Translations under genes and position numbers: made by a program
Notes under the pieces: generated by a model
Told to the model about the DNA's origin: nothing
Seen by the model: only the letters and a program-made list of their open reading frames with translations
The model's database searches: none
In this document: one piece after another, positions 1 through 64,000 of the stretch
Position numbering within the stretch: position 1 is the first letter of the stretch
How the letters are laid out: each line of letters starts with the position of its first letter
From: Candidatus Omnitrophota bacterium
GTDB lineage: Bacteria; Omnitrophota; Gorgyraeia; JAHJTE01
Reading direction: 5' to 3'
Length of the DNA: 64,000 nucleotides
NCBI GenBank assembly: GCA_018830005.1
Contig: JAHJTE010000003.1
Location: 71,674 to 135,673, forward strand

Positions 1-922
1 TATATTTATTTTTTGCCTTCGGTAACACTTCTGAAATTGTCTCAAGATATAACCTTTTCTTTGTAACATCTGGTGCCTTTTTATATTCGGCCCAGGTGGC
101 CAAGAAACGATTGGCCTCACCTTCGGCCCTATTAACCTTATCCAGCTTATAGCCTTCGGCTTCACGGATTGTCTTTTCTGCCACGCCTTTTGCTTTAGGG
201 ATTGCCTTATTGTATGCCTCCCAGGCCTGGTTAATCATGCGCTCTTTCTCCTGCTTTGCCTCATTAACCTCATTAAATGCCGGCTTTACTGTATCAGGTG
301 GATTAACATCTAGAAGTTTGACAGTTACGACTTTAATTCCAGTATCATAAGTGTCCAGCCTCTTCTGCATTTCTAACTGTGCAACATGACCTACCTCTTC
401 TCTATCTGTAGTAAGCACCGAATCTACTCTATAATCTCCCACTAATCGACGCATTACAGCCTCAGATATATCCCTTAATGTCTCTACAGGATTACGCACG
501 TTAAAAAGTAATTTTACAGGGTCATTAACCTTAAACTGCACAATCCAGCGAACATCCAGAATATTAAGATCACCTGTCAGCATAAGCGATTCATCAAGAA
601 ACTTCTGAGGTGAATAGCGAGTCTTAATTCCCGGACTTATGGTCCTTAGGCCAAACTCTTGCTTAAAAACCCTCTTGACCTTTACCGGCGTCACCTTATC
701 AATACCAAAAGGCATCTTAACATGTAGGCCAGGATTCGAAGTGGATTTATACCTACCGAATCTCTGCACTACCCCCACCTCTTCAGGGCCAATAGAATAG
801 ACAGAGCTGGCAAGAAGCGCCAAAATTGCTACACCTACAACCAAGGTAGGCAAAAATTTAACGTAGCGATTTATTTGGGCTCTTCCAACATTAATAATAT
901 CTTCGGGTGTGTTAAACTCCAT
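1..922 (-). CDS. HflK/HflC-like SPFH (band 7) membrane protease modulator, C-terminally truncated by window edge
   Basis: Manual minus-strand translation from ATG at 922 gives MEFNTPEDIINVGRAQINRYVKFLPTLVVGVAILALL... with a TM helix followed by an SPFH-like region (GPEEVGVVQRFGRY...). The frame stays open to position 1, which explains why the ORF track missed it. Confidence 0.75.
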   Translation of the reverse strand, partial: MEFNTPEDIINVGRAQINRYVKFLPTLVVGVAILALLASSVYSIGPEEVGVVQRFGRYKSTSNPGLHVKMPFGIDKVTPVKVKRVFKQEFGLRTISPGIKTRYSPQKFLDESLMLTGDLNILDVRWIVQFKVNDPVKLLFNVRNPVETLRDISEAVMRRLVGDYRVDSVLTTDREEVGHVAQLEMQKRLDTYDTGIKVVTVKLLDVNPPDTVKPAFNEVNEAKQEKERMINQAWEAYNKAIPKAKGVAEKTIREAEGYKLDKVNRAEGEANRFLATWAEYKKAPDVTKKRLYLETISEVLPKAKNKY

Positions 923-1168
923 ATTAAACCTCCTTAAAATGAGTGGATAATCTCGAAGTTCGGGATTATTAGGATGATTTCTTCACCCGCCTGCAAACAT
1001 TCTCTGGCGGATTAATGAGACTGCAAAAGGTCTTCTAATGGATAGAAAAACAGCAGCAATGCAGATTGTAGCCTTATACATCTAAGTTGTCAAGGGGAAA
1101 ATCTTAAAGCTAAAATATTATTGCTTATCAATAAGGGTAATAAGTAATCTCTTCCATAAAATATTCAC

Positions 1169-1666
1169 TTAAACAAGCTGCCTCCAAATCTTCTTATATA
1201 CTTCTAAATCACTATTTGAAAAACAGATAAATCTAATCTCATCAAAGTCCTTTTCAAATTCTTTACCCAGAGTCAAGGCTATTTTTGTTGCTGCTTCAAT
1301 TGGATAGCCATATACGCCTGTACTTATTGCGCAGAATGCGATTGTCTTTAAGTTGTGTTTCTTAGCCAGAAGAAAACTATTTCTATAGCAATTCCTTAAA
1401 AGCTCTGACTCTCTTTTTTCGCCTCCCTGCCATATTGGTCCTGGGGTATGTATAATCCTCTTTGCCTTTAGCTTACCAGCAGCGGTCATCACTGCTTCGC
1501 CAGTTTTACACCCGCCAATCTTACGGCATTCTTCTAAAACTGACAGACCTGCGGCCTTATGAATCGCACCGTCTACGCCGCCACCACCAGCTAATCTAGT
1601 ATTTGCGGCATTAACAATCACATCCACATCTTCAGCTGTTATATCAGCTTTTTTTATAGTTATCAT
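1169..1666 (-). CDS. Macro domain protein (O-acetyl-ADP-ribose deacetylase-like)
   Basis: Motifs [23 protein letters not shown] and [14 protein letters not shown] are typical macro-domain signatures. The likely start is the internal Met (MITIKK) of the 185-aa track ORF. Confidence 0.75.
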
Positions 1667-1846
1667 GTAGGCTCCTTTGACATTATTATACTCCACCCGG
1701 ACCAATAATCTAAGGATAAATTGCACTATACCCCTAAAATACTTATCCTAAAAATTGACTAGTTATTGTTAGCATGTTATACTTTAAAGAGAAGGGGCTA
1801 TATTGTGTAAAATCAATAACTTAGCTCTATTATCCTAATTAAGATC

Positions 1847-2473
1847 ATGTTTAAGAATAAAAAAGGCTTTAGCCTGATAGAATTAGTAGTGGCAATTGTT
1901 ATTATGGTTATCCTTGCTTTGGCTGCGACTTCGCGCTTTGGCTCATATAACACACTAAGATTAGCCTCAGCAGCAAGAAAGACAGCAGCTGACCTGCAGT
2001 ATGCCCAGCAATTGGCTATAAGCGACAGTACGCTGGTTTCAGCAGGACAAGTAGATGGCTCAACTGCCTTTACTACAAAAGAATGGGTCCTAGAGTTTGA
2101 CACGACTACTAATACTTATACCTTGTATCCGAATGTTTGGTTTTTTGTAATGTCAGGTGATAATTATTTTTTTGATGATCCGATCCAGGACCCTTACACA
2201 AAGGATGATTTCATTGTTGATTTAGAAGAATATGGAGTGAGCATAAACTCTATTAACTGCAATGGAGGAGGAAACGATACTATAATCTTTACTACAGGCA
2301 ATCCTCCAATCTGCGCTCAGAGACAGGCATGCAGCACTCCTATTGGCAATCTGCATTGCTACGGCATTCGCTCACCATTAACTGCAGATGCCACAATAAC
2401 CTTGCAATACGATGCTGATCTAAGCACCCGAAATGTAACAATATCAGAAACAGGAAGGATCCAGGTGCAGTAA
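1847..2473 (+). CDS. Prepilin-type N-terminal cleavage/methylation domain protein (pseudopilin / minor pilin)
   Basis: N-terminus KKGFSLIELVVAIVIMVILA is a classic class III signal peptide: G|FSLIE followed by a hydrophobic helix. Confidence 0.7.
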   Translation: MFKNKKGFSLIELVVAIVIMVILALAATSRFGSYNTLRLASAARKTAADLQYAQQLAISDSTLVSAGQVDGSTAFTTKEWVLEFDTTTNTYTLYPNVWFFVMSGDNYFFDDPIQDPYTKDDFIVDLEEYGVSINSINCNGGGNDTIIFTTGNPPICAQRQACSTPIGNLHCYGIRSPLTADATITLQYDADLSTRNVTISETGRIQVQ

Positions 2474-2940
2474 TGAAACTTAAAATAAGAGCGGTTAGTC
2501 TGATTGAATTACTTATATTGATGGCTGTTTTGGCTATCAGCGTGTCGCCTCTTCTGTTCATGTTTAATAATGCCTTCAGGTCTCAAGAAATGAACCTGAT
2601 TATTACAAAGGCGACTTTTCTGGCTCAGGAGATAATGGAGACGCAGACGTTCAGGGATTTTTATGATCTGCAAAATGATGCCATTGTTTATTTAGATCAA
2701 ACAGGAGACTTTTCTTCTCTCTTAGGTATATGTACTGGAAATGAATGCGTTCAGGAACCAGATTATAACTTCCAATACAGCATCCGATGTATTTATCCTA
2801 ATGTAGCAGATTTAGGAAGTGCTGCAGCAGTACTGCCTTTGGGAGAATATAGCAATTACGTGCGTATAAATGCCCGAGTCTGGCATAATGATTTTCCTAA
2901 TAGGGTAGTGGAGCTGGCAACCTTGGTTACTCCTGATTAA
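2473..2940 (+). CDS. Putative minor pseudopilin
   Basis: N-terminal SLIELLILMAVLAI hydrophobic segment. Start overlaps the upstream stop (ATGA), consistent with an operon. Confidence 0.45.
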   Translation: MKLKIRAVSLIELLILMAVLAISVSPLLFMFNNAFRSQEMNLIITKATFLAQEIMETQTFRDFYDLQNDAIVYLDQTGDFSSLLGICTGNECVQEPDYNFQYSIRCIYPNVADLGSAAAVLPLGEYSNYVRINARVWHNDFPNRVVELATLVTPD

Positions 2941-2955
2941 GCTCTTGAATCACTG

Positions 2956-3585
2956 GTGGAAACGTATATGAAAAACATAATGATTTTATTCAAATCCAGA
3001 TATTCTAAACGAAACAGAGATTCACTAAAGGGCTTCTCTCTTATCGAACTATGTATCTCAATAGCGATCATGGGCATTTTAGCAGTTATCTTTGCTCCTG
3101 TAATGAGCATGGGTATAGAGTCAGCCCTTTTTAACCTGGACCGTAATTATGTAATAAGAGAGGCTAGAGGCGTTCTTCATACCATGGCCATGGAGATAAG
3201 TAGGGCTGATGTAATAGATGATTCTGACTCTGCCTCTATTACGTTTCATCCTGCAGGAATACCTCCTGCTGACCGGGTGACGTTTACCAGCTCAGGGACG
3301 AGTCAAGAAAACGTTGCTAGGAGCTACTTTGATGATGCTAGCTCTTCAACAACAACTAAGACGATCACTCTTTGTTGCGATAATCCTCCCTGCTGCGACA
3401 GTCCACCTTGTCTGCCGGTGTATTTTGAATATGTGCCATATTGGGGAGGAGTAACCTGGAATTCTTGTGGAGCAGGAATAAATTGTAACGAGGTTCGATT
3501 AGTTAGAATACAGTTGCGCATGAACAGAGAAAGCGGCAGTGAGATTACGCTAACCACAAGTGTAAGACTGCGTAATATGCAATGA
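2956..3585 (+). CDS. Prepilin-type N-terminal cleavage/methylation domain protein
   Basis: KGFSLIELCISIAIMGILAV class III signal. Cys-rich C-terminal region (CCDNPPCCDSPPC). Confidence 0.65.
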   Translation: METYMKNIMILFKSRYSKRNRDSLKGFSLIELCISIAIMGILAVIFAPVMSMGIESALFNLDRNYVIREARGVLHTMAMEISRADVIDDSDSASITFHPAGIPPADRVTFTSSGTSQENVARSYFDDASSSTTTKTITLCCDNPPCCDSPPCLPVYFEYVPYWGGVTWNSCGAGINCNEVRLVRIQLRMNRESGSEITLTTSVRLRNMQ

Positions 3586-3595
3586 GGCTATAATC

Positions 3596-5011
3596 ATGAA
3601 AATTAAAAGCCCAATAAAGATATGCTTAAACTCAGAAAAAGCCATAGCCTTAATCCTGGGCATATGGATTATACTGGCATTCTCAGTTCTTGGGCTCCTA
3701 TCCCTATCCATAACCACTTCTGAGGATGATATCTACATTAAGTATTTAAATTCTGTCCAGGCCTTTTATCTGGCAGAGGCAGGCAGACATTATGCCTATG
3801 ATTACTATCTAGGCTGGGGCATAGAATTTACTGATGAAGATTCATTCCCAGAAACTGTAACTAAGAATTTTGGCTCAGGCTCATTTAGAATAACCTATGA
3901 TCCTTATATGCCAGCTAGCAGAGCGCAAAAATCCACTAACTTGGTTGTACAGGCAACACAGGCAGATGCAAAGAGAAGAATTAATCAGGCTATTGAAATA
4001 CCTAATAGAAGCAGTGGCACTGATGACTCTTACCTAATATATGGAATTACTGGTACTGCTTTCGATACCGCAGGTATTTATGACTCTGATATTAAAAGCG
4101 GGGGTGTCTATTCCAGCTCTATTATAGGAAGTGCAATATTTCAGGATATAAACTTTGGCTCTGTATCAGCTCATATCCAAAATGTATATACTAAGGCCCA
4201 TGTAAATAAAAGCGTCACATTCACTAATTGCACCGGCTATATTGATAACCTTTTTGTTGAAGGGCCAGCTACTATTACTATAAATGGCGGCTCACTGAAC
4301 ATATCTAATATATCTTATGCAGCTCTGCCTGTGCCTATTCCTGGTGGAGGAGGACATCTTCTTTCTAAAATGACTTATGTATCACACATAACAAAGGCTG
4401 AAAATCAAAATGTTGGGGGTGCGGTTCTTAGCGGCGACCTAACAGGAAAGGCCTACTATTTTGATAGTGCCCTTGTCTCTATTAACGGAAATCTTTCGGG
4501 TGGGCCAGCTATTATTGTCGTAGCCAGAGAAGGCTCAGACGCTGGTGATATCAGCATTGCTAATGGAGTCAACATCGGTGATAGAATTACCCTTGTTGCC
4601 AAAAGGCATATCATTGTTGGGGATAACGTAGTCATAGGCGGCACCCTGCAGGGATCTGGTAGTTCAGAATATATTGATGGCAGGGGCTGCTTTCTGCATG
4701 CTAATGCTGGCGATATTACTGTTGGAATAAATGCGCGTATAAAGGCCTCTATGCAGACCGACTCAGATGCCGTTCTTCCTAAAACTAAAATTGTACTAGG
4801 AGCAGGCTCTAAGGTCTGGGGCTTAGTAGCACCTGGTAGAGACGGAATTGGAAATCCAGGCTCGACAAGGACTATCTACGGCTCTCTGCGACCACGCAAT
4901 AGCACCTCTACTACCACAGTTAGAGATATTGATATATACCATGACAGCGAGCCACATATCATAGGACACATCACTGACTTTAGCTCTCAAGGCATCTGGA
5001 GAGCTTTCTAA
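3596..5011 (+). CDS. Large PilX/PilY-like minor pilin-associated protein with N-terminal TM anchor
   Basis: N-terminal TM helix followed by YLAEAGRHYAYDY (PilX_N-like). Long Gly/Ser/Thr-rich repetitive beta-rich C-terminal region. Fourth gene of the pseudopilin cluster. Confidence 0.45.
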   Translation: MKIKSPIKICLNSEKAIALILGIWIILAFSVLGLLSLSITTSEDDIYIKYLNSVQAFYLAEAGRHYAYDYYLGWGIEFTDEDSFPETVTKNFGSGSFRITYDPYMPASRAQKSTNLVVQATQADAKRRINQAIEIPNRSSGTDDSYLIYGITGTAFDTAGIYDSDIKSGGVYSSSIIGSAIFQDINFGSVSAHIQNVYTKAHVNKSVTFTNCTGYIDNLFVEGPATITINGGSLNISNISYAALPVPIPGGGGHLLSKMTYVSHITKAENQNVGGAVLSGDLTGKAYYFDSALVSINGNLSGGPAIIVVAREGSDAGDISIANGVNIGDRITLVAKRHIIVGDNVVIGGTLQGSGSSEYIDGRGCFLHANAGDITVGINARIKASMQTDSDAVLPKTKIVLGAGSKVWGLVAPGRDGIGNPGSTRTIYGSLRPRNSTSTTTVRDIDIYHDSEPHIIGHITDFSSQGIWRAF

Positions 5012-5155
5012 AACAATCTCCTCCCTCTTTTGCTTCTCTTAAAACCCTGTTTTCTTAAGAAGAAAGAAATCTCTATTAATTCCTTTAGAGAAATTTAGAA
5101 AAATCTGCATTAAGAAGAAATTTGATGAAAGAATTGTTGCTAATTAAGGTGGGGC

Positions 5156-5521
5156 TTAACGAATCAGAAACCTATTCTTTACCTTCTTTGCCTTGAAAAA
5201 TTGACAGGTGAATTCTCTTGCGAGTGCATGGTTGTATTCCTTACAGGAAAAGATGTTTATATATGCCTTGTCCCAAAGTTCAGAAAAATGACCTGTAATA
5301 GAGCTTGTTTCGATCAACTGCACCAAGGAATACCCTTTGGTGAACGCCTGGTTTTCGCCAAAATAAGGAAGCAGTGTTTTTCCGTACTTTTTCATCTTTA
5401 TCAGCTTGCATAATTTATCAACGTATTCCTGCAGTTTTTTCCTGGAACTAAGGACTTCCTTATTGCAGCCGGATAAATCCATTACCAATTCGTAACCAAA
5501 AACCTTTTTACTTTTTGCCAT
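5156..5521 (-). CDS. S-adenosylmethionine decarboxylase-like (pyruvoyl enzyme) paralog, possibly arginine decarboxylase-type
   Basis: Conserved GYSLVQLIETSSITGHFSE block aligns with the AdoMetDC class 1 motif but lacks the canonical ES-H processing site. Overlaps the speE start. Confidence 0.55.
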   Translation of the reverse strand: MAKSKKVFGYELVMDLSGCNKEVLSSRKKLQEYVDKLCKLIKMKKYGKTLLPYFGENQAFTKGYSLVQLIETSSITGHFSELWDKAYINIFSCKEYNHALAREFTCQFFKAKKVKNRFLIR

Positions 5522-6356
5522 TTACTATCCCCCTTAAGTAACTAGGTAATTTAGAACTAGCAAAATGAATCTGTGGATTATAATATTTTGTTTTTAAATT
5601 TAACTTTTTGTATCTAGACTCTATTTTCCTAAAAGATAAACCTTGAAAATTAATTCCTTTTGCCCCAATAAGAAAACTAAAAAAGCCGCCAATGTATGTT
5701 GGTATAGCAGCAAGTCCTATAGTTACAGAAGGAAAAATTTTCTTAAGCAGTTTATAATTCTGTTTTAGCTCATCCTGCTGCAGCATGCTAGAACCTGCCT
5801 GTCTTATCATTATACCTCTATTCTTCAATATTGAAAATATATCTTTGTAAAATTTTTTGCCAAAGAGTACCTTTGCCGGCCCTACTGGATCAGGGGAATC
5901 AACGATCACTATATCAAATTCTTTACTTTTATCTCTCACAAACCTCGCCCCATCATCAAGGATTATACTTAGCCGCTTATCGCAAAAGGCGCCTTTTGAT
6001 AAAGACGGCAGGTATTTTTTTGAAGCGCGGATTACTTCTGTGTCAATCTCCACTAAATCAACATGCCTAACTTTATGCCTTAAGACCTCCCGTAATATAC
6101 CTCCGTCTCCGGCGCCAATAACCAAAACATCCTTTGGATTTGGATGTGCGAAAAGAACCGGATGAGTAAGCATCTCATGATAAATGAATTCATCATTTTC
6201 CGTAGTCTGGATTACGTTATCTAAGAGCATCAGCTTTCCAAAGCGATGATTCTTATATATCTTCAAATCCTGATAGGCAGTTTTTTTCCGATGCAGGAGT
6301 CTACCATTGAAACCCAACCTCACATCAGGATATAATGTCTCGTGAAACCAGCTCAC
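5508..6356 (-). CDS. speE: Spermidine synthase / polyamine aminopropyltransferase
   Basis: FIYHEMLTHPVLFAHPNPKDVLVIGAGDGGILREVLRH and VDLVEID motifs. Confidence 0.85.
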   Translation of the reverse strand: MSWFHETLYPDVRLGFNGRLLHRKKTAYQDLKIYKNHRFGKLMLLDNVIQTTENDEFIYHEMLTHPVLFAHPNPKDVLVIGAGDGGILREVLRHKVRHVDLVEIDTEVIRASKKYLPSLSKGAFCDKRLSIILDDGARFVRDKSKEFDIVIVDSPDPVGPAKVLFGKKFYKDIFSILKNRGIMIRQAGSSMLQQDELKQNYKLLKKIFPSVTIGLAAIPTYIGGFFSFLIGAKGINFQGLSFRKIESRYKKLNLKTKYYNPQIHFASSKLPSYLRGIVNGKK

Positions 6357-6727
6357 ATTATGCCTCTCTTTACTTCTACCACCTGTATTCTTTTGGGTCT
6401 AAAACCTTGCTTTATAGTCTTGAGCGCCTTATAAGGATCGACGTTACCACAGACAAATATATCCATGGCTGCATACTTATACTCCGGCCAGGTGTGAATA
6501 CTCAAATGTGATTCGGAAATCACTGCAACTCCAGATATTCCACTATAAGGAGAAAATTTATGGAGTGATATTTTAAGAAGGGTTGCTTGGCAGGCCTTAA
6601 CAGAATCTTTTAATATCTTTCTGATTTTAACAAGAGATGAGAAATGCCGACCATCCCAAAGCTCAATAAGCAGGTGAGTCCCGGCATATTTTATATCTTG
6701 ACGACTGGAACAATACTCTTTTTTCAT
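6353..6727 (-). CDS. speH: S-adenosylmethionine decarboxylase proenzyme (class 1B, pyruvoyl)
   Basis: GISGVAVISESHLSIHTWPEYKYAAMDIFVCG is the canonical AdoMetDC signature, including the ES processing site. Confidence 0.85.
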   Translation of the reverse strand: MKKEYCSSRQDIKYAGTHLLIELWDGRHFSSLVKIRKILKDSVKACQATLLKISLHKFSPYSGISGVAVISESHLSIHTWPEYKYAAMDIFVCGNVDPYKALKTIKQGFRPKRIQVVEVKRGIM

Positions 6728-6940
6728 CCCCTCGCTTTATTCTCTCTCTCGTGGATCGCATATAGTCCTTGAATCTTATATTTACCTTATATTAAAGCAA
6801 TTTTTCACCAATTTGCAAGAGTTTTTTAATCTTTTTTAAGAAAAGGCTTATTTGCGTCTTTCAGCTGCTCTTCTCTTTGCACTTGAAAGCAAGCCTTGCA
6901 AAGAGAGCCTATCCTATAAAGCTTAACTTGATTTTATCTT

Positions 6941-7297
6941 TTATACCTTTAAAAATATTATGCCCATAATAATGTAAATTACTGCCAAGCTCTTATATAA
7001 CTTTACAGGCTGTTTAGAAAACCACTCTAAAAGCCTATCCGTCGCCTTGCCTTTTAAGAGGAGAAAGGCCTTGATAATAGCAACTATTGCAAAAAGCATA
7101 AATACCTTAGCCCACAAACCGCTTGCTTCAAGTCCGGCGACAATAAAAAGAAATGCAATAACTATTGCCAACGCAAACAAATATCTTTTTACTTTCTTTG
7201 TGGTCTTCTTTAGCAATTTGTTCTTAAGCCATTCTGGTTTTAGAAAAAACACGATTCCCCAAATAATAAATAACCATCCCAAAATCTTTACAATCAT
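6941..7297 (-). CDS. Small hypothetical membrane protein
   Basis: Three predicted hydrophobic helices. No recognisable catalytic motif. Confidence 0.35.
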   Translation of the reverse strand: MIVKILGWLFIIWGIVFFLKPEWLKNKLLKKTTKKVKRYLFALAIVIAFLFIVAGLEASGLWAKVFMLFAIVAIIKAFLLLKGKATDRLLEWFSKQPVKLYKSLAVIYIIMGIIFLKV

Positions 7298-7316
7298 TTC
7301 TGCCTCCTTTTCTACG

Positions 7317-8399
7317 TTATAATTCTATCCTCTTGCCGTGCTCATCAAAGAAATACATCTTTTTTGCATCAATCTTTAATCTGACAAGCTTTGTTGAGCT
7401 TAAGGCAAGACCCTCATCTATCTTCATGGTTATTTCTACATCTTGAGACAAAGATATATGAGCATAGTGGTCTTCTTCTAATGTCTGCGTAAAGATAATC
7501 TCACCGACAAGCTCACCTCCTTCGGAAATCTTAACTGCAGTAGGCCGGAATCCAAGATATACCATATTATCGTTATGTCGCTCTAGCTTCGCTTGAAACT
7601 CTAAGGGTATAACGAGCTTAAAATCTAAATTTTTAAGAACCAATTTTTCTTCAAATCTGGTTACCTTTGCCTGGATTATATTCATTGCCGGCATTCCCAT
7701 GAATCCGGCAATGAAAAGATTAGCAGGATCATGGTAGATTTGAGAAGGTGCTCCTATCTGTTGAATCTGACCGTCTTTTAGCACAACAATAAGTTCCCCT
7801 AATGCAAGGGCCTCTTGCTGATCATGGGTTACATAAATTGTCGTCTTTTTAAACTGTTTATGAAGTTTTATAAATTCTGTCCGCGATTGAACACGCAGAC
7901 GCGCATCAAGATTAGAAAGCGGTTCATCGAAAAGAAATAACTTAGGCTCTCTCACTATCGCCCGACCCGTTGCCACCCTTTGTTTCTGAGCCCCGGAAAG
8001 CTCTCCAGGAAAATTCTCGAGCTTATCCTTTATGCCCAATAACTCACTTGTCGCTCTGATCCTTACGCGTATATCCTTCTCCATCAATCCCTTAATTCGC
8101 AGGCCAAATGCCATATTCTCATAAACTGAAAGGTGCGGATAAAGCGCATAATTCTGAAACACAAAAGCAATATCACGCTTATGTACGGGAAGCTTTGTTA
8201 TGTCCTTGCCTTCAAAGTATATCTTGCCAGAATCTGCCTCTTCCAAGCCAGCGATGACGTTAAGAAGTGTTGACTTGCCGCATCCAGAAGGACCAAGCAC
8301 AACGCAAAATTGGCCTTGCTTTATCTCTAGATTGATACCGACGAGCGCCTTTAGTTTACCGAAATCTTTTGAAATATCTACTAATTCTAAACTAGTCAT
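7317..8399 (-). CDS. ABC transporter ATP-binding protein, MalK/UgpC-type (carbohydrate)
   Basis: Walker A GPSGCGKST, signature LSGAQKQRVA, Walker B LFLFDEPLSNLD, and a C-terminal MalK-like regulatory domain. Confidence 0.85.
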   Translation of the reverse strand: MTSLELVDISKDFGKLKALVGINLEIKQGQFCVVLGPSGCGKSTLLNVIAGLEEADSGKIYFEGKDITKLPVHKRDIAFVFQNYALYPHLSVYENMAFGLRIKGLMEKDIRVRIRATSELLGIKDKLENFPGELSGAQKQRVATGRAIVREPKLFLFDEPLSNLDARLRVQSRTEFIKLHKQFKKTTIYVTHDQQEALALGELIVVLKDGQIQQIGAPSQIYHDPANLFIAGFMGMPAMNIIQAKVTRFEEKLVLKNLDFKLVIPLEFQAKLERHNDNMVYLGFRPTAVKISEGGELVGEIIFTQTLEEDHYAHISLSQDVEITMKIDEGLALSSTKLVRLKIDAKKMYFFDEHGKRIEL

Positions 8400-8402
8400 A
8401 AT

Positions 8403-9209
8403 CTACCCCTTTATTGCACCGGAAAGATATTCTGCCTTTATATATTTCTGAAAAGTAAAAGTTAATATCAAAACAGGAATAGTAATAATCATTGCATAGG
8501 TTGCTGAATAAAATATGTCTGGGTGTGATACATAATAATACATCTTAAGCGGCAGGGTCGGATGTGCTAGGGTCAAATAAGACGCATATATGAATTCATC
8601 CCAAGAAAGTAAAAATGAGAATATTCCGGCAACAACTATACCGCTAAGTGAAAGCGGTAAAACTATCCAGATGAATGCCCTTAATCTAGAGCAACCATCA
8701 ATGCGTGCCTGCTTTTCAAGATCAATTGGTATGCTAGAAAATATCCCGACAAGGATAAAACAAGCAACTGGTAAGATCTTTATAAGGTGTGCGATAGCCA
8801 GACCGAAATAAGTATCAAAAAGACCAATTTTTATAAAGCCGATTGATATCGGTAGGGCTATGCTTATCTCCGGCATCATCCTAAGCATAAATATAAGTAA
8901 AATTAATATATAGCGCAAGCGATAATTGAATTTTGAGATAGCATAGGCTGAAGGTATAGCAATTAATAAACTAAAAAACGTAGACAGGAGCGCAACTACA
9001 AGACTCTTTCTTAGCGGCAAGAAAAACGTTCCTCGGGAGGCAAATATATCTTTAAAATGACTTAAGGTAAAATGCCTTATTAGATAGGATGGTTTTTCAG
9101 TAAAGATATCACTTGGCTGACTCACTGATATCTTAAACATTATATAGAGCGGAAAAAGCAAAAGGATCGTAAAGATAATAACTACTAAGAATATGGTTGC
9201 TTGCTTCAT
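8403..9209 (-). CDS. ABC transporter permease (MalG-like)
   Basis: Six TM helices in the track ORF. Adjacent to the ATPase in operon arrangement. Confidence 0.8.
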   Translation of the reverse strand: MKQATIFLVVIIFTILLLFPLYIMFKISVSQPSDIFTEKPSYLIRHFTLSHFKDIFASRGTFFLPLRKSLVVALLSTFFSLLIAIPSAYAISKFNYRLRYILILLIFMLRMMPEISIALPISIGFIKIGLFDTYFGLAIAHLIKILPVACFILVGIFSSIPIDLEKQARIDGCSRLRAFIWIVLPLSLSGIVVAGIFSFLLSWDEFIYASYLTLAHPTLPLKMYYYVSHPDIFYSATYAMIITIPVLILTFTFQKYIKAEYLSGAIKG

Positions 9210-9240
9210 CTCTTAAAATATTTTTTTATTTGATTCTAAA

Positions 9241-10104
9241 TTAAGCTAGGCTTAACCCCTTCTTACCCACTGCCTTTATGTAAATTACTAAGGCTGCTAA
9301 TATCATTATAAATAACAACACAGAACTTGCCGCAGAAAGATAGGCATTATTATATTCGGCATATTCCAAATAGGCATAGGTACCCAAGACTTTCAAGTTC
9401 TGCCCCATTAAAATAAATGGCAGTGCAAAAATCCTAAAGGCATCAATACCACGAATAATTACAGCACAGGTTATGTAAGGAGCTAGCAATGGCAGGGTTA
9501 TCTGTCTGAAGATATGTAAACTCCCTGCACCGTCAACGCGTGCCTGTCTGTATAAATCCTTATCTATGGACTGGATGCCAGCTAAAAGTATCAACATTAC
9601 AAGCGGCGTTACCTTCCAACAATCTGCTAAAACAATCATAATCAAACTATTTATGCCGCCCGACATCCAAGAAATAGGTGCCTTTATCAAAGATAAATCC
9701 ATTAGTATCCTATTAATCCAGCCTGAACTTGAAAATATATAACTCATCATAACTGCAACTACAACCGTAGGGATAGCAAGCGGCAGGATAAAAAGCATAC
9801 GCAAGCCCGCTGTTATCTTGGTATTTCTGGATAATATCAGTGCTAAAATTAAACCAAGTGTAATCTCCAGGACCAGGCTTACTCCGGCAATAAATATGGT
9901 ATTGTATAGTGCCTTTCTAAAGCTTGCCTGCTGGATGAGATCTTTATAATTTGAAAGGCTAAATTGATTGCTAAGGGTATCTTTAAAACTTAAGATTAGA
10001 GTACGCCAGATAGGTAAAAACATAAAACATAATAAAAAAATCAGTAAGGGAGAAATAAGTATTATCTCCAAGTACCATCTCTTTATGAATTTTATAAATC
10101 TCAT
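9241..10104 (-). CDS. ABC transporter permease (MalF/UgpA-like)
   Basis: Multi-TM permease with an EAA-type region (ARVDGAGSLHIFRQITLPLL). Confidence 0.8.
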   Translation of the reverse strand: MRFIKFIKRWYLEIILISPLLIFLLCFMFLPIWRTLILSFKDTLSNQFSLSNYKDLIQQASFRKALYNTIFIAGVSLVLEITLGLILALILSRNTKITAGLRMLFILPLAIPTVVVAVMMSYIFSSSGWINRILMDLSLIKAPISWMSGGINSLIMIVLADCWKVTPLVMLILLAGIQSIDKDLYRQARVDGAGSLHIFRQITLPLLAPYITCAVIIRGIDAFRIFALPFILMGQNLKVLGTYAYLEYAEYNNAYLSAASSVLLFIMILAALVIYIKAVGKKGLSLA

Positions 10105-10199
10105 CTAATATTATTATGCTCCAGATAATAAAAAAACCAAGCGCAAAACTTGGAAATTATTGTCTATCTGGGTAATCTAAATTTTTTATCGCTAAGTAA

Positions 10200-10493
10200 T
10201 CAAAGGCGACGCTTTAATTCTCTAAATGCACCTAAGGCAAAGAGGGCAAGCCCTAAGGTGTCACCTATTTGATCCTCTAAAAAATCATGGAAATGCGCTT
10301 TTTCACCTAAGATTGGAGTGTGCTCAAGCTGCTTAAATCCATCACTAAAATCCAGGACCGCAGCAAACAAAAGAAACAAAAACCCTATAGAGATTAAGCG
10401 ATAATTTATCGTGCTTATATTCGACTTTAGCCTTGAGGCTAAATAGAAAAAAGCCACTAAAACAACTAGCAGCTTAGTAAAGTCCGGGTTCAT
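10200..10493 (-). CDS. Small hypothetical membrane protein
   Basis: Hydrophobic 97-aa ORF, co-directional with and overlapping the next ORF. Confidence 0.3.
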   Translation of the reverse strand: MNPDFTKLLVVLVAFFYLASRLKSNISTINYRLISIGFLFLLFAAVLDFSDGFKQLEHTPILGEKAHFHDFLEDQIGDTLGLALFALGAFRELKRRL

Positions 10494-10837
10494 TTTTTGA
10501 ATTGCTCTTTGATTTCCGGTCGGTTAAGCAAGACAAAACTTATCAAACCCAGTACTATCGGCACAAGGAGAGGAATTCCTAAGACATTAGCAGCAATCGC
10601 TAATTTTAGACCAAAAGGCCTGCGTCTAACTAGAAATACTGCACTAAATAAATATAGAAGACCGACTATTACTACGTAAATAGAAAAAGGGATCTTTATC
10701 CCAAAAATCGCAACAACATTAGGGCCTAAATAATTAAGAACTGGCAAAAACACAGCTAGAAATGCCCCCCAGACCAAATAACATAATTCTAGTCCAATAA
10801 AAGAAGCGTCCTTTAACAACTCATTAATCTTTTTCAT
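10490..10837 (-). CDS. Small hypothetical membrane protein
   Basis: 115 aa with three hydrophobic helices. Good RBS-like sequence upstream. Confidence 0.35.
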   Translation of the reverse strand: MKKINELLKDASFIGLELCYLVWGAFLAVFLPVLNYLGPNVVAIFGIKIPFSIYVVIVGLLYLFSAVFLVRRRPFGLKLAIAANVLGIPLLVPIVLGLISFVLLNRPEIKEQFKK

Positions 10838-11064
10838 ATTTCCTCCTTAATGAGGCCGCAACTTATGGAACACAAGTGAACATAAGTTGTCTGGCCGAAT
10901 TAACCCTGTAGCTTACAGTGAAAATATCAAAGAGATTTTCATTGTGTTTAAGCAAGGGGTAATAACCTTATTTGATATCTTACCTCTTTTAGGCGAATTT
11001 GACAAGATTAAATAAAATCTTGTTAAAATATATTGACTCTAGCCGTAAAAGAAAAGCTGGAGTC

Positions 11065-12375
11065 CTAACCTGCCCTGCCTCTACGACTGATCCTCTCTTT
11101 TGAAGGATTGAAATAGCCAACCATAATATCAGGAAAATTTATCAAAATTGAATCAATCAGTTCCTTTATACCTGTCATCTTAAAACCGTCTGGGCAAAAT
11201 CCAATCTCCCGTAAATATGCATAAGGATCAATATTCAGGTTCCTCCACTGAATCATATCTATCTTGTAAGTGTTTAAGAAACACTTGAATGCGCTAGACT
11301 CTTTCTCGGAATCAGTAAACCCCGGAATTGTAAGATAATTCAAAGAAACAAAACCTTTCATTCTTTTTGCTATCCTTAGGCTGTGCTTAACATCTTTAAA
11401 TTCATAACCTCTGGGTTTATAGTAACGCTTATAATACTCTTCTTGAACACTATTTATACTTACGCGTATACTATCCAAACCAACATCAAATAAGCTGGCT
11501 ATCTTTCTAGGTTTACTTGCATTAGTATTTAAATTTATTATGCCTTTTGTTGTCTTCTTCCTGATAAGCCTTATTGCGCTCTCGATTGTGTCCGCCACGC
11601 ATAAAGGCTCGCCTTCACAACCCTGACCAAAACTAACAACAGGATCTCTCACATTCTTAATATGAAATGTAGCTATCTCGGCAATCTCTTCTGGTGTGGG
11701 TAGGAATTTTATTCTGGGCTGTGTCACAGGGCAGGCCTTATTGATTTGAAGGGAAATACATCCAAAACACTGGGAATTACAAGTCTGAGAGCTAGGAAGT
11801 GGTGCCTCATAACGAATTAGAAAGAAATTCTTTGCAGCAGGGCAATTATATGTTAATGCGCAATTTTCTAAATGTTTAACTAATCTGTTCCCGGAAAATA
11901 ACTTGGTTAGTTTTTGGATGTTCTTTTTGAGCTTAGATGTTTTCATCAGCCGCTCATCCTGCCGTCTCTCTCTATCTACCCTTACTGCTGTTGTAAAAAA
12001 ATTACCTTTATAGAATGCAACAGGCGCATAGGCAAAAAGAGGCAAGGGTTTAGGGTTGCCTATCTGTCTGTAAGCGCTATTATAAGTTAAGGTATATCCA
12101 GGTGGCAGGAAAGCGCTAACCGCAAAACATCTCTTGTTTGTTTTTGAAAAAGGATTTGAGGCTATGGTGATAAAGCCTCTTTCCTCTCTTGCATAGCCAA
12201 CAGCTAATCTCTGCGGCAACATAAATAACCTGCTACCAAAGGGGAGCCTTATCCAGTCTTTGGCAGTTAATCTGAAAAACACACCTGCCTTCATACCGCA
12301 GGCCTCAATATCAAAAAGCTCAGAGACCTTGCCTTTTTTATCACTTATGAGTAACTGAGGATAAGCTCCTATCAT
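11065..12375 (-). CDS. Radical SAM protein with ~190-aa N-terminal uncharacterised domain
   Basis: CNSQCFGC (CX3CX2C) radical SAM cluster motif followed by a glycine-rich SAM motif region (VSFGQGCEGEPL). Confidence 0.6.
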   Translation of the reverse strand: MIGAYPQLLISDKKGKVSELFDIEACGMKAGVFFRLTAKDWIRLPFGSRLFMLPQRLAVGYAREERGFITIASNPFSKTNKRCFAVSAFLPPGYTLTYNSAYRQIGNPKPLPLFAYAPVAFYKGNFFTTAVRVDRERRQDERLMKTSKLKKNIQKLTKLFSGNRLVKHLENCALTYNCPAAKNFFLIRYEAPLPSSQTCNSQCFGCISLQINKACPVTQPRIKFLPTPEEIAEIATFHIKNVRDPVVSFGQGCEGEPLCVADTIESAIRLIRKKTTKGIINLNTNASKPRKIASLFDVGLDSIRVSINSVQEEYYKRYYKPRGYEFKDVKHSLRIAKRMKGFVSLNYLTIPGFTDSEKESSAFKCFLNTYKIDMIQWRNLNIDPYAYLREIGFCPDGFKMTGIKELIDSILINFPDIMVGYFNPSKERISRRGRAG

Positions 12376-12462
12376 GACCTATCTATTTTAGCGTAAAAAA
12401 AATACCCTTTGCAATAAATATATCACAAAGGGCTATAGTTATGTAATTTAATTATTATATTT

Positions 12463-12912
12463 TTAGATATTCTTGGGTAATACCGTTATCTCTACCTTGG
12501 TTATGCCTTTTCTTACCATCCTAAGCTCACAAGCTGCTGCTAGCGACAAATCAATTATTCTCCCCTTTATATATGGGCCGCGGTCGTTTATCCTTACAAT
12601 AACCTCCCTGTTATTGCTTAGATTCTTAACCTTAACAATACTGCCCAGGGGTAAGCTAGGATGTGCAGCCGTTAATCCATACATATTATATCTTTCCCCA
12701 GCTGCTGTCTTTCTTCCATGGAATCTCTTTCCATACCAAGATGCTATCCCAACCTGAAAGCTGGACCTGAAAGAGGAACCTGTATTTGCAAAGCAATGCT
12801 CTCCTCTAACAGTCCTGATCGAGTAAATAAAGACAGTGCATAGGGTACAAACTAATAAAAAAATAATCCTTCTCTTATTGAAAAAACGTTTTCTTGATCT
12901 ATTTGGCTTCAT
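12463..12912 (-). CDS. rlpA: RlpA-like septal ring lytic transglycosylase (DPBB domain) lipoprotein
   Basis: [60 protein letters not shown] is the double-psi beta-barrel RlpA signature. N-terminal signal/TM helix. Confidence 0.75.
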
Positions 12913-13093
12913 AAAAAGATGATAATTCGTCCTAATCAGTACTAATTTTGTGGGAATTTAATTTGACTCTAAAGCGCTCCTTTATGAGGATAACAACAGG
13001 TAAGAATCTAAAATATACTACATATAAGGGGATTTGTCAAGGCTTTTTTAAAAGTTTTAAAAAGAAAATATAAAGTTAAGTGGGTAAGAAATA

Positions 13094-13687
13094 TCAGCGG
13101 GAAATAACAAAAATCGCATTTAAGGCAAAAAGGTTAGGCCAGAAACGAACAATCCTATCTTGGGCTAGATAATAGGCGTTGACAATCTTTATATCCTCCT
13201 CATTACAAAAGGCCTTGAAGTCACTTATGCTTAAGAAATGCAAATTCGGTGTATTATACCAGCGGTAAGGCAAAGAGCTGGTTACAGGGGTTTTACCCTG
13301 AAAAAACACCATAGCCCTTGCCTTAATATAAGCAAAATTAGGAAAACCTACTATTGCCTTCTTACCTACGCGTAAGGCCTCCTGGATAACAAATTCAGCT
13401 CTTTTAGCCTCCTGCATAGTCTGATTCAAAATTACGTAATCAAATGATCTGTCTGGATATTCGCTTAGGCCGCTGTCAATATCAGTATGGAATACGCTTA
13501 GACCTTTTTCCACGCATCTGTAGATAGCCTCTTCGCTCAATTCTACGCCTTGAGCCCTGACCTTTTTGCCCTGGGATAAAGAATAGATAAGCTCGCCGTT
13601 ACCGCAGCCTAAATCCAAGACCTTTGATTCTGGCTCAATAATGCTGTAAATGATTTTATTGTCTAAACGCTTTGGCCTATCTTGCAT
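13094..13687 (-). CDS. metW: Methionine biosynthesis protein MetW
   Basis: ~200-aa methyltransferase-like protein (VLDLGCGNGELI) immediately downstream of metX. MetW-type C-terminus. Confidence 0.75.
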   Translation of the reverse strand: MQDRPKRLDNKIIYSIIEPESKVLDLGCGNGELIYSLSQGKKVRAQGVELSEEAIYRCVEKGLSVFHTDIDSGLSEYPDRSFDYVILNQTMQEAKRAEFVIQEALRVGKKAIVGFPNFAYIKARAMVFFQGKTPVTSSLPYRWYNTPNLHFLSISDFKAFCNEEDIKIVNAYYLAQDRIVRFWPNLFALNAIFVISR

Positions 13688-13696
13688 AATTATCCC

Positions 13697-14830
13697 CTAA
13701 GATCTAAATATATTGCCTAAGAAATGCCTAATAAGATGGGTCTGCTCTTCTGCCTCTATTAAAAATGCGTCATGTCCATAAGTCGATTTTATCTCGCAAT
13801 AAGAAGCATTCAGGCCTTTTATCTTCAGGAGACGCACGATCTCCTGTGATTGATAAGCTGGATAGAGCCAATCTGATTTAAAGGCTATAACCAGAAAATG
13901 AGTATTAATAACTCTGTTGCCGGGGATAAGTTTATCGCCCGATAAATCAAAATAATCCATGGCCTTGGTGATGTAAAGATAAGAATTGGCATCAAAACGC
14001 TTAACAAAATTATCTCCTCTGTATCTAAGATAGCCTTCGACCTCAAAATCAGTGCTGAATTTAGAGCTGTAATTCTTATCTTTTAGTTTTCTGGAGAATT
14101 TGGCCTCCATGGACTGGTCACTCATATAGGTGATATGGCCGATCATACGCGCCACTGCCAGGCCTTTTTCCGGCTGGCCGAATTTATAGTAATTGCCTTC
14201 TTTCCAGGCAGGATCAGCCATAACTGCTTGTCTGCCTACTTCGTCAAAGGCTATCTGCTGAGGCGAATGCTTTAGGGCACTAGCAATAGGTATACAAGTA
14301 CGTACTCTCTCTGGATATGAGGCAACCCACTGTAGGGCTTGCATGCCGCCCATTGAGCCTCCCACCACACAGAGTAGTTGTTCAATTCCCAAATGATCTA
14401 TTAAAAATTTCTGAGTATTAACCATGTCAGCAATGGTAATTATGGGAAAATCTAAGGCATAAGGCTGGCCTGTCTTAGGATCAACAGAAGACGGACCCGT
14501 GCTTCCTTTGCAGCCTCCGATTAAATTAGAGCAAATGATAAAATACTTTCTTGTATCAAACGCCTTGCCTGGCCCAATCATAAAATCCCACCAGCCTGGT
14601 CTTTCTTCGTTCTCATGAAAACCAGCTGCATGCGCATCTCCGCTTAAGGCATGCAGGATAAGAACGGCATTGCTCTTATCCTTATTAAGCTGGCCATACG
14701 TCTCATAGGCAAGTGTAATAGGACCAAGTTTCTGGCCAGACTCAAGAAGTAATTCATTAGGCGCTTGGGCAAAAGTAAAATACTTAGTCTCTACAATTCC
14801 TATACTGTCTGAACGAATTTTCTTTTCCAT
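13697..14830 (-). CDS. metX: Homoserine O-acetyltransferase
   Basis: Alpha/beta hydrolase with [12 protein letters not shown] nucleophile elbow. The likely start is the internal Met (MEKKIRS), because the longer ORF overlaps cysK. Confidence 0.85.
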
Positions 14831-14832
14831 TA

Positions 14833-15768
14833 TTATTGACTTTGAAATAACCAGGTAGAGAGATATCTCTCTCCTGTATCCGGTAAAACAACAACAATAG
14901 TTTTTCCTTGTGATTCTTTTCTCTTGGCAACCTCTAGAGCAACCCACATTGCTGCACCGCTTGATATCCCGACAAAGATTCCCTCTTTCTCTGCAAGCTG
15001 CCTGGCCACCTCACCTGCCTCCTTATCTGATACAAGCATAATCTCATCAATCGCATCTCTGTTTAATACTTGGGGAACAAATCCTGCCCCAATACCTTGA
15101 ATCTTATGAGACCCGGATTTACCCCCAGAAATCACAGGAGAATCTTTAGGTTCTAAGGCTATAATCTTTACAGAAGGCTTTCTCTTTTTTAATTCTTCGC
15201 CTACGCCGGTTATAGTACCTCCTGTGCCTATACCTGCAATAAAGATATCGACCTTGCCGTCTGTATCATTCCATATCTCTTGCGCTGTGGTCTTGCGATG
15301 AATTTGAGGATTAGCAGCATTATTAAATTGCTGCGGCATAAAACTGTTGGGTGTTTTATCCAAAAGCTCCCCTGCCTTCTCAACAGCGCCTTTCATGCCT
15401 TTAGCGCCTTCAGTAAGAACTAACTCTGCTCCAAAAATCTTCAATAACTGTCTCCTCTCTATGCTCATTGTCTCAGGCATTGTTAATATTAGCTTATAAC
15501 CTCTTGCAGCGCACACAAAGGCCAAGGCTATACCTGTATTACCGCTTGTTGGCTCAATAATCACAGAGTCCTTATTCAAAAGGCCATCGCGCTCTGCTGC
15601 ATCTATCATGGCAACGCCAATTCTGTCTTTTACACTGGAAAGGGGATTAAAAGACTCTAACTTTGCCAATATGGTTGCCTTTGATCCTTCTGTTAGCCTA
15701 TTTATTTTAACCAATGGGGTATTACCTACTGTCTCGGTTATATCATTAAAAATCTTAAGCATAACCAC
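14833..15768 (-). CDS. cysK: Cysteine synthase / O-acetylserine sulfhydrylase (PLP-dependent)
   Basis: [12 protein letters not shown]-lysine motif, [10 protein letters not shown], and [10 protein letters not shown] glycine loop. Confidence 0.85.
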
Positions 15769-15827
15769 CTCTTCTGCTAAAAAATTATATTCAAAAATTG
15801 TAGCATAAATCTTTAAAAAAGAGAAGC

Positions 15828-17144
<1,317 letters not shown>

Positions 17145-17150
17145 CTAGAT

Positions 17151-17573
17151 TCAGATGTAATAAGTTACTGATTCGTTTTTAATCTTGGCTACTAATGTAT
17201 CAAATGTTAGCCCTTCTAACTTCTGAATCAATTGAGAATTCAAATCATTCCAAATACTATTGATCAGCGTTTGCGCCTTGCTACTTTTCACATTGCCTTT
17301 GACTGCTAAGATGTTGTCGTCAACAGCCCTGAAAACATCAGCTAAACTGATTTGAGAAGGGGCTTTAAGCAAGAGATACCCTCCTGCTATTCCCCTGACA
17401 CTGTTTACCAGACCAGAATTTTTGAGGCGAATCATTATCTGCACCAAAAATTGTTTAGGAATATACTGACGTTTTGATATATCATTTAGCTGAACTGGCC
17501 TATGGTGCTGATAATGCAAAGCTAGCTCTATAACAGCCTTACATGCATATTCTATTTTCGCTGAAAGTCTCAT
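17151..17573 (-). CDS. Rrf2 family transcriptional regulator (CymR/IscR-like)
   Basis: N-terminal wHTH RLSAKIEYACKAVIELA... and GGYLLLKAP Rrf2 signature. First gene of the metY-cysK-metX-metW operon. Confidence 0.8.
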   Translation of the reverse strand: MRLSAKIEYACKAVIELALHYQHHRPVQLNDISKRQYIPKQFLVQIMIRLKNSGLVNSVRGIAGGYLLLKAPSQISLADVFRAVDDNILAVKGNVKSSKAQTLINSIWNDLNSQLIQKLEGLTFDTLVAKIKNESVTYYI

Positions 17574-17622
17574 TGTAAATATTCTAAAACTGGATATCCT
17601 ACTAACTTGATTATAATGATAA

Positions 17623-17650
17623 AGTATACCTTAAAAAAATATATTGTCAA
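17623..17650 (-). promoter_or_regulatory. Sigma70-like promoter (TTGACA-16-TATACT) for the rrf2-metY operon
   Basis: Minus-strand TTGACA at 17645-17650 and TATACT at 17623-17628. The downstream leader contains the palindrome TATCATTATAAT. Confidence 0.4.
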
Positions 17651-17668
17651 GTCTTTTTTATTATTAAC

Positions 17669-18082
17669 TTATTCTTCGCTTATAAACTGTTCTACCCTCT
17701 CTTTTATAATATCCCTTGTGTTTCTAAACGCCGAAAGTCTTTCCTTGCCAGTTCTGCCAACAAAAACAGGGTCTTCTATACTCCAATGGATCTTCTTGTG
17801 CTTACCCTGAAATACAGGGCAAACCTGCTTTGCGTTATCGCAAACAGTTATCACGTAATCAAAGCTCTGTTTCAAAAACTCCTTGATTGACTTTGAGTAT
17901 TGTCCGGATATATCAACTCCAGCTTCCTGCATGACCTTGATTGTCAAAGCATGTATGTAGGCAGGTCTAAGACCTGCGCTTGAGACTTCGAATCTATCAG
18001 CAGCCCTTGCCCTTAGGAAACCTTCTGCTATCTGGCTGCGGCAAGAATTTCCCGTACACAAGAATAATACCTTTTTCTTCAA
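17669..18082 (-). CDS. arsC: Arsenate reductase, thioredoxin-coupled LMW-PTP family
   Basis: CTGNSCRSQIAEG P-loop plus downstream Cys pair (TVCDNAKQVCP) typical of Trx-coupled ArsC. No arsB/arsR nearby. Confidence 0.7.
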   Translation of the reverse strand: MKKKVLFLCTGNSCRSQIAEGFLRARAADRFEVSSAGLRPAYIHALTIKVMQEAGVDISGQYSKSIKEFLKQSFDYVITVCDNAKQVCPVFQGKHKKIHWSIEDPVFVGRTGKERLSAFRNTRDIIKERVEQFISEE

Positions 18083-18083
18083 A

Positions 18084-21000
18084 TTACTCCTTTTTCTCCT
18101 GTTTTTTCTCAGCCACTACTTTTTGAGCTACCTCCGCAGGCACTTGTTCGTACTTCTTAAAATGCATGGAGCAGTTGGCGCGGCCAGAACTTAAAGACCT
18201 GAAGACACTTGCATAGCCAAACATCTCTGCTAAGGGAGCCTCGGCATATATAACCTTCTGATTTGCCTTTGCCTCGATATTTATAATTTTGCCTCTTCGC
18301 TGGCAGATATTTCCCACAAGACTATTTATGTATTCTTCAGGAGAAGTCACTTCAAGTGACATATAGGGCTCTAATAACACGGGCCTGGCTTTCGTAAACG
18401 CATCTTTAAACCCGCCGATAGCTGCCTGTTTAAATGCAATTTCCGAAGAATCCACCTCATGGAATGAGCCATCTAATAGATTTACTTTCACATCTACGAC
18501 AGGATAACCAGCAACTATACCTTTAATCATAGCTTCTTTAACGCCCTTTTCTACAGCCGGAATAAATGACTTGGGGATTGCACCGCCTCTAATGCTATCT
18601 ATAAATTCTAGCCCCTTACCTAATTCTGCGGGAGAAATATCCATAACCACATGACCATATTGGCCTCTACCTCCTGTCTGCTTAACATGTTTATACTCTC
18701 CAGTTGCCTTATCAGTTATGGTTTCCTTATAAGCTACCTTTGGCTTGCCTACAACCGCATCCACGCTAAATTCATTTTTTAATCTGTCTACGATAACCTC
18801 AAGGTGTAATTCTCCCATTCCAGTGAGGAGCGTCTCTTTGGTCTCCATATCAGATCGAACAACAAAAGTAGGATCTTCTTCTGATAATCTTGCTAATGCC
18901 TTTCCAAGCCTGTCTTGATCCTGGCGGGTCTTAGGAGAAATACTAAGGGAAATTACTGGCTCAGCAAATTCCATCCTCTCAAGCACAATAGGGCTATCAA
19001 TATCACAGAGGGTATCGCCAGTTATTGTCTTATCTAGGCCAACTAAGGCCACAATATCTCCTGCAAACGCGTTATCTACATTTTTTCTCTGATTAGCATG
19101 CATTTCCAAAATCCTGCTAATCCTTTCCTTTTTATCTTTGGTTACATTAAGTACGTATGAGCCAGACTCAAGTACTCCGGAATAAAGCCTTACAAAAATT
19201 AGCTTTCCAACATGAGGATCAGACTGTATCTTAAATGCAAGTGCACAGAACGGTTCTTTATAGTCAGCTTTTCTCTGAATAATCTTTTCAGGATCTTGGG
19301 GATCATTACCGGAAATCGCAGGTAAGTCTATAGGGGCTGGCAAAAAATCAATTACTGCATCAAGAAGCCTTTGCACGCCTTTGTTTTTTAAAGCTGAACC
19401 GCACAAAACAGGCACCAGCTTATTAAGAATTGTACCTTTGCGAATGGCCTTGCGTAGCTCCTCTTGCGTCAAAGAGTCTTCGGATTCTAAATATTTTTTC
19501 ATTAATGCATCATCAAACGCAACCGCCTTCTCAATCAACATGTGGCGGTATTTTTTTGCCACTTCTTTATGCTCTTGGGGAATATCCTCTGACTTGAAAT
19601 CCTTACCCTTTGATGCTTCGTCATAGTAATAGGCCTTCATCTCTAAAAGATCAATAACACCTTTAAAATCGCCTTCAGCGCCTATTGGTATTGTAAGGGC
19701 CACAACATTATCCGTAAGAATCTTCTTAATACTTTCATAAACCTTAAAATAGTCAGCACCAATACGGTCCATTTTATTTATAAAAACAATCTTGGGTACA
19801 TTGTATTTATCTGATTGGTGCCAGACAGTCTCAGACTGGCTTTCTACGCCGCCCACAGCACAAAATACTGCCACTGCCCCATCCAGAATGCGCAAACTCC
19901 TTTCAACCTCTACTGTAAAATCTACATGGCCAGGAGTATCGATAATACTTATGCGCTTTTCCTGCCAATAACAGTTGGTTGCCGCAGAAGTAATAGTAAT
20001 CCCTCTCTCTTGTTCCTGCTTCATCCAGTCCATCTGCGCATTACCATCATGGACTTCGCCAATCTTATGGGTTCTGCCTGTATAGAATAATATCCTCTCT
20101 GTAAGAGTAGTTTTTCCAGCATCGATGTGTGCCATAATGCCGATGTTTCTCACATCGCCTAAACTGACTTTGGGAGAAACCTGGATTTCTTTCTTTGGTT
20201 TTTGCTCTGGTTCCTTGACCTCTGCAGACTCCTGCTCTTTGGCCTCTTCTTTTTTCTCTTCAACAACTGGTTCAGGTTGTTTTGGCTCTTCTTTTTCAGG
20301 TGGTACTTCTTTTTTTATTTCTTCTTTGGCTGGAACTTGCTCTTTGCTAACAACCTCAACCGAATCTTGCACTACCGCCTGCTGCTTTTTCTCCTGAACT
20401 GTCGAGTCTCTTAATTTCTCCATAAGCTTAACTCTCTCGGTGTTAACAGACTGCAGTTGCTTCTCGATCAATTCCAATTCACTCTCAAGTTGGGTATATT
20501 CTTCATTGAGTCTTTCAAAATCCTTTTTTGAAACCCACTCACTTTCCTGCTGTTTCTTTTTTAATACCGAAGCTGTATCTGCATGGGCCTTTGACTCCTG
20601 GGTGAGTCTTTCGATTTTAAACTTAAGCCTTAGATTATCCTTGGATATCCTCTTATTCTCATCCTCAGATAGTTTAATTTTATCTTCTAAGAGCATCCGC
20701 TCTCTTTTAAGCTCCTCATTCTTGTTAAACGCCTCTAGCAATTCCTTCTCTTTATCTTTTAATTTATTAATAACCTCAAAGCTTTTCTCTCTGGCCTTGC
20801 TTAAATCCTCATCGCTTCTTTCTGTCCACTCTTGTCTTTTCGCTAACCTCTCATTTAAGTCCTTTTTCTCTGCTATGGCTACAGCAAGCTCTAGTCTTGC
20901 CTTGTCAAAATCCTGTTTTGATTCCTGCAAGGCATTGCTCAAAGAGGCCATCTCCTCTTGCAACTTTAATATACTCTCGCCCTTAGAATCTAGTTCTGGC

Positions 21001-21119
21001 AGTTTAGCATAATCTGAGATTCTAGCCTTTTTCTTCGAACCTTTATCGCCTCCTAGCAATAGGCCGTAGGCAACAAGGGCAACGCCGGCAAAAACTAATG
21101 CTCCAATTAGTATAACCAT
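18084..21119 (-). CDS. Elongation factor G paralog fused to N-terminal TM helix, coiled coil and PEK-rich linker
   Basis: Residues ~318-1011 carry full EF-G motifs ([27 protein letters not shown], domains II-V). Residues 1-22 are hydrophobic, 40-240 heptad-like and K/E-rich, 240-315 PEK low-complexity. The frame is continuously open over 3 kb. Confidence 0.8.
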
Positions 21120-21126
21120 GCTGCTC

Positions 21127-22080
21127 CTAAATCTTTATATTTAGTCTGGCTTTCTTACTGTTAAAAAGGCAACGACAGGATGTTGCAAGGCTCTCCTTAA
21201 TCGGATATGAATGCCTGAAGCCAGTAGCTGTTATTTTTTCTTGAGAATAAACTCTGTCTTTCAAAAAAAACTTCAATCTTCTTCCTGCGTAAGGAAAGGC
21301 CAACAAAAAAGGTGTGAATCTCCTGGAAATCTCATAAGGAGGTCTTGCAGAAATTGCACTTGCCATGATATTCATTACCTCTTTTGTAGTCAGGACATCT
21401 CTATCAGCTACAAAAAATGTGCCTTTTAAAAACTCATCATTTCTAAGTGAAAAAATCATGGCATCAACAACATTCTTTACATATACAAGATGAAATTTAC
21501 TTTCTCCTTTATTCACTAAAGGCAGAAGTCTATATTTTAATAAATGTAACATTCTCTTCAAAAGATGCGGCTCATCCTCACCATAGACCATACACGGCCT
21601 TAAGATGACAACCTCAAGCCCCTTCTTTCTATACTCAAGCACTACCTTTTCTGCTTCTATCTTTGATTCTGCGTATATATTGGTTGCAACAAAAGGCAGG
21701 TCTTCTACTAAAGGTATATGCGGATTCCCACTTACTACAGATACAGAACTTAGATAAATCACTCTTTCAACAGCTAATTTTAACGCAAGCCTACAAATAT
21801 TCTCAGTCCCTCTGACATTAACCTTATGCAAGGCATCTATGTTATCATTGAGGACATATCCAGCGCAGTGAAAAATAACGTCTATTTTTTCGTTAATATT
21901 TTTAAACAAAGAGTCAAATTCTGTAATGTCAGCATATATGAATTTTACTCCATATGGCTCTAATATTTTCGTGTTGCTTGCCTTCCTCACCAAGCAAAAA
22001 ATGTTAGCATGAGACTTTGATAATTCTTCTACCAGATGCCTTCCGATAAATCCTGTTGCTCCTGTAACTAAGATATTCAT
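21127..22080 (-). CDS. NAD-dependent epimerase/dehydratase (SDR family)
   Basis: N-terminal [15 protein letters not shown] Rossmann motif. Confidence 0.75.
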
Positions 22081-22113
22081 AAGCTTATTTTTTCATTTAC
22101 TAGAGAGCATGAA

Positions 22114-23904
22114 TCATCTTCTTAGTAGTTTCTTGATTTCTATTAATTTACGCCTGGCGTGTTCCTGACCGGTTTTTATAAACAGCCTTGCTTTGTAAAA
22201 CTCATACCAATCTGCAAGCTTAGGAATGGGATGAATATATACGTCAGCTTGCTGGCGAGAGTTTATTGCCATACTATATTCCATGGCGTGGAAACTATTT
22301 ACAATGATATTATAGATATTAAGCCTCTTCTGCTCTAAGCGCACTATATCATGAGGCGAAGGCAATGTGTTAACAGCAATAATCCTTTTTATGCCTATTT
22401 TGGATAAGACACTCACAGGAAGAGGATTGACAATACCACCATCTACAAGCTGGATATCAGAGTTATATCTTACTGGCTCAAATACACCGGGTATGGCAAT
22501 GCTTGCCATAACTGCATCTAGGAGCTTACCTTTATCAATAACAAACTCTCTTCTCTTCTTTATATCACAGGCTACTATTTTTAAAGGTATCTTGGTATCA
22601 GAAAATGTTTTATTCCCTAGATAAGATTTCAAGATTCTTTTTACAGCCCTGCCCTTTATAAGGCCCTTGATCGGCAACGTAGGGTCAACTAAAAGCAATG
22701 TCCTTAATTTACTCTTAAAACTTAAAAATAATTTTTCGATTTCAGAGGTGCTGAAGCCCACAGACCAGAACGAAGCAATAACTGCACCTATGCTTGTTGC
22801 TGATATGATATCTATGGGGATCTTCTCATCCTTTAATACCTTAAGAACTCCGATATGCGCAAGCCCCATTGCACCTCCGCTTCCTAAAACAAGGCCTACT
22901 GCAACTTGGGAAATCTCTCTGGCTATGCGCCTTATTGTCTTCTTATAATTTTGTCTATCTTGTGGAAGTGTGGCAAAAATATCTTTTGAAAGAATTTTAA
23001 GTTTATATGCATAAGGGGTTTCGGCATAGAATCCATCTTGCTTTAAGATTATATATGCAGACTGCTTCCTGTATTTAGCGAATAGTCTCTCTAATCTCTT
23101 AACTAAGGTAGAAACCTTAGTAAGCGAAGCCCCGTCAGAAGCGCTTAGGATATGACAAATATTTGATTGTTTAAAAATTTCAAGATTAATATCATTAACT
23201 TTACCTGAGATATCTACTAAGACATAGTGGTATTCTTCGCTGAAAGAACTTAATCTTAACGCCACATCTCCTTTATTTAATATTGAGGTGGATTTTAGTA
23301 TTAAAACATTTTTACCTGATTCTCTTCTTAGGCTCTTTGCCAGGTCCTGAACATAAGAAGATGCATTCTTGGCACTTTCTAAAGTATAGATTGCTATTAT
23401 TGTACTTTCAAAAATTTCCTTAAAGGTTTTTTGCCTGATTCTCCTGGATAAAGAACGACTTAGGAAAGAGCCGAACTTAGGCACCTTGCGTAGTATATAC
23501 TTAAAATCCTTCCTGACTATCCTTAATAGAAGACAATCATTTAATGTCCTGGCACTTACTGTATGCGGTTGGCCTGTAAGCGAAGAAATAGAGCCAAAAT
23601 AATCACCTCTTCTCACATGCTCAATTATTACATCCTGAGGCTTCCTGGTCTTGGCAGCGGCATGATAAATCTCAACCCTACCGGAAACCATACAATAGAA
23701 ATAATCAGGGGGGTCAGCTTTTTTGTAAATGATCTTACCCCTTTCAAATTCCACTAATTCTAGTTTCGAAGCTATTAACTTTTTCTCAAGGTGAGATAGA
23801 TCCAAGAACAAAGGAAGGCTATCAAGTATTGATAGTTTATTCGTTAGATACGTTGCGTCTGGCATGAGAATATTATAACCCGCAAGATAAAAAATCCCAA
23901 GCAA
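22114..23904 (-). CDS. Cyclic-nucleotide-binding domain protein fused to patatin-like phospholipase (NTE family)
   Basis: cNMP-binding region FERGKIIYKKADPPDYFYCMVSGRVEIY. Patatin motifs GSGGAMGLAHIG, TSIGA (GxSxG-like) and DGG. Confidence 0.75.
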   Translation of the reverse strand: MLGIFYLAGYNILMPDATYLTNKLSILDSLPLFLDLSHLEKKLIASKLELVEFERGKIIYKKADPPDYFYCMVSGRVEIYHAAAKTRKPQDVIIEHVRRGDYFGSISSLTGQPHTVSARTLNDCLLLRIVRKDFKYILRKVPKFGSFLSRSLSRRIRQKTFKEIFESTIIAIYTLESAKNASSYVQDLAKSLRRESGKNVLILKSTSILNKGDVALRLSSFSEEYHYVLVDISGKVNDINLEIFKQSNICHILSASDGASLTKVSTLVKRLERLFAKYRKQSAYIILKQDGFYAETPYAYKLKILSKDIFATLPQDRQNYKKTIRRIAREISQVAVGLVLGSGGAMGLAHIGVLKVLKDEKIPIDIISATSIGAVIASFWSVGFSTSEIEKLFLSFKSKLRTLLLVDPTLPIKGLIKGRAVKRILKSYLGNKTFSDTKIPLKIVACDIKKRREFVIDKGKLLDAVMASIAIPGVFEPVRYNSDIQLVDGGIVNPLPVSVLSKIGIKRIIAVNTLPSPHDIVRLEQKRLNIYNIIVNSFHAMEYSMAINSRQQADVYIHPIPKLADWYEFYKARLFIKTGQEHARRKLIEIKKLLRR

Positions 23905-23955
23905 AATTTGCTTGGGATTATCTTTCTCGCCGACTCTACCTAACTATAATTCTTT

Positions 23956-25644
23956 TCATTCAAGGGAGTCAGCTTGTTTCTGTAGCTCTATAATCTTTGT
24001 GGATACAAATTTATTAAGCTTTTTTCTTTCTATAAAACCTTCTAATCTTTTATCTTTATTAATTACCGGTAAATATTCAATATCGTATCTATTCAATATC
24101 TCCTTGACTTCAGATATCAGCGTCTCAGAAGATATACTAGCTATAACCGGTTGCATCAAATCATGAGCTAGAATAAGACCTCCTATGTCCCTTTCCAAGA
24201 ATGTCTGTTTTATCCCCTCAATGGTTATGATGCCCAACAATGTTTTATTTCTATTGATTACCGGATAATATAAATTATCGTGTTCGCTAAAGGCCCTTAA
24301 GATGTCTTCCAGTTTCATATTATCATATATCAGTGGCGGGTTTTTATCCATAAGCTCTTTAGCGCTGCTTTTCTGGATTATGTCTTCCTCTGTTATATTT
24401 AATCCCACCTCGCCAGCTTTTGTTACTGCTACCCTGACAAGTACAGGACCAATAAGCTCAAGGATAAAGGCAGTAGCGGTTATAATGATAATTATTGCAT
24501 TGCTGATTTCACCCGGAAAGTAATGGCTTGCCAAAATAGACAAACCAATCGCAACGCCTGCTTGACTTAAAAGACATAGTGGCAGATATTTTTGGACTGA
24601 TTTCGCTGCACCCGAGATAAACGCTCCGAATCTTGCACCTATAGCCTTACCCCCTGTTCTTGCAACAAGATAAACAACTCCAAGTAAGATTATGGGTGGC
24701 GTCATATGGCTTATATTGAGTTTTGCGCCCACAAGCACAAAAAAGAGAACATAGATTGGTGGAGTAAAGGCCTCGACTAATTTAAATACATCTCTGCTTT
24801 TTCGCGGCGTAAAATTAGAAACAATAACTCCCAATGTCATAGCTGCTAACAACATATCAACGTGTATTGCTATAGCCAAACCTGAAACAAGCAGTACTGT
24901 GCCGATAGAAAATGCAAGCAGTCTTGCATCCTCAGAATACTTTTTTAACAGCCTATTAAGAATTAACCCTGCAAAACCCCCTATTGTTATAGACATGCCA
25001 ATTTCATATAAAGGATTTATAAATATTCTGGAAAAACCGCTGTGGACATTGCCGATTAAACTACCCGCAACACTTGAGGCAATAGCAAAAAGCAAAAGTG
25101 CCAAACCATCATCTAAAGCAACAATGCCTAATACAGTCCTGGTCAAAGGTCCTCGTGTTTTATATTCTCGTAAAACTTCAGTAGTAGCGGCAGGAGCTGT
25201 AGCTGATGCAATTGAGCCTAATAACAAACCAAGCGCCCATGCAAACCTCCAATCTCCGAATAATAGCGTTCCTATCACACCTACCAATATAGAAACCGCT
25301 AAAAAAGCAGCAATACCTTCAAAAAGTAGAATATTTATCAGCTGCTTTCCATATTTAGTTAGGACCTCTCTCTTTAATTCTCCTCCAATCATAAAGCCGA
25401 TTAATCCCAAAGCAAAATAATTAAAGGGCTCTAAGGATTTAATTACGTCATGCTCTATTAACCTTAGGCCCGACTCACCAATAATAATACCTATGGCAAT
25501 ATAACCTACTACTTGCGGAATGCGTAATTTCTGAAAAAGACGACCCCCCACAGTGCCGCCAAATAATGCCAATCCCAAAAGAAACAATACATTTAAATGG
25601 GAAATAGATATTTTGGTCAAAATATACTCTATCTGTTCAAGCAT
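23956..25644 (-). CDS. Cation:proton antiporter (CPA family) with C-terminal CBS domain pair
   Basis: ~12 TM helices followed by two CBS-like repeats (YPVINRNKTLLGIITIEG; YLPVINKDKRLEGFIERKKL). Confidence 0.75.
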   Translation of the reverse strand: MLEQIEYILTKISISHLNVLFLLGLALFGGTVGGRLFQKLRIPQVVGYIAIGIIIGESGLRLIEHDVIKSLEPFNYFALGLIGFMIGGELKREVLTKYGKQLINILLFEGIAAFLAVSILVGVIGTLLFGDWRFAWALGLLLGSIASATAPAATTEVLREYKTRGPLTRTVLGIVALDDGLALLLFAIASSVAGSLIGNVHSGFSRIFINPLYEIGMSITIGGFAGLILNRLLKKYSEDARLLAFSIGTVLLVSGLAIAIHVDMLLAAMTLGVIVSNFTPRKSRDVFKLVEAFTPPIYVLFFVLVGAKLNISHMTPPIILLGVVYLVARTGGKAIGARFGAFISGAAKSVQKYLPLCLLSQAGVAIGLSILASHYFPGEISNAIIIIITATAFILELIGPVLVRVAVTKAGEVGLNITEEDIIQKSSAKELMDKNPPLIYDNMKLEDILRAFSEHDNLYYPVINRNKTLLGIITIEGIKQTFLERDIGGLILAHDLMQPVIASISSETLISEVKEILNRYDIEYLPVINKDKRLEGFIERKKLNKFVSTKIIELQKQADSLE

Positions 25645-25654
25645 ACAACACCTT

Positions 25655-25688
25655 CTTAAAAATAAAAACCCCTACTAAAATAGTAGGA
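25655..25688 (-). terminator. Intrinsic terminator-like hairpin
   Basis: Minus strand reads CCUACUAUUUUAGUAGGGG followed by UUUUUAUUUUU. Confidence 0.45.
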
Positions 25689-25846
25689 GTTATCAACCCA
25701 AGGTAGTTATCTTAGGGCGGACTCCTTTACCTTTATATAAATATGTTACTCCCGACTTAAACTTAAGTCAATTAAAAAAATATCCCAGCTCTACTCACAA
25801 CAGGAGATGGATTTAAATTTCCCTGAAAACCCATGCTAAACAAATA

Positions 25847-26656
25847 TCATTTAAGGACTTCCAGCATCTGCTTATGAATCTTGCCATTAGAGGCCACAAT
25901 AAAAGATTTCTCTATATTAACGCCTTGGCCGTCTCTTCCAGTAACCTTACCACCTGCCTCCTCCACAATGAGCTTTCCTGCCGCAAAATCCCAGGGGCTT
26001 AAAATGAATTCCCAAAAACCAGATGCCCTACCGCAGGCAATATAACAAAGGTCTAGGGCAGCTGAACCGAATCTTCTTAAGCCCACGATATTTTTAAGAA
26101 AAAATCGCTTTATATTTTCTAGATTCTCAATCATCTGTCTGCCTCTATCATAATAAAATCCAGTAATAAGTAGTGCTTCCTCTAATTTATCCGCATCTGT
26201 TACGCTGATTTTTTTGCCATTTAGATATGCACCGCGATTACGCTGGGCAAAGAAGAGTTCGTCATGCACTACATCATAGACAACGCCTAGGACTATCCTA
26301 TCTCTCTTTGCTAATGCAATAGAAACACAAAAAATAGGTAATCCGTGAGAAAAATTATTCGTGCCATCAAGGGGATCTATGATCCATGTGTATTCTGAAT
26401 CCGTCCTTTTATATTTATTCTCTTCTGCTAGGAAATTATGTCCGAGAAAATAATCCCTGATTAGGGAAACGATTTTCTTCTCAGATTCAATATCTGCAAT
26501 CGTAACCCGGTCAAAGCTCGTTGACTTTGTTCTAATTTCTATATTCTTAGTGAAATATTTCTTATGGATCTTGCCTGCTTGCCTAGCTGCCTCTATCGCT
26601 ACCTTTGCAAATTTATCCTTATTCATAGCCGGCAACTTTCCCTTATATGATCTCAA
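25847..26656 (-). CDS. suhB: Inositol monophosphatase family protein
   Basis: [12 protein letters not shown] and FEFILSPWD IMPase motifs. Confidence 0.8.
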
Positions 26657-27612
26657 GTTAAGACAGTTTGCAATAAATTAAACAGATATCCTGTAAAAAT
26701 AATCGCCAAAGTTACAATTGCAAAAAATATAGCTATTAACTTCAATTTCATGGCCCTTCTTAGCATAACCGCCTCCGGAAAACTCAAAGCAGCTACTGCC
26801 ATCATAAATGCTAATGTTGTTCCTAAGGGAATTCCTTTTTTAAACAAGACTACGGCAATTGGGACTATTGCAGCGCAACTTCCATACATCGGCACCCCCA
26901 AGACTGTTGCAATTGGAACTGAGAATATCCCTGTCTTGGCTATTATTGACTGGATCGTCTCTTGCGGGACATAATTATGTATTAATGCTCCTATGCCTAC
27001 AGCTATTAATATCCAAAACCATAACTTCTTAATGATTGACTTAGTCTCATCTATTGCAAAGGAGATCCTAGCTCTTAGGCCTTGATAGTTATTCTTATCA
27101 GCTAATTCTACATCCTGAGAAAACATATCCTGAACAAGCTGAGTTTCTAAATTCATCCTGCCTAATATTAACCCTGCTAGCGTGCCTATCAAAATTCCGC
27201 TTATCACATAAAGAAGAGTGATTTTCCAGCCAAAAAAACCAAGCATTAGAACTGCTAAGTATTCATTGAGTAAAGGAGAGGTAATAAGAAATGAAAAGGC
27301 GATTCCCAGAGGAATGCCTGCTTTTAGGAAACTCAAAAAAATCGGGATAGATGAACAGGAACAAAAAGGCGTTATAGCTCCAAAGATTGAGGCAAATAGA
27401 TTCCCGAATCCTCTTTTGGCAACAATCCAGTTCCTCACCTTATAGGCAGGTATGTAAGTCCTCAAGAAAGCAATAACTGAAATCATCACAGAAAGCAATA
27501 ATGTAATCTTTACTGAATCGTAAATAAAGAAGTTAAGAGAATTGATCAATTTAGATTCGGGATTTAATCTAAATAACGAATAGACTAGCCAATCAACAAT
27601 TAACTGCAGCAT
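26653..27612 (-). CDS. DUF318/UPF0718-type permease with conserved CxC motif
   Basis: Multi-TM protein with the [10 protein letters not shown] motif characteristic of the predicted-permease family. The ATGA overlap with suhB indicates translational coupling. Confidence 0.6.
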
Positions 27613-27746
27613 GAGTTACCTTTTGCATTGTCTTTAGACGAACAGCAAGGAGTTTCTTTCGCCTTTTTCTCTAATTTTTTGTCAAGCGCTTCAGTTTTAT
27701 CTTTGAAAAAATTATTGATTTTCTCAAATAGTTTATTTTTTTTCAT
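27600..27746 (-). CDS. Unannotated 48-aa Cys-pair peptide (CC-x10-CC) translationally coupled to the DUF318 permease
   Basis: Manual translation gives [48 protein letters not shown]. Its stop overlaps the permease start (ATG at 27612). The RBS-like GGAGGATG is immediately upstream. Confidence 0.4.
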
Positions 27747-27795
27747 ACATCCTCCTTTTTGTTAACGTTTCTTACAGCAGCCGCAATCAGGGCTG

Positions 27796-28515
27796 TTAAA
27801 TTAGACTTGGTCCAATTTTCTCTTGTACGATATCTCTAAGATGGGCGAAATCGGCGGGTTTGAAATCTTCTGTATTAACTGCAGGAAGCACCTTTAACTC
27901 AGCGGATACCTTTGTTTTGAAAATCCAGCTTCCTTTAGTGATGGCTTCTCTGGTGCCGCTTATACAGATGGGGAGAATAGGTTTATGTTCTTTTATAGCA
28001 AGCTTAAAAGCCCCGTTCTGGAACTTGTTCATCTCATCTGTTTGACTACGGGTACCTTCTGGAAAAAACAATACTGACATGTCTTTCTGAAGCCAACGGG
28101 CAGCTTCTCTATAAACCTTCTTAATGCTCCCGAACTTCCCCCTGGAAAGCTTGATGTGCTTTATAAGGGAAAGGTTCCATCCCACAAACGGTACTTTAAA
28201 GAGGCTTTCTTTCGCCACCCACTTGAATTGCATATGGGTCTTATATAACACTACAATGTCGGCCAGGCTTTGGTGATTAGCAACTACTACATATGTTTTG
28301 CGTGGATCAATATTTTCCAAACCGCTTACGCGAATATTCCAATACGGATTCAAGCCTATTACGGCATCCGCCCACCAGAAACACTGCGCATGAGCAAATT
28401 TCCTTTTTTTATCAAAAGGTAGAGATATAACTACTGCAAAGAACACTACAAAAAAAAGAAGAATTGTTATTATAGCAGTAATTACCCATATTGTTATTGA
28501 TAGCAAGGCCTTCAT
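27796..28515 (-). CDS. plsC: 1-acyl-sn-glycerol-3-phosphate acyltransferase
   Basis: VVANHQSLADIVVL (HX4D-type) and FPEGTRS motifs. N-terminal TM anchor. Confidence 0.8.
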   Translation of the reverse strand: MKALLSITIWVITAIITILLFFVVFFAVVISLPFDKKRKFAHAQCFWWADAVIGLNPYWNIRVSGLENIDPRKTYVVVANHQSLADIVVLYKTHMQFKWVAKESLFKVPFVGWNLSLIKHIKLSRGKFGSIKKVYREAARWLQKDMSVLFFPEGTRSQTDEMNKFQNGAFKLAIKEHKPILPICISGTREAITKGSWIFKTKVSAELKVLPAVNTEDFKPADFAHLRDIVQEKIGPSLI

Positions 28516-28561
28516 ATGATATTCCTATTTTCTAATCCTTCCTATTGATTTTATAACAAAA

Positions 28562-28600
28562 CCCACTGCAATATATTATATCACAGTGGGCTCTATAAAA
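28562..28600 (-). terminator. Intrinsic terminator of thi4
   Basis: Minus strand reads CCCACUGUGAUAUAAUAUAUUGCAGUGGG followed by UUUUGUUAU. Confidence 0.55.
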
Positions 28601-28611
28601 TAAGAGGAAAT

Positions 28612-29430
28612 CTAAACAGTAATTTCTTCTTTCGCCTGTGAAAATTCTTTTTCCGTGCTACTGGAGAGAAATTGTATGGCTATCTCTGCAGCCTTTTTGC
28701 CTGAAAATAGCATACCGCCAAAAGTCGGTCCCATACGCGGTATTCCATAAGCAGTCGAAACAGCCATGCCGCTCACAATCAAGCCAGGATATATCTGATT
28801 TGTATTTTCTACAACTAAATCTTCCGAAGAATTAACATCCATAGGCCCAAATCCTTCTAATTTCAAAAGTTTTCTCTTTTCTAGGGCGCGGCAAACGCAC
28901 GCATCATGACCAGTGGCATCAATAACGACTTTAGACTCTAAAGAAATAGGATCAACACATGTAATTTGTCTAGGCAGAGCTGACACGGGTGTCCAATTTA
29001 TAACTACGCCCTCCACTCTTTTATTACGGTAAACCACATCATCAAATTTAGTCATATTTAAGATTTTGACTCCTGCATCACAAGCGCTGGATATAAGTTT
29101 TGAGCAGGCATTTGGTCCATCAGCAGTAAATAAGCCTTCTTCTGCCTGCTTGTATGGAACCTTGAGCTCATCTAGAATACTTTGAGCCGGCGCCCGGAAG
29201 GTAAGTGTATTCATTAAATACCCACCAATCCAAAAACCGCCACCTAAATAGTTATTGGCCTCAATAACTAATGTCTTAAATCCGCTTCTGGCTAAATCTC
29301 TAGCTGCTATAAGTCCGCTGGGACCACCGCCAACAACTATCGCGTCTGAAATAATGTACTCATCTAACCACTTGCTAAACTCTCCTAAAATCGCCCTGCT
29401 TATTTTTGCCTCACTAACCTTTTGGAACAT
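28612..29430 (-). CDS. thi4: Thiazole synthase Thi4 family (sulfide-dependent thiazole biosynthesis)
   Basis: DAIVVGGGPSGLIAARDLARSG FAD/NAD fold, Thi4-like core, and CVDPIS. Preceded by a TPP riboswitch. Confidence 0.8.
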   Translation of the reverse strand: MFQKVSEAKISRAILGEFSKWLDEYIISDAIVVGGGPSGLIAARDLARSGFKTLVIEANNYLGGGFWIGGYLMNTLTFRAPAQSILDELKVPYKQAEEGLFTADGPNACSKLISSACDAGVKILNMTKFDDVVYRNKRVEGVVINWTPVSALPRQITCVDPISLESKVVIDATGHDACVCRALEKRKLLKLEGFGPMDVNSSEDLVVENTNQIYPGLIVSGMAVSTAYGIPRMGPTFGGMLFSGKKAAEIAIQFLSSSTEKEFSQAKEEITV

Positions 29431-29445
29431 ATCTGCACCTCCCTT

Positions 29446-29480
29446 TAAAATAAAAAACCCTATGCCAACACATAGGGTTA
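29446..29480 (-). terminator. Riboswitch expression-platform terminator
   Basis: Minus strand reads AACCCUAUGUGUUGGCAUAGGGUU followed by UUUUUUAUUUU, 15 nt upstream of the thi4 RBS (AAGGGAGG). Confidence 0.7.
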
Positions 29481-29500
29481 AGTTTAAAACATCATCATCT

Positions 29501-29585
29501 TCCCTCCGCTGGCATTATCCAGATCAGGTTCATTGGGTCATCTGCTTAAAAGCAGAACTCTCAGATCGTTACACGACCTCCCCAT
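29501..29585 (-). promoter_or_regulatory. TPP (THI-box) riboswitch
   Basis: Minus strand reads GGGGAGGUCGUGUAACGAUCUGAGAGUUCUGC...UGACCCAAUGAACCUGAUCUGGAUAAUGCCAGCGGAGGGA. This matches the conserved CUGAGA and ACCUGAUCUGGAUAAUGCCAGCG...GGGA THI-element cores. Confidence 0.85.
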
Positions 29586-29724
29586 TGTCAATTATATTAA
29601 ATCACTATTTTCCTCTTTTGTCAATAATACATTAAATTCTCCAAATTATAGTCCTCGCTCCTGCCCCAAGGCTATGATTTTCCTAACTGGTTAGGAAGCC
29701 TTAAGGAATACTGCTTTAAAAAAA

Positions 29725-30108
29725 CTAATGACAACTGTGGTCAATGCAGGCATTCTCAACAGTAATTTCTTCTAGTCTGCCTTCTTTATATCTCTTAATT
29801 ATTTCCTCTACTGTTTCAGCGCGTACCCTATAAACACTAATACCACCCTCATTAAGTTTTGAGACGGCTCTTGCTCCCATTCCAGCGCAGACTACTGCAT
29901 CAATACCCTTTTTATCTAATGCCTTTAGGGGATGACACATCCCGTGCATATGATGATTATCGCTATTATTAATGATCTCAAAGGTATTTTTGTCTGTATC
30001 GTAGATTAGAAAATAAGGTGCACTTCCAAAATGAGCATTAACTTTTGCCTTAATACCTTCTTTTGTTTCTATAGGAATGCAAATCTTCATCTTTGGCCCC
30101 TCCAACAT
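29725..30108 (-). CDS. NifB/NifX-like dinitrogenase FeMo-cofactor binding domain protein (MTH1175-like)
   Basis: ~125-aa protein with KICIPIETKEGIKAKVNAHFGSAPYFLIYD and AVVCAGMGARA motifs typical of the family. Confidence 0.65.
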   Translation of the reverse strand: MLEGPKMKICIPIETKEGIKAKVNAHFGSAPYFLIYDTDKNTFEIINNSDNHHMHGMCHPLKALDKKGIDAVVCAGMGARAVSKLNEGGISVYRVRAETVEEIIKRYKEGRLEEITVENACIDHSCH

Positions 30109-30572
30109 CTACCCCTTCCACCACCAAAACCACCTGCTCCTGCCCGACCTCTGCCTTGTGGCGCTCTATGGATATTTAGGCTCCTACACTTAGGGCATTC
30201 ATTTGGTCTGCCAGAGCCATAGGCTAGACTCCACTCATTCTCGCAATCATAACAGGTAAAATGTTTTTCCATCATTTTAACAACACCTCCTTCTATTTTT
30301 AATGCCTTGCTATTAACTAACGCATCTGCAATCTTTTTATGTGCAGAAATAACTATATTCCCGAAGGTTTGCCTTGAGACATTCATCTTTTTAGCAGCAT
30401 CTTCCTGATAATTGCCTTCTAAATCGGCAAGTCTTATTGCCTCAAGTTCATCCATGGTTAAATCAATTTCATCTAATAAATCAGCGGGTATACCTCTGGG
30501 TTTAAAATAATTTGCATCTGGCCTGCAACGAACCCTGCGGCATCTAAATGGTCTTGGCATTTCAGCCTCCAA
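30087..30572 (-). CDS. DUF134/UPF0251 DNA-binding protein fused to C-terminal zinc ribbon and Gly/Arg-rich tail
   Basis: MPRPFRCRRV...YFKPRGIP...LTMDELEAIRLADLEGNYQEDAAKKMNVSRQTFGNI matches the UPF0251 sigma-region-4-like fold. It is followed by CYDC...CPKC and a GRGRAGAGGFGGGRGR tail. Confidence 0.6.
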   Translation of the reverse strand: MEAEMPRPFRCRRVRCRPDANYFKPRGIPADLLDEIDLTMDELEAIRLADLEGNYQEDAAKKMNVSRQTFGNIVISAHKKIADALVNSKALKIEGGVVKMMEKHFTCYDCENEWSLAYGSGRPNECPKCRSLNIHRAPQGRGRAGAGGFGGGRGRCWRGQR

Positions 30573-30720
30573 TAGTTATTGGCATATGCTAATTATAAAA
30601 TAACATATTCCGTTAGACTTGTCAAGTCCCCTGCAAACAATAACCCTCTGCAGCTAAATACATTGCAGAGGGTTATTGGAAAGTGTTTTTTAGACTATTT
30701 CTAAAGAAGATCTTACTTTT

Positions 30721-31446
30721 TTATAAAATTGAATTCGGCATCTCAAGGCCGTGACTTTCCAGTAAAGATTTGTTTCTAAGAATGTCTCTGGTATTGCCTG
30801 TCGCAACTATCTTTCCCTTATCAAGCAGCGCGAGTCTTGAGCAGATTTGTAATACTAAATCTAAATCGTGCGTCACAATAATTTTTGTAAGCTTTAATTG
30901 TTTAAGAAAATTTATCAAGTTGCGCCTATGCCTTGGGTCTAAATTACTACTTGGCTCATCTAAGACAAGGATTTCTGGCTTCATTGATAATACTGTAGCA
31001 ATAGAAACGCTTTTCTTCTCGCCAAAACTTAAGTGGTGTGATGGACGCTGCATAACCTTAAGCATATCTACTTCCCTTAAGGCCTCCTTCACAGATAATT
31101 CCACTTCATTTTTTGGCAATGCCATATTAATAGGTCCAAAGGCAACGTCATCAAAAACCGTCGGCATAAAAAGCTGATTGTCTGGATCCTGAAAAACCAA
31201 TCCTACTTTTCTCCTAATTTTAGCCAGACTCCTGTCATTTACCTCTAGGCCAAATATTTTGATACGGCTATTTCCTCTTAAAATTCCATTTAAATGGAGT
31301 AAGAGAGTAGATTTGCCTGCACCATTAGGCCCAATAATCCCAACGGCCTCTTCTGTAAAAACATCTAGGCTTATATCAGATAAAGCCTCTGTCCCATCAG
31401 GATAAGAGTAATTCAAATTCTTAATCTCGATTACCTTTTTAGTCAT
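30721..31446 (-). CDS. nikO: ECF/CbiO-type ABC ATPase of nickel/cobalt transporter
   Basis: Walker A GPNGAGKST, signature LSFGEKKSVSIA, Walker B ILVLDEPSSNLD. Last gene of the nikM operon. Confidence 0.85.
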   Translation of the reverse strand: MTKKVIEIKNLNYSYPDGTEALSDISLDVFTEEAVGIIGPNGAGKSTLLLHLNGILRGNSRIKIFGLEVNDRSLAKIRRKVGLVFQDPDNQLFMPTVFDDVAFGPINMALPKNEVELSVKEALREVDMLKVMQRPSHHLSFGEKKSVSIATVLSMKPEILVLDEPSSNLDPRHRRNLINFLKQLKLTKIIVTHDLDLVLQICSRLALLDKGKIVATGNTRDILRNKSLLESHGLEMPNSIL

Positions 31447-31448
31447 TT

Positions 31449-32219
31449 TTAGCTTACTAAAATTCTAATCCCGGTTAATACGCCAATTATAATCAATAAA
31501 AAACAAAAATCTTTTATCTTTAGTTGAAAGTCATCTATTGTCTTTATCTGACCATCAAATCCTCTTGAACACATAGCAAGATATACACCCTCTCCTCTCT
31601 CATAGGTCCTTATAAATAATACACCGATCATGTTGGCAAGAACCTTAGCGTGAAGCCATCTTGAGCCGCCCACAGAACGCGCTTCTTTTGCCTGTCTCAT
31701 TTTCATTAATTCATCCTGAACTACAAAAATATAGCGATACATAAAGGAAAGAATCATAATAAAAACCGCGGGAAGTCTCAATTTCTCAAGAGCCTTTAAA
31801 AGATCTGATAACTTTGTACTAGTTATAAGAAGTATCATAGATAGAATACTCAAATATGCCTTAATCAGAATATTCCAAAAAATCATCAAGCCGTCATAAG
31901 TCACAGTCAACTTTAAAGTGCCAAAAGAATACCCGCCAGCAACTTCACCTTTTTTAAAGAAGGGAATAAAAATAGCGATCATTAGAACAAATGGTATTAT
32001 TACCAGTGACCTTTTCAGAATAAACCTGAGTGGAATTTTTGATAGTAAAATCAAAGCAGCAATAAGTACTCCATATAAGGCAAAAGCAATAAACGACGTC
32101 GGCCTTGTAAAAATTACAAATAAGATAAACGTAACCAGACAGCTAATCTTAACCCTTGGGTCGAGTTTATGTATAAAACTATCTACATTACTGTATTTAT
32201 CAATATATCCGTGCTTCAT
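31449..32219 (-). CDS. nikQ: CbiQ/NikQ transmembrane T component
   Basis: Five TM helices; operon position between the PDGLE protein and the ATPase. Confidence 0.75.
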   Translation of the reverse strand: MKHGYIDKYSNVDSFIHKLDPRVKISCLVTFILFVIFTRPTSFIAFALYGVLIAALILLSKIPLRFILKRSLVIIPFVLMIAIFIPFFKKGEVAGGYSFGTLKLTVTYDGLMIFWNILIKAYLSILSMILLITSTKLSDLLKALEKLRLPAVFIMILSFMYRYIFVVQDELMKMRQAKEARSVGGSRWLHAKVLANMIGVLFIRTYERGEGVYLAMCSRGFDGQIKTIDDFQLKIKDFCFLLIIIGVLTGIRILVS

Positions 32220-32509
32220 TAAATTTCACGGCACTTAATTAAAGCTGCTAAACCATACCCTATACCAAAAACCAATAAGGTTCCTGCTATGCCAGCGGTC
32301 GAAGTAGCTAACTTTTCACTTTTAAGGTGCGGCCAGACATAATCAGGAATAGGAGATGAAAAAACTGGTTCAACTTCTCCCTTTTCTAAAAATCCTTTAT
32401 CTTCAGCGACTTTTTCCAATCCATCTGGCCAGGATGAAGCAAATGGAGAAAGTGCCACTGCAAAAAAAATAGCCATCATTAAACCAAAAAGGATCTCTTT
32501 CTTATCCAT
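32219..32509 (-). CDS. PDGLE domain protein (CbiN/NikN-substituting component)
   Basis: Contains the literal SSWPDGLEKV motif, flanked by two TM helices. Start taken at the internal Met (MDKKEIL) just after the nikM stop. Confidence 0.6.
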   Translation of the reverse strand: MDKKEILFGLMMAIFFAVALSPFASSWPDGLEKVAEDKGFLEKGEVEPVFSSPIPDYVWPHLKSEKLATSTAGIAGTLLVFGIGYGLAALIKCREI

Positions 32510-32511
32510 AA

Positions 32512-33147
32512 TTATTCCCCTCCCCTGTATATCAAATCTGGTCTTACCTTTAAAACAAAGCCGATAACTAAACAAGTAATTATTGCTTCGCCAATTCCAA
32601 TAAAAACATGTACTCCTAGCATCGCAGGAAGTGCAACCCTCAATGGTGAAGTGCCTGAGATAGCCAACTCAACAGCACATGCGCTTGAAGCAAGAACTAC
32701 GGAAACCCATGCTGCTATACCTGCCCCAATAATAATCCCTTTGTTATCACTGATAATTTTCCTTATTATATTATAGATAAAATATCCCCCAATAGCTCCT
32801 ATAAAAGACATATTGAAGATATTTGCTCCTAACGCCGTTAAACCGCCATCCTGGAAGATAAGGCATTGAGCAGTTAACACTACCGCAATTACAATTGCCC
32901 CTGCATATGGTCCAAGCAAAACCACTGCTAAGACTCCACCTAACAAGTGCCCTGAAGTCCCTCCCATTACAGGGAAATTAAGCATTTGAGCTGCAAAGAT
33001 AAATGCAGCCATTACTCCCATCAAAGGCACCATTCTATCTTTTAAAACTAAGGCTGTCTTTTTTAGACAATAACCAATCCCTCCTACTGAAATTAGCCAG
33101 GCAGGCACCCAAGTATTTACCGCCAAAAATCCGTCTGGTATATGCAT
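32512..33147 (-). CDS. nikM: CbiM/NikM substrate-capture component
   Basis: N-terminal MHIPDGFL motif (metal-coordinating N-terminus) and seven TM helices. Confidence 0.85.
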   Translation of the reverse strand: MHIPDGFLAVNTWVPAWLISVGGIGYCLKKTALVLKDRMVPLMGVMAAFIFAAQMLNFPVMGGTSGHLLGGVLAVVLLGPYAGAIVIAVVLTAQCLIFQDGGLTALGANIFNMSFIGAIGGYFIYNIIRKIISDNKGIIIGAGIAAWVSVVLASSACAVELAISGTSPLRVALPAMLGVHVFIGIGEAIITCLVIGFVLKVRPDLIYRGGE

Positions 33148-33164
33148 GATTTTATCTCCTTTAT

Positions 33165-34436
33165 TTAAAAATCGACTTGCGTTCTTAATCCCCCAACAAC
33201 AATGGTATTATCTCCATTCGTTGCGTCATCACCATAAGGATTCCAGATTACCTGAATATCCGGGCTTAGAGTTAGGTGGTCATTTGCCTTAAAGCTGTAA
33301 TAGGTCTCAAGATGTCCTTCATCTTTTGCATTCAGACTACCTGCCTTCTTGTAATCATCCGAAGGGATGGCTTGACCGATAGCTACGGCAAACATGTCTT
33401 CGTCTCTACCCCATAGGCTCCCACTTAGTTGTAAACCTGTACTCCAAGAGTGCTCTAAGGAAAAATCATCATCTAATCCATTTAGGCGCTGTTTGGGATC
33501 TTGCCAGCCGTACCTTAGAAAAGCCCCCAGATTATCAGTTAGCTCTTGATCAAAGCTTAAGCCAAAACCACAGGCCTCTTCTTTGGTCTTTGCAGAATCA
33601 GACCATTTAGCATGTTCTCTGTCATTGAGCCACCCTAGAATACGATAGTTTCCAGGCCTGTCAAATAGGTTTGGTTTAAAATTAACCTGAACAGCATAAA
33701 AGATATTATCAAACATATCCTCCCAGTCAGAATCTGCATCCACTAGCACTAACTCTACATCAACAAAATCAGCTGGCACAATGTTAAGGCGAATACCTGC
33801 AGCATTATCAGCGAATTCAACAGTAGGTGAATTCCTGAAGATTCGTCCTAAGAATTGAGAGCCTTCATCATTAGCATATTCATTGGTATCAATAAAACAA
33901 GTTGCATCAATCTTTCCAAAGGTCAAGGTTAAAGGCAAACTCCTTAGATAATGCTCATACCATACTTCAGTTAATCTCATATTTTCATCGTTATCTGCAT
34001 CACGGTTAACATTGCTGAATATCTTTAATTCATCCTCAACACCTGCGCCACCGCCAGTCTCAAAATGGATATATCCCTTACCATAATCTTCAAATTCCTT
34101 CTCCAATTCCAAATCTATGGAATATGAGGCATCGGTTGTGTCTTGCCCGTTCTTGGATAAACTATCCCCGTTGGCCTTGGATGTGCCCTGAACAACAAAG
34201 GTAGCTCCTGCGCCAATCGTAAGCCCATCGAACGCCTCCTTAATTTTTGCCAAAGTTTCCTGAGATTCTACCTGTTCGCCAATTCTTTCCTCTTGTTCAA
34301 CCAATTTACTTTCTAAGTTTATAATTCTTGCCTTTAAATCTACAATTTCATCTTGAATACTTTGTGCAAAAGTAACATTGCAGGAAAAGAAAAATAAACC
34401 AACCAAAGCCAACCCTTGAAGCACTATTTTAAACAT
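33165..34436 (-). CDS. Outer-membrane beta-barrel (porin-like) protein with N-terminal coiled coil
   Basis: Signal peptide, ~45-aa heptad coiled coil, then alternating amphipathic beta strands ending in a C-terminal Phe (TQVDF). Confidence 0.5.
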   Translation of the reverse strand: MFKIVLQGLALVGLFFFSCNVTFAQSIQDEIVDLKARIINLESKLVEQEERIGEQVESQETLAKIKEAFDGLTIGAGATFVVQGTSKANGDSLSKNGQDTTDASYSIDLELEKEFEDYGKGYIHFETGGGAGVEDELKIFSNVNRDADNDENMRLTEVWYEHYLRSLPLTLTFGKIDATCFIDTNEYANDEGSQFLGRIFRNSPTVEFADNAAGIRLNIVPADFVDVELVLVDADSDWEDMFDNIFYAVQVNFKPNLFDRPGNYRILGWLNDREHAKWSDSAKTKEEACGFGLSFDQELTDNLGAFLRYGWQDPKQRLNGLDDDFSLEHSWSTGLQLSGSLWGRDEDMFAVAIGQAIPSDDYKKAGSLNAKDEGHLETYYSFKANDHLTLSPDIQVIWNPYGDDATNGDNTIVVGGLRTQVDF

Positions 34437-34529
34437 AGCCCCAATCCTCCTTATTTTTGTGCTTCCTCTGGTTGTCCAGTCGGTATCGCAAATAGTATAC
34501 CTTTAGCTCTGTTGATACAGTAGCTTCTC

Positions 34530-34676
34530 TTAATTAAAACGTTTTTTCTCTTTTTTTTCAATCTGGACAATTTCTGAATTATGTATCGCGATCACCACCT
34601 CACCATAGTTTATTTCATGGATAGCTTTTACAATTTCTTTCATTATGTTATTCTCTATATCTTTCTTTTGATTCAT
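34530..34676 (-). CDS. Unannotated 48-aa YezD/DUF2292-like small protein
   Basis: Manual translation gives MNQKKDIENNIMKEIVKAIHEINYGEVVIAIHNSEIVQIEKKEKKRFN. The YGxVxIxIxxxxIVQIEKxEKxR pattern resembles the YezD family. Confidence 0.4.
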   Translation of the reverse strand: MNQKKDIENNIMKEIVKAIHEINYGEVVIAIHNSEIVQIEKKEKKRFN

Positions 34677-34752
34677 ATCTTTTAGTTTGATTATACTATT
34701 GCTACTTTTTAATAATTCGTGCTACTATTAGTTAAAAAAATAATACTAGCTA

Positions 34753-35166
34753 CTAAATCCCCTTGCCAGCACTTGACATACTCAGTGTACCATGTTTTAC
34801 GCCTTTTACTGATTTCAAGGTATCAGCTAATTCTTGGGCTTCTCTAGGACTTCCCTTTACAGCAATTATCTCTAAACAGTTATCATGATCTAAATGTATA
34901 TGTTGAGTAGAAATGATTAGCTTTTGAAAATCATGCTGAATATCTGTAAGCTTATTAATCAGCTCTCTTTTATGGTGGTCATAAATAAGAGTGATCGCAC
35001 CAGCAATTTCTTTGCCACCTTGCCACTCCTGCTTTATTAATTCCTGTCGAATTAGATCCCTGATAGCCTCAGAGCGGTTAGTGTAGCCTTTGCGCTTAAT
35101 TTCTTTATCAAAATCAAGCAGCAGAGGTTCTTCCATTGCTATACCAAATCTAACTAACTTTTTCAT
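34753..35166 (-). CDS. nikR: Nickel-responsive regulator NikR
   Basis: Ribbon-helix-helix N-terminus (RFGIAMEEPLLLDFDKEIKRKGYTNRSEAIRDLIR) and C-terminal metal-binding domain with H-x13-H...HxH...C ligands (HHKRE...HDF...HIHLDHDNC). Confidence 0.8.
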   Translation of the reverse strand: MKKLVRFGIAMEEPLLLDFDKEIKRKGYTNRSEAIRDLIRQELIKQEWQGGKEIAGAITLIYDHHKRELINKLTDIQHDFQKLIISTQHIHLDHDNCLEIIAVKGSPREAQELADTLKSVKGVKHGTLSMSSAGKGI

Positions 35167-35300
35167 ATTTGTCAGTGTTATGTTTTTTATAAAGATAACA
35201 CGAGGTAAGCTTCTTGTCAAGTCTTTTTATGGACAAAAACCCTGCTTTAAAAAGGCTGGAAAACTAACAAAAGAGTTGATCTTTATAATAAATCAGAAGA

Positions 35301-35981
35301 TTAAAAGGAGAACTTCAATTTTGTTCCCAATACATGGTAGTCATCCCACTCATCGTTCTTTTCGCTACTCTGCCAAAGATAAAAAATATCTGTTTTTAGG
35401 TTCGTAAATAATTTAAGATTGAAACCCGTATAGAGCCTATTTCTGTTTAGGGTTTCTTTATCAAAGTCATAAAATATTTCATCCGCTATATAGGGCTCAA
35501 GCTCAAGCCTTGTTAGTTTAATTGGTACTTTTAGCGTGAATTTATTCCTATATCTCCAATAGTTATCTGCTTCTTCTCTATTCTTATATTCTAACCTTGC
35601 TCTATTGCTGAGTGAAAAATCTAACAATTTCCATTTAACTGTGGCATTAAAATGCGGTATATTCTCATATCGCCAGATGCTGCTTTTTTCTTCAAATGCC
35701 TGCCTATAATTAATGCCCAAATCTAACCATTCAACCACTCCTGAATAAACAAATCCTAAATCTGAATGCTGGTAATAAAAATTACTTGCATCATCGCCAT
35801 AACGAAATTCTACCTCAAATTGCCCTTTCCAATCATCATTGATTTTCCAAGAGGCGCTCTCTGTGTTCCAGTATTGAAAATCACCATCATCAAAAGCAAA
35901 GCATAATTTATAAGCAAATAAAACTAAAAAGCCACAAATTCCTATAATAGATCCTACGCCTCTATTCATCTTCATCCTCAA
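35301..35981 (-). CDS. DUF2490-like outer-membrane beta-barrel protein
   Basis: Signal/TM N-terminus, aromatic-rich alternating strands, C-terminal KLKFSF. Confidence 0.45.
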   Translation of the reverse strand: MRMKMNRGVGSIIGICGFLVLFAYKLCFAFDDGDFQYWNTESASWKINDDWKGQFEVEFRYGDDASNFYYQHSDLGFVYSGVVEWLDLGINYRQAFEEKSSIWRYENIPHFNATVKWKLLDFSLSNRARLEYKNREEADNYWRYRNKFTLKVPIKLTRLELEPYIADEIFYDFDKETLNRNRLYTGFNLKLFTNLKTDIFYLWQSSEKNDEWDDYHVLGTKLKFSF

Positions 35982-36155
35982 CTATAAAAATCTTCTCCTT
36001 TGCCATAATTACTCCTTTAATTATTGCGCAAACCTGAGGAGTCTAAATGTCGTTTATTTACTATTCTACTGCAAAAAAACCCTATACAATCTTTTTAGAC
36101 GCTATAGGGTTGACATAATTATACAAATAAATACTTATCTGCTAACTAAAGGTTT

Positions 36156-38042
36156 CTAATTATTTTTTAACTTCTCTGGTGAAATATAATCCCCAAACTG
36201 CTTACGTGCTTTAAGTAGGCGTTCGCGCTGCTGTCCTAACACTTCAAAGAGTAGATCTGGCGTATCAGTGACATTATCTCTGTAAAACTTCTCTACCCGA
36301 TCAAGCTTAGCTATATTCTCAGGGATACGAATAGTAAATTGCTTGATATAATCTTCCTTTGCGTAATCCTTTTTCAAGACTTGGGAAAAAAGCGCCCGCA
36401 GATCATCATATTCAGGAATCCAACCAGTAGGACATTGTATCGCGCCAACTTCATTATGTATACGCAGTTCCATCCACTTCACCCACACATGCTTATCACG
36501 AACAGCATTTAAGAATTTACCTTCTTCATCTCGAAGAAAGTAGTTAACGCCGAAAACAATGGGTGCTACTTTGAGCTTTTTCCCAAACTCTAAGTTATTA
36601 AGTATATACTTACCTAAAGGAATAGAGACAAAATCCTGGATGCTCATCAAGTTTATTTCAGGCACACCTTCTTTACCAATAGTTGCAAAGGTTGTTTCAG
36701 TCTCGAGCGAGGCGCCGTAAGCGATAATACCATGCTCCCAATTATAGCTCTGCTGCACCGGCACATAGCCTTTAGCATCTCTTCCACCGTACATTATACC
36801 AGCTAATTCTACCCCATTTGGATTATTCAACTCAGGATCAACATTCTCGAGAACCTCTAACCTAACAGCGTAGCGGGCATTTTTATGAGCTGCGGGGATT
36901 TTATTGCCTTCTTCATCAACCTTGCCTTCATGCCAGGCACCTGAAAAATTCACTCCTTCCTTAGGAAGCTCACAATGCATTCCTAACCAATAGGGTCTAG
37001 CGTTATTTACCAAAATGTTAGAAAATATAATTTCACCCGGACTGCTTAAGGTTTTATAAATCACAGGGTCATCAGTAGGGTTGATATTCTGAATAATGCC
37101 AAAAATTCCCGATTCGGCATTCACTGCCCTCGCCTTACCATCGATATTGCGAAAGTATGCAATATCATCGCCTACTACTGTTTCTCCAGGAAGCATAGCT
37201 GTAGAAGTTTTTCCGCAGGCGCTGGGAAAAGCTCCTGCTAAATAGGTTTTTCGTCCCTTGGGTCCATGTACTCCCACTAACAACATATGCTCAGCAAGCC
37301 ATCCCTCTCTATCAGCCTTGCGAATGGTAAGACGAAGTGCAAGCTTCTTTAAACCAATGGTGTTACCGGCATACTGACTATTAACGCTATAGATAGTATC
37401 CTGCGTGTAATCGACATAAATACGCTTCTTATCTAAGTCTACACTTACCATATGCTTATTCATTTTGCCTACTGAATGCAAAATACAGAAAAGTTCAGAC
37501 TGACTTACTCCTTGCTTAAACATTTCATATGCTGGCCGATAAAGAAGATCCTTACTGTGAGCCACGTACCAAGAATCCGTACACTGCACACAAGGAATGC
37601 TAAAGATAGAATTGGTTGGCCCTAATGAAAGGAAGCGCACAATCATGCTGCGACCCTGCATAGAGCCTTTAAGTAGTTCCTTTACCTCTTTTAATCCCTC
37701 TTCTCGCCCAATCTTATTCAAGGCCTTGCTTAAGGTATCAGTTTTAGGCACAAGATACTTTGTAGCTTTTCTATCCCGGCCCTGATCCTTGATGCCGTCA
37801 AAGTGATAAGTGTGTCCTGGAATCGCCAACGGCTTTTCCTCACCCTTTGAAACTGCCTGCTTACGCACATGAGAGATATCTTCTTTAGAGTCGCTACAGA
37901 CAAATATATCTTTCGGATTACAAAGCTGGGCGCATTCAAAAACAAACTGATGAACTTTAGGATTTGCTATCGCGCACAACTTCTGATAGTTAGCCTTATC
38001 CAGCTTGGATTTTAATTCTTCACTAAAACTACTCGACTTCAT
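36156..38042 (-). CDS. pckG: Phosphoenolpyruvate carboxykinase (GTP)
   Basis: FPSACGKTSTAML kinase-1a motif and GTP-PEPCK-length protein (628 aa). Confidence 0.9.
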   Translation of the reverse strand: MKSSSFSEELKSKLDKANYQKLCAIANPKVHQFVFECAQLCNPKDIFVCSDSKEDISHVRKQAVSKGEEKPLAIPGHTYHFDGIKDQGRDRKATKYLVPKTDTLSKALNKIGREEGLKEVKELLKGSMQGRSMIVRFLSLGPTNSIFSIPCVQCTDSWYVAHSKDLLYRPAYEMFKQGVSQSELFCILHSVGKMNKHMVSVDLDKKRIYVDYTQDTIYSVNSQYAGNTIGLKKLALRLTIRKADREGWLAEHMLLVGVHGPKGRKTYLAGAFPSACGKTSTAMLPGETVVGDDIAYFRNIDGKARAVNAESGIFGIIQNINPTDDPVIYKTLSSPGEIIFSNILVNNARPYWLGMHCELPKEGVNFSGAWHEGKVDEEGNKIPAAHKNARYAVRLEVLENVDPELNNPNGVELAGIMYGGRDAKGYVPVQQSYNWEHGIIAYGASLETETTFATIGKEGVPEINLMSIQDFVSIPLGKYILNNLEFGKKLKVAPIVFGVNYFLRDEEGKFLNAVRDKHVWVKWMELRIHNEVGAIQCPTGWIPEYDDLRALFSQVLKKDYAKEDYIKQFTIRIPENIAKLDRVEKFYRDNVTDTPDLLFEVLGQQRERLLKARKQFGDYISPEKLKNN

Positions 38043-38172
38043 ATATATCTCCCTAAAATTAACGCCACATCGGGTGAGGTGAATTTAACTTTCAATTATA
38101 CACTTAAAAACAAAAAGCCTCAAGATAAAACTTGAGGCTCATCCCGTAGCTAAAAAGGGGGCAGCTAAGAAC

Positions 38173-39636
38173 CTAATGTCTCTTGGCTATTTGCGTATAA
38201 AGCCTAATATATTCTTTGGCAGACTTCTCCCAAGAAAAATCAAAACCCATTGCCCTTTTAAGCAGTTTAATCCATTCTTTTTTATTAGAATAAACAGAAA
38301 TGGCTCTTTTTAAAGCATTAATAAAATCATCAGTATTGGCCTGATTGAATTTAAAACCATTACCTGAGACAGGATCCTGCGAATAATCAATAATGGTATC
38401 ATCAAGACCGCCAACCGCCCTTACCACAGGTATAGTGCCGTATCTCAAACTATACATCTGATTTAAGCCGCACGGCTCGTAACGTGAAGGCATAAGAAAC
38501 ATATCAGAACCTGCCTCAATTTTGTGGGCCAGGGCGTTATCAAAAGTAATTTTTATGCCTATATTCTTTGGGTATTTCCTAGCCAATTCTCTCAATAGCT
38601 TATGATATTTCTCATCACCGGTCCCCAAGATTACTACATTAGCGCCGAGTTTTATAATTTGAGCCATAGCAGCACAAACTATATCTATACCTTTTTGTTC
38701 AGCTAGCCTGCTTATTATTCCTAATAAAGGAGCGTCTAAAGATGCCTTTAGTTTCATTTGGCTCAATAAGTCCTTCTTGCACATAAGCTTTTTGTCTAAA
38801 GTAGTTATATCATATCTAGTTTTAATAAACTTATCCAACTTTGGATTCCAATCAGAATAGTCCACTCCATTCAATATTCCATAAAGGGCGTCTTTGCGTA
38901 GATTAAGAAGGCCCTCTAATCCACAGCCGAATTCTTTGGTTAAAATCTCACGTGCATATCCTTTGCTTACCGTGCTAATTGCATCAGAATAAAGTATGCC
39001 TGCCTTTATAAAGCTGCCTCTGCCGTAAAATTCAAGAGACTCAGGGGTAAAAAATTCATAACCAATGCCTATTTCTGGCATTATCTCTTTTTCGAAAAGC
39101 CCCTGATAGGCTAAATTATGTATAGTGAAAAGTGTTCCTGAATTCTTAAAAAGCTCAGTATTTTCTCCTGCGTATTTCAAATAAAAGGGGGTTAATGCTG
39201 TCTGCCAATCATTACAATGAATAACGTCTGGCCTGAAACCAATAGCAGCAATAGAAGTCAGGACCGACTTAGCAAAAAAGGCAAAACGATGGGCATTATC
39301 CGGATAATCCTGGACCGAGGTGCCGTAGAGAAAATCCCTATCAAAAAACTCAGGTCTATCTATAAAAAAGAAATCACATTTTTCTCTCTTGCATTGATAA
39401 AGAGAAAAATAAATATCCACATTGCCTACCCTTGTCTTTAAATCTTTCTTTACCAGTCTTATTTCGAAGTCCTTGCCTTTAACCTTTGTCTGGCGGTAAT
39501 ACGGCAAAAATACTGCCACATTGCAACCTAAAGATTTAAGCTCTATAGGCAAAATACCAGTTACGTCGGCTAAGCCGCCTGTTTTAGCAAAAGGGGTGAC
39601 TTCTGAAGAGAGCAACAGAATTTTTAAATTTTTCAT
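38173..39636 (-). CDS. glgA: Glycogen synthase (GT5)
   Basis: N-terminal SSEVTPFAKTGGLADV motif characteristic of bacterial GlgA. Confidence 0.9.
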   Translation of the reverse strand: MKNLKILLLSSEVTPFAKTGGLADVTGILPIELKSLGCNVAVFLPYYRQTKVKGKDFEIRLVKKDLKTRVGNVDIYFSLYQCKREKCDFFFIDRPEFFDRDFLYGTSVQDYPDNAHRFAFFAKSVLTSIAAIGFRPDVIHCNDWQTALTPFYLKYAGENTELFKNSGTLFTIHNLAYQGLFEKEIMPEIGIGYEFFTPESLEFYGRGSFIKAGILYSDAISTVSKGYAREILTKEFGCGLEGLLNLRKDALYGILNGVDYSDWNPKLDKFIKTRYDITTLDKKLMCKKDLLSQMKLKASLDAPLLGIISRLAEQKGIDIVCAAMAQIIKLGANVVILGTGDEKYHKLLRELARKYPKNIGIKITFDNALAHKIEAGSDMFLMPSRYEPCGLNQMYSLRYGTIPVVRAVGGLDDTIIDYSQDPVSGNGFKFNQANTDDFINALKRAISVYSNKKEWIKLLKRAMGFDFSWEKSAKEYIRLYTQIAKRH

Positions 39637-39638
39637 TT

Positions 39639-40670
39639 TTAGACTTGGGCTTCTTTCAAGTATTTAGCTGCTAACTCTGGCGAGACTGGATTAATATAAA
39701 AACCGCTTCCCCATTCAAATCCCGCTACCTTAGTAAGCTTGGGGAAAAGCTCTATATGCCAATGATAATCCTGTTCGATTGTCTGCCAATAGCCAGTACG
39801 AGAGAAACGATTTGGCGAGGCATGAATTATGTAATTATATTCAGGATCATTTAATACTTTATTATATCTGGCCAGAATTACCTTTAAGATGTCCGCCAGA
39901 GACCTTATGTCCTGCTTTATCTTTGGATCATAGAAATCAATGCTGTGCTCTTTGGGCATTATACAAACCTCGAATGGAAAACGCGAGGCATAAGGACAAA
40001 AGCTTATAAATGCGTCATTCTCGTAGATTATCCTTTCCCCCCAGGACTTCTCCTGCTCCATTAAATCGCAGAAAATACAGCGTTCCTTCATCTTAAAATA
40101 TAAATTCGCGCCCTTTAATTCTTCCTTCACTCTTTTGGGGGTAATCGGAAGGGCTATAATCTGATGATGCGGATGCGCCAAAGAGGCTCCGGCATTGCTT
40201 CCTTTATTTTTAAAAACCAGGATGTAACGAAACCTGTGGTCTTTATGCAAATCTTCGATTCTATATTGAAGCACGCTTATGACATCCACAATCTCATCAA
40301 TTGACTGATCTTTTATTTCTTTATGGTGGTCTGTATTTTCAATAACCACTTCGTGTGCTCCGAAATTAGTCATCATGTCATGAAGTCCGAATCCTTTTTT
40401 CTCAATGGGGATATCAATGCTTAAGGCTGGAAACTTATTCGGCACCACTCTTATGCGCCAGCCTGGCTCATCGGGCTTTGTGTTGGGATCGCGTAAGCTA
40501 TAAATTTCAGGCGGGGTTATCTTTTCCTTACCAACGCAAAAAGGGCATTTCTCAATATTATCCGGAGGGCTTTCTTTTTTCTCGCTGACAAAAGCGTCAG
40601 GCCGCTTATTTCTCTCTGTGGCAATAATTACCCATCTACCCAAAACCGGATCTTTTCTAAGTTCTCCCAT
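39639..40670 (-). CDS. GalT-like HIT-family hexose-1-phosphate nucleotidyltransferase (possible ADP-glucose phosphorylase)
   Basis: CPFCVG zinc motif and HPHHQI active-site HxHxQ motif. Sits 3 nt downstream of glgA. Confidence 0.75.
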   Translation of the reverse strand: MGELRKDPVLGRWVIIATERNKRPDAFVSEKKESPPDNIEKCPFCVGKEKITPPEIYSLRDPNTKPDEPGWRIRVVPNKFPALSIDIPIEKKGFGLHDMMTNFGAHEVVIENTDHHKEIKDQSIDEIVDVISVLQYRIEDLHKDHRFRYILVFKNKGSNAGASLAHPHHQIIALPITPKRVKEELKGANLYFKMKERCIFCDLMEQEKSWGERIIYENDAFISFCPYASRFPFEVCIMPKEHSIDFYDPKIKQDIRSLADILKVILARYNKVLNDPEYNYIIHASPNRFSRTGYWQTIEQDYHWHIELFPKLTKVAGFEWGSGFYINPVSPELAAKYLKEAQV

Positions 40671-40779
40671 ATGCCCTCTCTTTCAACAATATGACTTAAC
40701 TTATAGCCGAATAAAACAAAATTTAAAAAATAATTAACTATGCGATTATATCAAAATTCCCCACAAAGTCAATAAGTTG

Positions 40780-42219
40780 CTAGGATTTTTCGATTGCCTC
40801 CATGCCTCTACGGCAGATCTCTCTTGCATATTCTGTCCAGATACCTTTGCCCCAATAGCGAAAACAACTTGTTTGAGAAAGCAATAAATATAGAAGTGCC
40901 TGCCGATATTTCGGATCCGGACAATCCATAGGCGTATCATCAAAGCGTTCATGAAAACGAGCGCTTAATTTATTTATCGGATCTAGGATATCCATATACC
41001 CTTTCACCCAGTTTTTATCGTTTGTCCAGGAGGCCTTTTCTAGATTAATCTGTCCGTATTTATTTTTTGCCTTCTGGATAGCCTCTTCAACTGCCCGGGG
41101 AGAAAACTTATTAACGAATTCCCAAATTTTATGCTGGGATATCGGCTGGACCGGCAAAAAGTCCTCCTCTTTAACCCGCTCTCTTTTTATATATTCAAAA
41201 TACTCGCTTACATTTAAAGCGACCGTTCCTTCCCGGCCTATTTCATTAAATACCTCTTTATATTTAGGAGGAAACTCATTCATCATCACCCCGCCGTTTT
41301 CTCCATCACTTATTTGTAATACCAAAGGCGGTAGGCTCTTTTTGGCATACTCCTCTCTCTGTCTCGATTTTGCTTCATAATAAGGTTGCATCTGGGCTAC
41401 CAGTTTGGTATCCGAACCCTGCGTCTTTATGAATACAGCTATCTCCTGAGTCTTACCAAAAGAATTCTTGGCAATTAGTCGGTGGGGAAAATGCGGCCTT
41501 CGTATAGGAGAACCGTCTAGATTCTCGATAGTGTGCTCCTGAACAAGCAACCATTCATAACCTGCCTCTTTTAAGGCCTTTATATATTCAAAACAGACAT
41601 CTGGATGAATAGGCAGTTGCATCTCCGGCGCAGAAAAACCTTTCAGGCGATTAAGCGCCTCCTGGCCGAATATAGCGCCAAAATGATTTCTCCAGGCGCG
41701 GATATGCAAAGATATATCAGGAACCGGAGTTGAGCTAACCACTGCATGAGACCACATTGTGCCTAACCACTCTAGAGAGGGATAATATTTCTTATCAACC
41801 GTTATCTGGCTTAGATTATCCAAGACCTTTGCCTCTCCCATCTGGCGCAATCCCCACAAGAGATTTCCGGAATAATCTAACATTATCCGCGGATGAAGCC
41901 CTTTATCTAGGAGTTCTCTGATTATATCTGACATACGCGAATAACAACTCAGGAATACCGGGGCATTATGGTTATCCCCGATATTCTGGTGCTTCATCAT
42001 ATATTCTAGATTGCTTATAAGGCCAGCCCTGGCTAAATCATCGCCTTGGGCCGGAATGGTAGGTTGATGCATATGCAAGGCAATAGCAAAAGCAGTATTA
42101 ATCTTATCAAAGGGAAGACTGCTGAAAGGGGCAAAAAGCTCTTTTTCTGTTTTCTTTCTTTCTTTTGATTTTATATTTTGGCTGAAAATATTTGGCAGGC
42201 CAGCCACTATATCTTTCAT
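40780..42219 (-). CDS. GH57 family glycoside hydrolase-like protein
   Basis: N-terminal IALHMHQP (GH57 HxHQP region 1). Adjacent to the GH57 branching enzyme. Confidence 0.5.
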   Translation of the reverse strand: MKDIVAGLPNIFSQNIKSKERKKTEKELFAPFSSLPFDKINTAFAIALHMHQPTIPAQGDDLARAGLISNLEYMMKHQNIGDNHNAPVFLSCYSRMSDIIRELLDKGLHPRIMLDYSGNLLWGLRQMGEAKVLDNLSQITVDKKYYPSLEWLGTMWSHAVVSSTPVPDISLHIRAWRNHFGAIFGQEALNRLKGFSAPEMQLPIHPDVCFEYIKALKEAGYEWLLVQEHTIENLDGSPIRRPHFPHRLIAKNSFGKTQEIAVFIKTQGSDTKLVAQMQPYYEAKSRQREEYAKKSLPPLVLQISDGENGGVMMNEFPPKYKEVFNEIGREGTVALNVSEYFEYIKRERVKEEDFLPVQPISQHKIWEFVNKFSPRAVEEAIQKAKNKYGQINLEKASWTNDKNWVKGYMDILDPINKLSARFHERFDDTPMDCPDPKYRQALLYLLLSQTSCFRYWGKGIWTEYAREICRRGMEAIEKS

Positions 42220-42222
42220 TGT

Positions 42223-43851
42223 TTATATATTCTTATTTGCCGATTCTCTCTTTAATATAAAATATTTTGCACAATCCATATCTGCAAATATATTGTCCCT
42301 AGCTTCAACCTCTCCTAACCATTCATTATCTATTGTATTGTTGACGATGTCATTATAGAGACGTTTGAATCTAGAAAGATGTACTTTGACTCTTTTCTGC
42401 GCATAAGGCACCATTGTTCCTGTTTTCATAATAAATGCCCAATCACTGGCCTGGGTAAGCAATAATTCCCGGCCAGCCTGGTTCAAAGCCCTCCGGTAAA
42501 GGTCATGTTTTGCCTTATCAGAATAAGTGTCCAATATTTCAGAGAGTTCTCTCATCTTCTCTCCGGCAGCATGCACATGCCTATAGAGCCAATCATTACT
42601 ACCTTCTACCCAAACGTCATTATAGCCTTTATAGCCCCAGCTGGAAGAAGAAGGCAGACACATTTGATTAGTAGGATATTCGCCCAAATACTGCGAAGGA
42701 GTAATCATGCTTATTGTCTGCTGGTCATAAAATATTTTGCGCGCTAGAAAATCTATCCACATCGGCCCTTCGAACCACCAGTGGCCAAAGAGCTCTGCAT
42801 CATAAGGAGCAACTATAATCGGTTTCCTGTCCATAGTCGAGAGAAGATGTTGGACCTGCTTCTCTCGGTTAAACATAAAATTTCCTGCGTGCTCTGCTGC
42901 CTTGTCTTTGGCTGCCTGCGGAGAATAGGCCTCTTTATAATCGCTGTTACCGGTAATCCGCCAATATTTTAAGCCGGTATTTATGCGTATTCCGGCAGGA
43001 TGAATATAAGGCTTTATATAATCATAATCCAATTCGTAACCGATATCTTTATAATATTCTCTGTAGACAGGATCACCTGGGTATCCCTCTTTTGAGCTCC
43101 AGACCTGCTTTGAAGACTCCCAGTCCCGGGCAAAGGCAGCTACGCCGGAAGGGCAATAAACCGGAGCATATACGCTGTAACGCGGCAAAGGATCCGCGTT
43201 TAGAATACCGTGGGAATCTAAGAAGAAATATCTTATGCCCGCTTCTTTTAGGGCCTCATCAAGGCCCGGATAATAACCGCATTCCGGAAGCCAGAATCCT
43301 TTGGGATCCCGGCCAAAGGTCTTTTTATAATGTTGGACTCCTATATTAACTTGGGCTGCTACATCAGAAGGATTTAAGCAAAGCAAAGGCAAGAATCCGT
43401 GAGTGGCACAGGAAGCGACTATCTCAACATAGCCTAAATCCTGGAAGGCCTTAAAGGCTTCCACGATATCCTTATTGTATCTGTTAGAGAATATTTCCTT
43501 TGCCTCGACTAGCTTGCGATGATACATCAGAGCCAACCCATGAAAATAAGGATCGTAACCTGTCCTTTCTATTTCTTTGGCTGCTAATTCAATTGATCTG
43601 TCAATATGCCGCTGGTATCTATTCTGCAATAGGGGGTCTTTTAACATCGAGACCAGAGGCGGGGTCAAAGACATAGTAATTCTAAAATCTACCCCATCTT
43701 TGATGAGCCTATCAAAAACCTTTATCAGAGGAATATATGTTTCAGTAATAGCCTCATACAGCCAGTTCTCCTCAAGAAAATATTCCTCTTCCGGATGTCT
43801 TACGAACGGCAAGTGTGCGTGAAGCATTAAACAAAGGTAACCTTGAGCCAT
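42223..43851 (-). CDS. GH57 1,4-alpha-glucan branching enzyme (TK1436/Rv3031-type)
   Basis: N-terminal GYLCLMLHAHLPFVRHPE, and conserved blocks GFWLPECGY and APYDAELFGHWWFEG. Confidence 0.85.
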   Translation of the reverse strand: MAQGYLCLMLHAHLPFVRHPEEEYFLEENWLYEAITETYIPLIKVFDRLIKDGVDFRITMSLTPPLVSMLKDPLLQNRYQRHIDRSIELAAKEIERTGYDPYFHGLALMYHRKLVEAKEIFSNRYNKDIVEAFKAFQDLGYVEIVASCATHGFLPLLCLNPSDVAAQVNIGVQHYKKTFGRDPKGFWLPECGYYPGLDEALKEAGIRYFFLDSHGILNADPLPRYSVYAPVYCPSGVAAFARDWESSKQVWSSKEGYPGDPVYREYYKDIGYELDYDYIKPYIHPAGIRINTGLKYWRITGNSDYKEAYSPQAAKDKAAEHAGNFMFNREKQVQHLLSTMDRKPIIVAPYDAELFGHWWFEGPMWIDFLARKIFYDQQTISMITPSQYLGEYPTNQMCLPSSSSWGYKGYNDVWVEGSNDWLYRHVHAAGEKMRELSEILDTYSDKAKHDLYRRALNQAGRELLLTQASDWAFIMKTGTMVPYAQKRVKVHLSRFKRLYNDIVNNTIDNEWLGEVEARDNIFADMDCAKYFILKRESANKNI

Positions 43852-43855
43852 ATTT

Positions 43856-45133
43856 CTATTTCTCTTTATCGGTTCTTCTCTCTACCCTGGTATCTATTTT
43901 TCTTTTCTGGCTCTTATCCTTAGACTCTGCTTTAAATTCTAAAGGTATAATACCATCTGAGGGTAAAGAAAATCTTAAACTAAACGTACCGTCTTTATTT
44001 AAATTAATCTTTTTATCTCCTAACCAGACTTGGGCATCTGATTCTGTGCGTCCGTAAACAATTAATTCTGTTGACAGCTCAAAGAAGAACTTCCTTTCTA
44101 TCCTCTCCTGAACTAATTCACTAGCCCCGGGCTGTTTTATGCGCTCTTCGCTACCACCCGGGCCTAAAACAACCATGCTTTCAGAAGCGCCCAAGAAAAT
44201 CCTCCTTAAGGAATAACCTTTGGGTAAACCGGCAAGGGTCCTGCGCCTTTCTTTTTCGGTCTCTCCTTCTAAAAGTAAGTTAAGGCCTCTGCCCTTTCTG
44301 CCAAAATAACTGAGTAAGCGGGCGGATATAATATCTCTCAATGAAGGATTCAGGCGTGAATAATAACTTCTTATGTCCTCATCGGTAAGATAAATCCTCC
44401 TTAGGCCTTTCTTTTGATATTGGGCAGCGGATATCGATGCGTCTTTACTAACAGCTATGCTCGGTCTTACAAAAACGGATTCCTTACTACCGTCCTGAAC
44501 ATTCATCCATATCTGTTCGCTGCGGGGAGAATAGCTAACACGGGGAGTATGGACACAGTTTGATCTAGCCAAGGAAATAAATCTGCCTCCAGCAGTACGC
44601 AAACCTATCTCCGCTATGTAAGAAACGCCATCCTTGTAGAGATTTACATACCAGTTATTTGCATAGATATCAACCTCAATATCAAAATAACTATTTGCAT
44701 TAGTGCCGTTAAAGTCTAGGAGAGTCACATCATACATTCTCAAGACAGTCTTTGCTGTTCTGATCTCTTCGTCACTGAGCCTTGACTTTAAAGAGTTCAG
44801 ATTATCAAATGGAATCTCCCAATAGGCAAAAACCCAAAACGGATCCTTAACCATCAGCCTTACGCGATTTAGGCCGTAATCAGCGGGAAACTGGTAATCA
44901 TCTATCCAATGCCTCTTCTGGGGTAGACCTTCATCTACTGGCAAACGCAGAGGCTTCTTTTTCTCAGCCGGGCCTGAAACAAGAGAAGTTTTACTCACAA
45001 GGGCTGCGGCTTTTCTTGCTGCGGAAACAGGCTTGGGATGTTTAGCCTTAGGATAGGTCTTTTCTTTAGCGCCAGAGACGGTTATCTCTCTTCCTTTTTC
45101 GTAGACACGTTTTATTATCTTCTGTCTTTTCAT
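43856..45133 (-). CDS. DUF4912-like protein with basic N-terminal tail
   Basis: Lys-rich N-terminus, then the WVFAYWEI block. Confidence 0.35.
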   Translation of the reverse strand: MKRQKIIKRVYEKGREITVSGAKEKTYPKAKHPKPVSAARKAAALVSKTSLVSGPAEKKKPLRLPVDEGLPQKRHWIDDYQFPADYGLNRVRLMVKDPFWVFAYWEIPFDNLNSLKSRLSDEEIRTAKTVLRMYDVTLLDFNGTNANSYFDIEVDIYANNWYVNLYKDGVSYIAEIGLRTAGGRFISLARSNCVHTPRVSYSPRSEQIWMNVQDGSKESVFVRPSIAVSKDASISAAQYQKKGLRRIYLTDEDIRSYYSRLNPSLRDIISARLLSYFGRKGRGLNLLLEGETEKERRRTLAGLPKGYSLRRIFLGASESMVVLGPGGSEERIKQPGASELVQERIERKFFFELSTELIVYGRTESDAQVWLGDKKINLNKDGTFSLRFSLPSDGIIPLEFKAESKDKSQKRKIDTRVERRTDKEK

Positions 45134-45185
45134 TCGCTTTACTAAAGCCTAAAACGCTAAATTAATTAAAAAAGATTTAAAGCCT

Positions 45186-46346
45186 TTAGCTGTGGTAGAC
45201 ATTTAATACCTGCTCTGCAATGGTATCCCAGGAAAATGCTGTCTCAACTGCGATCCTGCCGTTTCTACCCATCCATCTTAGGTGATCAAAATCACTAAAA
45301 GCTGTTCCTACTCCCCAGGAAACTGAGTCAGTATTAGGATAAACTTTTAGGCCATTAACATCATGCCAAACTATTTCGCTGGGGCCGCCGTTTGATGAAA
45401 CAATGACCGGCTTTCCTGCGCTCCATGCCTCTAAGATAACTATTCCGAATGGTTCGTTTCTACTGGGGATGCAGATAATATCAGAGGCCCTATATAAATC
45501 AATTAGTCTCCAGCCATTAACATAGCCTAGGAATTTAGTTGCGGAGCTTAAACCCATATGCCTTGCCGTCTCCTGAACATGCCCTCGCATCGAACCGTCT
45601 CCGACAAAGACAAATTTCGCATTATTGTAATACTTAAGTATGTTAGGTATTGCCTCCATCAGTAAATCCGGCCCCTTTTGATAGACCATCCTTCCTACAA
45701 ACAAAACAACCGGATCCATGGGCCCGATATCATAAACACGCCGCACAGAAGCTGAATCTATCCAGCCGTCATAGTTTCTATAATTTATACCATTATAAAT
45801 AACAGAAACCTTAGAATCCGGCAAATTATAAACCCACATTATCTCATTTTTTAAAGCATTGGAGACCGCTATCGCCCTATCTGCGCAATAGCTACCATGC
45901 TTTTCATGATCCATTATCCTGGCAGAATTACCGCCAAAAAAGTTATTGCCGCATCTGCCATATTCAGTGGAATGAATGGTAAGTATTGACTTATGGCCTC
46001 TACCCTCTTTTATCCAGACCAAGGCATTGGAAGTAAGCCAATCATGAGCATGGATAACGTCAAATTCGCCTACATAATCCTCTGTTTTAAAGAAACTCTC
46101 CGTAAAGGAACGGCACATATTATTTATCTCTTCTAGGAAATCGTTGCCAGAACTAAAAGGACAACGGTGATAATGAACACCATGTATCCTTTCATACCAG
46201 GCCTGTCCCCCATCACCTAGACGAGTAAACAGATGTACTTCATTGCCTTTTCTCTCCAGGGCACAGGCAAGTTCTGTAACATGGAAAGCGACGCCACCCA
46301 CACTTATTGAATGCATGGATTCCCATGCAAAAAGTGCGATACGCAT
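45186..46346 (-). CDS. GT4 family alpha-glucosyltransferase (Rv3032/GlgA-like)
   Basis: MRIALFAWESMHSISVGGVAFHVTELACAL N-terminus and GT-B C-terminal EX7E-type region (EPFGIVILEAWSAGKPVI). Confidence 0.75.
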   Translation of the reverse strand: MRIALFAWESMHSISVGGVAFHVTELACALERKGNEVHLFTRLGDGGQAWYERIHGVHYHRCPFSSGNDFLEEINNMCRSFTESFFKTEDYVGEFDVIHAHDWLTSNALVWIKEGRGHKSILTIHSTEYGRCGNNFFGGNSARIMDHEKHGSYCADRAIAVSNALKNEIMWVYNLPDSKVSVIYNGINYRNYDGWIDSASVRRVYDIGPMDPVVLFVGRMVYQKGPDLLMEAIPNILKYYNNAKFVFVGDGSMRGHVQETARHMGLSSATKFLGYVNGWRLIDLYRASDIICIPSRNEPFGIVILEAWSAGKPVIVSSNGGPSEIVWHDVNGLKVYPNTDSVSWGVGTAFSDFDHLRWMGRNGRIAVETAFSWDTIAEQVLNVYHS

Positions 46347-46372
46347 TTTTAGCCTTTTTTAATTATTAAATT

Positions 46373-46651
46373 TTAAATTTCTATGACTGAATTTTCAGTG
46401 CCTATTGCACTCAGAGACTTATTTGAGTTATTAGGATCAGCCATCCAATTGCCGTCAACTACGAATTTATACTCGTATCTGCCTGGCTTAAGAACGACCT
46501 CTTTCTTCCAGATGTTATCCTTGCTTTTTTTAAGCAATATCTTCTTCTCGTCCCATTTGTTAAAATCTCCCGCTAGGCTAACTTTGCTTGCTTGCTGGGC
46601 CTCAAGCATAAAGATTACTTTAGCCCCTTTCTGGTTCTTCTTCCTTGCCAT
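46373..46651 (-). CDS. Stand-alone CBM48 / AMPK-beta-type glycogen-binding domain protein
   Basis: KVSLAGDFNKWDEKKILLKK...WKKEVVLKPGRYEYKFVVDGNWMADPNN is a classic CBM48 signature. Confidence 0.7.
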   Translation of the reverse strand: MARKKNQKGAKVIFMLEAQQASKVSLAGDFNKWDEKKILLKKSKDNIWKKEVVLKPGRYEYKFVVDGNWMADPNNSNKSLSAIGTENSVIEI

Positions 46652-46903
46652 ATTACACCTCCTAATGTAATTTGTTATGATTTTTAACAACTTAACTTTT
46701 CCTTCTCTAGGCTTCTCATTACTGTAAAAGTATTATATAAAGAGCCTATACTATATTATATCTTCGGGAAGAAGTAAATAAGCAAAAATACCTAGTTTGC
46801 CTGTATTTTTTTGCTTAGCCAGAAAAACCATATTTAAAGGATGATTTTTATCTTAACTTTATTAATAAGAATGAGTTAGGAAAATTGAGGTGGGTAAATT
46901 AAG

Positions 46904-47554
46904 CTATACGCTTATTATCCCTTCTTTTATAGCAAATCTTACAAGCTGAGCTTGATTATGCAGGTTTAGCTTGCGCATTATATTATTCCTATGAACCAGT
47001 ACGGTTTTAGTGGAGAGTTTGAATTTTTGAGCTATCTCTTTACTGCTTAGGCCTTCGGCAATAAGCTGGATAATCTCTCTTTCGCGCAGGGTAAGAATGG
47101 CTTTACTTCTTAGCCTGATAGCCGGCTTTCTTTTAAAAAGATAATCTTCTATTACAAAAGAGGAAATCTTTGAACTTAAAAAATATTTTCCTGAATAAAC
47201 CTCTCTGATAGCATGGGCTATCTCATCAGCTGCCGAATCCTTTAGGATGTAGCCCTTGATGCCGTAACCAAGGGCCTCTTCAACAAAGGCTCGGTTCTCA
47301 TGCATGCTTAAAATCAGGATTTTTATCTTTTTGTTCTGCTTGATTATCTGATAACTAGCATCAAGGCCGTTTAGCTGCGGTAAGGTAATATCCATAATAA
47401 CAATATCCGGGGATTTTTCTTTCGCTATCCTTACTGCCTCTTTTCCATCTGAGGCCTCGGCCACTACTGAAATATCCGGCTCTTTGGCAAGCACGCTTTT
47501 GATACCTTGCTTGACTACCTCATGATCGTCTACTAACATTACTTCAATCGCCAT
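46904..47554 (-). CDS. NarL/LuxR-family response regulator
   Basis: REC domain (LVDDHEVV...DIVIMDITLP) and LuxR HTH (LTLREREIIQLIAEGLSSKEIAQKFKLSTKTV). Confidence 0.85.
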   Translation of the reverse strand: MAIEVMLVDDHEVVKQGIKSVLAKEPDISVVAEASDGKEAVRIAKEKSPDIVIMDITLPQLNGLDASYQIIKQNKKIKILILSMHENRAFVEEALGYGIKGYILKDSAADEIAHAIREVYSGKYFLSSKISSFVIEDYLFKRKPAIRLRSKAILTLREREIIQLIAEGLSSKEIAQKFKLSTKTVLVHRNNIMRKLNLHNQAQLVRFAIKEGIISV

Positions 47555-47591
47555 ATTAGATTTTCCTTAAATCTATAAGCAGAAAAAAATC

Positions 47592-48326
47592 CTAAGCTAT
47601 AGGCAGGATAACGGAAATCTTTGTGCCCTTGCCAGAAGAAGAGGTTATTTTTAAATCACCATCTAAGATGTCCACTCTTTCTTTTATCCCCCGCAAGCCC
47701 ATCTTGGTTATCCCCGCCTCTCTCGTATGTTTGCCATAATCAAAGCCTTTTCCGTCATCTTCAATAATTAACTGGATACTATCTTGAGAAAGGATTAAGT
47801 TTACTTTAACTAAAGAAGCATCGGCATACTTGATTATATTATAGGTTGCCTCCTGGACTATACGGTAAAGAGTAATCTCTATGTCTTCCCTAAGCTTAAC
47901 TCCTTTGAGATTTTCGTCAAACTCTATTCTTATCGCGGGATTTGATTCGCTGCATTGGGCAAAAAATTCCCGAAAAACCGCAGAAAGCCCTAAAATATCT
48001 AAACCAGGCGGCCTTAAATTAAATGCCATAATCTTCATCTTAGCAGCCAGGCCTTTAATCAATTCTCTCACCTCCTCTATCTTCTCTAAGGCCTGCTGCA
48101 CACTGCCTTCTTTTATATCCCTCTCGATAATGTTAAGCGAAGCGCCCAAGGCCACCACAACCTGACCTGTTTCATCATGCAAGTCGCGGGATATTCTCTT
48201 TTTCTCCTCTTCTTGCAGCATAAATATTTTGCTAAAATGCTGCTTTATTATCTCTAAATTTCTCTGCATATCCAGAGGGACATTATCTAATTTGACTTTG
48301 GATTTCTTCCTATTTTTAGACATCAA
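47592..48326 (-). CDS. Soluble HisKA_3-type histidine kinase (no TM or sensor domain)
   Basis: ISRDLHDETGQ H-box and HATPase_c (DDGKGF). Only a ~40-aa N-terminal extension. Confidence 0.8.
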   Translation of the reverse strand: MMSKNRKKSKVKLDNVPLDMQRNLEIIKQHFSKIFMLQEEEKKRISRDLHDETGQVVVALGASLNIIERDIKEGSVQQALEKIEEVRELIKGLAAKMKIMAFNLRPPGLDILGLSAVFREFFAQCSESNPAIRIEFDENLKGVKLREDIEITLYRIVQEATYNIIKYADASLVKVNLILSQDSIQLIIEDDGKGFDYGKHTREAGITKMGLRGIKERVDILDGDLKITSSSGKGTKISVILPIA

Positions 48327-48341
48327 AAACCTCTATTTAAA

Positions 48342-49841
48342 TTATGACCTCTTGGCATTTTTGGTAATTTCCAGAAGCCTCTTAGAAATCTGCGGCTTAA
48401 GGCAAGACTGATCTAGCCTCCAGCGCCAATTACCTCTTTTTGTGGCAGGAAGATTCATCCTGGCCTCTTCTCCCAGGCCTAGAATATCCTGCATAGGGAT
48501 TATCACGGTATTGGCAACCGAAAACATGAGAAGTTTTATAAATTCCCAATTAATCTCCTTAAGGCTAACCTTCTTGCCTAAATATTTAAATACATTTTGC
48601 CTCTCTTGTCTGGAGGCCTCGTTCTTAAACCATCCCTTAATAGTATTATTATCGTGGGTACCGGTATAGGCAACGCAATTTTCTATAAAATTATGAGGCA
48701 GATAAGGATGTTTGTCAAGGTCTGCGTCAAAGCCAAAAAGAAGGATGCGCATACCGGGAAAACCAAAGTGTTTGATTACTGCCCGGACATCATCAGTAAT
48801 ATAGCCTAGGTCTTCGGCAATAATGCTAAGGTCTGGAAATTCTTCCTTTAATAACCTAAAGAAATCATAGGCCGGGGCCTTAACCCATTGACCTTTTATC
48901 GCTGTTTTTTGCTCTGAAGGAATTTGCCAATAAGCAACAAGTCCGCGGAAATGATCAATCCTTATTATATCAAAAGGATCAGAATTGAATCTTAGCCTTT
49001 GAAACCACCATTTAAAACCATTCTTCTTTAATATCTCCCAGCGATATATGGGATTTCCCCATCTCTGGCCGGTCTTGCTAAAATAATCCGGAGGCACGCC
49101 TGCGACAAAAGAGGGCATCTTCTCAGTATTAAGCTTAAAAAAATCAGGATTAGACCATACATCAGCGCTGTCATAACTTACATAAATGGGGATATCGCCA
49201 ATAAGCTTAATCCCGTTATTATTGCAATATTGTTTAAGACAAAACCATTGTTTAAAAAAGACAAATTGCAAAAACTTCTCTTTAGAAATTTCGTTTTTAA
49301 AATCATTCTTTATTTTATTTAAGGCCTGCGGCTTTCTGTCCCTTAAATCCTTAGTCCATTTGCCCCAAGGCCGGCTGTCAATATGTCTTTTTACTACTCT
49401 AAAAATTGAAAAATCCTCTAGCCAATATTGATTGTCCTTGCAAAACTTTTCGAAATCCTGTTTAGGTCCTGGGTCTTTTATAAAATTATTATAGGCGATT
49501 GAGAAAATCCCTTTTTTAAATCTGGTCACTTTAAGATAATCACACTGATTTTTTGAAAAACTTAGCCTTGGTTTAATATCGCTTCCTGATAATAAACCAT
49601 CCTTGACCAGCAACTCAGGACTAATCAATAGCGAATTTGCCCCAAAGGCAGAATTGCTGCTATAAGGAGAATTGTCGAATACCGGATCTGTAGGATTTAA
49701 AGGTAAAATCTGCCAATAACTTTGCTTGCTAAATTTCAAGAAATCAGCAAATTTATAAGCCTGGGGGCCTAAATCGCCTATGCCAAAGCCAGAGGCAAGT
49801 GAGGTAATGTGTAGGAGTATGCCGCTTGCTCTCCTGTTCAT
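48342..49841 (-). CDS. malQ: 4-alpha-glucanotransferase (amylomaltase, GH77)
   Basis: RASGILLHITSLASGFGIGDLG N-terminus, and IRIDHFRG and GDLPI-type motifs. Confidence 0.9.
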   Translation of the reverse strand: MNRRASGILLHITSLASGFGIGDLGPQAYKFADFLKFSKQSYWQILPLNPTDPVFDNSPYSSNSAFGANSLLISPELLVKDGLLSGSDIKPRLSFSKNQCDYLKVTRFKKGIFSIAYNNFIKDPGPKQDFEKFCKDNQYWLEDFSIFRVVKRHIDSRPWGKWTKDLRDRKPQALNKIKNDFKNEISKEKFLQFVFFKQWFCLKQYCNNNGIKLIGDIPIYVSYDSADVWSNPDFFKLNTEKMPSFVAGVPPDYFSKTGQRWGNPIYRWEILKKNGFKWWFQRLRFNSDPFDIIRIDHFRGLVAYWQIPSEQKTAIKGQWVKAPAYDFFRLLKEEFPDLSIIAEDLGYITDDVRAVIKHFGFPGMRILLFGFDADLDKHPYLPHNFIENCVAYTGTHDNNTIKGWFKNEASRQERQNVFKYLGKKVSLKEINWEFIKLLMFSVANTVIIPMQDILGLGEEARMNLPATKRGNWRWRLDQSCLKPQISKRLLEITKNAKRS

Positions 49842-51511
49842 TTTTTATCTTCTAGATTTAAGTATTCGGGAGTATACTCAAACAATCTCTTGACCTTCTT
49901 GGTGATAAATATGGAAGGTCTTACAAATGCCAGATAGGTTTTTGCGCCATTTTTTATTAAGGCATTGTTGCTTTTTGCTTTTTTAAGAAAAGAGAGATAT
50001 TCTTCTTCCAGATGGATCTTAGTAAATTCTGCGGCAAGTTGCATGGCCCGCCCAGCATGACGCATAATCTGAATATTCTCAACCCCTGATATATCATCAA
50101 AAAACCAGCCGCAACTAGTCTGCATTAACATCTGATGGCGCTGCATCTCTAAGAGTTTTATAATGTTAGATTTATCGATTGCGGTTAAATTCTTTTTCAC
50201 CCGCGTTGCTAAAAAATGTTCAATATTTCTAATAGTCCTGTTCAAAATAACTTCAATATAATTATTGCGTAAATCCCAGGGGTCTGCCGTAAAAGTAGAC
50301 ATCTCCTTTTCATAGATCTGGGCTAATTTTACGGTCAACCAACTGGTTGCCTCTCGCAAAGGTTCTCTCCAGGTCTGTTTCCAAGTCGGGTTCATTCCTG
50401 AACTGCAACCGCAATTCCCTCTCCAGCGCTCAATGCCATGAGAACAACTCCATGAGGTATTCTCTAGAATTAAGACCTCATGGCTAGGAGAAAATTTATC
50501 CAAATATTCACCATAAATCGTAATCTTAACGGCCGGGTCTTGCTCTAATTTCTTTAGACAATAGGCTAATGCCATATTGCCAAAACTATGGTGATGCCCA
50601 TAATTTTCTCCATCTGTAGCAATATGAACTAAGTGCGGACGACCCTCTTCCTTTCTAAAACCGGACAACAGGCGTTTAGTAAGATTCTCACCGTTTTTTA
50701 AAAGATTGCCGAATGATATTTCATTAGAGATGTCATGGTTATAGAAGAATATTACCAGTGATTTTTTTGAAGGCAGACGGCAAAGGTAAGGCATTTTTAA
50801 ATCAATCTTATCTTTATCTGTGCTCTGCCATTCTTTTTCTCCTATCTTCCTTACTGCCTTAGCCTGGTGAGGGGCAAGAATGGTAAACTTAATACCGCCT
50901 TGAGCTAATAATTCCAAGGTATCTAGGTCAACTGCTGTTTCAGGCAGCCACATTCCCTCTGGCTTCCTCTTGAAGCGGTATTCAAAATCACTTATGCCCC
51001 AGGCCACCTGAGTCTTTTTATCCTGCGAATTTGCCAAGGGCATAATTAAATGATTGTAACATTGAGCTAACGCCGAGCCGTGGCCTGAAAAATACTTCTT
51101 ACTCTCTTTGTCTGACTTAATTATTTCCTTATAGGTCTTTGGCTCGTTTTTCTCTAGCCAAGATAGGAGTGTAGACCCGAAATTAAAACTAATCCGGGTG
51201 TAATTGTTAAGCCGCTCGATAACCCTTTTTTTGGAATCGAGTATTGGAGAGGAGATATTTACAGAGTAACATTCTTTGCTAATCTTCTCATTCCAATCAT
51301 GGAACGGATATGCGCTATCTTGAACTTCAACCTCTTCCAACCAAGGGTTCTCCCGAGTCGGTTGATAAAAATGCCCGTGAATACATATATATTTTCTATG
51401 TTGACTCATCTCTTTGAAATATATTTTTTTGGCAAAAAGGGCCAAAAAATCCCTGCCCTGCCCTATAATTATACCATTATTTTCCCTAAAGTATTCAATT
51501 GATTTTTGCAA
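49838..51511 (-). CDS. GH57 family protein with DUF3536-type C-terminus (alpha-amylase-like)
   Basis: YICIHGHFYQPTRENPWLEEVEVQDSAYPFHDWNEKISKECY matches the N-terminal signature of cyanobacterial-type GH57/DUF3536 proteins. The true start may be the internal Met (MSQHRK). Confidence 0.7.
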   Translation of the reverse strand: MQKSIEYFRENNGIIIGQGRDFLALFAKKIYFKEMSQHRKYICIHGHFYQPTRENPWLEEVEVQDSAYPFHDWNEKISKECYSVNISSPILDSKKRVIERLNNYTRISFNFGSTLLSWLEKNEPKTYKEIIKSDKESKKYFSGHGSALAQCYNHLIMPLANSQDKKTQVAWGISDFEYRFKRKPEGMWLPETAVDLDTLELLAQGGIKFTILAPHQAKAVRKIGEKEWQSTDKDKIDLKMPYLCRLPSKKSLVIFFYNHDISNEISFGNLLKNGENLTKRLLSGFRKEEGRPHLVHIATDGENYGHHHSFGNMALAYCLKKLEQDPAVKITIYGEYLDKFSPSHEVLILENTSWSCSHGIERWRGNCGCSSGMNPTWKQTWREPLREATSWLTVKLAQIYEKEMSTFTADPWDLRNNYIEVILNRTIRNIEHFLATRVKKNLTAIDKSNIIKLLEMQRHQMLMQTSCGWFFDDISGVENIQIMRHAGRAMQLAAEFTKIHLEEEYLSFLKKAKSNNALIKNGAKTYLAFVRPSIFITKKVKRLFEYTPEYLNLEDKK

Positions 51512-51536
51512 AAATAAGTGCTAAATTATACTTAAT

Positions 51537-52196
51537 ATGTACACCCTCCTAGAAAACAATCTCCTTTCCAAACAAGACGCCAGGCGGCTAGAAAAATCCT
51601 TCTTTTCAAAACCCAGCCTTAAAAAAGCCACCAAAATAAAAAGTATCTCTCTAATATCCCTCCTGGTTATAATCTTGGCAACTGTTATAATTGTATTTAT
51701 ACAAAACTATAATATCCTAATCTTGCCCAGCTCTGATAGATTAATTAATGCCACTGACTTGCTTTCGGCAAAGCACCTAGTAGAGCTTGAGCTGATAAAG
51801 GACGCTGGCAATTCTAAAATTAAAAATTTTATATATCTCGATTCGCCTATCCAAAGAGAAATCGGCTTTAATATAAACTTTAAAGAAGAAACCGACCTAA
51901 ATAATGTCAAATTGATCGTGGTGATTAAAAAAACATTGCAAGATTTCAATCTTGATCTAATTTTACGGGATAAAAGTTTTAAGTCTAATGCCAGAAATCC
52001 AATCCATATACAGGTGAAGACACCGGACGCCAAATCAGAATTTATCCAGATACCTATTTCTTTTTACCAAGATACTAATTACAATTTAAACTTTACAAGA
52101 ATAAAACAAATAAGGCTTATTTTTTCTCAAAAAGAAGGAATCAATTCTCCGATTTTGGTAAAAAATATTTTTCTTCAAAAAACAAAGGACGGTTGA
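51537..52196 (+). CDS. Hypothetical single-pass membrane protein, co-operonic with the ParA-CBM48 ATPase
   Basis: Basic 35-aa N-terminus, one TM helix (SLISLLVIILATVIIVFI), ~160-aa C-terminal region. Stop is 2 nt before the ParA-like start. Confidence 0.45.
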   Translation: MYTLLENNLLSKQDARRLEKSFFSKPSLKKATKIKSISLISLLVIILATVIIVFIQNYNILILPSSDRLINATDLLSAKHLVELELIKDAGNSKIKNFIYLDSPIQREIGFNINFKEETDLNNVKLIVVIKKTLQDFNLDLILRDKSFKSNARNPIHIQVKTPDAKSEFIQIPISFYQDTNYNLNFTRIKQIRLIFSQKEGINSPILVKNIFLQKTKDG

Positions 52197-52197
52197 C

Positions 52198-53304
52198 ATG
52201 AAAATACTATCATTTGTAAATCAAAAAGGCGGCTGTGGCAAGACCACATCTGCGGTAAATTTAGCTTGGGCCATCTCTAATAAAGACTACCAAACACTGC
52301 TTATTGATTTAGATCCTCAAGCCCACGCTACATTTTCTCTGGCAGTTGAGCCTAAATTTACTACTGCTGATTTGTTCGAGAATATTACCAATAACAGCAA
52401 AATTGATTACCAAGATTTTGCTGATTTCCTTATCTCTCGTACTAAAAATTTATGGGTATTAGGCTCTAGCATCGGATTAAGTGCTATAGAAACTAGCTTG
52501 ACTAGTCAGGATTATAAATTAGACATTCTAAGGGAGCTGCTAGAATCTATCTCTTCCAATTTTGATTGTTGCGTTATTGATTGCCCTCCCAACCTGGGCA
52601 TCCTGACCTTAAATGCTCTTATCGCCAGTAATTATGCCCTTGCTCCCCTTGGCATATGCGAATTATCATTAAAAGGAGTAGAGAATTTAAATAATATAAT
52701 GACTTTACTGCGCAAACATAATCAAAAAATTCCTGAACTCTTTTATCTGGCAACCCAATTGGATAGGCGCTATAAATTCTCATATAAATTTATTGATAAA
52801 TTAAAAAATGAGCTGGGGGATAAATTACTCTCTACAATGATTCGAACCAATATCCGTTTAAGAGAAGCTGCTGCAGAAGGAAAAAGTATATATGAATTTA
52901 ATAGTGCTAGCCGGGGAGCCCAAGATTATTCCCAACTTGCGGATGAACTTGAAATAATTATGCAGCTGGAAAGAAAAGAGACCGCAACCCCGGAGGTGGT
53001 AATAGAAGAAGAAGCAAGAGAAATCAAAAATCGCATAGACGAAGATTCGGGTATAAAATTGTTTTTTAAAGGTAGGCACCTAAATGAGGTATTTGTGGTA
53101 GGCGAGTTTAACAGCTGGTGCAAAGATAATAATTTTAAATTAAAAAAGGTGGATGAAGAAAACTGGTGCATTACTCTGCCGCTTAAAAAAGGAACTTACC
53201 CTTATAAGTTCATTGCTGATGGGAGATGGATAAGTGATCCTGAAAATCCCCTGCGAGAAAAAGATCCTTTCGGAGGAGAAAACTCTATACTTTTGGTAAA
53301 GTAA
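52198..53304 (+). CDS. ParA/MinD-family P-loop ATPase fused to C-terminal CBM48 glycogen-binding domain
   Basis: Deviant Walker A NQKGGCGKTTSAVNLA with signature Lys, and ParA-like core (LLIDLDPQAH, DCVIIDCPPNLG). After a linker, the C-terminal ~100 aa reads GEFNSW...LKKGTYPYKFIADGRWISDPENP...GGENSILLV, a CBM48 signature. Confidence 0.8.
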   Translation: MKILSFVNQKGGCGKTTSAVNLAWAISNKDYQTLLIDLDPQAHATFSLAVEPKFTTADLFENITNNSKIDYQDFADFLISRTKNLWVLGSSIGLSAIETSLTSQDYKLDILRELLESISSNFDCCVIDCPPNLGILTLNALIASNYALAPLGICELSLKGVENLNNIMTLLRKHNQKIPELFYLATQLDRRYKFSYKFIDKLKNELGDKLLSTMIRTNIRLREAAAEGKSIYEFNSASRGAQDYSQLADELEIIMQLERKETATPEVVIEEEAREIKNRIDEDSGIKLFFKGRHLNEVFVVGEFNSWCKDNNFKLKKVDEENWCITLPLKKGTYPYKFIADGRWISDPENPLREKDPFGGENSILLVK

Positions 53305-53351
53305 TAGCCAAGTAACCTCCTTAGCCTTCCTAAATCCCCTTCTGTTTATAG

Positions 53352-54563
53352 TTAAAAGTATACTACATCTTCCTGATAGAACAAGGAGAGAAACAATAAC
53401 ATGTAGTCTCTTATATGGCGGGTTATGAGAAAATTATTACGTATATGCTCTCTGCCATTCTGGCCTAATTTCTTTGCATAGGAAGGACTGTTTAGAAGCT
53501 GCTTAATATTGTAAGCAGCCCCTTGAACCGAATGGCAAAGTAGACCTGAATATTTATGCTTTATTTGAAGGGGAATCCCTCCAACATTGGAGGCTACCAC
53601 AGGCTTAGCCTTCCAAAGTGCCTCAGCTACCGTAAGGCCAAATCCTTCCCGTAATGACTTCTGAACAATAACTGTTGATGCGCTCTGCAAAGCATTTATT
53701 TCAATATCATTTTGGGACATCAATAGAATATGTATATCTTTATCCTCTTTAGCCATTTCCTGAACCTCGGAAAAAACTTTAGCACCCTCCGGATCATCAG
53801 TTGCGCTGCCTCCGGCCAAAATCAGCTGACAATCTATATATCGTTTCACCAGCTTATATGCCTGGATAACCCCCAGAGGGTCTTTTAATCGGTCGAAACG
53901 GGATATCTGAGTAATAATAGGTTTATCTTGAATAATATTATATTTATGCAATACAGTTTTAATTGTCTCGGGCGGTAATTTTATATTTTTATCGCTTAAG
54001 GGATCAATGGAAGGAGAAATTAAATACTGCCTAATGGGCAGTGGTCGGGAAAAGGCCGGGGCAGAAAATACGGCAGAATCATATTTAACAATAAAATCCT
54101 TAAGGAAGGACCAGACTTTTTCATCAGGATTAGAAATATCAATATGGCAACGCCAAAGCCATTTATTAGCAGCTTTCTTTCTTATCAAGGCAATAGGTTG
54201 AGGATCATGTATATATACAATGTCTCCGTAGGTATTTACCTCTTCGATATTCTTTAAGCTAGTTTGCATAAATATATCAAAATCCCGCTGACCTATATCT
54301 TCAGGCTTTCCATGCAGGGCATTGTGGAATTTCTTAGTGACGGCAAAGAATTGTTCTCCTCCCTTTATCACATCCCACTTTGTTTGGACCCCTAGTTCGT
54401 TTAGGAGCGGAACCATTCTATTAAGAATCTCAGCTACTCCACCTCCCACTGCTGTAGAGTTAATATGCTGGATAACCTTACCTCTTAACTTTTCGGCAAT
54501 CAGCTTTAAATCGTCTATTACTGATTGATTTACAATAGGGATATAGTCATTTAGCTTTGCCAT
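53352..54563 (-). CDS. treT: Trehalose glycosyltransferring synthase (NDP-glucose:glucose)
   Basis: Blocks HINSTAVGGGVAEIL, HDPQPIALI, WLWRCHIDIS, PSIDPLSDKN, PIITQISRFD, REGFGLTVAEALWKAKPVV and NFLITRHIRDY align with archaeal/thermophile TreT. Confidence 0.85.
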   Translation of the reverse strand: MAKLNDYIPIVNQSVIDDLKLIAEKLRGKVIQHINSTAVGGGVAEILNRMVPLLNELGVQTKWDVIKGGEQFFAVTKKFHNALHGKPEDIGQRDFDIFMQTSLKNIEEVNTYGDIVYIHDPQPIALIRKKAANKWLWRCHIDISNPDEKVWSFLKDFIVKYDSAVFSAPAFSRPLPIRQYLISPSIDPLSDKNIKLPPETIKTVLHKYNIIQDKPIITQISRFDRLKDPLGVIQAYKLVKRYIDCQLILAGGSATDDPEGAKVFSEVQEMAKEDKDIHILLMSQNDIEINALQSASTVIVQKSLREGFGLTVAEALWKAKPVVASNVGGIPLQIKHKYSGLLCHSVQGAAYNIKQLLNSPSYAKKLGQNGREHIRNNFLITRHIRDYMLLFLSLFYQEDVVYF

Positions 54564-54568
54564 GGCGC

Positions 54569-55237
54569 TTAACGAATTCTCTTCTTTATTACTCTAATCA
54601 ATGTTTTTCTCAAATCTTCAAGGGTATGAGTATAAGGATCTAGACTAGCTATTTCCTCGGCAAGGCGTTTATCATCAAAGGAAGAGATTATCCAGTTAGA
54701 AAAATCATTTGAGCCCTTTTCCAGCCTTAAACGTGCCTCAAATATATGAAAATATATAGAATCAATGGTAACCTTTTTTAAGATATCCAAGAATTCTTTC
54801 AAATTATTAGCTATATGATGGGTAGGAATGATAAAACTCACTGACTTTATAAAGTGGAATTCTTCATTCTGCCTAGCAAATCTTAACTTGGCTGATGGGT
54901 TACTTTCTAGATAGGCTTGGATGCTAGTAATTAATGCCTCTCTAAGAGCGCGTATGTTATTAAATTGTATGGTGTCAATACTGGCTAGCTGCTCTCCTAA
55001 CTCATCTTCACTCAAGGCCTCGCTAACCCAATAGGCAAAATCATTTGGCGGTTCTGGAGAGAGGTATTGATGTTGCTGTAAAAATCTATGGGTATGGTGG
55101 TATATGCAAGAACCAGGCACCTCCTTGAGTAGATTTAATAGCTGCTCTAGATTAGTCGCCTTAAATCCTGTTAACTCTGATAAGTGTAACCTGGTATAAA
55201 ATCTGAATGGCTCCTTAGCTGCTCTCTGCCTTTTCAT
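54569..55237 (-). CDS. Hypothetical protein co-operonic with treT
   Basis: 222-aa soluble protein; 6-nt spacing to treT. No recognisable motif. Confidence 0.4.
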   Translation of the reverse strand: MKRQRAAKEPFRFYTRLHLSELTGFKATNLEQLLNLLKEVPGSCIYHHTHRFLQQHQYLSPEPPNDFAYWVSEALSEDELGEQLASIDTIQFNNIRALREALITSIQAYLESNPSAKLRFARQNEEFHFIKSVSFIIPTHHIANNLKEFLDILKKVTIDSIYFHIFEARLRLEKGSNDFSNWIISSFDDKRLAEEIASLDPYTHTLEDLRKTLIRVIKKRIR

Positions 55238-55627
55238 GGTCTGTATCTTCTCATTCCTTTAGGTAAATAATCTAAGCAATTTAATAAGTATAGTACTTTT
55301 TTTACCTGAGTCAATAGCTTTATTTCCTGACTCTTTATTGCTGGCTCCTGCAAAAACTCACAGGTCAGTAGAGATAAATCCGCAGTTTTCCCTCATTTGC
55401 CGGCCCGGTACAAGCCTCTGGCTAGGGCCGAGACGAGCGGACAGATACGAAGACGAATAAAAAACCCATCTTTAAAAAAGATGGGCAAAAATAGAACTGT
55501 ACCTTTTTAAAAATGGCACCGTCCGTTTTTCTATAAATTTTCACAAATCAACATCATGAATAATATCAACTACCACCCGAGTTTTTTCATCTAAAATCAC
55601 AACGTCCCCGCCAACTTTTAACCTTAC

Positions 55628-55770
55628 AAAACAAAAAATTACCTCTATCAGTAGTGATAGAGGTAATTATCAAGACTGGTTCCTTCCTACATAATCTTGG
55701 CACAGCCTAAGATTGTATCAGGACTAGCCCTATGAAATCTGCAAGATTTCATAGGGCAACTGGCTACCTA
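55628..55770 (-). repeat. Structured repeat copy A (conserved hairpins + GGAAGGAA + terminator); candidate sRNA
   Basis: Perfect 12-bp hairpin CCCTATGAAATC/GATTTCATAGGG (55728-55756). On the minus strand it is followed by GGAAGGAA and hairpin ACCUCUAUCAC-UAC-UGAUAGAGGU plus UUUUUUGUUUUG (55628-55664). Confidence 0.4.
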
Positions 55771-55839
55771 TTATAAAAACTGAATACGTTCTATCTTTTA
55801 TGCTTCTTTCGTGGTATAATACAATAAAAGGAGTAACAA

Positions 55840-55997
55840 TGAAAGAAGTCGCCTCGATTAAAAGAAAGAGAATCTGCAAATTCCTTCACTGTAAGAGTAT
55901 TTTAAGTATTTACAACCAGGAAATCTACTGTTATGTGCACCAGAAGGAAGCTGATAATAAAAAATCTCACCCATTATCCAGCGTCAACGTCCATTAA
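55840..55997 (+). CDS. Unannotated-start small Cys/His-containing protein (52 aa)
   Basis: Extended -10 TGGTATAAT at ~55812-55820 and RBS AAAGGAG 6 nt before ATG. Protein is MKEVASIKRKRICKFLHCKS...YCYVHQ. Confidence 0.35.
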
Positions 55998-56088
55998 CAA
56001 TACAAACTCTAAGAACCACGCAGGATTTTTAACTATCAACTCTGCGTAATTTATAGTTTCTATTGGGTTATTCTAGACGCCGTAGCAT

Positions 56089-56256
56089 CTATGTACGGCC
56101 ACTATTTCCGCGCTTCGAAAAACACTCCTTACAGTATACGGGACGGTCTCCGCTAGGTTTAAAAGGGACTTCACATTCTTTTTTACATTCTGAGCATGTC
56201 GCCTTGTGCATCTCTCGCGGACGCCCGCCATACCCACCATTTCGTCCAAATGCCAT
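56089..56256 (-). CDS. Unannotated 55-aa C4 zinc-ribbon protein (DksA/TraR-like C-x2-C-x17-C-x2-C)
   Basis: Manual translation gives MAFGRNGGYGGRPREMHKATCSECKKECEVPFKPSGDRPVYCKECFSKRGNSGRT. RBS AAAAAGGAGG 5 nt upstream. Paralogous to the zinc-ribbon of the upstream gene. Confidence 0.45.
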   Translation of the reverse strand: MAFGRNGGYGGRPREMHKATCSECKKECEVPFKPSGDRPVYCKECFSKRGNSGRT

Positions 56257-56365
56257 GTTGCCTCCTTTTTTAGTTCCGTTAAAAGTTTAAAACTCAAGTT
56301 AACTACGTTTTTCTTATTAAGATTGACCATAGGCAGTAAATCATAAAACATCCTTATCCAAATAC

Positions 56366-56866
56366 TTAAATACGTTCTTTTCGTCTTCGAAAGATTGATT
56401 TCTTCTTTTTTTCAGAGCTTCGGTTTTCGCCGCCCCGTTGTCTATCAAAATGGCGACCTTGAACAAAATCACCTTCTCTAGACTTACTGTCGTAATTTTC
56501 TTTAAACGAACTGTCTCCCTTGCGCTTTAAAAAGCATTCCTTGCAATACACCGGACGATCTCCGCTGGGCTTGAACGGGATTTCGCACTCTTTGTTGCAG
56601 TCTGCGCAAATAACCCGAGTATAAGTTTTTTCCCTGGGACCATTGCCCTGTATTCCTCTGTCATGACGATGAGAATGATCGAAGCGCCGGAAAGGCTTTT
56701 GGGAATAGCTTTTCTCAAAAGGCCTTTTTAAAGACTGGCTGATTAAGATATCCAGCTTCTTCTCCATGGCACTCAACTGCTGCTGCACTTTATTAATGAG
56801 GCCAGCTACACCCGATTCATCCTGCGGCGCGACTAATAAACTTTTGCGCTTAAAACGTTTTTTCAC
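56366..56866 (-). CDS. Coiled-coil + C4 zinc-finger protein, DksA/TraR-like
   Basis: N-terminal helical region (GLINKVQQQLSAMEKKLDILISQ), then CADCNKECEIPFKPSGDRPVYCKEC with exact C-x2-C-x17-C-x2-C spacing and an I-P...RP motif as in DksA/TraR. Basic C-terminal tail. GTG start. Confidence 0.45.
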   Translation of the reverse strand: MKKRFKRKSLLVAPQDESGVAGLINKVQQQLSAMEKKLDILISQSLKRPFEKSYSQKPFRRFDHSHRHDRGIQGNGPREKTYTRVICADCNKECEIPFKPSGDRPVYCKECFLKRKGDSSFKENYDSKSREGDFVQGRHFDRQRGGENRSSEKKKKSIFRRRKERI

Positions 56867-56894
56867 ATTACCCCTTTCTTTTTACCTACTGTAA

Positions 56895-57035
56895 CACAAA
56901 TAAAAACCCCTTGCAACTTATTTCGCTAAAAGGGGCTGAAAGTAATGACTCCCTCCTATAGAATCGAAAGATTGTATAGGACTAATCCTGTGAAAATCTT
57001 TGATTTTCATAGGGCCTATTGGACGATTTTAGAGC
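56895..57035 (-). repeat. Structured repeat copy B (conserved hairpins + GGAGGGAG + terminator); candidate sRNA
   Basis: ~86-nt block nearly identical to copy C. P2 hairpin CCTGTGAAAATC/GATTTTCATAGG (56987-57013). On the minus strand it is followed by GGAGGGAG and hairpin CCCCUU...AAGGGG plus UUUUUAUUUGUG (56895-56936). Confidence 0.45.
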
Positions 57036-57175
57036 TTTTTGCTTCAATAAATACAGAAAAGCTATCTAAGAAATTTATCCTTGGTAGCTACAGATAAGCC
57101 GCTTCAAAAATTTTTGCCTTTCGTGTATATATTTCCAGCAACTTATATGTAATATCTATGTCGAATATGATAAGT

Positions 57176-58210
57176 TTACATCTCATCCTTCACCATACCT
57201 GCAAGCTGTCCACATGCGGCTTGTATGTCTTTGCCCTTCGATTCACGCAAGGTCACGTTTACTCCTTTTTCCTTGAGTCTATTCTTAAATATATTAACGT
57301 CGTTTACTGTGGGAAGTTTAAGGTTAAAGTTATAAACAGGACTATAGGGTATCAGGTTTACCTTAGCCCTTAATCTTTTAACTATTGCCGCGAGACCATC
57401 TACATCCTTTGACGAATCATTTTTGTTTTTTATTAATATATATTCAAGCGTAATCATTCGCCCGCCTGACTTTATAAAATCCTCGCAGGTCCTTATGAGT
57501 TCTCCTAACGGATATTTTCTGTTAACCGGCATAAGCTCGTTCCTTAGTTTATTATGTACGGCGTGAAGAGATAGTGACAGGTTAACCTGTAATTTGAGCT
57601 GCTTGAATTTCTTTATTCCCGGAATTATCCCACACGTTGAAACGGTAATTCTCCTAGCAGCTATGTCAAGTGCTTTTGGGCCATTCATTATCTTAATCGC
57701 TTTTGAAACATTTTCGTAATTATCCAAGGGTTCGCCCATACCCATGAATACGAAATTTGTTATCTTATGTTTAAGGCCATATTGCAAATAAAGTATTTGG
57801 GCTAAAATCTCTGAGGTGGTGAGATTACGTATAAAACCTTTTAGCCCGCTTGCGCAGAAACGGCAGCCGTATTTACAGCCAACCTGGGTAGAAAGACAAA
57901 CTGTTCTTCTCTCCTTGCTATATATAAGTACGGTTTCTATAAAATTGCCGTCTGAGAGCCTAAATAGAAATTTCTCGGTCTTATCAACTGAGATAAGATG
58001 GCGCGCAAGCTCAAGGATTCCTATATAATAAAGAGTAGTTAGTTTATCTCTAAGATGCCTTGCTATATTACTCATTCCATTAAAATCGGTTGTACCTCTT
58101 TTGTAAAGCCAGAAGAATATCTGCTCAGCCCTATAATCTGGTTCTGAAATATTTTTCATTTGGACTTTTAGTTCTCCAAGAGTGAAATTTTTTATATCCT
58201 TTTTATCCAT
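57176..58210 (-). CDS. rlmN: 23S rRNA (adenine2503-C2)-methyltransferase, radical SAM
   Basis: CLSTQVGCKYGCRFCASG cluster motif and RlmN-like length and C-terminal Cys (AACGQLAG). Confidence 0.9.
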   Translation of the reverse strand: MDKKDIKNFTLGELKVQMKNISEPDYRAEQIFFWLYKRGTTDFNGMSNIARHLRDKLTTLYYIGILELARHLISVDKTEKFLFRLSDGNFIETVLIYSKERRTVCLSTQVGCKYGCRFCASGLKGFIRNLTTSEILAQILYLQYGLKHKITNFVFMGMGEPLDNYENVSKAIKIMNGPKALDIAARRITVSTCGIIPGIKKFKQLKLQVNLSLSLHAVHNKLRNELMPVNRKYPLGELIRTCEDFIKSGGRMITLEYILIKNKNDSSKDVDGLAAIVKRLRAKVNLIPYSPVYNFNLKLPTVNDVNIFKNRLKEKGVNVTLRESKGKDIQAACGQLAGMVKDEM

Positions 58211-58355
58211 CTCTCAATAATCTATATTCTTCCTTTTGCAATTTTTTGAACACCTTTATGTTAATAATCTTAGCGAAATCCCGACTCTCTTGTCGAGACG
58301 CAACTGGCTATATACCGAAAGTAATGAATGGAAAGAAAGCTACAAGCTCAAAGTA

Positions 58356-60368
58356 CTACTCGTACCTTAATGCCTCTATAGGATCAAGCTTGGACGCCTG
58401 TCGTGCGGGCCAAAGGCCAAAGCCTATGCCTATAGCAATAGAAAATGTTGTGGCAAGCACAATAGATAAGCCTGAAACCTTTGTTGTCCAGTCAGCAAGG
58501 ATTGATAAAAGCCAAGCTATGCACCAGCCAAACACAATCCCGGCTATGCCGCCGATAAAAGTCAAAACTACCGACTCTATAAGGAATTGAGCCATTATAT
58601 CTGTTCTGCGCGCTCCCACTGCCTTACGCAGGCCTATCTCTCTTGTGCGCTCGGTTACAGAAACAAGCATAATGTTCATAATGCCTATACCACCTACTAA
58701 AAGAGAAATTGCCGCAATAGAACCCAAAAGCCAGGTCATTGTCTTAGTTGTACTCTCTAAGGTCTCCTGAATCTCAGCCATATTGCGAATTTCAAATGAA
58801 TCTTCCCGGTCTTTATTAAGGCGTTGGCGTTTAATAATAAGTCCGCGTATCGCACTTTCAGCTTCTTCCATTAAACCAGCATCTTTAACCTCCACATCAA
58901 TTGAATCAACGTATTCTTTTCCTAAAAGCCTATACATTGCAGTGGTAATTGGAATAATGACTAAATCATCCTCGTCACGCCAGCCAGATGCCCCTTTCTC
59001 TGGTAAAATACCAATTACCTGAAAATTTATGCGATTTATCTTAATTCTTGCTCCAACTGGATTAGCATCTCCAAAGAGCTCTCTGGCTACTGTGGCCCCG
59101 AGCAAAACTACCTTTTGCCTTACTTTTAATTCTTCTTCTGTAAAAAATCTGCCAATGCTAGGGGAAGAAGCACGCATTGAGGCATAATCTATCCCTGTGC
59201 CCTGAACCTGTGTATTCCAGTTCTTATTGCCATAAACGAGTTGAGCGCGGCCTGAAACCCGAGGAGAAACATTTTTCACCTGAGGCAGTTTAACCATAGC
59301 ATCTGCATCTTGCATAGTAAAACGAGTAACTGCTCCTGTTTCCAAGGCTACCCCATGCATTCGATGAGAGCCAGGCCTCACCGCTAAAAGATTTGAACCC
59401 AGAGAAGCTAATCTTTCTGCAATAGACTCTTTTGCTCCCTGGCCAAGAGCAAGCATAGCAATTACTGCTGATACACCTATAAGAATACCCAGCATAGAAA
59501 GAAAAGAGCGCATTTTATGAGAAATAATAGCATTCTTTGCCTGACGAAAATGGTCTATAAATTCAGCTCTTCCTGAGTAAACTTGAGATTGAGCCAATAT
59601 ATTGTCTAAAGTAATCTTTTGGTCTAGAGGAAAAGGCGTCTCTGACTTCTCGCCTATTCTTTCATCAGAGACAATCCTGCCATCGCGCATCTGAATAATT
59701 CTTTTTGCATGCTCAGCGATTTCTCTTTCATGTGTAACAATAATAATGGTTTTGCCTTTTTGATTCAGGCGTTTCAAAATGGAAATAATCTCTTCTTCGG
59801 TCTTTGTATCCAGATTTCCTGTTGGCTCATCAGCTAAAATAATCAGGGGATCATTGACTAAAGAACGGGCAATGGCTACTCGTTGCTGCTCTCCGCCGGA
59901 AAGCTCATTTGGTCTATGCAACTGCCTCCCAGATAGACCGACTTCTTCTATTCTTTGTTTTGCCTTTTCTTTTAACTGCTGTTTGCCTGCATAAATCAAA
60001 GGAAGCTCTGCATTTTCCAACGCAGTCATTCTGGCAAGCAAATGAAATTGCTGAAAGACAAAACCGACTAAACGAGTCCTCAAAATAGCTAATTCATCAT
60101 CAGTAAGTTTGGTTATATCTTGCCTACCTAAGTAGTATGAGCCTGAATCAGGCCGATCTAGGAAACCTAATATATGCATTAGCGTGGATTTACCTGAACC
60201 TGAAGGCCCGATAATAGCCACAAATTCTCCGGGGGTAATTTTTAAGGATACATCCTGCAGTGCCCGCACCCCTATCTTACCAGTCATATAAGTCTTATTT
60301 ATATTCTTTAACTCTATCATAACCTTATTAATTCTTAAGATAAATAGATTATCATTTTTTTCTGCCAA
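58356..60368 (-). CDS. macB: MacB-type ABC transporter (N-terminal ATPase fused to FtsX permease)
   Basis: Walker [10 protein letters not shown], signature [12 protein letters not shown], Walker [12 protein letters not shown]. This is followed by four TM helices with a large periplasmic loop. True start is possibly the internal Met (MIELKNI). Confidence 0.85.
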
Positions 60369-61314
60369 AAGGCATAAAAGGATTGCTCTTTGAGTTTGCG
60401 TTTTGTACAGGGAGGTATTTTTCGGTCTTAATTATTATCTTATCCTTTTGAGTCAACCCTGAGATAACCTCAATATTAGTCTCATCAAAAATGCCAAGTT
60501 CAACTATTTGTTTAACAGGCCGTTTACTTCTATCCTGCCTCAAGAGGACAAAACTTTCATCCTTATCCCGGTTAACTGCCTCAAGAGGTATAATTAAAAT
60601 ATCTTCTTTGCCTGTCTCTATGATATCCACACTCGCGCTCATGCCCGAACGAAACACTTCCGGCACCTTTTCCGGAAGGATATCTACCTCATAAATAGTA
60701 ACATTGTTAACAACCTTAGATTCATAGGATATATGATCGACCTTTGCTTTTACTTTAATTTTAGGGTATGCATCCAGGCTAATAACTGCCTCTTGACCAA
60801 GCTTTACCTTCCCGATATCAGTCTCATCTACCTGGGCCTTAACAATGAGTCGGTCTGATAATACAATTATGGCATCGCTGGATGTAACCGTCTGGCCCGG
60901 CTCAACCGCCCTTACAATTACCTCTCCGTCAATGGGAGCAATAAGCGGGGTAGGCTTATAAACCTCCTGCCAATACTTTAAAATCTCTTCATCCTGTGCC
61001 CTAGCAGTATCTAAAAGTGCAGCTCTTTCTGTTGAGCTCATCCAGGCTAGAATCTGACCAACTTTTACTTTCTCGCCTTCTTTAAACAAAATTTCTTCAA
61101 TCCGACCGCTAATCGGCGGTTTTATTTCTAAGCGATTCTGAGGCTCTACTACGCCAGTGGTAGAGATAAAATTCTGGATATTGCCAAATGAGGGACTTAT
61201 CTCTCCGGTAACTTCACCAGAGGATTTATTTTGCCTTACCTTTATTATTAAAATTGCTGAAATTACCAAAATAATTAGCAAACTAAGAAAGATTTTCAAT
61301 TTATTACCCGTCAT
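60352..61314 (-). CDS. macA: HlyD/MacA-family periplasmic adaptor
   Basis: N-terminal TM anchor, then beta-barrel/lipoyl-like segments. Overlaps the neighbours on both sides. Confidence 0.75.
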   Translation of the reverse strand: MTGNKLKIFLSLLIILVISAILIIKVRQNKSSGEVTGEISPSFGNIQNFISTTGVVEPQNRLEIKPPISGRIEEILFKEGEKVKVGQILAWMSSTERAALLDTARAQDEEILKYWQEVYKPTPLIAPIDGEVIVRAVEPGQTVTSSDAIIVLSDRLIVKAQVDETDIGKVKLGQEAVISLDAYPKIKVKAKVDHISYESKVVNNVTIYEVDILPEKVPEVFRSGMSASVDIIETGKEDILIIPLEAVNRDKDESFVLLRQDRSKRPVKQIVELGIFDETNIEVISGLTQKDKIIIKTEKYLPVQNANSKSNPFMPFGRKK

Positions 61315-62572
61315 AGTCTAATGTTCCTCCTTTTGCCTGAATCCAACTAGCCTCAGCTACCAACAAGTTAGCTAAAGTGTCAAGATAGGCTTTTTTGACA
61401 CTAACAACATTATCCTCAATTATAATCCAGTCATTAAAACTGATTAGTCCTGTTGAATACTGGGCATTTGCTATTTTTGCCCGCTCCTGGGCAGCCTCAA
61501 GAAATTTCTTCTTCACTGAAACGCTATCTTTTGAATCTTGGAAGTTTTTCCAAGTCTGTTCTAATGTCAAAATAACAGTATCTCGACCGCTTCTTTCATC
61601 TGCCTTGGCTTGTTTTAACTTAGATTTCGCTTTCTCAAAAGCAGCTATTCTACTTCCTCCTTCAAATAAAGGAAAAGATACTGTAATACCTGCTGACCAT
61701 TCATCATTTTCTGGAGGCCAATCTGATGCGGTCTTGCCGGCAGAAGTATTTAAATAAACCTCTGGAAAAAAATCAGCCTTGCTAGATTCCAGGTCAAACC
61801 TAACAGCCTCTTTCTTGGCAATAAGTTCTTTCAAAAAAGGAGTATTATCAGCTAAATACTCGAAATCGCACTTTTCGCTATCAGTGTCTGCAATTTCAAA
61901 ACCTCCCTTTACTTTAACAGGAGAAAAATTCTCCCGCCCTAACTCTTTTGTCAACTGTCTTTGCGCCAGAGAAAGATTCCGTTTAGCCTGCGCCACTTCA
62001 AATTCTGCTTGCGCTAAATCTGCCTGTGCAGTCAAGAGCGCTCCTTTATGCTCCCTGCCGGCTTCATACCTTAACTGAACCAACTCTAAATTCTGTTTTC
62101 TTCTCTTGGCAATCTCCTCAGTAAGAGAGATGAGTTCTTGCGCTCGTAAAAGCGTAGAAAAGGCGTTCCTTAGATTAAGCCTTATATCCGAAGAAACAAC
62201 TGCATAGTTATATCCTTGAGCACTTAAGTTTCTCGATGCAGCAGAAATATCAGCGGAAGTCTTAAAACCATCAAATAATAACTGCTTACCAGTTATGCTA
62301 TATGAATAGGTATCAGCCTCGTCTCTGGTAGCTGTTTTTGACCTTTTGCCGCTTATCTCAGTATTAATCTGGGGTAACGCATCGCTTTTGGTGATTGCCT
62401 TATCTGAGTGTGACTGGTTTAACTTCTCTCTCGCTGAAATAAGGTCAGGATGATTCTCTCTTGCCTGTCTAACGCAATCTTTCCACGTGAACACCTCTTC
62501 TGCGCTAGAGTTACCAAGAATAAAACAAATAAATAATAATGCGGCTATAAAAAACTTTAAATATTTAGTCAT
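61304..62572 (-). CDS. TolC-family outer-membrane efflux protein
   Basis: Signal peptide and two-repeat coiled-coil architecture of ~420 aa. Confidence 0.75.
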   Translation of the reverse strand: MTKYLKFFIAALLFICFILGNSSAEEVFTWKDCVRQARENHPDLISAREKLNQSHSDKAITKSDALPQINTEISGKRSKTATRDEADTYSYSITGKQLLFDGFKTSADISAASRNLSAQGYNYAVVSSDIRLNLRNAFSTLLRAQELISLTEEIAKRRKQNLELVQLRYEAGREHKGALLTAQADLAQAEFEVAQAKRNLSLAQRQLTKELGRENFSPVKVKGGFEIADTDSEKCDFEYLADNTPFLKELIAKKEAVRFDLESSKADFFPEVYLNTSAGKTASDWPPENDEWSAGITVSFPLFEGGSRIAAFEKAKSKLKQAKADERSGRDTVILTLEQTWKNFQDSKDSVSVKKKFLEAAQERAKIANAQYSTGLISFNDWIIIEDNVVSVKKAYLDTLANLLVAEASWIQAKGGTLDYDG

Positions 62573-62573
62573 T

Positions 62574-62819
62574 TTATTTACTTTTTTTAGAAAGTTCTTT
62601 CTTTAATGCTGAAATGTGTTGTTCAAAATGCTGCAGGAACCGGGCAATACGTTCAGCAGGGATAAAGCTGATTATTTCTTTACGGCCAGGAGGCCCTGAT
62701 ATCACAATCAATTGGTCGCCGGGTTTGATGTCAAGCACCTTTCTCGCTTTCATAGGAATAACTACCTGCCCTCTTGTCCCCATTGTGACTGTTCCATATA
62801 CCTGGTGTGAGTTTTTCAT
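62574..62819 (-). CDS. AbrB/MazE/SpoVT-family DNA-binding protein
   Basis: GTRGQVVIPMKARKVLDIKPGDQLIVI swapped-hairpin signature. First gene of the efflux operon. Confidence 0.7.
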   Translation of the reverse strand: MKNSHQVYGTVTMGTRGQVVIPMKARKVLDIKPGDQLIVISGPPGRKEIISFIPAERIARFLQHFEQHISALKKELSKKSK

Positions 62820-62886
62820 GCCTGCCCCCTTAATTTAAAATATTCCCTCTATATCATTAGTATGAAAAGTATGATTTATCATACAA

Positions 62887-62915
62887 ATCATACTATGGAT
62901 TTCTACCCCTGTCAA
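62887..62915 (-). promoter_or_regulatory. Sigma70-like promoter TTGACA-17-TATGAT with downstream palindromic operator
   Basis: Minus-strand TTGACA (62910-62915) and TATGAT (62887-62892). The palindrome TATGATAAATCATA starts 6 nt downstream. RBS AAGGGGG before the ATG at 62819. Confidence 0.45.
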
Positions 62916-62920
62916 GTAAT

Positions 62921-63040
62921 TCAAATAAAAAGCCCACCTTTTTCAAGATGGGCTGAATTGACTCCCTCCTATAGAATCGAAAGATTCTACAAGACTAATC
63001 CTGTAAAAATCTCCGATTTTTATAGGGCCTATTGAACGAC
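62921..63040 (-). repeat. Structured repeat copy C (conserved hairpins + GGAGGGAG + terminator); candidate sRNA
   Basis: P2 hairpin CCTGTAAAAATC/GATTTTTATAGG (62990-63017) carries compensatory changes relative to copy B. On the minus strand it is followed by GGAGGGAG and hairpin GCCCAUCUU-GAAA-AAGGUGGGC plus UUUUUAUUUG (62921-62954). Confidence 0.45.
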
Positions 63041-63319
63041 TTTCGCAACTGGTTGGGATCAAAGAAGGGTAAAAAGATGGTAAAAGAGCTGGTTTTTATT
63101 GGTTAAACTGCTCCTTTACTTTGGGGGCGGGTGAGTATTCCAGATTCCAAAGGCAGTTGCCTTATTTATTCTTTCTTATCGGTTTTGCAACAAGATTTAC
63201 AGAACTTCTTGCACAATAATAAACAAACTACCAATACTATTATAACTACTAAGGCTATTTTCATTTCTCCTCCTTTTTCCCAATTATACCACTTCCATTT
63301 CAAAATGGCACACAAAAAA

Positions 63320-63348
63320 CCCTCTGTAATATATTCTATCACAGTGGG
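63320..63348 (-). terminator. Intrinsic terminator of the DAC-domain gene
   Basis: Minus strand reads CCCACUGUGAUAGAAUAUAUUACAGAGGG followed by UUUUUUGUGUG. Nearly identical to the thi4 terminator hairpin at 28562-28590. Confidence 0.5.
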
Positions 63349-63446
63349 TTAGAATAGCAACTCCTCTTCGTCAACGAGCTTAGAACTTTTTGTGCTATCA
63401 GTCAAGGAGAAATTGCAGCTTTTTCTTGTTTCTTTTAAAATTTTTT

Positions 63447-64000
63447 TCAAACAGGGACGATGCTTTTCCCTTTAAGGGCCTTCTTAATAAGCCTGTATAG
63501 TTCTTTCAAAGAATCGACCTTTATCAAACAACCCTGAGAGACAATACTTATCTCCCCTCTTTCCTCTGAAACTACTAGAGCAATGGCATCCGTCTTTTCC
63601 GTAATCCCTATTGCCGAACGATGACGCGTACCAATTCCCATAGGAACTTCGGTATCTGTTCTAATAGAAAGGATTGCTTTAACCCTTCTAATGCGGCCAT
63701 TAAAAATAACTACTGCCCCATCGTGAACAGGTGAAGCCGAAGAAAATAAAGCGATAACTATTTCACTCTTAATTTGTGCATCAAAAAGAATACCACTGTC
63801 CATATATTCATCTAGTTTATCTTTTCTTCTAAGAATTATTAATACGCCTACCTTACGACTTGCTAAAAACTCCATCGCTTTGCAGATTTCCAACAGGTAA
63901 TCAGGTAGTTGCATACTAAAATCCTTACCTGTTAAAATGCTACGTTTAATTCTTAAGAAAATCTCTAGCATGATATCAATCACTATAGCTACTGCTGCTG
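63447..64000 (-). CDS. Diadenylate cyclase (DAC/DisA_N domain) protein, probably truncated at window edge
   Basis: DGAVVI and GTRHRSA DAC motifs. The frame remains open upstream of the GTG at 63983 to the window end, so the N-terminus (TM region of CdaA-type proteins) may lie outside. Confidence 0.6.
   Translation of the reverse strand, partial: AAVAIVIDIMLEIFLRIKRSILTGKDFSMQLPDYLLEICKAMEFLASRKVGVLIILRRKDKLDEYMDSGILFDAQIKSEIVIALFSSASPVHDGAVVIFNGRIRRVKAILSIRTDTEVPMGIGTRHRSAIGITEKTDAIALVVSEERGEISIVSQGCLIKVDSLKELYRLIKKALKGKSIVPV

Follow-up and report, generated by a model that had tools for sequence, protein, structure and literature searches.

The 64-kb window analyzed here (the whole 64,000-nucleotide stretch of Candidatus Omnitrophota DNA) contains, on the minus strand at 18084..21119, an ORF of 1011 aa plus stop encoding an EF-G that is preceded by a predicted membrane anchor. 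The model that we favor, with moderate confidence, is that a catalytically intact, canonical EF-G is fused to an Omnitrophota-specific membrane module, which tethers it through a stalk and a leash, and that the product is most likely a second EF-G. The ORF, delimited from the ORF list and from full-length homologs, comprises four parts: a transmembrane (TM) helix (residues 2-22), a coiled coil (45-242), a linker (243-316) and the EF-G itself (317-1011). A preliminary description of this DNA had reported, without a strand, a single 1011-aa frame with a hydrophobic helix, a coiled coil, a low-complexity spacer and an intact EF-G; all these parts were recovered by hydropathy, periodicity, AF2 and Pfam analyses, and we corrected the gene to the minus strand. 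The start codon is ATG, and direct reading of the sequence places a Shine-Dalgarno motif, AGGAG (21124..21128, minus strand), 4 nt 5′ of it, where it overlaps the TAG (21127-21129) that ends the epimerase gene upstream. By our own estimate, 1011 open codons would arise by chance with a probability of ~1e-29 (~40% GC, ~6.3% of random codons being stops). A scan for promoters and terminators gave no signal above shuffled expectation.

The EF-G moiety is complete. Residues 317-1011 (18087..20171, minus strand) align end to end with E. coli EF-G (846 bits) as well as with T. thermophilus EF-G, are confidently modeled by AF2, and contain all five EF-G Pfam domains, each above its cutoff. These are, all on the minus strand, the G domain with its G′ insert (GTP_EFTU, 19338-20153), domain II (EF-G_D2/GTP_EFTU_D2, 19002-19253), domain III (EFG_III, 18744-18968), domain IV (EFG_IV, 18387-18743) and domain V (EFG_C, 18120-18380). 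The NCBIfam equivalog for EF-G, TIGR00484, scores 1041.7 bits against a cutoff of 659.4 and is covered from position 4 to 690 of 691. The G1/P-loop motif AHIDAGKTT (residues 330-338, 20106..20132, minus strand) falls in invariant columns, and the P-loop, DTPGH (H398), GGRGQYGH (816-823) and H-x-VDSS (887-892) are invariant across 95 sequences. The GTPase motifs, the catalytic His and the domain IV tip loops align with those of E. coli EF-G.

The N-terminal part consists of an anchor, a coiled coil and a spacer. Residues 2-22 (21054..21116, minus strand) are predicted from hydropathy, AF2 and K/R bias to form a TM helix acting as a reverse signal anchor, N-out/C-in. Their 19-mer Kyte-Doolittle mean is 2.55 (mean score in the test of anchor features, 2.38), they are helical in both AF2 models (pLDDT ~80-84), and hydropathy detects the helix in essentially all full-length homologs. 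A basic, disordered juxtamembrane segment follows (residues 23-44, 20988..21053, minus strand), recognized by its K/R cluster and an AF2 pLDDT <50. The helix of ~20 residues, the lack of a positive n-region and the K/R cluster C-terminal of the helix are together the features of a bitopic N-out/C-in anchor, and the count of K+R is 0.08 before the helix vs 4.88 after it, with the same direction in 99.2% of 128 homologs. Because the positive-inside rule holds in 99% of these 128 homologs, EF-G is predicted to lie on the cytoplasmic side.

The coiled coil (198 residues) is made of two helices of ~148 and ~45 residues, which AF2 places at 45-192/194 and 198-237/242 in its two models. Helix 1 (residues 45-192, 20544..20987, minus strand), supported by periodicity and modeled by AF2 as a single helix (pLDDT 72-98), would measure ~22 nm if straight, and carries a first Trp motif (residues 94-104, with the invariant W98) and the invariant F131. 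Conservation and AF2 locate a helix break at a second Trp motif, S-E-W-V-S (residues 193-197, 20529..20543, minus strand), for which the family consensus is SEWVPK, with S193, E194 and W195 nearly invariant; the chain is non-helical at 193-197 in one AF2 model and at 195-197 in the other. Helix 2 (residues 198-242, 20394..20528, minus strand), defined by conservation, periodicity and AF2, shows the strongest conservation within the TM and coiled-coil module (hereafter N-module), reading xEFNKLNEEYTELEKELE with an invariant L204; F201, N205, E207 and E212 are also invariant in alignment A2. Conserved hydrophobic columns show a 3.5-residue periodicity with a power of 2.29, vs 0.05-0.31 at the other periods tested, and residues 61-220 align without a single gap across 120 sequences. 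Overall, the N-module has three invariant residues (W98, F131, L204) and ~20 nearly invariant ones. Between coiled coil and EF-G, a gap-rich alignment, low identity and a pLDDT of ~30 define a disordered, E/P/A/K-rich linker (residues 243-316, 20172..20393, minus strand), whose length and sequence vary between homologs (median 78 aa, range 44-130, in 133 homologs; E 25%, P 16%, A 11%, K 11%). Residues 1-316 match no Pfam-A, NCBIfam or PADLOC family (e.g., ZipA, EzrA, DivIVA/DivIC, the RNase Y N-domain, SMC, TonB).

Homologous fusions, which the preliminary description had proposed to look for in related genomes, were found in >119 cluster representatives and ~70 independent genome loci. The >119 full-length homologs are 56-63% identical over 95-100% of the query. 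The EF-G G1 motif lies directly downstream of the N-module in 69 of 80 loci. In a set of 80 GTDB species genomes, nearly all from Omnitrophota, 79 loci could be classified, and 68 of them have the fused architecture. The N-module occurs in at least 95 GTDB species genomes, and its divergent versions are likewise joined to EF-G. Its pN of 0.31 vs a pS of ~0.89, together with the gap-free alignment and the invariant residues, points to a real, selected protein domain. Other fusion partners were considered and discarded, matches of intermediate length being contig-truncated EF-G fusions. MshEN-PilZ proteins have only the TM and the first coiled-coil segment in common with it.

Beyond what the preliminary description had noticed, the N-module is autonomous and conserved, is systematically removed by NCBI annotation, and exists on its own. 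Standalone ORFs of 235-289 aa are present in ~9% of genomes (loci L003, L034, L068, L070, L080 and L081). In L034, L080 and L081, the standalone gene occupies the slot between pheST and ppiB-uvrD that holds the fused gene in L001, and in a quick NJ tree of the coiled-coil domain, whose topology is only indicative, standalone forms are nested among fused ones. The EF-G half thus appears to have been lost repeatedly from the fusion. Most genomes join the N-module to EF-G and some encode it separately, from which Rosetta-stone logic suggests that it is an autonomous membrane protein and a functional partner of EF-G or of the ribosome.

In the window and in ~90 related loci (±10 kb), the fused gene lies outside the rpsL-rpsG-fusA-tuf arrangement, which is usual for the family without strictly defining it. 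A motif scan of the whole 64-kb window detected neither S12 nor EF-Tu, and signatures of S12, S7, S10, EF-Tu, RpoB and RpoC were absent within ±10 kb in the ~90 loci. The only translational-GTPase G1 motif in the window is that of this gene, and neither a second EF-G nor a str operon turned up when the window and 1.41 Mb of related loci were scanned for motifs, when both window edges were extended on a sister assembly, or when viral contigs were scanned. Immediate neighbors, which differ between clades, gave no hint of function: in the window they are a patatin-like lipase, an epimerase, an LMW-PTP and Rrf2, which are not conserved partners, and half of the loci share pheS-pheT-mgsA...uvrD-nifU-rny, a generic housekeeping context. 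Canonical S12-S7-EF-G-EF-Tu-S10-L3 operons are reported in complete Omnitrophota chromosomes (preprint, doi 10.64898/2026.06.07.730766). No locus places the fused gene close to S12, S7 or EF-Tu, yet this preprint reports a str-operon EF-G in Omnitrophota; the fused protein is therefore probably a second, membrane-tethered EF-G. The preliminary description had already placed the gene outside the str operon, which the absence of S12, S7 and EF-Tu signatures from the window and related loci bears out, and had called it a second paralog, which is probably right; we infer the second copy in the same genome from other Omnitrophota genomes (the preprint's str operons) and from the repeated loss of the EF-G half.

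In NCBI annotation, the gene starts at an internal ATG (M233, 20421..20423, minus strand), giving a 779-aa call (P0001) that is 100% identical to the corresponding part of the ORF; the position of this ATG is not conserved, indicating a mis-annotated start. Every short Omnitrophota EF-G of the fused lineage that we checked (P0001, P0121, P0122, P0135, P0146, P0158 and others) proved to be a truncated call of the long ORF, and we discarded the idea of a distinct soluble EF-G within this lineage. The NCBI pipeline trims such genes to the length of a normal EF-G, leaving ~1 kb of conserved coding DNA unannotated in many genomes, and the architecture is therefore invisible in public annotation.

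Taken together, these features would fit the following mechanism. The reverse signal-anchor helix would insert in the inner membrane, with most of the polypeptide on the cytoplasmic side, and the coiled coil, invariant in length, would form a stalk of ~22-29 nm, probably oligomeric. From there, the acidic, proline-rich, flexible linker would lead to the EF-G head, which would carry out its usual GTP-dependent translocation and its ribosome splitting with RRF on a leash of ~30-50 nm. Such a leash would concentrate EF-G around ribosomes active on or close to the membrane, and its reach would cover most of the cytoplasm in cells ~0.2 µm across, the size reported for Omnitrophota (PMC10066038). 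The protein would most likely be a second EF-G beside the str-operon copy, specialized by location and not by chemistry. A leash spanning most of a 0.2-µm cell would, on the other hand, weaken the case for a selective advantage of tethering.

Several other explanations deserve consideration. That the long ORF is an artefact, due to misassembly, a frameshift or an untranslated leader taken as coding, might be argued from the shorter NCBI annotations (779 aa here, ~693-713 aa in relatives) and from low-complexity linker DNA prone to assembly errors, as in L082 and L091. However, the continuous architecture was recovered from assemblies of NCBI, JGI, ENA and Logan, and a strong Shine-Dalgarno sequence stands ahead of the first ATG. 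The TM helix, the coiled coil and the linker each have a pN far lower than their pS, and at the protein level, both the TM helix and the Trp motifs are kept. We thus rule out an artefact or an untranslated leader, to which we assign a negligible probability; misassembly or a frameshift, named in the preliminary description as what would overturn the fusion, is excluded, as the >119 representatives and ~70 loci retain the complete architecture. Very improbable as well is a specialized ribosome-protection or rescue GTPase, akin to Tet(M)/Tet(O), BipA or LepA, in place of a translocase. Such factors are relatives of EF-G and do give weak, sub-threshold matches, but each of these identities was rejected on its cutoff while TIGR00484 passed: EF-G2 (509.7 vs 890 for NF009377 and 504.9 vs 1000 for NF058620), tetracycline ribosomal protection (NF012153 tet_protect, 407.9 vs 775; the Tet(M)/(W)/(O)/(S) model, 292.1 vs 1100), BipA/TypA (TIGR01394, 221.3 vs 757.3), LepA (TIGR01393, 174.2 vs 533.9) and RF3 (NF001964, 266.2 vs 473). 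The invariant domain IV tip loops, typical of a translocating EF-G, also speak against it, and the Tet(M)/Tet(O)- or BipA-like activity first envisaged for this gene gives way to a canonical EF-G. A merely genetic fusion, from which a free cytosolic EF-G would be released by internal initiation, by frameshifting or slippage, or by proteolysis of the linker, the N-module acting separately, is improbable too, though less so. It is in keeping with the standalone N-modules, with a long disordered linker that is a plausible protease target, and with L082, where N-module and EF-G are encoded by neighboring ORFs, out of frame with each other through a shift at A8/A7 homopolymer runs, and where the 711-aa call recurs in an independent assembly. 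Moreover, 21 of the 70 fused genes have an ATG, GTG or TTG at −14 to −3 before RNIGI. Yet only 3 of those carry an SD-like motif, the other 49, including this gene, have no start codon able to give a complete EF-G N terminus, and what is conserved at the linker end, P-x-P-K-I-S-L-E-K-V-RNIGI, is the protein sequence rather than a start site. The 49 genes of 70 that lack a usable internal start point to a fusion that is obligate in most genomes. With start codons so scarce before RNIGI and M233 not conserved, we rejected a conserved internal start yielding free EF-G. The preliminary description had reached this conclusion from the premise that no internal start can be used unless a stop codon precedes it; the conclusion stands and the premise does not, as in-frame internal initiation exists and gives, for instance, the shorter isoforms of E. 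coli IF2. Because the fusion has been retained over deep divergence, very divergent N-modules included, an irrelevant covalent linkage is hard to square with the data.

The alternative that has to be taken most seriously, although we consider it unlikely, is that the fused protein is the sole or principal EF-G, fusA having left the str operon and joined the membrane module, so that elongation and recycling would depend on a tethered factor. The EF-G part is indeed fully canonical with all catalytic elements invariant, no other translational-GTPase G1 motif is found in the 64-kb window or in ~1.4 Mb of related loci, and each short Omnitrophota EF-G of the lineage checked is a truncated call of the long form. 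The leash would, by our own geometric estimate, reach ~70-90% of the cytoplasm in a 0.2-µm cell, and in P. aeruginosa, it is the EF-G outside the str operon that is the main translocase (PMC3832671). Against a sole EF-G, complete Omnitrophota genomes are reported to have one in the str operon (doi 10.64898/2026.06.07.730766), and the EF-G half has been cleanly lost from the syntenic slot in L034, L080 and L081 and is absent beside the module in L003, L068 and L070. With no further EF-G, a cell would not survive such a clean loss. The EF-G domain is also no more conserved than neighboring housekeeping genes (76.8% in one subclade, vs 74.4% for PheS, 80.0% for MgsA and 84.9% for NifU), figures that fit a principal or an auxiliary EF-G alike. 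A bolder and still less likely proposal is that many Omnitrophota rely on the membrane-anchored protein as their working and perhaps sole EF-G, with the coiled coil as a docking scaffold and elongation organized from the inner membrane as a “translation factory.” If true, tethered translation would suit the giant proteins of this phylum (10,000-147,000 aa), most of them membrane-anchored or secreted, which take hours to make.

EF-G is among the most studied and most conserved proteins and is viewed as a cytosolic factor that diffuses freely. Our literature search found no report of a membrane-anchored EF-G, in agreement with the earlier remark that membrane tethering of a translational GTPase is unusual. 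A membrane-anchored EF-G conserved across a candidate phylum would thus be the first case that we found of a spatially fixed bacterial core elongation factor. It suggests that in Omnitrophota some of the translation apparatus is anchored at the cell membrane, and would offer a handle on the layout of translation in ultra-small cells that are reportedly translationally hyperactive and make enormous membrane-associated proteins. In addition, the TM and coiled-coil module with its two Trp motifs would represent a new protein family, likely an EF-G or ribosome partner by the same Rosetta-stone logic.

Compared with known systems, residues 317-1011 share their five domains, GTPase motifs and domain IV tip loops with canonical EF-G (fusA, EFG I; E. 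coli 4v7d, T. thermophilus 1dar), but the 316-residue N-terminal extension is found in no described EF-G; the fused gene, in turn, is never beside rpsL, rpsG or tuf. A precedent for a canonical-looking second EF-G outside the str operon is found in P. aeruginosa, where two EFG I copies, EF-G1A and EF-G1B, of which only one lies in the str operon, divide translocation and recycling between them (PMC3832671). Both Pseudomonas proteins are soluble and of normal length, whereas the Omnitrophota form has a predicted membrane anchor and a presumed str-operon counterpart. Subfunctionalized EF-G paralogs are also known from Spirochaetes, Planctomycetes and Deltaproteobacteria (spdEFG1/spdEFG2) and from mitochondria (mtEF-G1/mtEF-G2) (PMC4342817, PMC3150367), providing examples, in PVC-related lineages, of EF-G duplicates that do part of the job of EF-G. 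The fused protein is closer to bacterial EF-G (846 bits) than to mitochondrial EF-G1 (583) or mtEF-G2 (494), and its suggested specialization is spatial. Tet(M)/Tet(O)/Tet(Q), BipA/TypA and LepA/EF4 are ribosome-dependent GTPases of the same EF2/EF-G superfamily, whose family cutoffs the fused protein misses; LepA is reported to be peripherally membrane-associated, and none of them is known to have an integral membrane anchor. Another translational GTPase, E. coli IF2, likewise has a long N-terminal extension that is disordered in part, but this extension is not a membrane anchor, and IF2 has in-frame internal starts whereas the 70 fused EF-G genes examined share no conserved one. In TonB, the Pro/Glu/Lys-rich spacer is alike but the topology is opposite, and the head of the fused protein is a translation factor. 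Bitopic tethers of the ZipA type combine an N-terminal TM helix, a charged region, a flexible Pro-rich linker and a cytoplasmic globular head. By analogy, the fused protein would follow the same design logic (N-out/C-in anchor, charged helix, Pro-rich spacer, distant head), with no relationship to them in sequence or domains.

The fused gene (18084-21119, minus strand) is a single ORF of 1011 codons with an ATG start and an AGGAG Shine-Dalgarno sequence 4 nt 5′ of it, which shares bases with the TAG stop of the epimerase gene ahead of it. This confirms the continuous reading frame claimed in the preliminary description; at the local GC content of ~39-41%, we estimate the chance probability of 1011 open codons at near 1e-29. 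The minus-strand genes at 17669-23904 are tightly packed in an operon-like run, consisting of a cNMP-binding patatin-like phospholipase (22114-23904), an NAD-dependent epimerase (21127-22080, 7 nt from the fused gene), the EF-G and, after a 1-nt gap, an LMW phosphotyrosine phosphatase (17669-18082). At 23919-23893 there is a 12-bp hairpin with a T-run, and a promoter-like site of near-consensus sequence (TTGACA-16-TATACT, 17650-17623) precedes the gene of an Rrf2 regulator.

By every sequence test, residues 317-1011 form a canonical member of the EF-G family, with the chemistry expected of EF-G. Pfam assigns GTP_EFTU (residues 323-594) and EF-G domains II (623-706), III (718-792), IV (793-911) and C-terminal (914-1000), and the NCBIfam EF-G equivalog TIGR00484 matches over model positions 4-690 of 691 with 1041.7 bits (cutoff 659.4). 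The E. coli and T. thermophilus EF-Gs align end to end (~846 bits), mitochondrial EF-G1 (583 bits), mtEF-G2 (494) and Tet(Q) (399) matching much more weakly. Across 95 full-length homologs there is no variation in the P-loop, in DTPGH (which includes the catalytic His), in GGRGQYGH or in the domain IV tip motif H-x-VDSS. All rival NCBIfam models stay below threshold, namely EF-G2 (509.7 vs. 890), tetracycline ribosomal protection (407.9 vs. 775), TypA/BipA (221.3 vs. 757.3), LepA (174.2 vs. 533.9) and RF3 (266.2 vs. 473). Given these scores and the invariant EF-G motifs, the Tet- or BipA-like function initially considered finds no support.

Hydropathy and two AlphaFold2 models (full length, mean pLDDT 77.8; N-module, i.e., transmembrane helix and coiled coil, alone, mean pLDDT 86) concur on the layout of the N terminus: a transmembrane helix (residues 2-22), a basic disordered segment (23-44), a single long helix (45-192/194), a short break (193-197), a second helix (198-237/242) and a disordered linker (243-319). 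When 120 sequences are aligned, the hydrophobic columns conserved within residues 45-235 recur with a period of 3.5 residues (power 2.29, vs. 0.05-0.31 at periods of 3.0, 3.6, 3.67, 4.0 and 7.0), the heptad hallmark of coiled coils. The linker (E 25%, P 16%, A 11%, K 11%) has a median length of 78 residues (range 44-130). The helix, coiled coil and E/P/K-rich spacer first described are all present. Among 128 homologs, the tail before the transmembrane helix measures 0-9 residues with a mean K+R of 0.08, compared with 4.88 in the 20 residues past it, and the charge bias has one direction in 99.2% of them. The helix is thus clearly predicted to be a reverse signal anchor, leaving the remainder, including EF-G, in the cytoplasm.

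The N-terminal extension is a conserved domain, neither mere spacer nor artefact, and is matched by no family of Pfam, NCBIfam or PADLOC. Among the 5.8 billion protein clusters searched, more than 119 representatives, 985-1172 aa long, are 56-63% identical to the query over 95-100% of its length, essentially all full-length homologs opening with a similar hydrophobic helix followed by a K/R cluster. Residues 61-220 align with zero gaps across 120 sequences, implying a fixed stalk length. W98, F131 and L204 are invariant and ~20 more positions are conserved at ≥90%, making up two related motifs, RREEWVxKSEE and SEWVPKxEFNKLNEEYTELEKELE, the latter at the helix break. Compared with the two closest relatives, pN is far under the saturated pS in every region (coiled coil, 0.31 vs. 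~0.89; EF-G part, 0.16-0.17 vs. 0.77-0.81), indicating that the extension evolves as translated protein under purifying selection. An artefactual origin of the long ORF is ruled out by this signature and by the full-length homologs, which stem from NCBI, JGI, ENA and Logan assemblies.

The distribution of the N-module was examined with a profile run on a single genome for each GTDB species, and 80 loci were retrieved. At least 95 species genomes encode it, nearly all titled Candidatus Omnitrophota or Omnitrophica; the exceptions are a few coarse titles (such as "uncultured Planctomycetales"), one Margulisiibacteriota and one Patescibacteria. An EF-G G1 motif lies in frame 300-700 nt downstream in 69 of the 80 retrieved loci; homologous fusions in related genomes, a check proposed at the outset, are therefore widespread. 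More divergent N-modules, found by exhaustive HMM search, are EF-G-fused too, and matches of intermediate length proved to be fusions ended by contig edges. No fusion of the complete N-module to a partner other than EF-G was observed. Three proteins of 614-724 aa (P0255, P0282 and P0320) carry a similar transmembrane helix and a repeated first coiled-coil segment, the only parts they have in common with the N-module, followed by MshEN and PilZ domains, which are c-di-GMP-related; they suggest a recurring design in which a membrane stalk presents a cytoplasmic domain.

Public annotation conceals this architecture. The NCBI record of the window gene (P0001) has 779 aa and begins at the non-conserved M233, leaving the coding stretch 20421-21119 (minus strand) unannotated. 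Similarly, ~25 NCBI entries named "elongation factor G [Candidatus Omnitrophota]" of 692-713 aa are among the best matches to the EF-G part, and all begin inside the conserved linker end ...P-x-P-K-I-S-L-E-K-V-RNIGI, the first residue being rewritten as Met. Seven of these entries could be paired with loci in which the long ORF is continuous (P0122 = L002, P0135 = L038, P0136 = L066, P0131 = L073, P0159 = L022, P0166 = L044 and P0171 = L053). Direct inspection of three loci revealed 303-330 open in-frame codons for the N-module upstream of the annotated start (L083:5938-6867, in the closest relative, 75% identical; L090:9092-10000; L091:9011-10000). NCBI starts of fused EF-G genes are systematically internal, and ~0.7-1 kb of conserved N-module coding sequence per gene is unannotated. 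In L091, the first ~109 codons, presumably including the transmembrane helix, are called in another frame (8861-9191) than the remaining N-module, an apparent frameshift close to the 5′ end.

Internal initiation in frame is a familiar phenomenon (e.g., in IF2), so the preliminary description was wrong in principle to argue that an internal start would need an upstream stop codon; its conclusion that no separate EF-G is started internally nonetheless agrees with the data. Only 21 of 70 fused genes have any ATG, GTG or TTG at -14 to -3 relative to RNIGI, with ATG in only 3 and an SD-like motif in only 3 of the 21, and the sole candidate in the window gene is a GTG directly abutting RNIGI. These counts argue against internal initiation as a source of free EF-G; proteolytic cleavage in the linker would be another, though unlikely, source.

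In six loci (L003, L034, L068, L070, L080 and L081), the N-module ORF ends at a genuine stop after 235-289 residues (e.g., L080:10001-10771), with no EF-G motif in up to 10 kb downstream. In L034, L080 and L081, the standalone gene sits between pheS-pheT and ppiB-uvrD...nifU...rny, the slot of the fused gene in L001 and L091, and the EF-G half is cleanly absent. In a quick NJ tree of the N-module, indicative only and rooted on a distant standalone family, the standalone forms branch within fused groups at several points, and fused forms occupy the deepest branches. By Rosetta-stone logic, a module fused in most genomes and separate in some suggests a functional partner of EF-G or the ribosome. 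In L082 (7204-10240), N-module (314 aa) and EF-G (711 aa) are adjacent ORFs in different frames with a 44-nt overlap, the frame shifting at A8/A7 runs within GCAAAAAAAAGAGGCGAAGAAAAAAATT; an independent ENA assembly yields the same 711-aa product (P0169), and the split could be an assembly indel, a true gene fission or slippage. The distant family used as root (~225 aa; L084:10001-10687, L086:10001-10690) has the transmembrane helix, coiled coil and both Trp motifs; its genes share a conserved context, preceded by a hybrid histidine kinase and an Hpt protein (in L086 also by a TPR protein) and followed by an aminotransferase.

Signatures of S12, S7, S10, EF-Tu, RpoB and RpoC are absent from the window and from ±10 kb of ~90 loci (1.41 Mb), which places the gene outside a str operon as originally noted; roughly half of the loci have a pheS-pheT-mgsA...uvrD-nifU-rny neighbourhood in common. 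The sequence past both window edges contained nothing relevant to a second EF-G or str operon. According to a June 2026 preprint covering 176 complete Omnitrophota genomes, several chromosomes carry canonical S12-S7-EF-G-EF-Tu-S10-L3 operons, and 51 loci contain ≥10 such genes in that order (doi 10.64898/2026.06.07.730766). These operons, combined with the recurrent loss of the EF-G half, make it probable that a str-operon EF-G is also present in the genomes that carry the fused gene. Conservation does not discriminate between a sole EF-G and a paralog, since mean identities in one subclade (fused EF-G domain 76.8%, PheS 74.4%, MgsA 80.0%, UvrD 72.1%) would fit both. Caution is warranted before taking the fused copy as auxiliary, since the main translocase of P. 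aeruginosa is the EF-G copy outside the str operon (PMC3832671).

The N-module, which resembles ZipA-type tethers in design only, falls outside any described family. Full-text literature searches yielded no description of a membrane-anchored EF-G, the preprint does not mention one (doi 10.64898/2026.06.07.730766), and "membrane," "transmembrane," "coiled" and "N-terminal extension" occur nowhere in a broad survey of translational GTPases. The fused protein thus combines a familiar enzyme with an architecture not described before, one that is conserved phylum-wide and missed by annotation. We propose that the N-terminal anchor would direct co-translational membrane insertion, that the rigid coiled-coil stalk would project ~22 nm from the membrane (148 residues × 0.148 nm, plus ~7 nm if the second helix is extended), and that the flexible linker (contour length up to ~27 nm) would present EF-G for normal action on ribosomes up to roughly 30-50 nm away from the membrane. 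In Omnitrophota cells of ~0.2 µm diameter (PMC10066038), we estimate this reach at ~70-90% of the cytoplasm, so that tethering would bias EF-G to membrane-engaged ribosomes while still serving others. Since 94% of the very long Omnitrophota proteins have transmembrane helices or signal peptides (doi 10.64898/2026.06.07.730766), concentrating the translocase locally at ribosomes bound to translocons would offer an appealing rationale.

Over the whole window, no Rfam family is above threshold except the TPP riboswitch RF00059 (29484-29594, minus strand; 64.3 bits vs. a gathering score of 54.3). The cumulative GC skew falls monotonically over 1-64000 and the minus strand holds 44 of the 52 ORFs of ≥150 aa, consistent with one replichore and a strong gene-strand bias across the window.

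Follow-up and report, generated by a model that had tools for sequence, protein, structure and literature searches.

ATPases of the ParA/MinD type organise a range of cargos in bacterial cells. PMC11407121 and PMC10241942 cover systems for DNA, carboxysomes, chemoreceptor arrays, flagella and the divisome, with partner proteins contacting their ATPase through an N-terminal region; term searches of both papers find no mention of glycogen, carbohydrate or granules. As the preliminary description of this locus had supposed, our wider literature search, which was not exhaustive, also yielded no ParA-type glycogen system. To our knowledge, the placement and inheritance of bacterial glycogen granules are largely unexplored. 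Here we analyse a 64,000-nucleotide stretch of Omnitrophota DNA (the window) in which a ParA-type ATPase with a glycogen-binding module is encoded beside a small membrane protein. This pairing suggests an undescribed system that organises cellular glycogen stores.

Architecture and spread of the ParA–CBM48 fusion

The cassette consists of two open reading frames, for the membrane partner and the fusion protein (Table 1), both with the coordinates and lengths previously claimed. The gap between the partner stop codon and the fusion ATG is 1 nt, correcting an earlier value of 2 nt. A promoter and terminator scan of positions 51300-53500 gave counts no higher than those of shuffled sequence, and therefore no operon claim is based on them.

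The fusion translation contains every motif cited in the preliminary description (NQKGGCGKTT, LIDLDPQ, IDCPPNLG, GEFNSW, YPYKFIADGRW, DPENP and NSILLV), and the profile check proposed there placed AAA_31, CbiA and AMPK1_CBM all above their Pfam cut-offs. AAA_31 spans residues 1-176 (E 1.2e-42; 146.3 bits, cut-off 27) and is joined by CbiA (E 3.9e-18; 66.1 bits, cut-off 25.4) and ParA PF10609 (32 bits, cut-off 27.1), while AMPK1_CBM (PF16561) spans residues 296-367 (E 7.7e-12; 45.7 bits, gathering cut-off 26.8). The CBM_48 profile (PF02922) scored 19.6 bits, under its cut-off of 22.4. A PDB sequence search aligned the N-terminal domain to ParA/Soj (8ray_B, E 1.4e-34; also 1wcv and 6iub) and the C-terminal domain to the AMPK beta1/beta2 CBMs (E 3.5e-8). 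The AF2 model of the fusion shows two confident domains with a disordered linker between them; pLDDT is mostly above 90 in the ATPase domain and 48-50 at linker residues 261-280. Relative to 340-aa relatives, the linker of the window fusion carries an insertion of ~28 aa, seen as a gap in the alignment. Lengths across the family run from 340 to more than 450 aa because linker length varies.

Table 1. Coordinates of the cassette and of neighbouring genes in the window
Feature	Position	Strand	Description and basis
Partner ORF	51537-52196	+	219 aa; predicted single-pass membrane protein; Omnitrophota-specific family, without Pfam match
Conserved N-terminal cytoplasmic peptide (SKQDARRLEKSFFSKP)	51567-51614	+	Partner residues 11-26
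Transmembrane helix	51642-51707	+	Partner residues 36-57, preceded by Lys/Arg-rich stretch; predicted from AF2 model and hydropathy (3.24)
Beta jelly roll, galactose-binding-domain-like, CBM-type fold	51750-52181	+	Partner residues 72-215
Fusion ORF	52198-53304	+	368 aa; Soj-like deviant Walker A ATPase, flexible linker, C-terminal AMPK-beta-type CBM48
ParA/Soj-type deviant Walker A ATPase domain	52198-52962	+	Fusion residues 1-255; Pfam, PDB alignments, conservation
Flexible charged linker	52963-53049	+	Fusion residues 256-284; low pLDDT
CBM48 / AMPK-beta-type glycogen-binding module	53050-53304	+	Fusion residues 285-368 plus stop codon; AMPK1_CBM match
Glycogen locus	38173-51511	-	Context of cassette; Pfam scans
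GlgA	38173-39636	-	Pfam
GH57	40780-42219	-	Pfam
GH57 with BE_C (branching enzyme)	42223-43851	-	Pfam
GT4	45186-46346	-	Pfam
Stand-alone CBM48	46373-46690	-	phmmer
MalQ	48342-49841	-	Pfam
GH57 with DUF3536	49838-51511	-	Pfam
TreT trehalose synthase	53352-54563	-	Convergent with cassette; Pfam, NCBIfam
DUF5752 protein	54569-55237	-	Convergent with cassette; Pfam, NCBIfam

The ParA–CBM48 fusion is a real, widely conserved family. The search for it in other genomes returned over 100 full-length relatives, divergent in sequence and spread across Omnitrophota, Sedimentisphaerales and Sulfuricaulis, and the exact protein is present in public collections, which rules out a frameshift or assembly artefact. 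Full-length fusions form at least 120 clusters at 90% identity, with PF16561 precomputed on all 120 homologs listed, and make up roughly 100 of the top 150 representatives at 50% identity. Metagenomic loci supplied ~75 additional fusions, with locus GC of 34-71%. The named hosts, assigned from a few named cluster members, include Omnitrophota, Planctomycetota (Sedimentisphaerales) and Gammaproteobacteria (Sulfuricaulis), and many further fusions lie on unassigned metagenomic contigs, some of them high-GC. A single-protein query against genome contigs gave as its sole match one irrelevant alphaproteobacterial ParA (L003). Public annotations label the family only 'AAA family ATPase' or 'chromosome partitioning protein', so its recognition would correct many annotations.

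Both domains retain their key residues. In the ATPase domain, NQKGGCGKTT matches the signature-Lys deviant Walker A motif (xKGGxxK[ST]), D37 and D39 of the Walker A' motif lie within DLDPQ, and D128 of Walker B lies within IDCPP. K10, K15, T16, D37 and D128 are invariant in 115 fusion sequences, and D39 is conserved in 98%. The Walker A segment KGGCGKT also holds an invariant Cys at a site occupied by Val in Soj. In the CBM48, fusion W307, K337, W344, F358 and N362 align to W100, K126, W133, L146 and N150 of AMPK beta1, whose glycan-contacting residues were reportedly described by Polekhina et al. in 2005. As judged from the alignment, all five glycan-contact positions are conserved or conservatively replaced in the fusion family (W307 100%, W344 99%, K/R337 97%, N/D362 97% and F/Y358 88% of the 115 sequences).

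Non-specific DNA binding by B. subtilis Soj depends on arginines R189 and R218. Fusion R191 aligns with Thermus Soj R182, which we take to be the equivalent of R189, and Arg is kept here in 112/115 sequences; the second arginine is not conserved, fusion position 220 being K, H or R in the same set. The retained arginine would suit an ordinary ParA for chromosome or plasmid partition, with a CBM-like accessory domain that is irrelevant or serves protein contacts. Soj/ParA proteins are the nearest solved relatives, the public label 'chromosome partitioning protein' says as much, and partner peptides in other clades contain a ParB-like LGRGL core. We nevertheless regard DNA partition as very improbable: the glycan-contact residues are strongly conserved, the cassette repeatedly adjoins alpha-glucan genes, the partner in the window is a membrane protein, and ParB, HTH and CTPase domains were not found in the adjacent genes scanned. 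No second ParA homologue was found in the 64-kb window. Assignment to MinD was rejected, as the C-terminus is a folded CBM48 and minD_bact scored 30 bits against a cut-off of 212.9; no MinC or MinE family was matched among the neighbours scanned.

The membrane partner and its N-terminal peptide

The membrane protein is the constant partner of the fusion in the clade of the window (clade A), where its homologs lie directly upstream on the same strand in 12/12 loci. Pfam and NCBIfam scans of the partner gave no match. As a query on its own it matched only itself, and a 7-sequence profile recovered a family of 54 clusters in which every named member is from Omnitrophota. The preliminary description had called it a single-pass membrane protein, basic near the N-terminus, and the model agrees, with one hydrophobic helix predicted after a basic stretch. 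Across 52 family members the median net charge is +9 before this helix and 0 after it. The predicted topology is N-in/C-out, which would leave the jelly roll (~145 residues) outside the cytoplasm, and a domain so placed could point to an envelope-related function. The partner, if modelled correctly, is therefore not a small cargo-riding adaptor like McdB or ParB.

In the family alignment the best-conserved segment of the partner is its N-terminal peptide, with the motif D[SA]xRL[KE]xxFFSxP followed by a Lys-rich stretch. All 52 sequences share D14, R17, F22 and F23, and AF2 predicts a helix at residues 11-22. We propose residues 11-26 as the peptide that interacts with the ATPase and stimulates it. 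From this conserved peptide, the Lys/Arg-rich stretch that follows it and the constancy of the neighbour, we infer that the fusion may dimerise with ATP and that its ATPase may be stimulated through the N-terminal region of the partner.

A transmembrane protein encoded immediately upstream of a P-loop protein also recalls a split BY-kinase-like pair (CapA/CapB type), in which a cytoplasmic P-loop tyrosine kinase and a transmembrane activator would act in polysaccharide synthesis. BY-kinases share the P-loop superfamily with the fusion, which gave a weak match to NCBIfam eps_fam (39 bits, below the cut-off of 108) but matched ParA_partition and Soj far more strongly. CapA/Wzz adaptors span the membrane twice and activate through a C-terminal peptide, whereas the partner has one predicted helix and a conserved peptide at the N-terminus. 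The fusion itself ends in the CBM48, with NSILLVK, and has no C-terminal tyrosine cluster. On the missing tyrosine cluster, the eps_fam score and the N-terminal position of the partner peptide, we rejected a kinase pair as extremely improbable.

The clade-A peptide resembles a LGRGLEDVSHLFLS peptide found on unrelated neighbour proteins of other clades. The LGRGLEDVSHLFLS peptide contains the LGRGL core of ParB, said by Leonard et al. in 2005 to be the core of the ParA-stimulating N-terminus of chromosomal ParB/Spo0J. Unrelated proteins adjacent to the fusion in other clades bear N-terminal peptides of either this type or an IYEHLAKIYLD type. With motif regexes composed after the sequences were seen, a neighbour carrying one of these peptides was found in 47/82 loci, compared with 4/645 background genes. 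Partner type varies with clade: two Omnitrophota clades have jelly-roll proteins predicted to be anchored in the membrane, and the other clades have proteins that are soluble or FleN-like and bear an LGRGL peptide. Comparison of the clade-A partners with those of clade B by hhalign gave a probability of 10%, so that homology was not accepted and the two are treated as analogous in architecture only.

Glycogen genes around the cassette

The locus preceding the cassette encodes, in order, GlgA, a GalT-like protein, a GH57 protein, the GH57 branching enzyme, a DUF4912 protein, a GT4, the stand-alone CBM48, a LuxR-type response regulator, a histidine kinase, MalQ and GH57-DUF3536. The glycogen/trehalose content originally listed (glgA, three GH57 genes, malQ, a GT4, a stand-alone CBM48 and treT) was located in full. 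The cassette is on the plus strand, between GH57-DUF3536/MalQ and TreT, and the surrounding glycogen and trehalose genes are on the minus strand.

The fusion is linked to glycogen genes repeatedly, in several arrangements that are independent of one another, but not universally. Four loci (L002, L006, L007 and L008) have a GH57 gene or cluster within the fetched flank of 10 kb or less. In 11/16 assessable clade-B loci the gene immediately upstream, reading in the same direction, encodes a GH57 protein. In L029 the immediately upstream position is taken by a GT3 glycogen synthase-phosphorylase fusion. The idea that the cassette is always in glycogen loci did not survive, as L004, L005 and L088-L091, the six nearest relatives that were examined, have no GH57 gene within 10 kb. 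Half of the clade-A loci are without nearby glycogen genes.

The placement of the window cassette, the GH57 genes of clade B and the GT3 fusion would also accord with a role in granule initiation or as an enzyme scaffold. Such a protein would control the start sites and number of particles, or recruit GH57 or GlgA enzymes to them, and would move no existing granules. Plant PTST2/MFP1, in which a CBM48 works with a membrane-associated partner, provides a parallel. No enzyme-interaction motif was found in the cassette, however, and glycogen enzyme genes are often far from it. A complete ATPase cycle, stimulated by a peptide like that of ParB, suggests instead that positioning is dynamic, and we judge a pure scaffold to be quite unlikely.

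Clade-B loci have an AlgE-like outer-membrane beta-barrel gene directly upstream and, in several cases, Poly_export and Wzz genes downstream. Together with the CBM-like domain of the partner, predicted outside the cytoplasm, and the clade-A loci that lack glycogen genes nearby, these neighbours favour a sensor or switch of glycogen status. The CBM48 would then report glycogen load, as in AMPK beta, and no granule would be moved. The ATPase would signal to the membrane partner or receive a periplasmic signal from its jelly roll, and the output would be regulation of an envelope or transport process, for example the import or export of glucan or polysaccharide. However, the outer-membrane and Wzz genes are neighbours in clade B alone and absent from the window, and no signalling or transport domain was recognised in the partner. 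The ParA/MinD systems reviewed in PMC11407121 organise cargos spatially and are not presented as signal transducers. A sensor therefore appears rather unlikely, although it is the alternative function that we would take most seriously.

Proposed mechanism and comparison with known systems

The best reading of the cassette, in our view, is an ATP-switched glycogen handle combined with a membrane anchor, the two genes forming a conserved module that would organise cytoplasmic alpha-glucan (glycogen) granules in space. We consider this reading about evenly balanced between right and wrong. ATP binding would produce a dimer of the ATPase. A dimer would present two CBM48 modules to each particle, and the presumed glycogen binding would therefore be held by avidity. 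The N-terminal peptide of the partner would also dock on the dimer, a putative contact. The partner would be an inner-membrane protein with its jelly roll outside the cytoplasm, so that the dimer would link granules to the membrane, a candidate reference surface. An extra link to the nucleoid may be made through the conserved Soj-type arginine. The peptide would then stimulate ATP hydrolysis, the dimer would dissociate and the link would be let go. Repeated cycles would be expected to distribute the granules, and this supposed effect would aid their inheritance by daughter cells.

A membrane-fixed stimulator is ill-suited to the classical cargo-borne ratchet, which would not apply because the large domain of the partner is predicted outside the cytoplasm and not on the cargo. 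Anchoring or tethering is therefore at least as likely as nucleoid-based partitioning. A more speculative extension, which we offer tentatively and consider doubtful, is that glycogen itself acts as the 'matrix' of a ParA/MinD ATPase, a third support surface beside the nucleoid (ParA) and the membrane (MinD). The C-terminus is the site of the MinD membrane helix and of the ParA DNA-binding surface. With glycogen as the matrix, the C-terminal CBM48 would replace the MinD amphipathic helix, ATP-driven dimerisation would turn on avid glycogen binding, and partner peptides would end it. Members of the family would then serve as a general 'glycogen handle', with the anchor differing from lineage to lineage.

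A polysaccharide store would join the list of ParA/MinD cargos through a ParA that carries its own glucan-binding module. The handle-and-anchor arrangement, if true, would also be a new wiring, in which the cargo binder is fused to the motor and the partner is the anchor. With its two small genes, known ligand and clear point mutants, the cassette would also be open to direct experiment, and the module might act as a portable tag to position glucan particles in engineered cells.

Among glucan-binding proteins, AMPK beta is close in that its module and the fusion CBM48 are both of the AMPK1_CBM type and share their glycan-contact residues. Stbd1 and PTST2/MFP1 link a glucan particle to a membrane-associated partner, a logic common to the proposed module. 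AMPK beta, Stbd1, laforin, SEX4 and PTST2/MFP1 are all eukaryotic, and we know of none that is coupled to a ParA/MinD ATPase cycle.

ParA/Soj, of the ParA/Soj–ParB/Spo0J systems, are the closest sequence relatives of the fusion (8ray_B, 1wcv and 6iub). The two have in common the signature-Lys deviant Walker A, the A' motif, Walker B and the arginine aligned with non-specific DNA binding, and the LGRGL core in partner peptides of sister clades is like that of ParB. Unlike Soj, the fusion bears a C-terminal CBM48, and in contrast to ParABS the partner in the window has no ParB, HTH or CTPase domain and is a membrane protein with a predicted extracytoplasmic jelly roll. As in MinD, the surface-binding element is at the extreme C-terminus of the ATPase, so that dimerisation would switch binding on by avidity, and release is proposed to come from an N-terminal partner peptide, as in MinD/MinE. 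The element differs from the MinD amphipathic helix in being a folded CBM48 of ~85 aa on a flexible linker, and in sequence the ATPase resembles Soj more than MinD. There is also a likeness in organisation to McdA/McdB and other non-DNA ParA cargo systems (PMC10241942, PMC11407121): as proposed here, a ParA-type ATPase serves a metabolic inclusion, and, as with McdA/McdB, a two-gene module includes a fast-evolving partner without a Pfam match and with a conserved N-terminal contact. In the Mcd system the partner is on the cargo and the ATPase on the nucleoid, whereas in the cassette it is the ATPase that bears the cargo-binding module, as a fusion, and the partner is predicted to be anchored in the membrane.

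The ParA–CBM48 fusion and its family

Both genes of the cassette were recovered at the positions given in the preliminary description, although they are separated by 1 nt from stop to ATG and not by the 2 nt claimed. Pfam assigned residues 1–231 of the fusion to AAA_31 (E 1.2e-42) and CbiA, and residues 296–367 to AMPK1_CBM (45.7 bits, gathering cut-off 26.8). The proposed CBM48-type C-terminus thus holds with this profile but not with its sister model CBM_48, which scored 19.6 bits, under its cut-off of 22.4. NCBIfam matches were ParA-like without exception, each under the equivalog cut-off. PDB sequence searches related the N-terminal domain to ParA/Soj proteins (8ray_B, E 1.4e-34; Thermus Soj, 1wcv; Helicobacter Soj, 6iub) and the C-terminal 83 residues to the carbohydrate-binding modules of AMPK beta1/beta2 (E 3.5e-8). 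The fusion has every sequence-level feature of both the ParA/MinD superfamily and AMPK1_CBM/CBM48. An AF2 model built on 37 homologs was confident (mean pLDDT 90.3) and showed two domains with a low-confidence linker between them, at about residues 256–284. A charged linker insertion of ~28 aa, modeled as a low-confidence helix, accompanies the length of 368 aa in the window versus the usual 340 aa.

The window's protein is itself in public collections, under the name 'AAA family ATPase [Candidatus Omnitrophica bacterium]'. Its full length is covered, at 40–57% identity, by 120 or more clusters (90% identity), each one carrying PF16561. A profile-seeded scan of metagenome contigs added 80 loci with GC contents from 34% to 71%; about 75 of these encode full-length fusions, 26–42% identical, whose variable linkers give lengths of 340 to ~460 aa. 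The fusion is therefore present in relatives and is not unique to the window. Because NQKGGCGK was one of the two seed patterns, the invariant Walker A Cys of the metagenomic set does not count as independent evidence, unlike that of the homology-derived alignment, A2. Exhaustive HMMER searching of representatives at 50% identity returned 795 proteins at E ≤ 1e-30; full-length fusions make up roughly 100 of the top 150. The taxon spread, drawn from few named sequences, comprises many Omnitrophota, one Sedimentisphaerales bacterium (Planctomycetota) and the gammaproteobacterium Sulfuricaulis sp. (WP_296672664.1).

Among 115 aligned fusions, the ATPase residues K10, K15, T16, D37 and D128 are invariant. 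The glycan contacts of AMPK beta1 were reportedly identified by Polekhina et al. in 2005 as W100, K126, W133, L146 and N150. The positions assigned to them by alignment are conserved in the same 115 fusions: W307 (100%), K/R337 (97%), W344 (99%), F/Y358 (88%) and N/D362 (97%). Together, these patterns indicate that purifying selection acts on both halves to preserve their canonical activities.

The membrane partner and its counterparts

The 219-aa partner has no Pfam or NCBIfam family match, and as a single query it recovered only itself. A homolog of 219–236 aa nevertheless lies immediately upstream, on the same strand, in 12/12 loci of the window's clade (the window, L001, L002, L004–L008 and L088–L091), with spacing from a 4-nt overlap to 66 nt. 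A profile search extended the family to 54 clusters, with all named members from Omnitrophota. Nine columns are invariant across 52 aligned sequences. Four of these, D14, R17, F22 and F23, fall within the N-terminal motif D[SA]xRL[KE]xxFFSxP, while the remainder are Y58 and columns of the C-terminal-domain motif [LV][RK]DxRFFSN. The median net charge in these 52 sequences is +9 over the 15 residues that precede the membrane helix but 0 beyond the helix, and by this bias the N-terminal peptide should be cytoplasmic and the C-terminal jelly roll extracytoplasmic. As a general rule, ParA/MinD partners contact the ATPase via their N-terminus (PMC11407121, PMC10241942), and on this rule we infer that the upstream membrane protein is the cognate partner of the fusion. 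We regard the cassette as almost certainly a real and conserved module of ParA–CBM48 and partner.

In a second Omnitrophota clade, clade B (17 loci from clustering and L020 from a motif scan), the upstream partner is ~190 aa and is organized in the same way, with a conserved helix at the N-terminus (IYEHLAKIYLD) followed by a Lys-rich stretch, a single transmembrane helix and a beta-rich domain at the C-terminus that gives weak CBM_17_28 and CIA30 signals. No homology between this protein and the window-type partner was detectable. In the remaining clades, the gene immediately downstream encodes soluble, otherwise unrelated proteins of 180–500 aa with N-termini such as KPLGRGLEDVSHLFLS, KRLGRGLEDISDIFIS, KRLGKGIEDISHLFLS and PRGLKDISHLFLS; one is itself FleN/MinD-like and a second gives weak matches to ParA and CbiA. 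The sequence LGRGL is reportedly the core of the chromosomal ParB/Spo0J N-terminus that stimulates Soj (Leonard et al., 2005). In the window, the motif ARRLEKSFFS can be read as GRGLEDVSHLFLS in shortened form. A co-directional adjacent ORF with one of three N-terminal motifs was found in 47/82 loci versus 4/645 other genes, a contrast that is illustrative and not a formal test, the regular expressions having been devised after viewing the sequences.

Two further arrangements were observed. In L081 and L082, a 294-aa member of the same ParA subfamily without CBM48 is followed by a 314-aa FleN/MinD-like protein with the N-terminal partner peptide KKRLGKGIEDISHLFLS. The ~215-aa downstream partners of six high-GC loci (L050–L053, L062 and L064) had no Pfam or PDB sequence match; by eye, their C-terminal GEIDLLA.D....L.IIDFE recalls NucS/PD-(D/E)xK nuclease folds.

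Glycogen genes around the cassette

The gene content of the surrounding glycogen/trehalose locus is as first described (GlgA, three GH57 genes, GT4, a stand-alone CBM48, MalQ and TreT), with BE_C on one GH57 protein, DUF3536 on another and a DUF4912 gene in addition. All of these genes lie on the strand opposite to the cassette, which is inserted between GH57-DUF3536/MalQ and TreT. The stand-alone CBM48 is akin to that of the fusion (phmmer E 9e-16), and the neighboring two-component pair may regulate the locus. The GH57-DUF3536 ORF as listed has a TTG start at 51511, 25 nt from the partner ATG. Its true start looks like the internal Met of MSQHRKYICIHGHFYQP, at ~51409, in which case ~127 nt of intergenic sequence (51409–51536) would separate the two divergent genes.

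Coordinates of features in the window and in other loci carrying fusion relatives
Feature	Sequence	Position	Strand	Description
Pseudopilin-like ORFs	Window	1847-5011	+	Four consecutive ORFs resembling type II secretion/type IV pilus pseudopilins; three with pilin-like N-termini by eye (GFSLIEL, SLIELL)
Stand-alone CBM48	Window	46373-46690	-	105 aa; between GT4 gene and response regulator
Two-component pair	Window	46904-48326	-	HisKA_3 histidine kinase and LuxR-type response regulator, between CBM48 gene and MalQ
Partner ORF	Window	51537-52196	+	219 aa
Fusion ORF	Window	52198-53304	+	368 aa
Linker insertion	Window	52963-53049	+	Within fusion
TreT trehalose synthase, then DUF5752 protein	Window	53352-55237	-	DUF5752, E 4e-71; both convergent with cassette
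Clade B array	L024	5543-12000		Example
GT3–DUF3417–phosphorylase gene	L029	2490-6794		1434 aa
ParA without CBM48, then FleN/MinD-like protein	L081	10001-11847
ParA without CBM48, then FleN/MinD-like protein	L082	405-2248
Downstream partner, high-GC locus	L053	3496-4149		Example

The proposition that the cassette is always found in a glycogen locus does not hold if taken strictly, as the six closest relatives examined (L004, L005, L088–L091) have no GH57 gene within 10 kb. Within the fetched flanks, GH57 genes occur in 5/12 loci of the window's clade (the window, L002, L006, L007 and L008), and L001 has a GH57 remnant. In L002, L006 and L007, a GH57 triplet lies 1–10 kb from the cassette within a conserved block of LpxA, partner–fusion, a ~235-aa protein, cNMP-patatin, GH1-like, ACT, DUF2934, the three GH57 genes and DUF4912; the L002 version is without the cNMP-patatin, GH1-like and ACT genes, and the DUF4912 gene of L006 is outside the fetched flank. 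A minus-strand block of cNMP-binding patatin, GH1-like and ACT-domain genes also recurs downstream of the fusion in the Omnitrophota loci L001, L005–L007 and L089, with DUF2934 in addition in L001, L006 and L007.

In clade B, a ~515-aa GH57 gene is immediately upstream and co-directional in 11/16 assessable loci, as part of a conserved array encoding an AlgE-like OMP, GH57, partner, fusion, a 3TM protein and a Lys-rich protein. This array is co-directional (L009–L036); its 3TM protein is 109 aa with three transmembrane helices, and the final 140-aa protein is Lys-rich at its N-terminus, with a small conserved domain at its C-terminus. Poly_export and Wzz genes were seen further downstream in several of these loci. 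In L029, the gene immediately upstream of the ParA–CBM48 gene encodes a fusion of eukaryote-type GT3 glycogen synthase, DUF3417 and alpha-glucan phosphorylase. If a genome carries a handful of GH57 genes, a random gene has, as a rough estimate, a chance of a few percent of lying within 10 kb of one, so the repeated independent juxtaposition with glycogen genes is meaningful but not decisive.

Proposed mechanism and comparison with known systems

The best-supported reading is that the cassette may combine an ATP-switched glycogen handle with a membrane anchor. ATP-driven dimerization would bring together two CBM48 modules, each on a flexible linker, for an avid hold on a multivalent glucan particle. 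The ATPase dimer would be the docking site for the cytoplasmic peptide of the partner, which would trigger hydrolysis and release. Because the partner is predicted to be anchored in the membrane and absent from the cargo, a ratchet of the classical, cargo-borne type is not directly applicable; it would be more natural for the particles to be tethered dynamically or distributed along the membrane. Arg191 of the fusion is conserved and aligns with the DNA-binding arginine of Soj, and by this alignment the nucleoid could act as a second surface for the proposed handle and anchor. We consider it evenly balanced whether the cassette spatially organizes glycogen granules. A switch that couples glycogen status to an envelope process would fit the predicted extracytoplasmic position of the jelly roll, as well as the outer-membrane and Wzz neighbors in clade B, and is unlikely in our estimation. 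A role as a granule-initiation or enzyme scaffold is somewhat less probable still.

That the fusion is a plain DNA-partition ParA is highly improbable. The ParABS identity was rejected for want of its defining ParB/parS feature, the adjacent partner matching nothing in Pfam or NCBIfam. MinD was likewise rejected, as the fusion has no amphipathic helix and no MinE or MinC was among the neighbors scanned. The fusion also lacks the defining features of BY-kinases, and a BY-kinase-like pair is scarcely credible.

The literature searched, whose coverage is incomplete so that earlier work is possible, contained no ParA-type glycogen system, in line with the preliminary description. The words 'glycogen', 'carbohydrate' and 'granule' are absent from a 2024 family review (PMC11407121) and a 2023 multi-cargo study (PMC10241942). 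ParABS and McdAB work by a cargo-borne ratchet, whereas here the partner is predicted to be in the membrane; McdAB was rejected on the same ground, a partner that would not be cargo-bound. Judged from sequence, the cassette would represent a ParA-family positioning ATPase for a new cargo class, a polysaccharide store, with a putative new wiring in which the cargo binder is in cis on the ATPase and the partner serves as the anchor.
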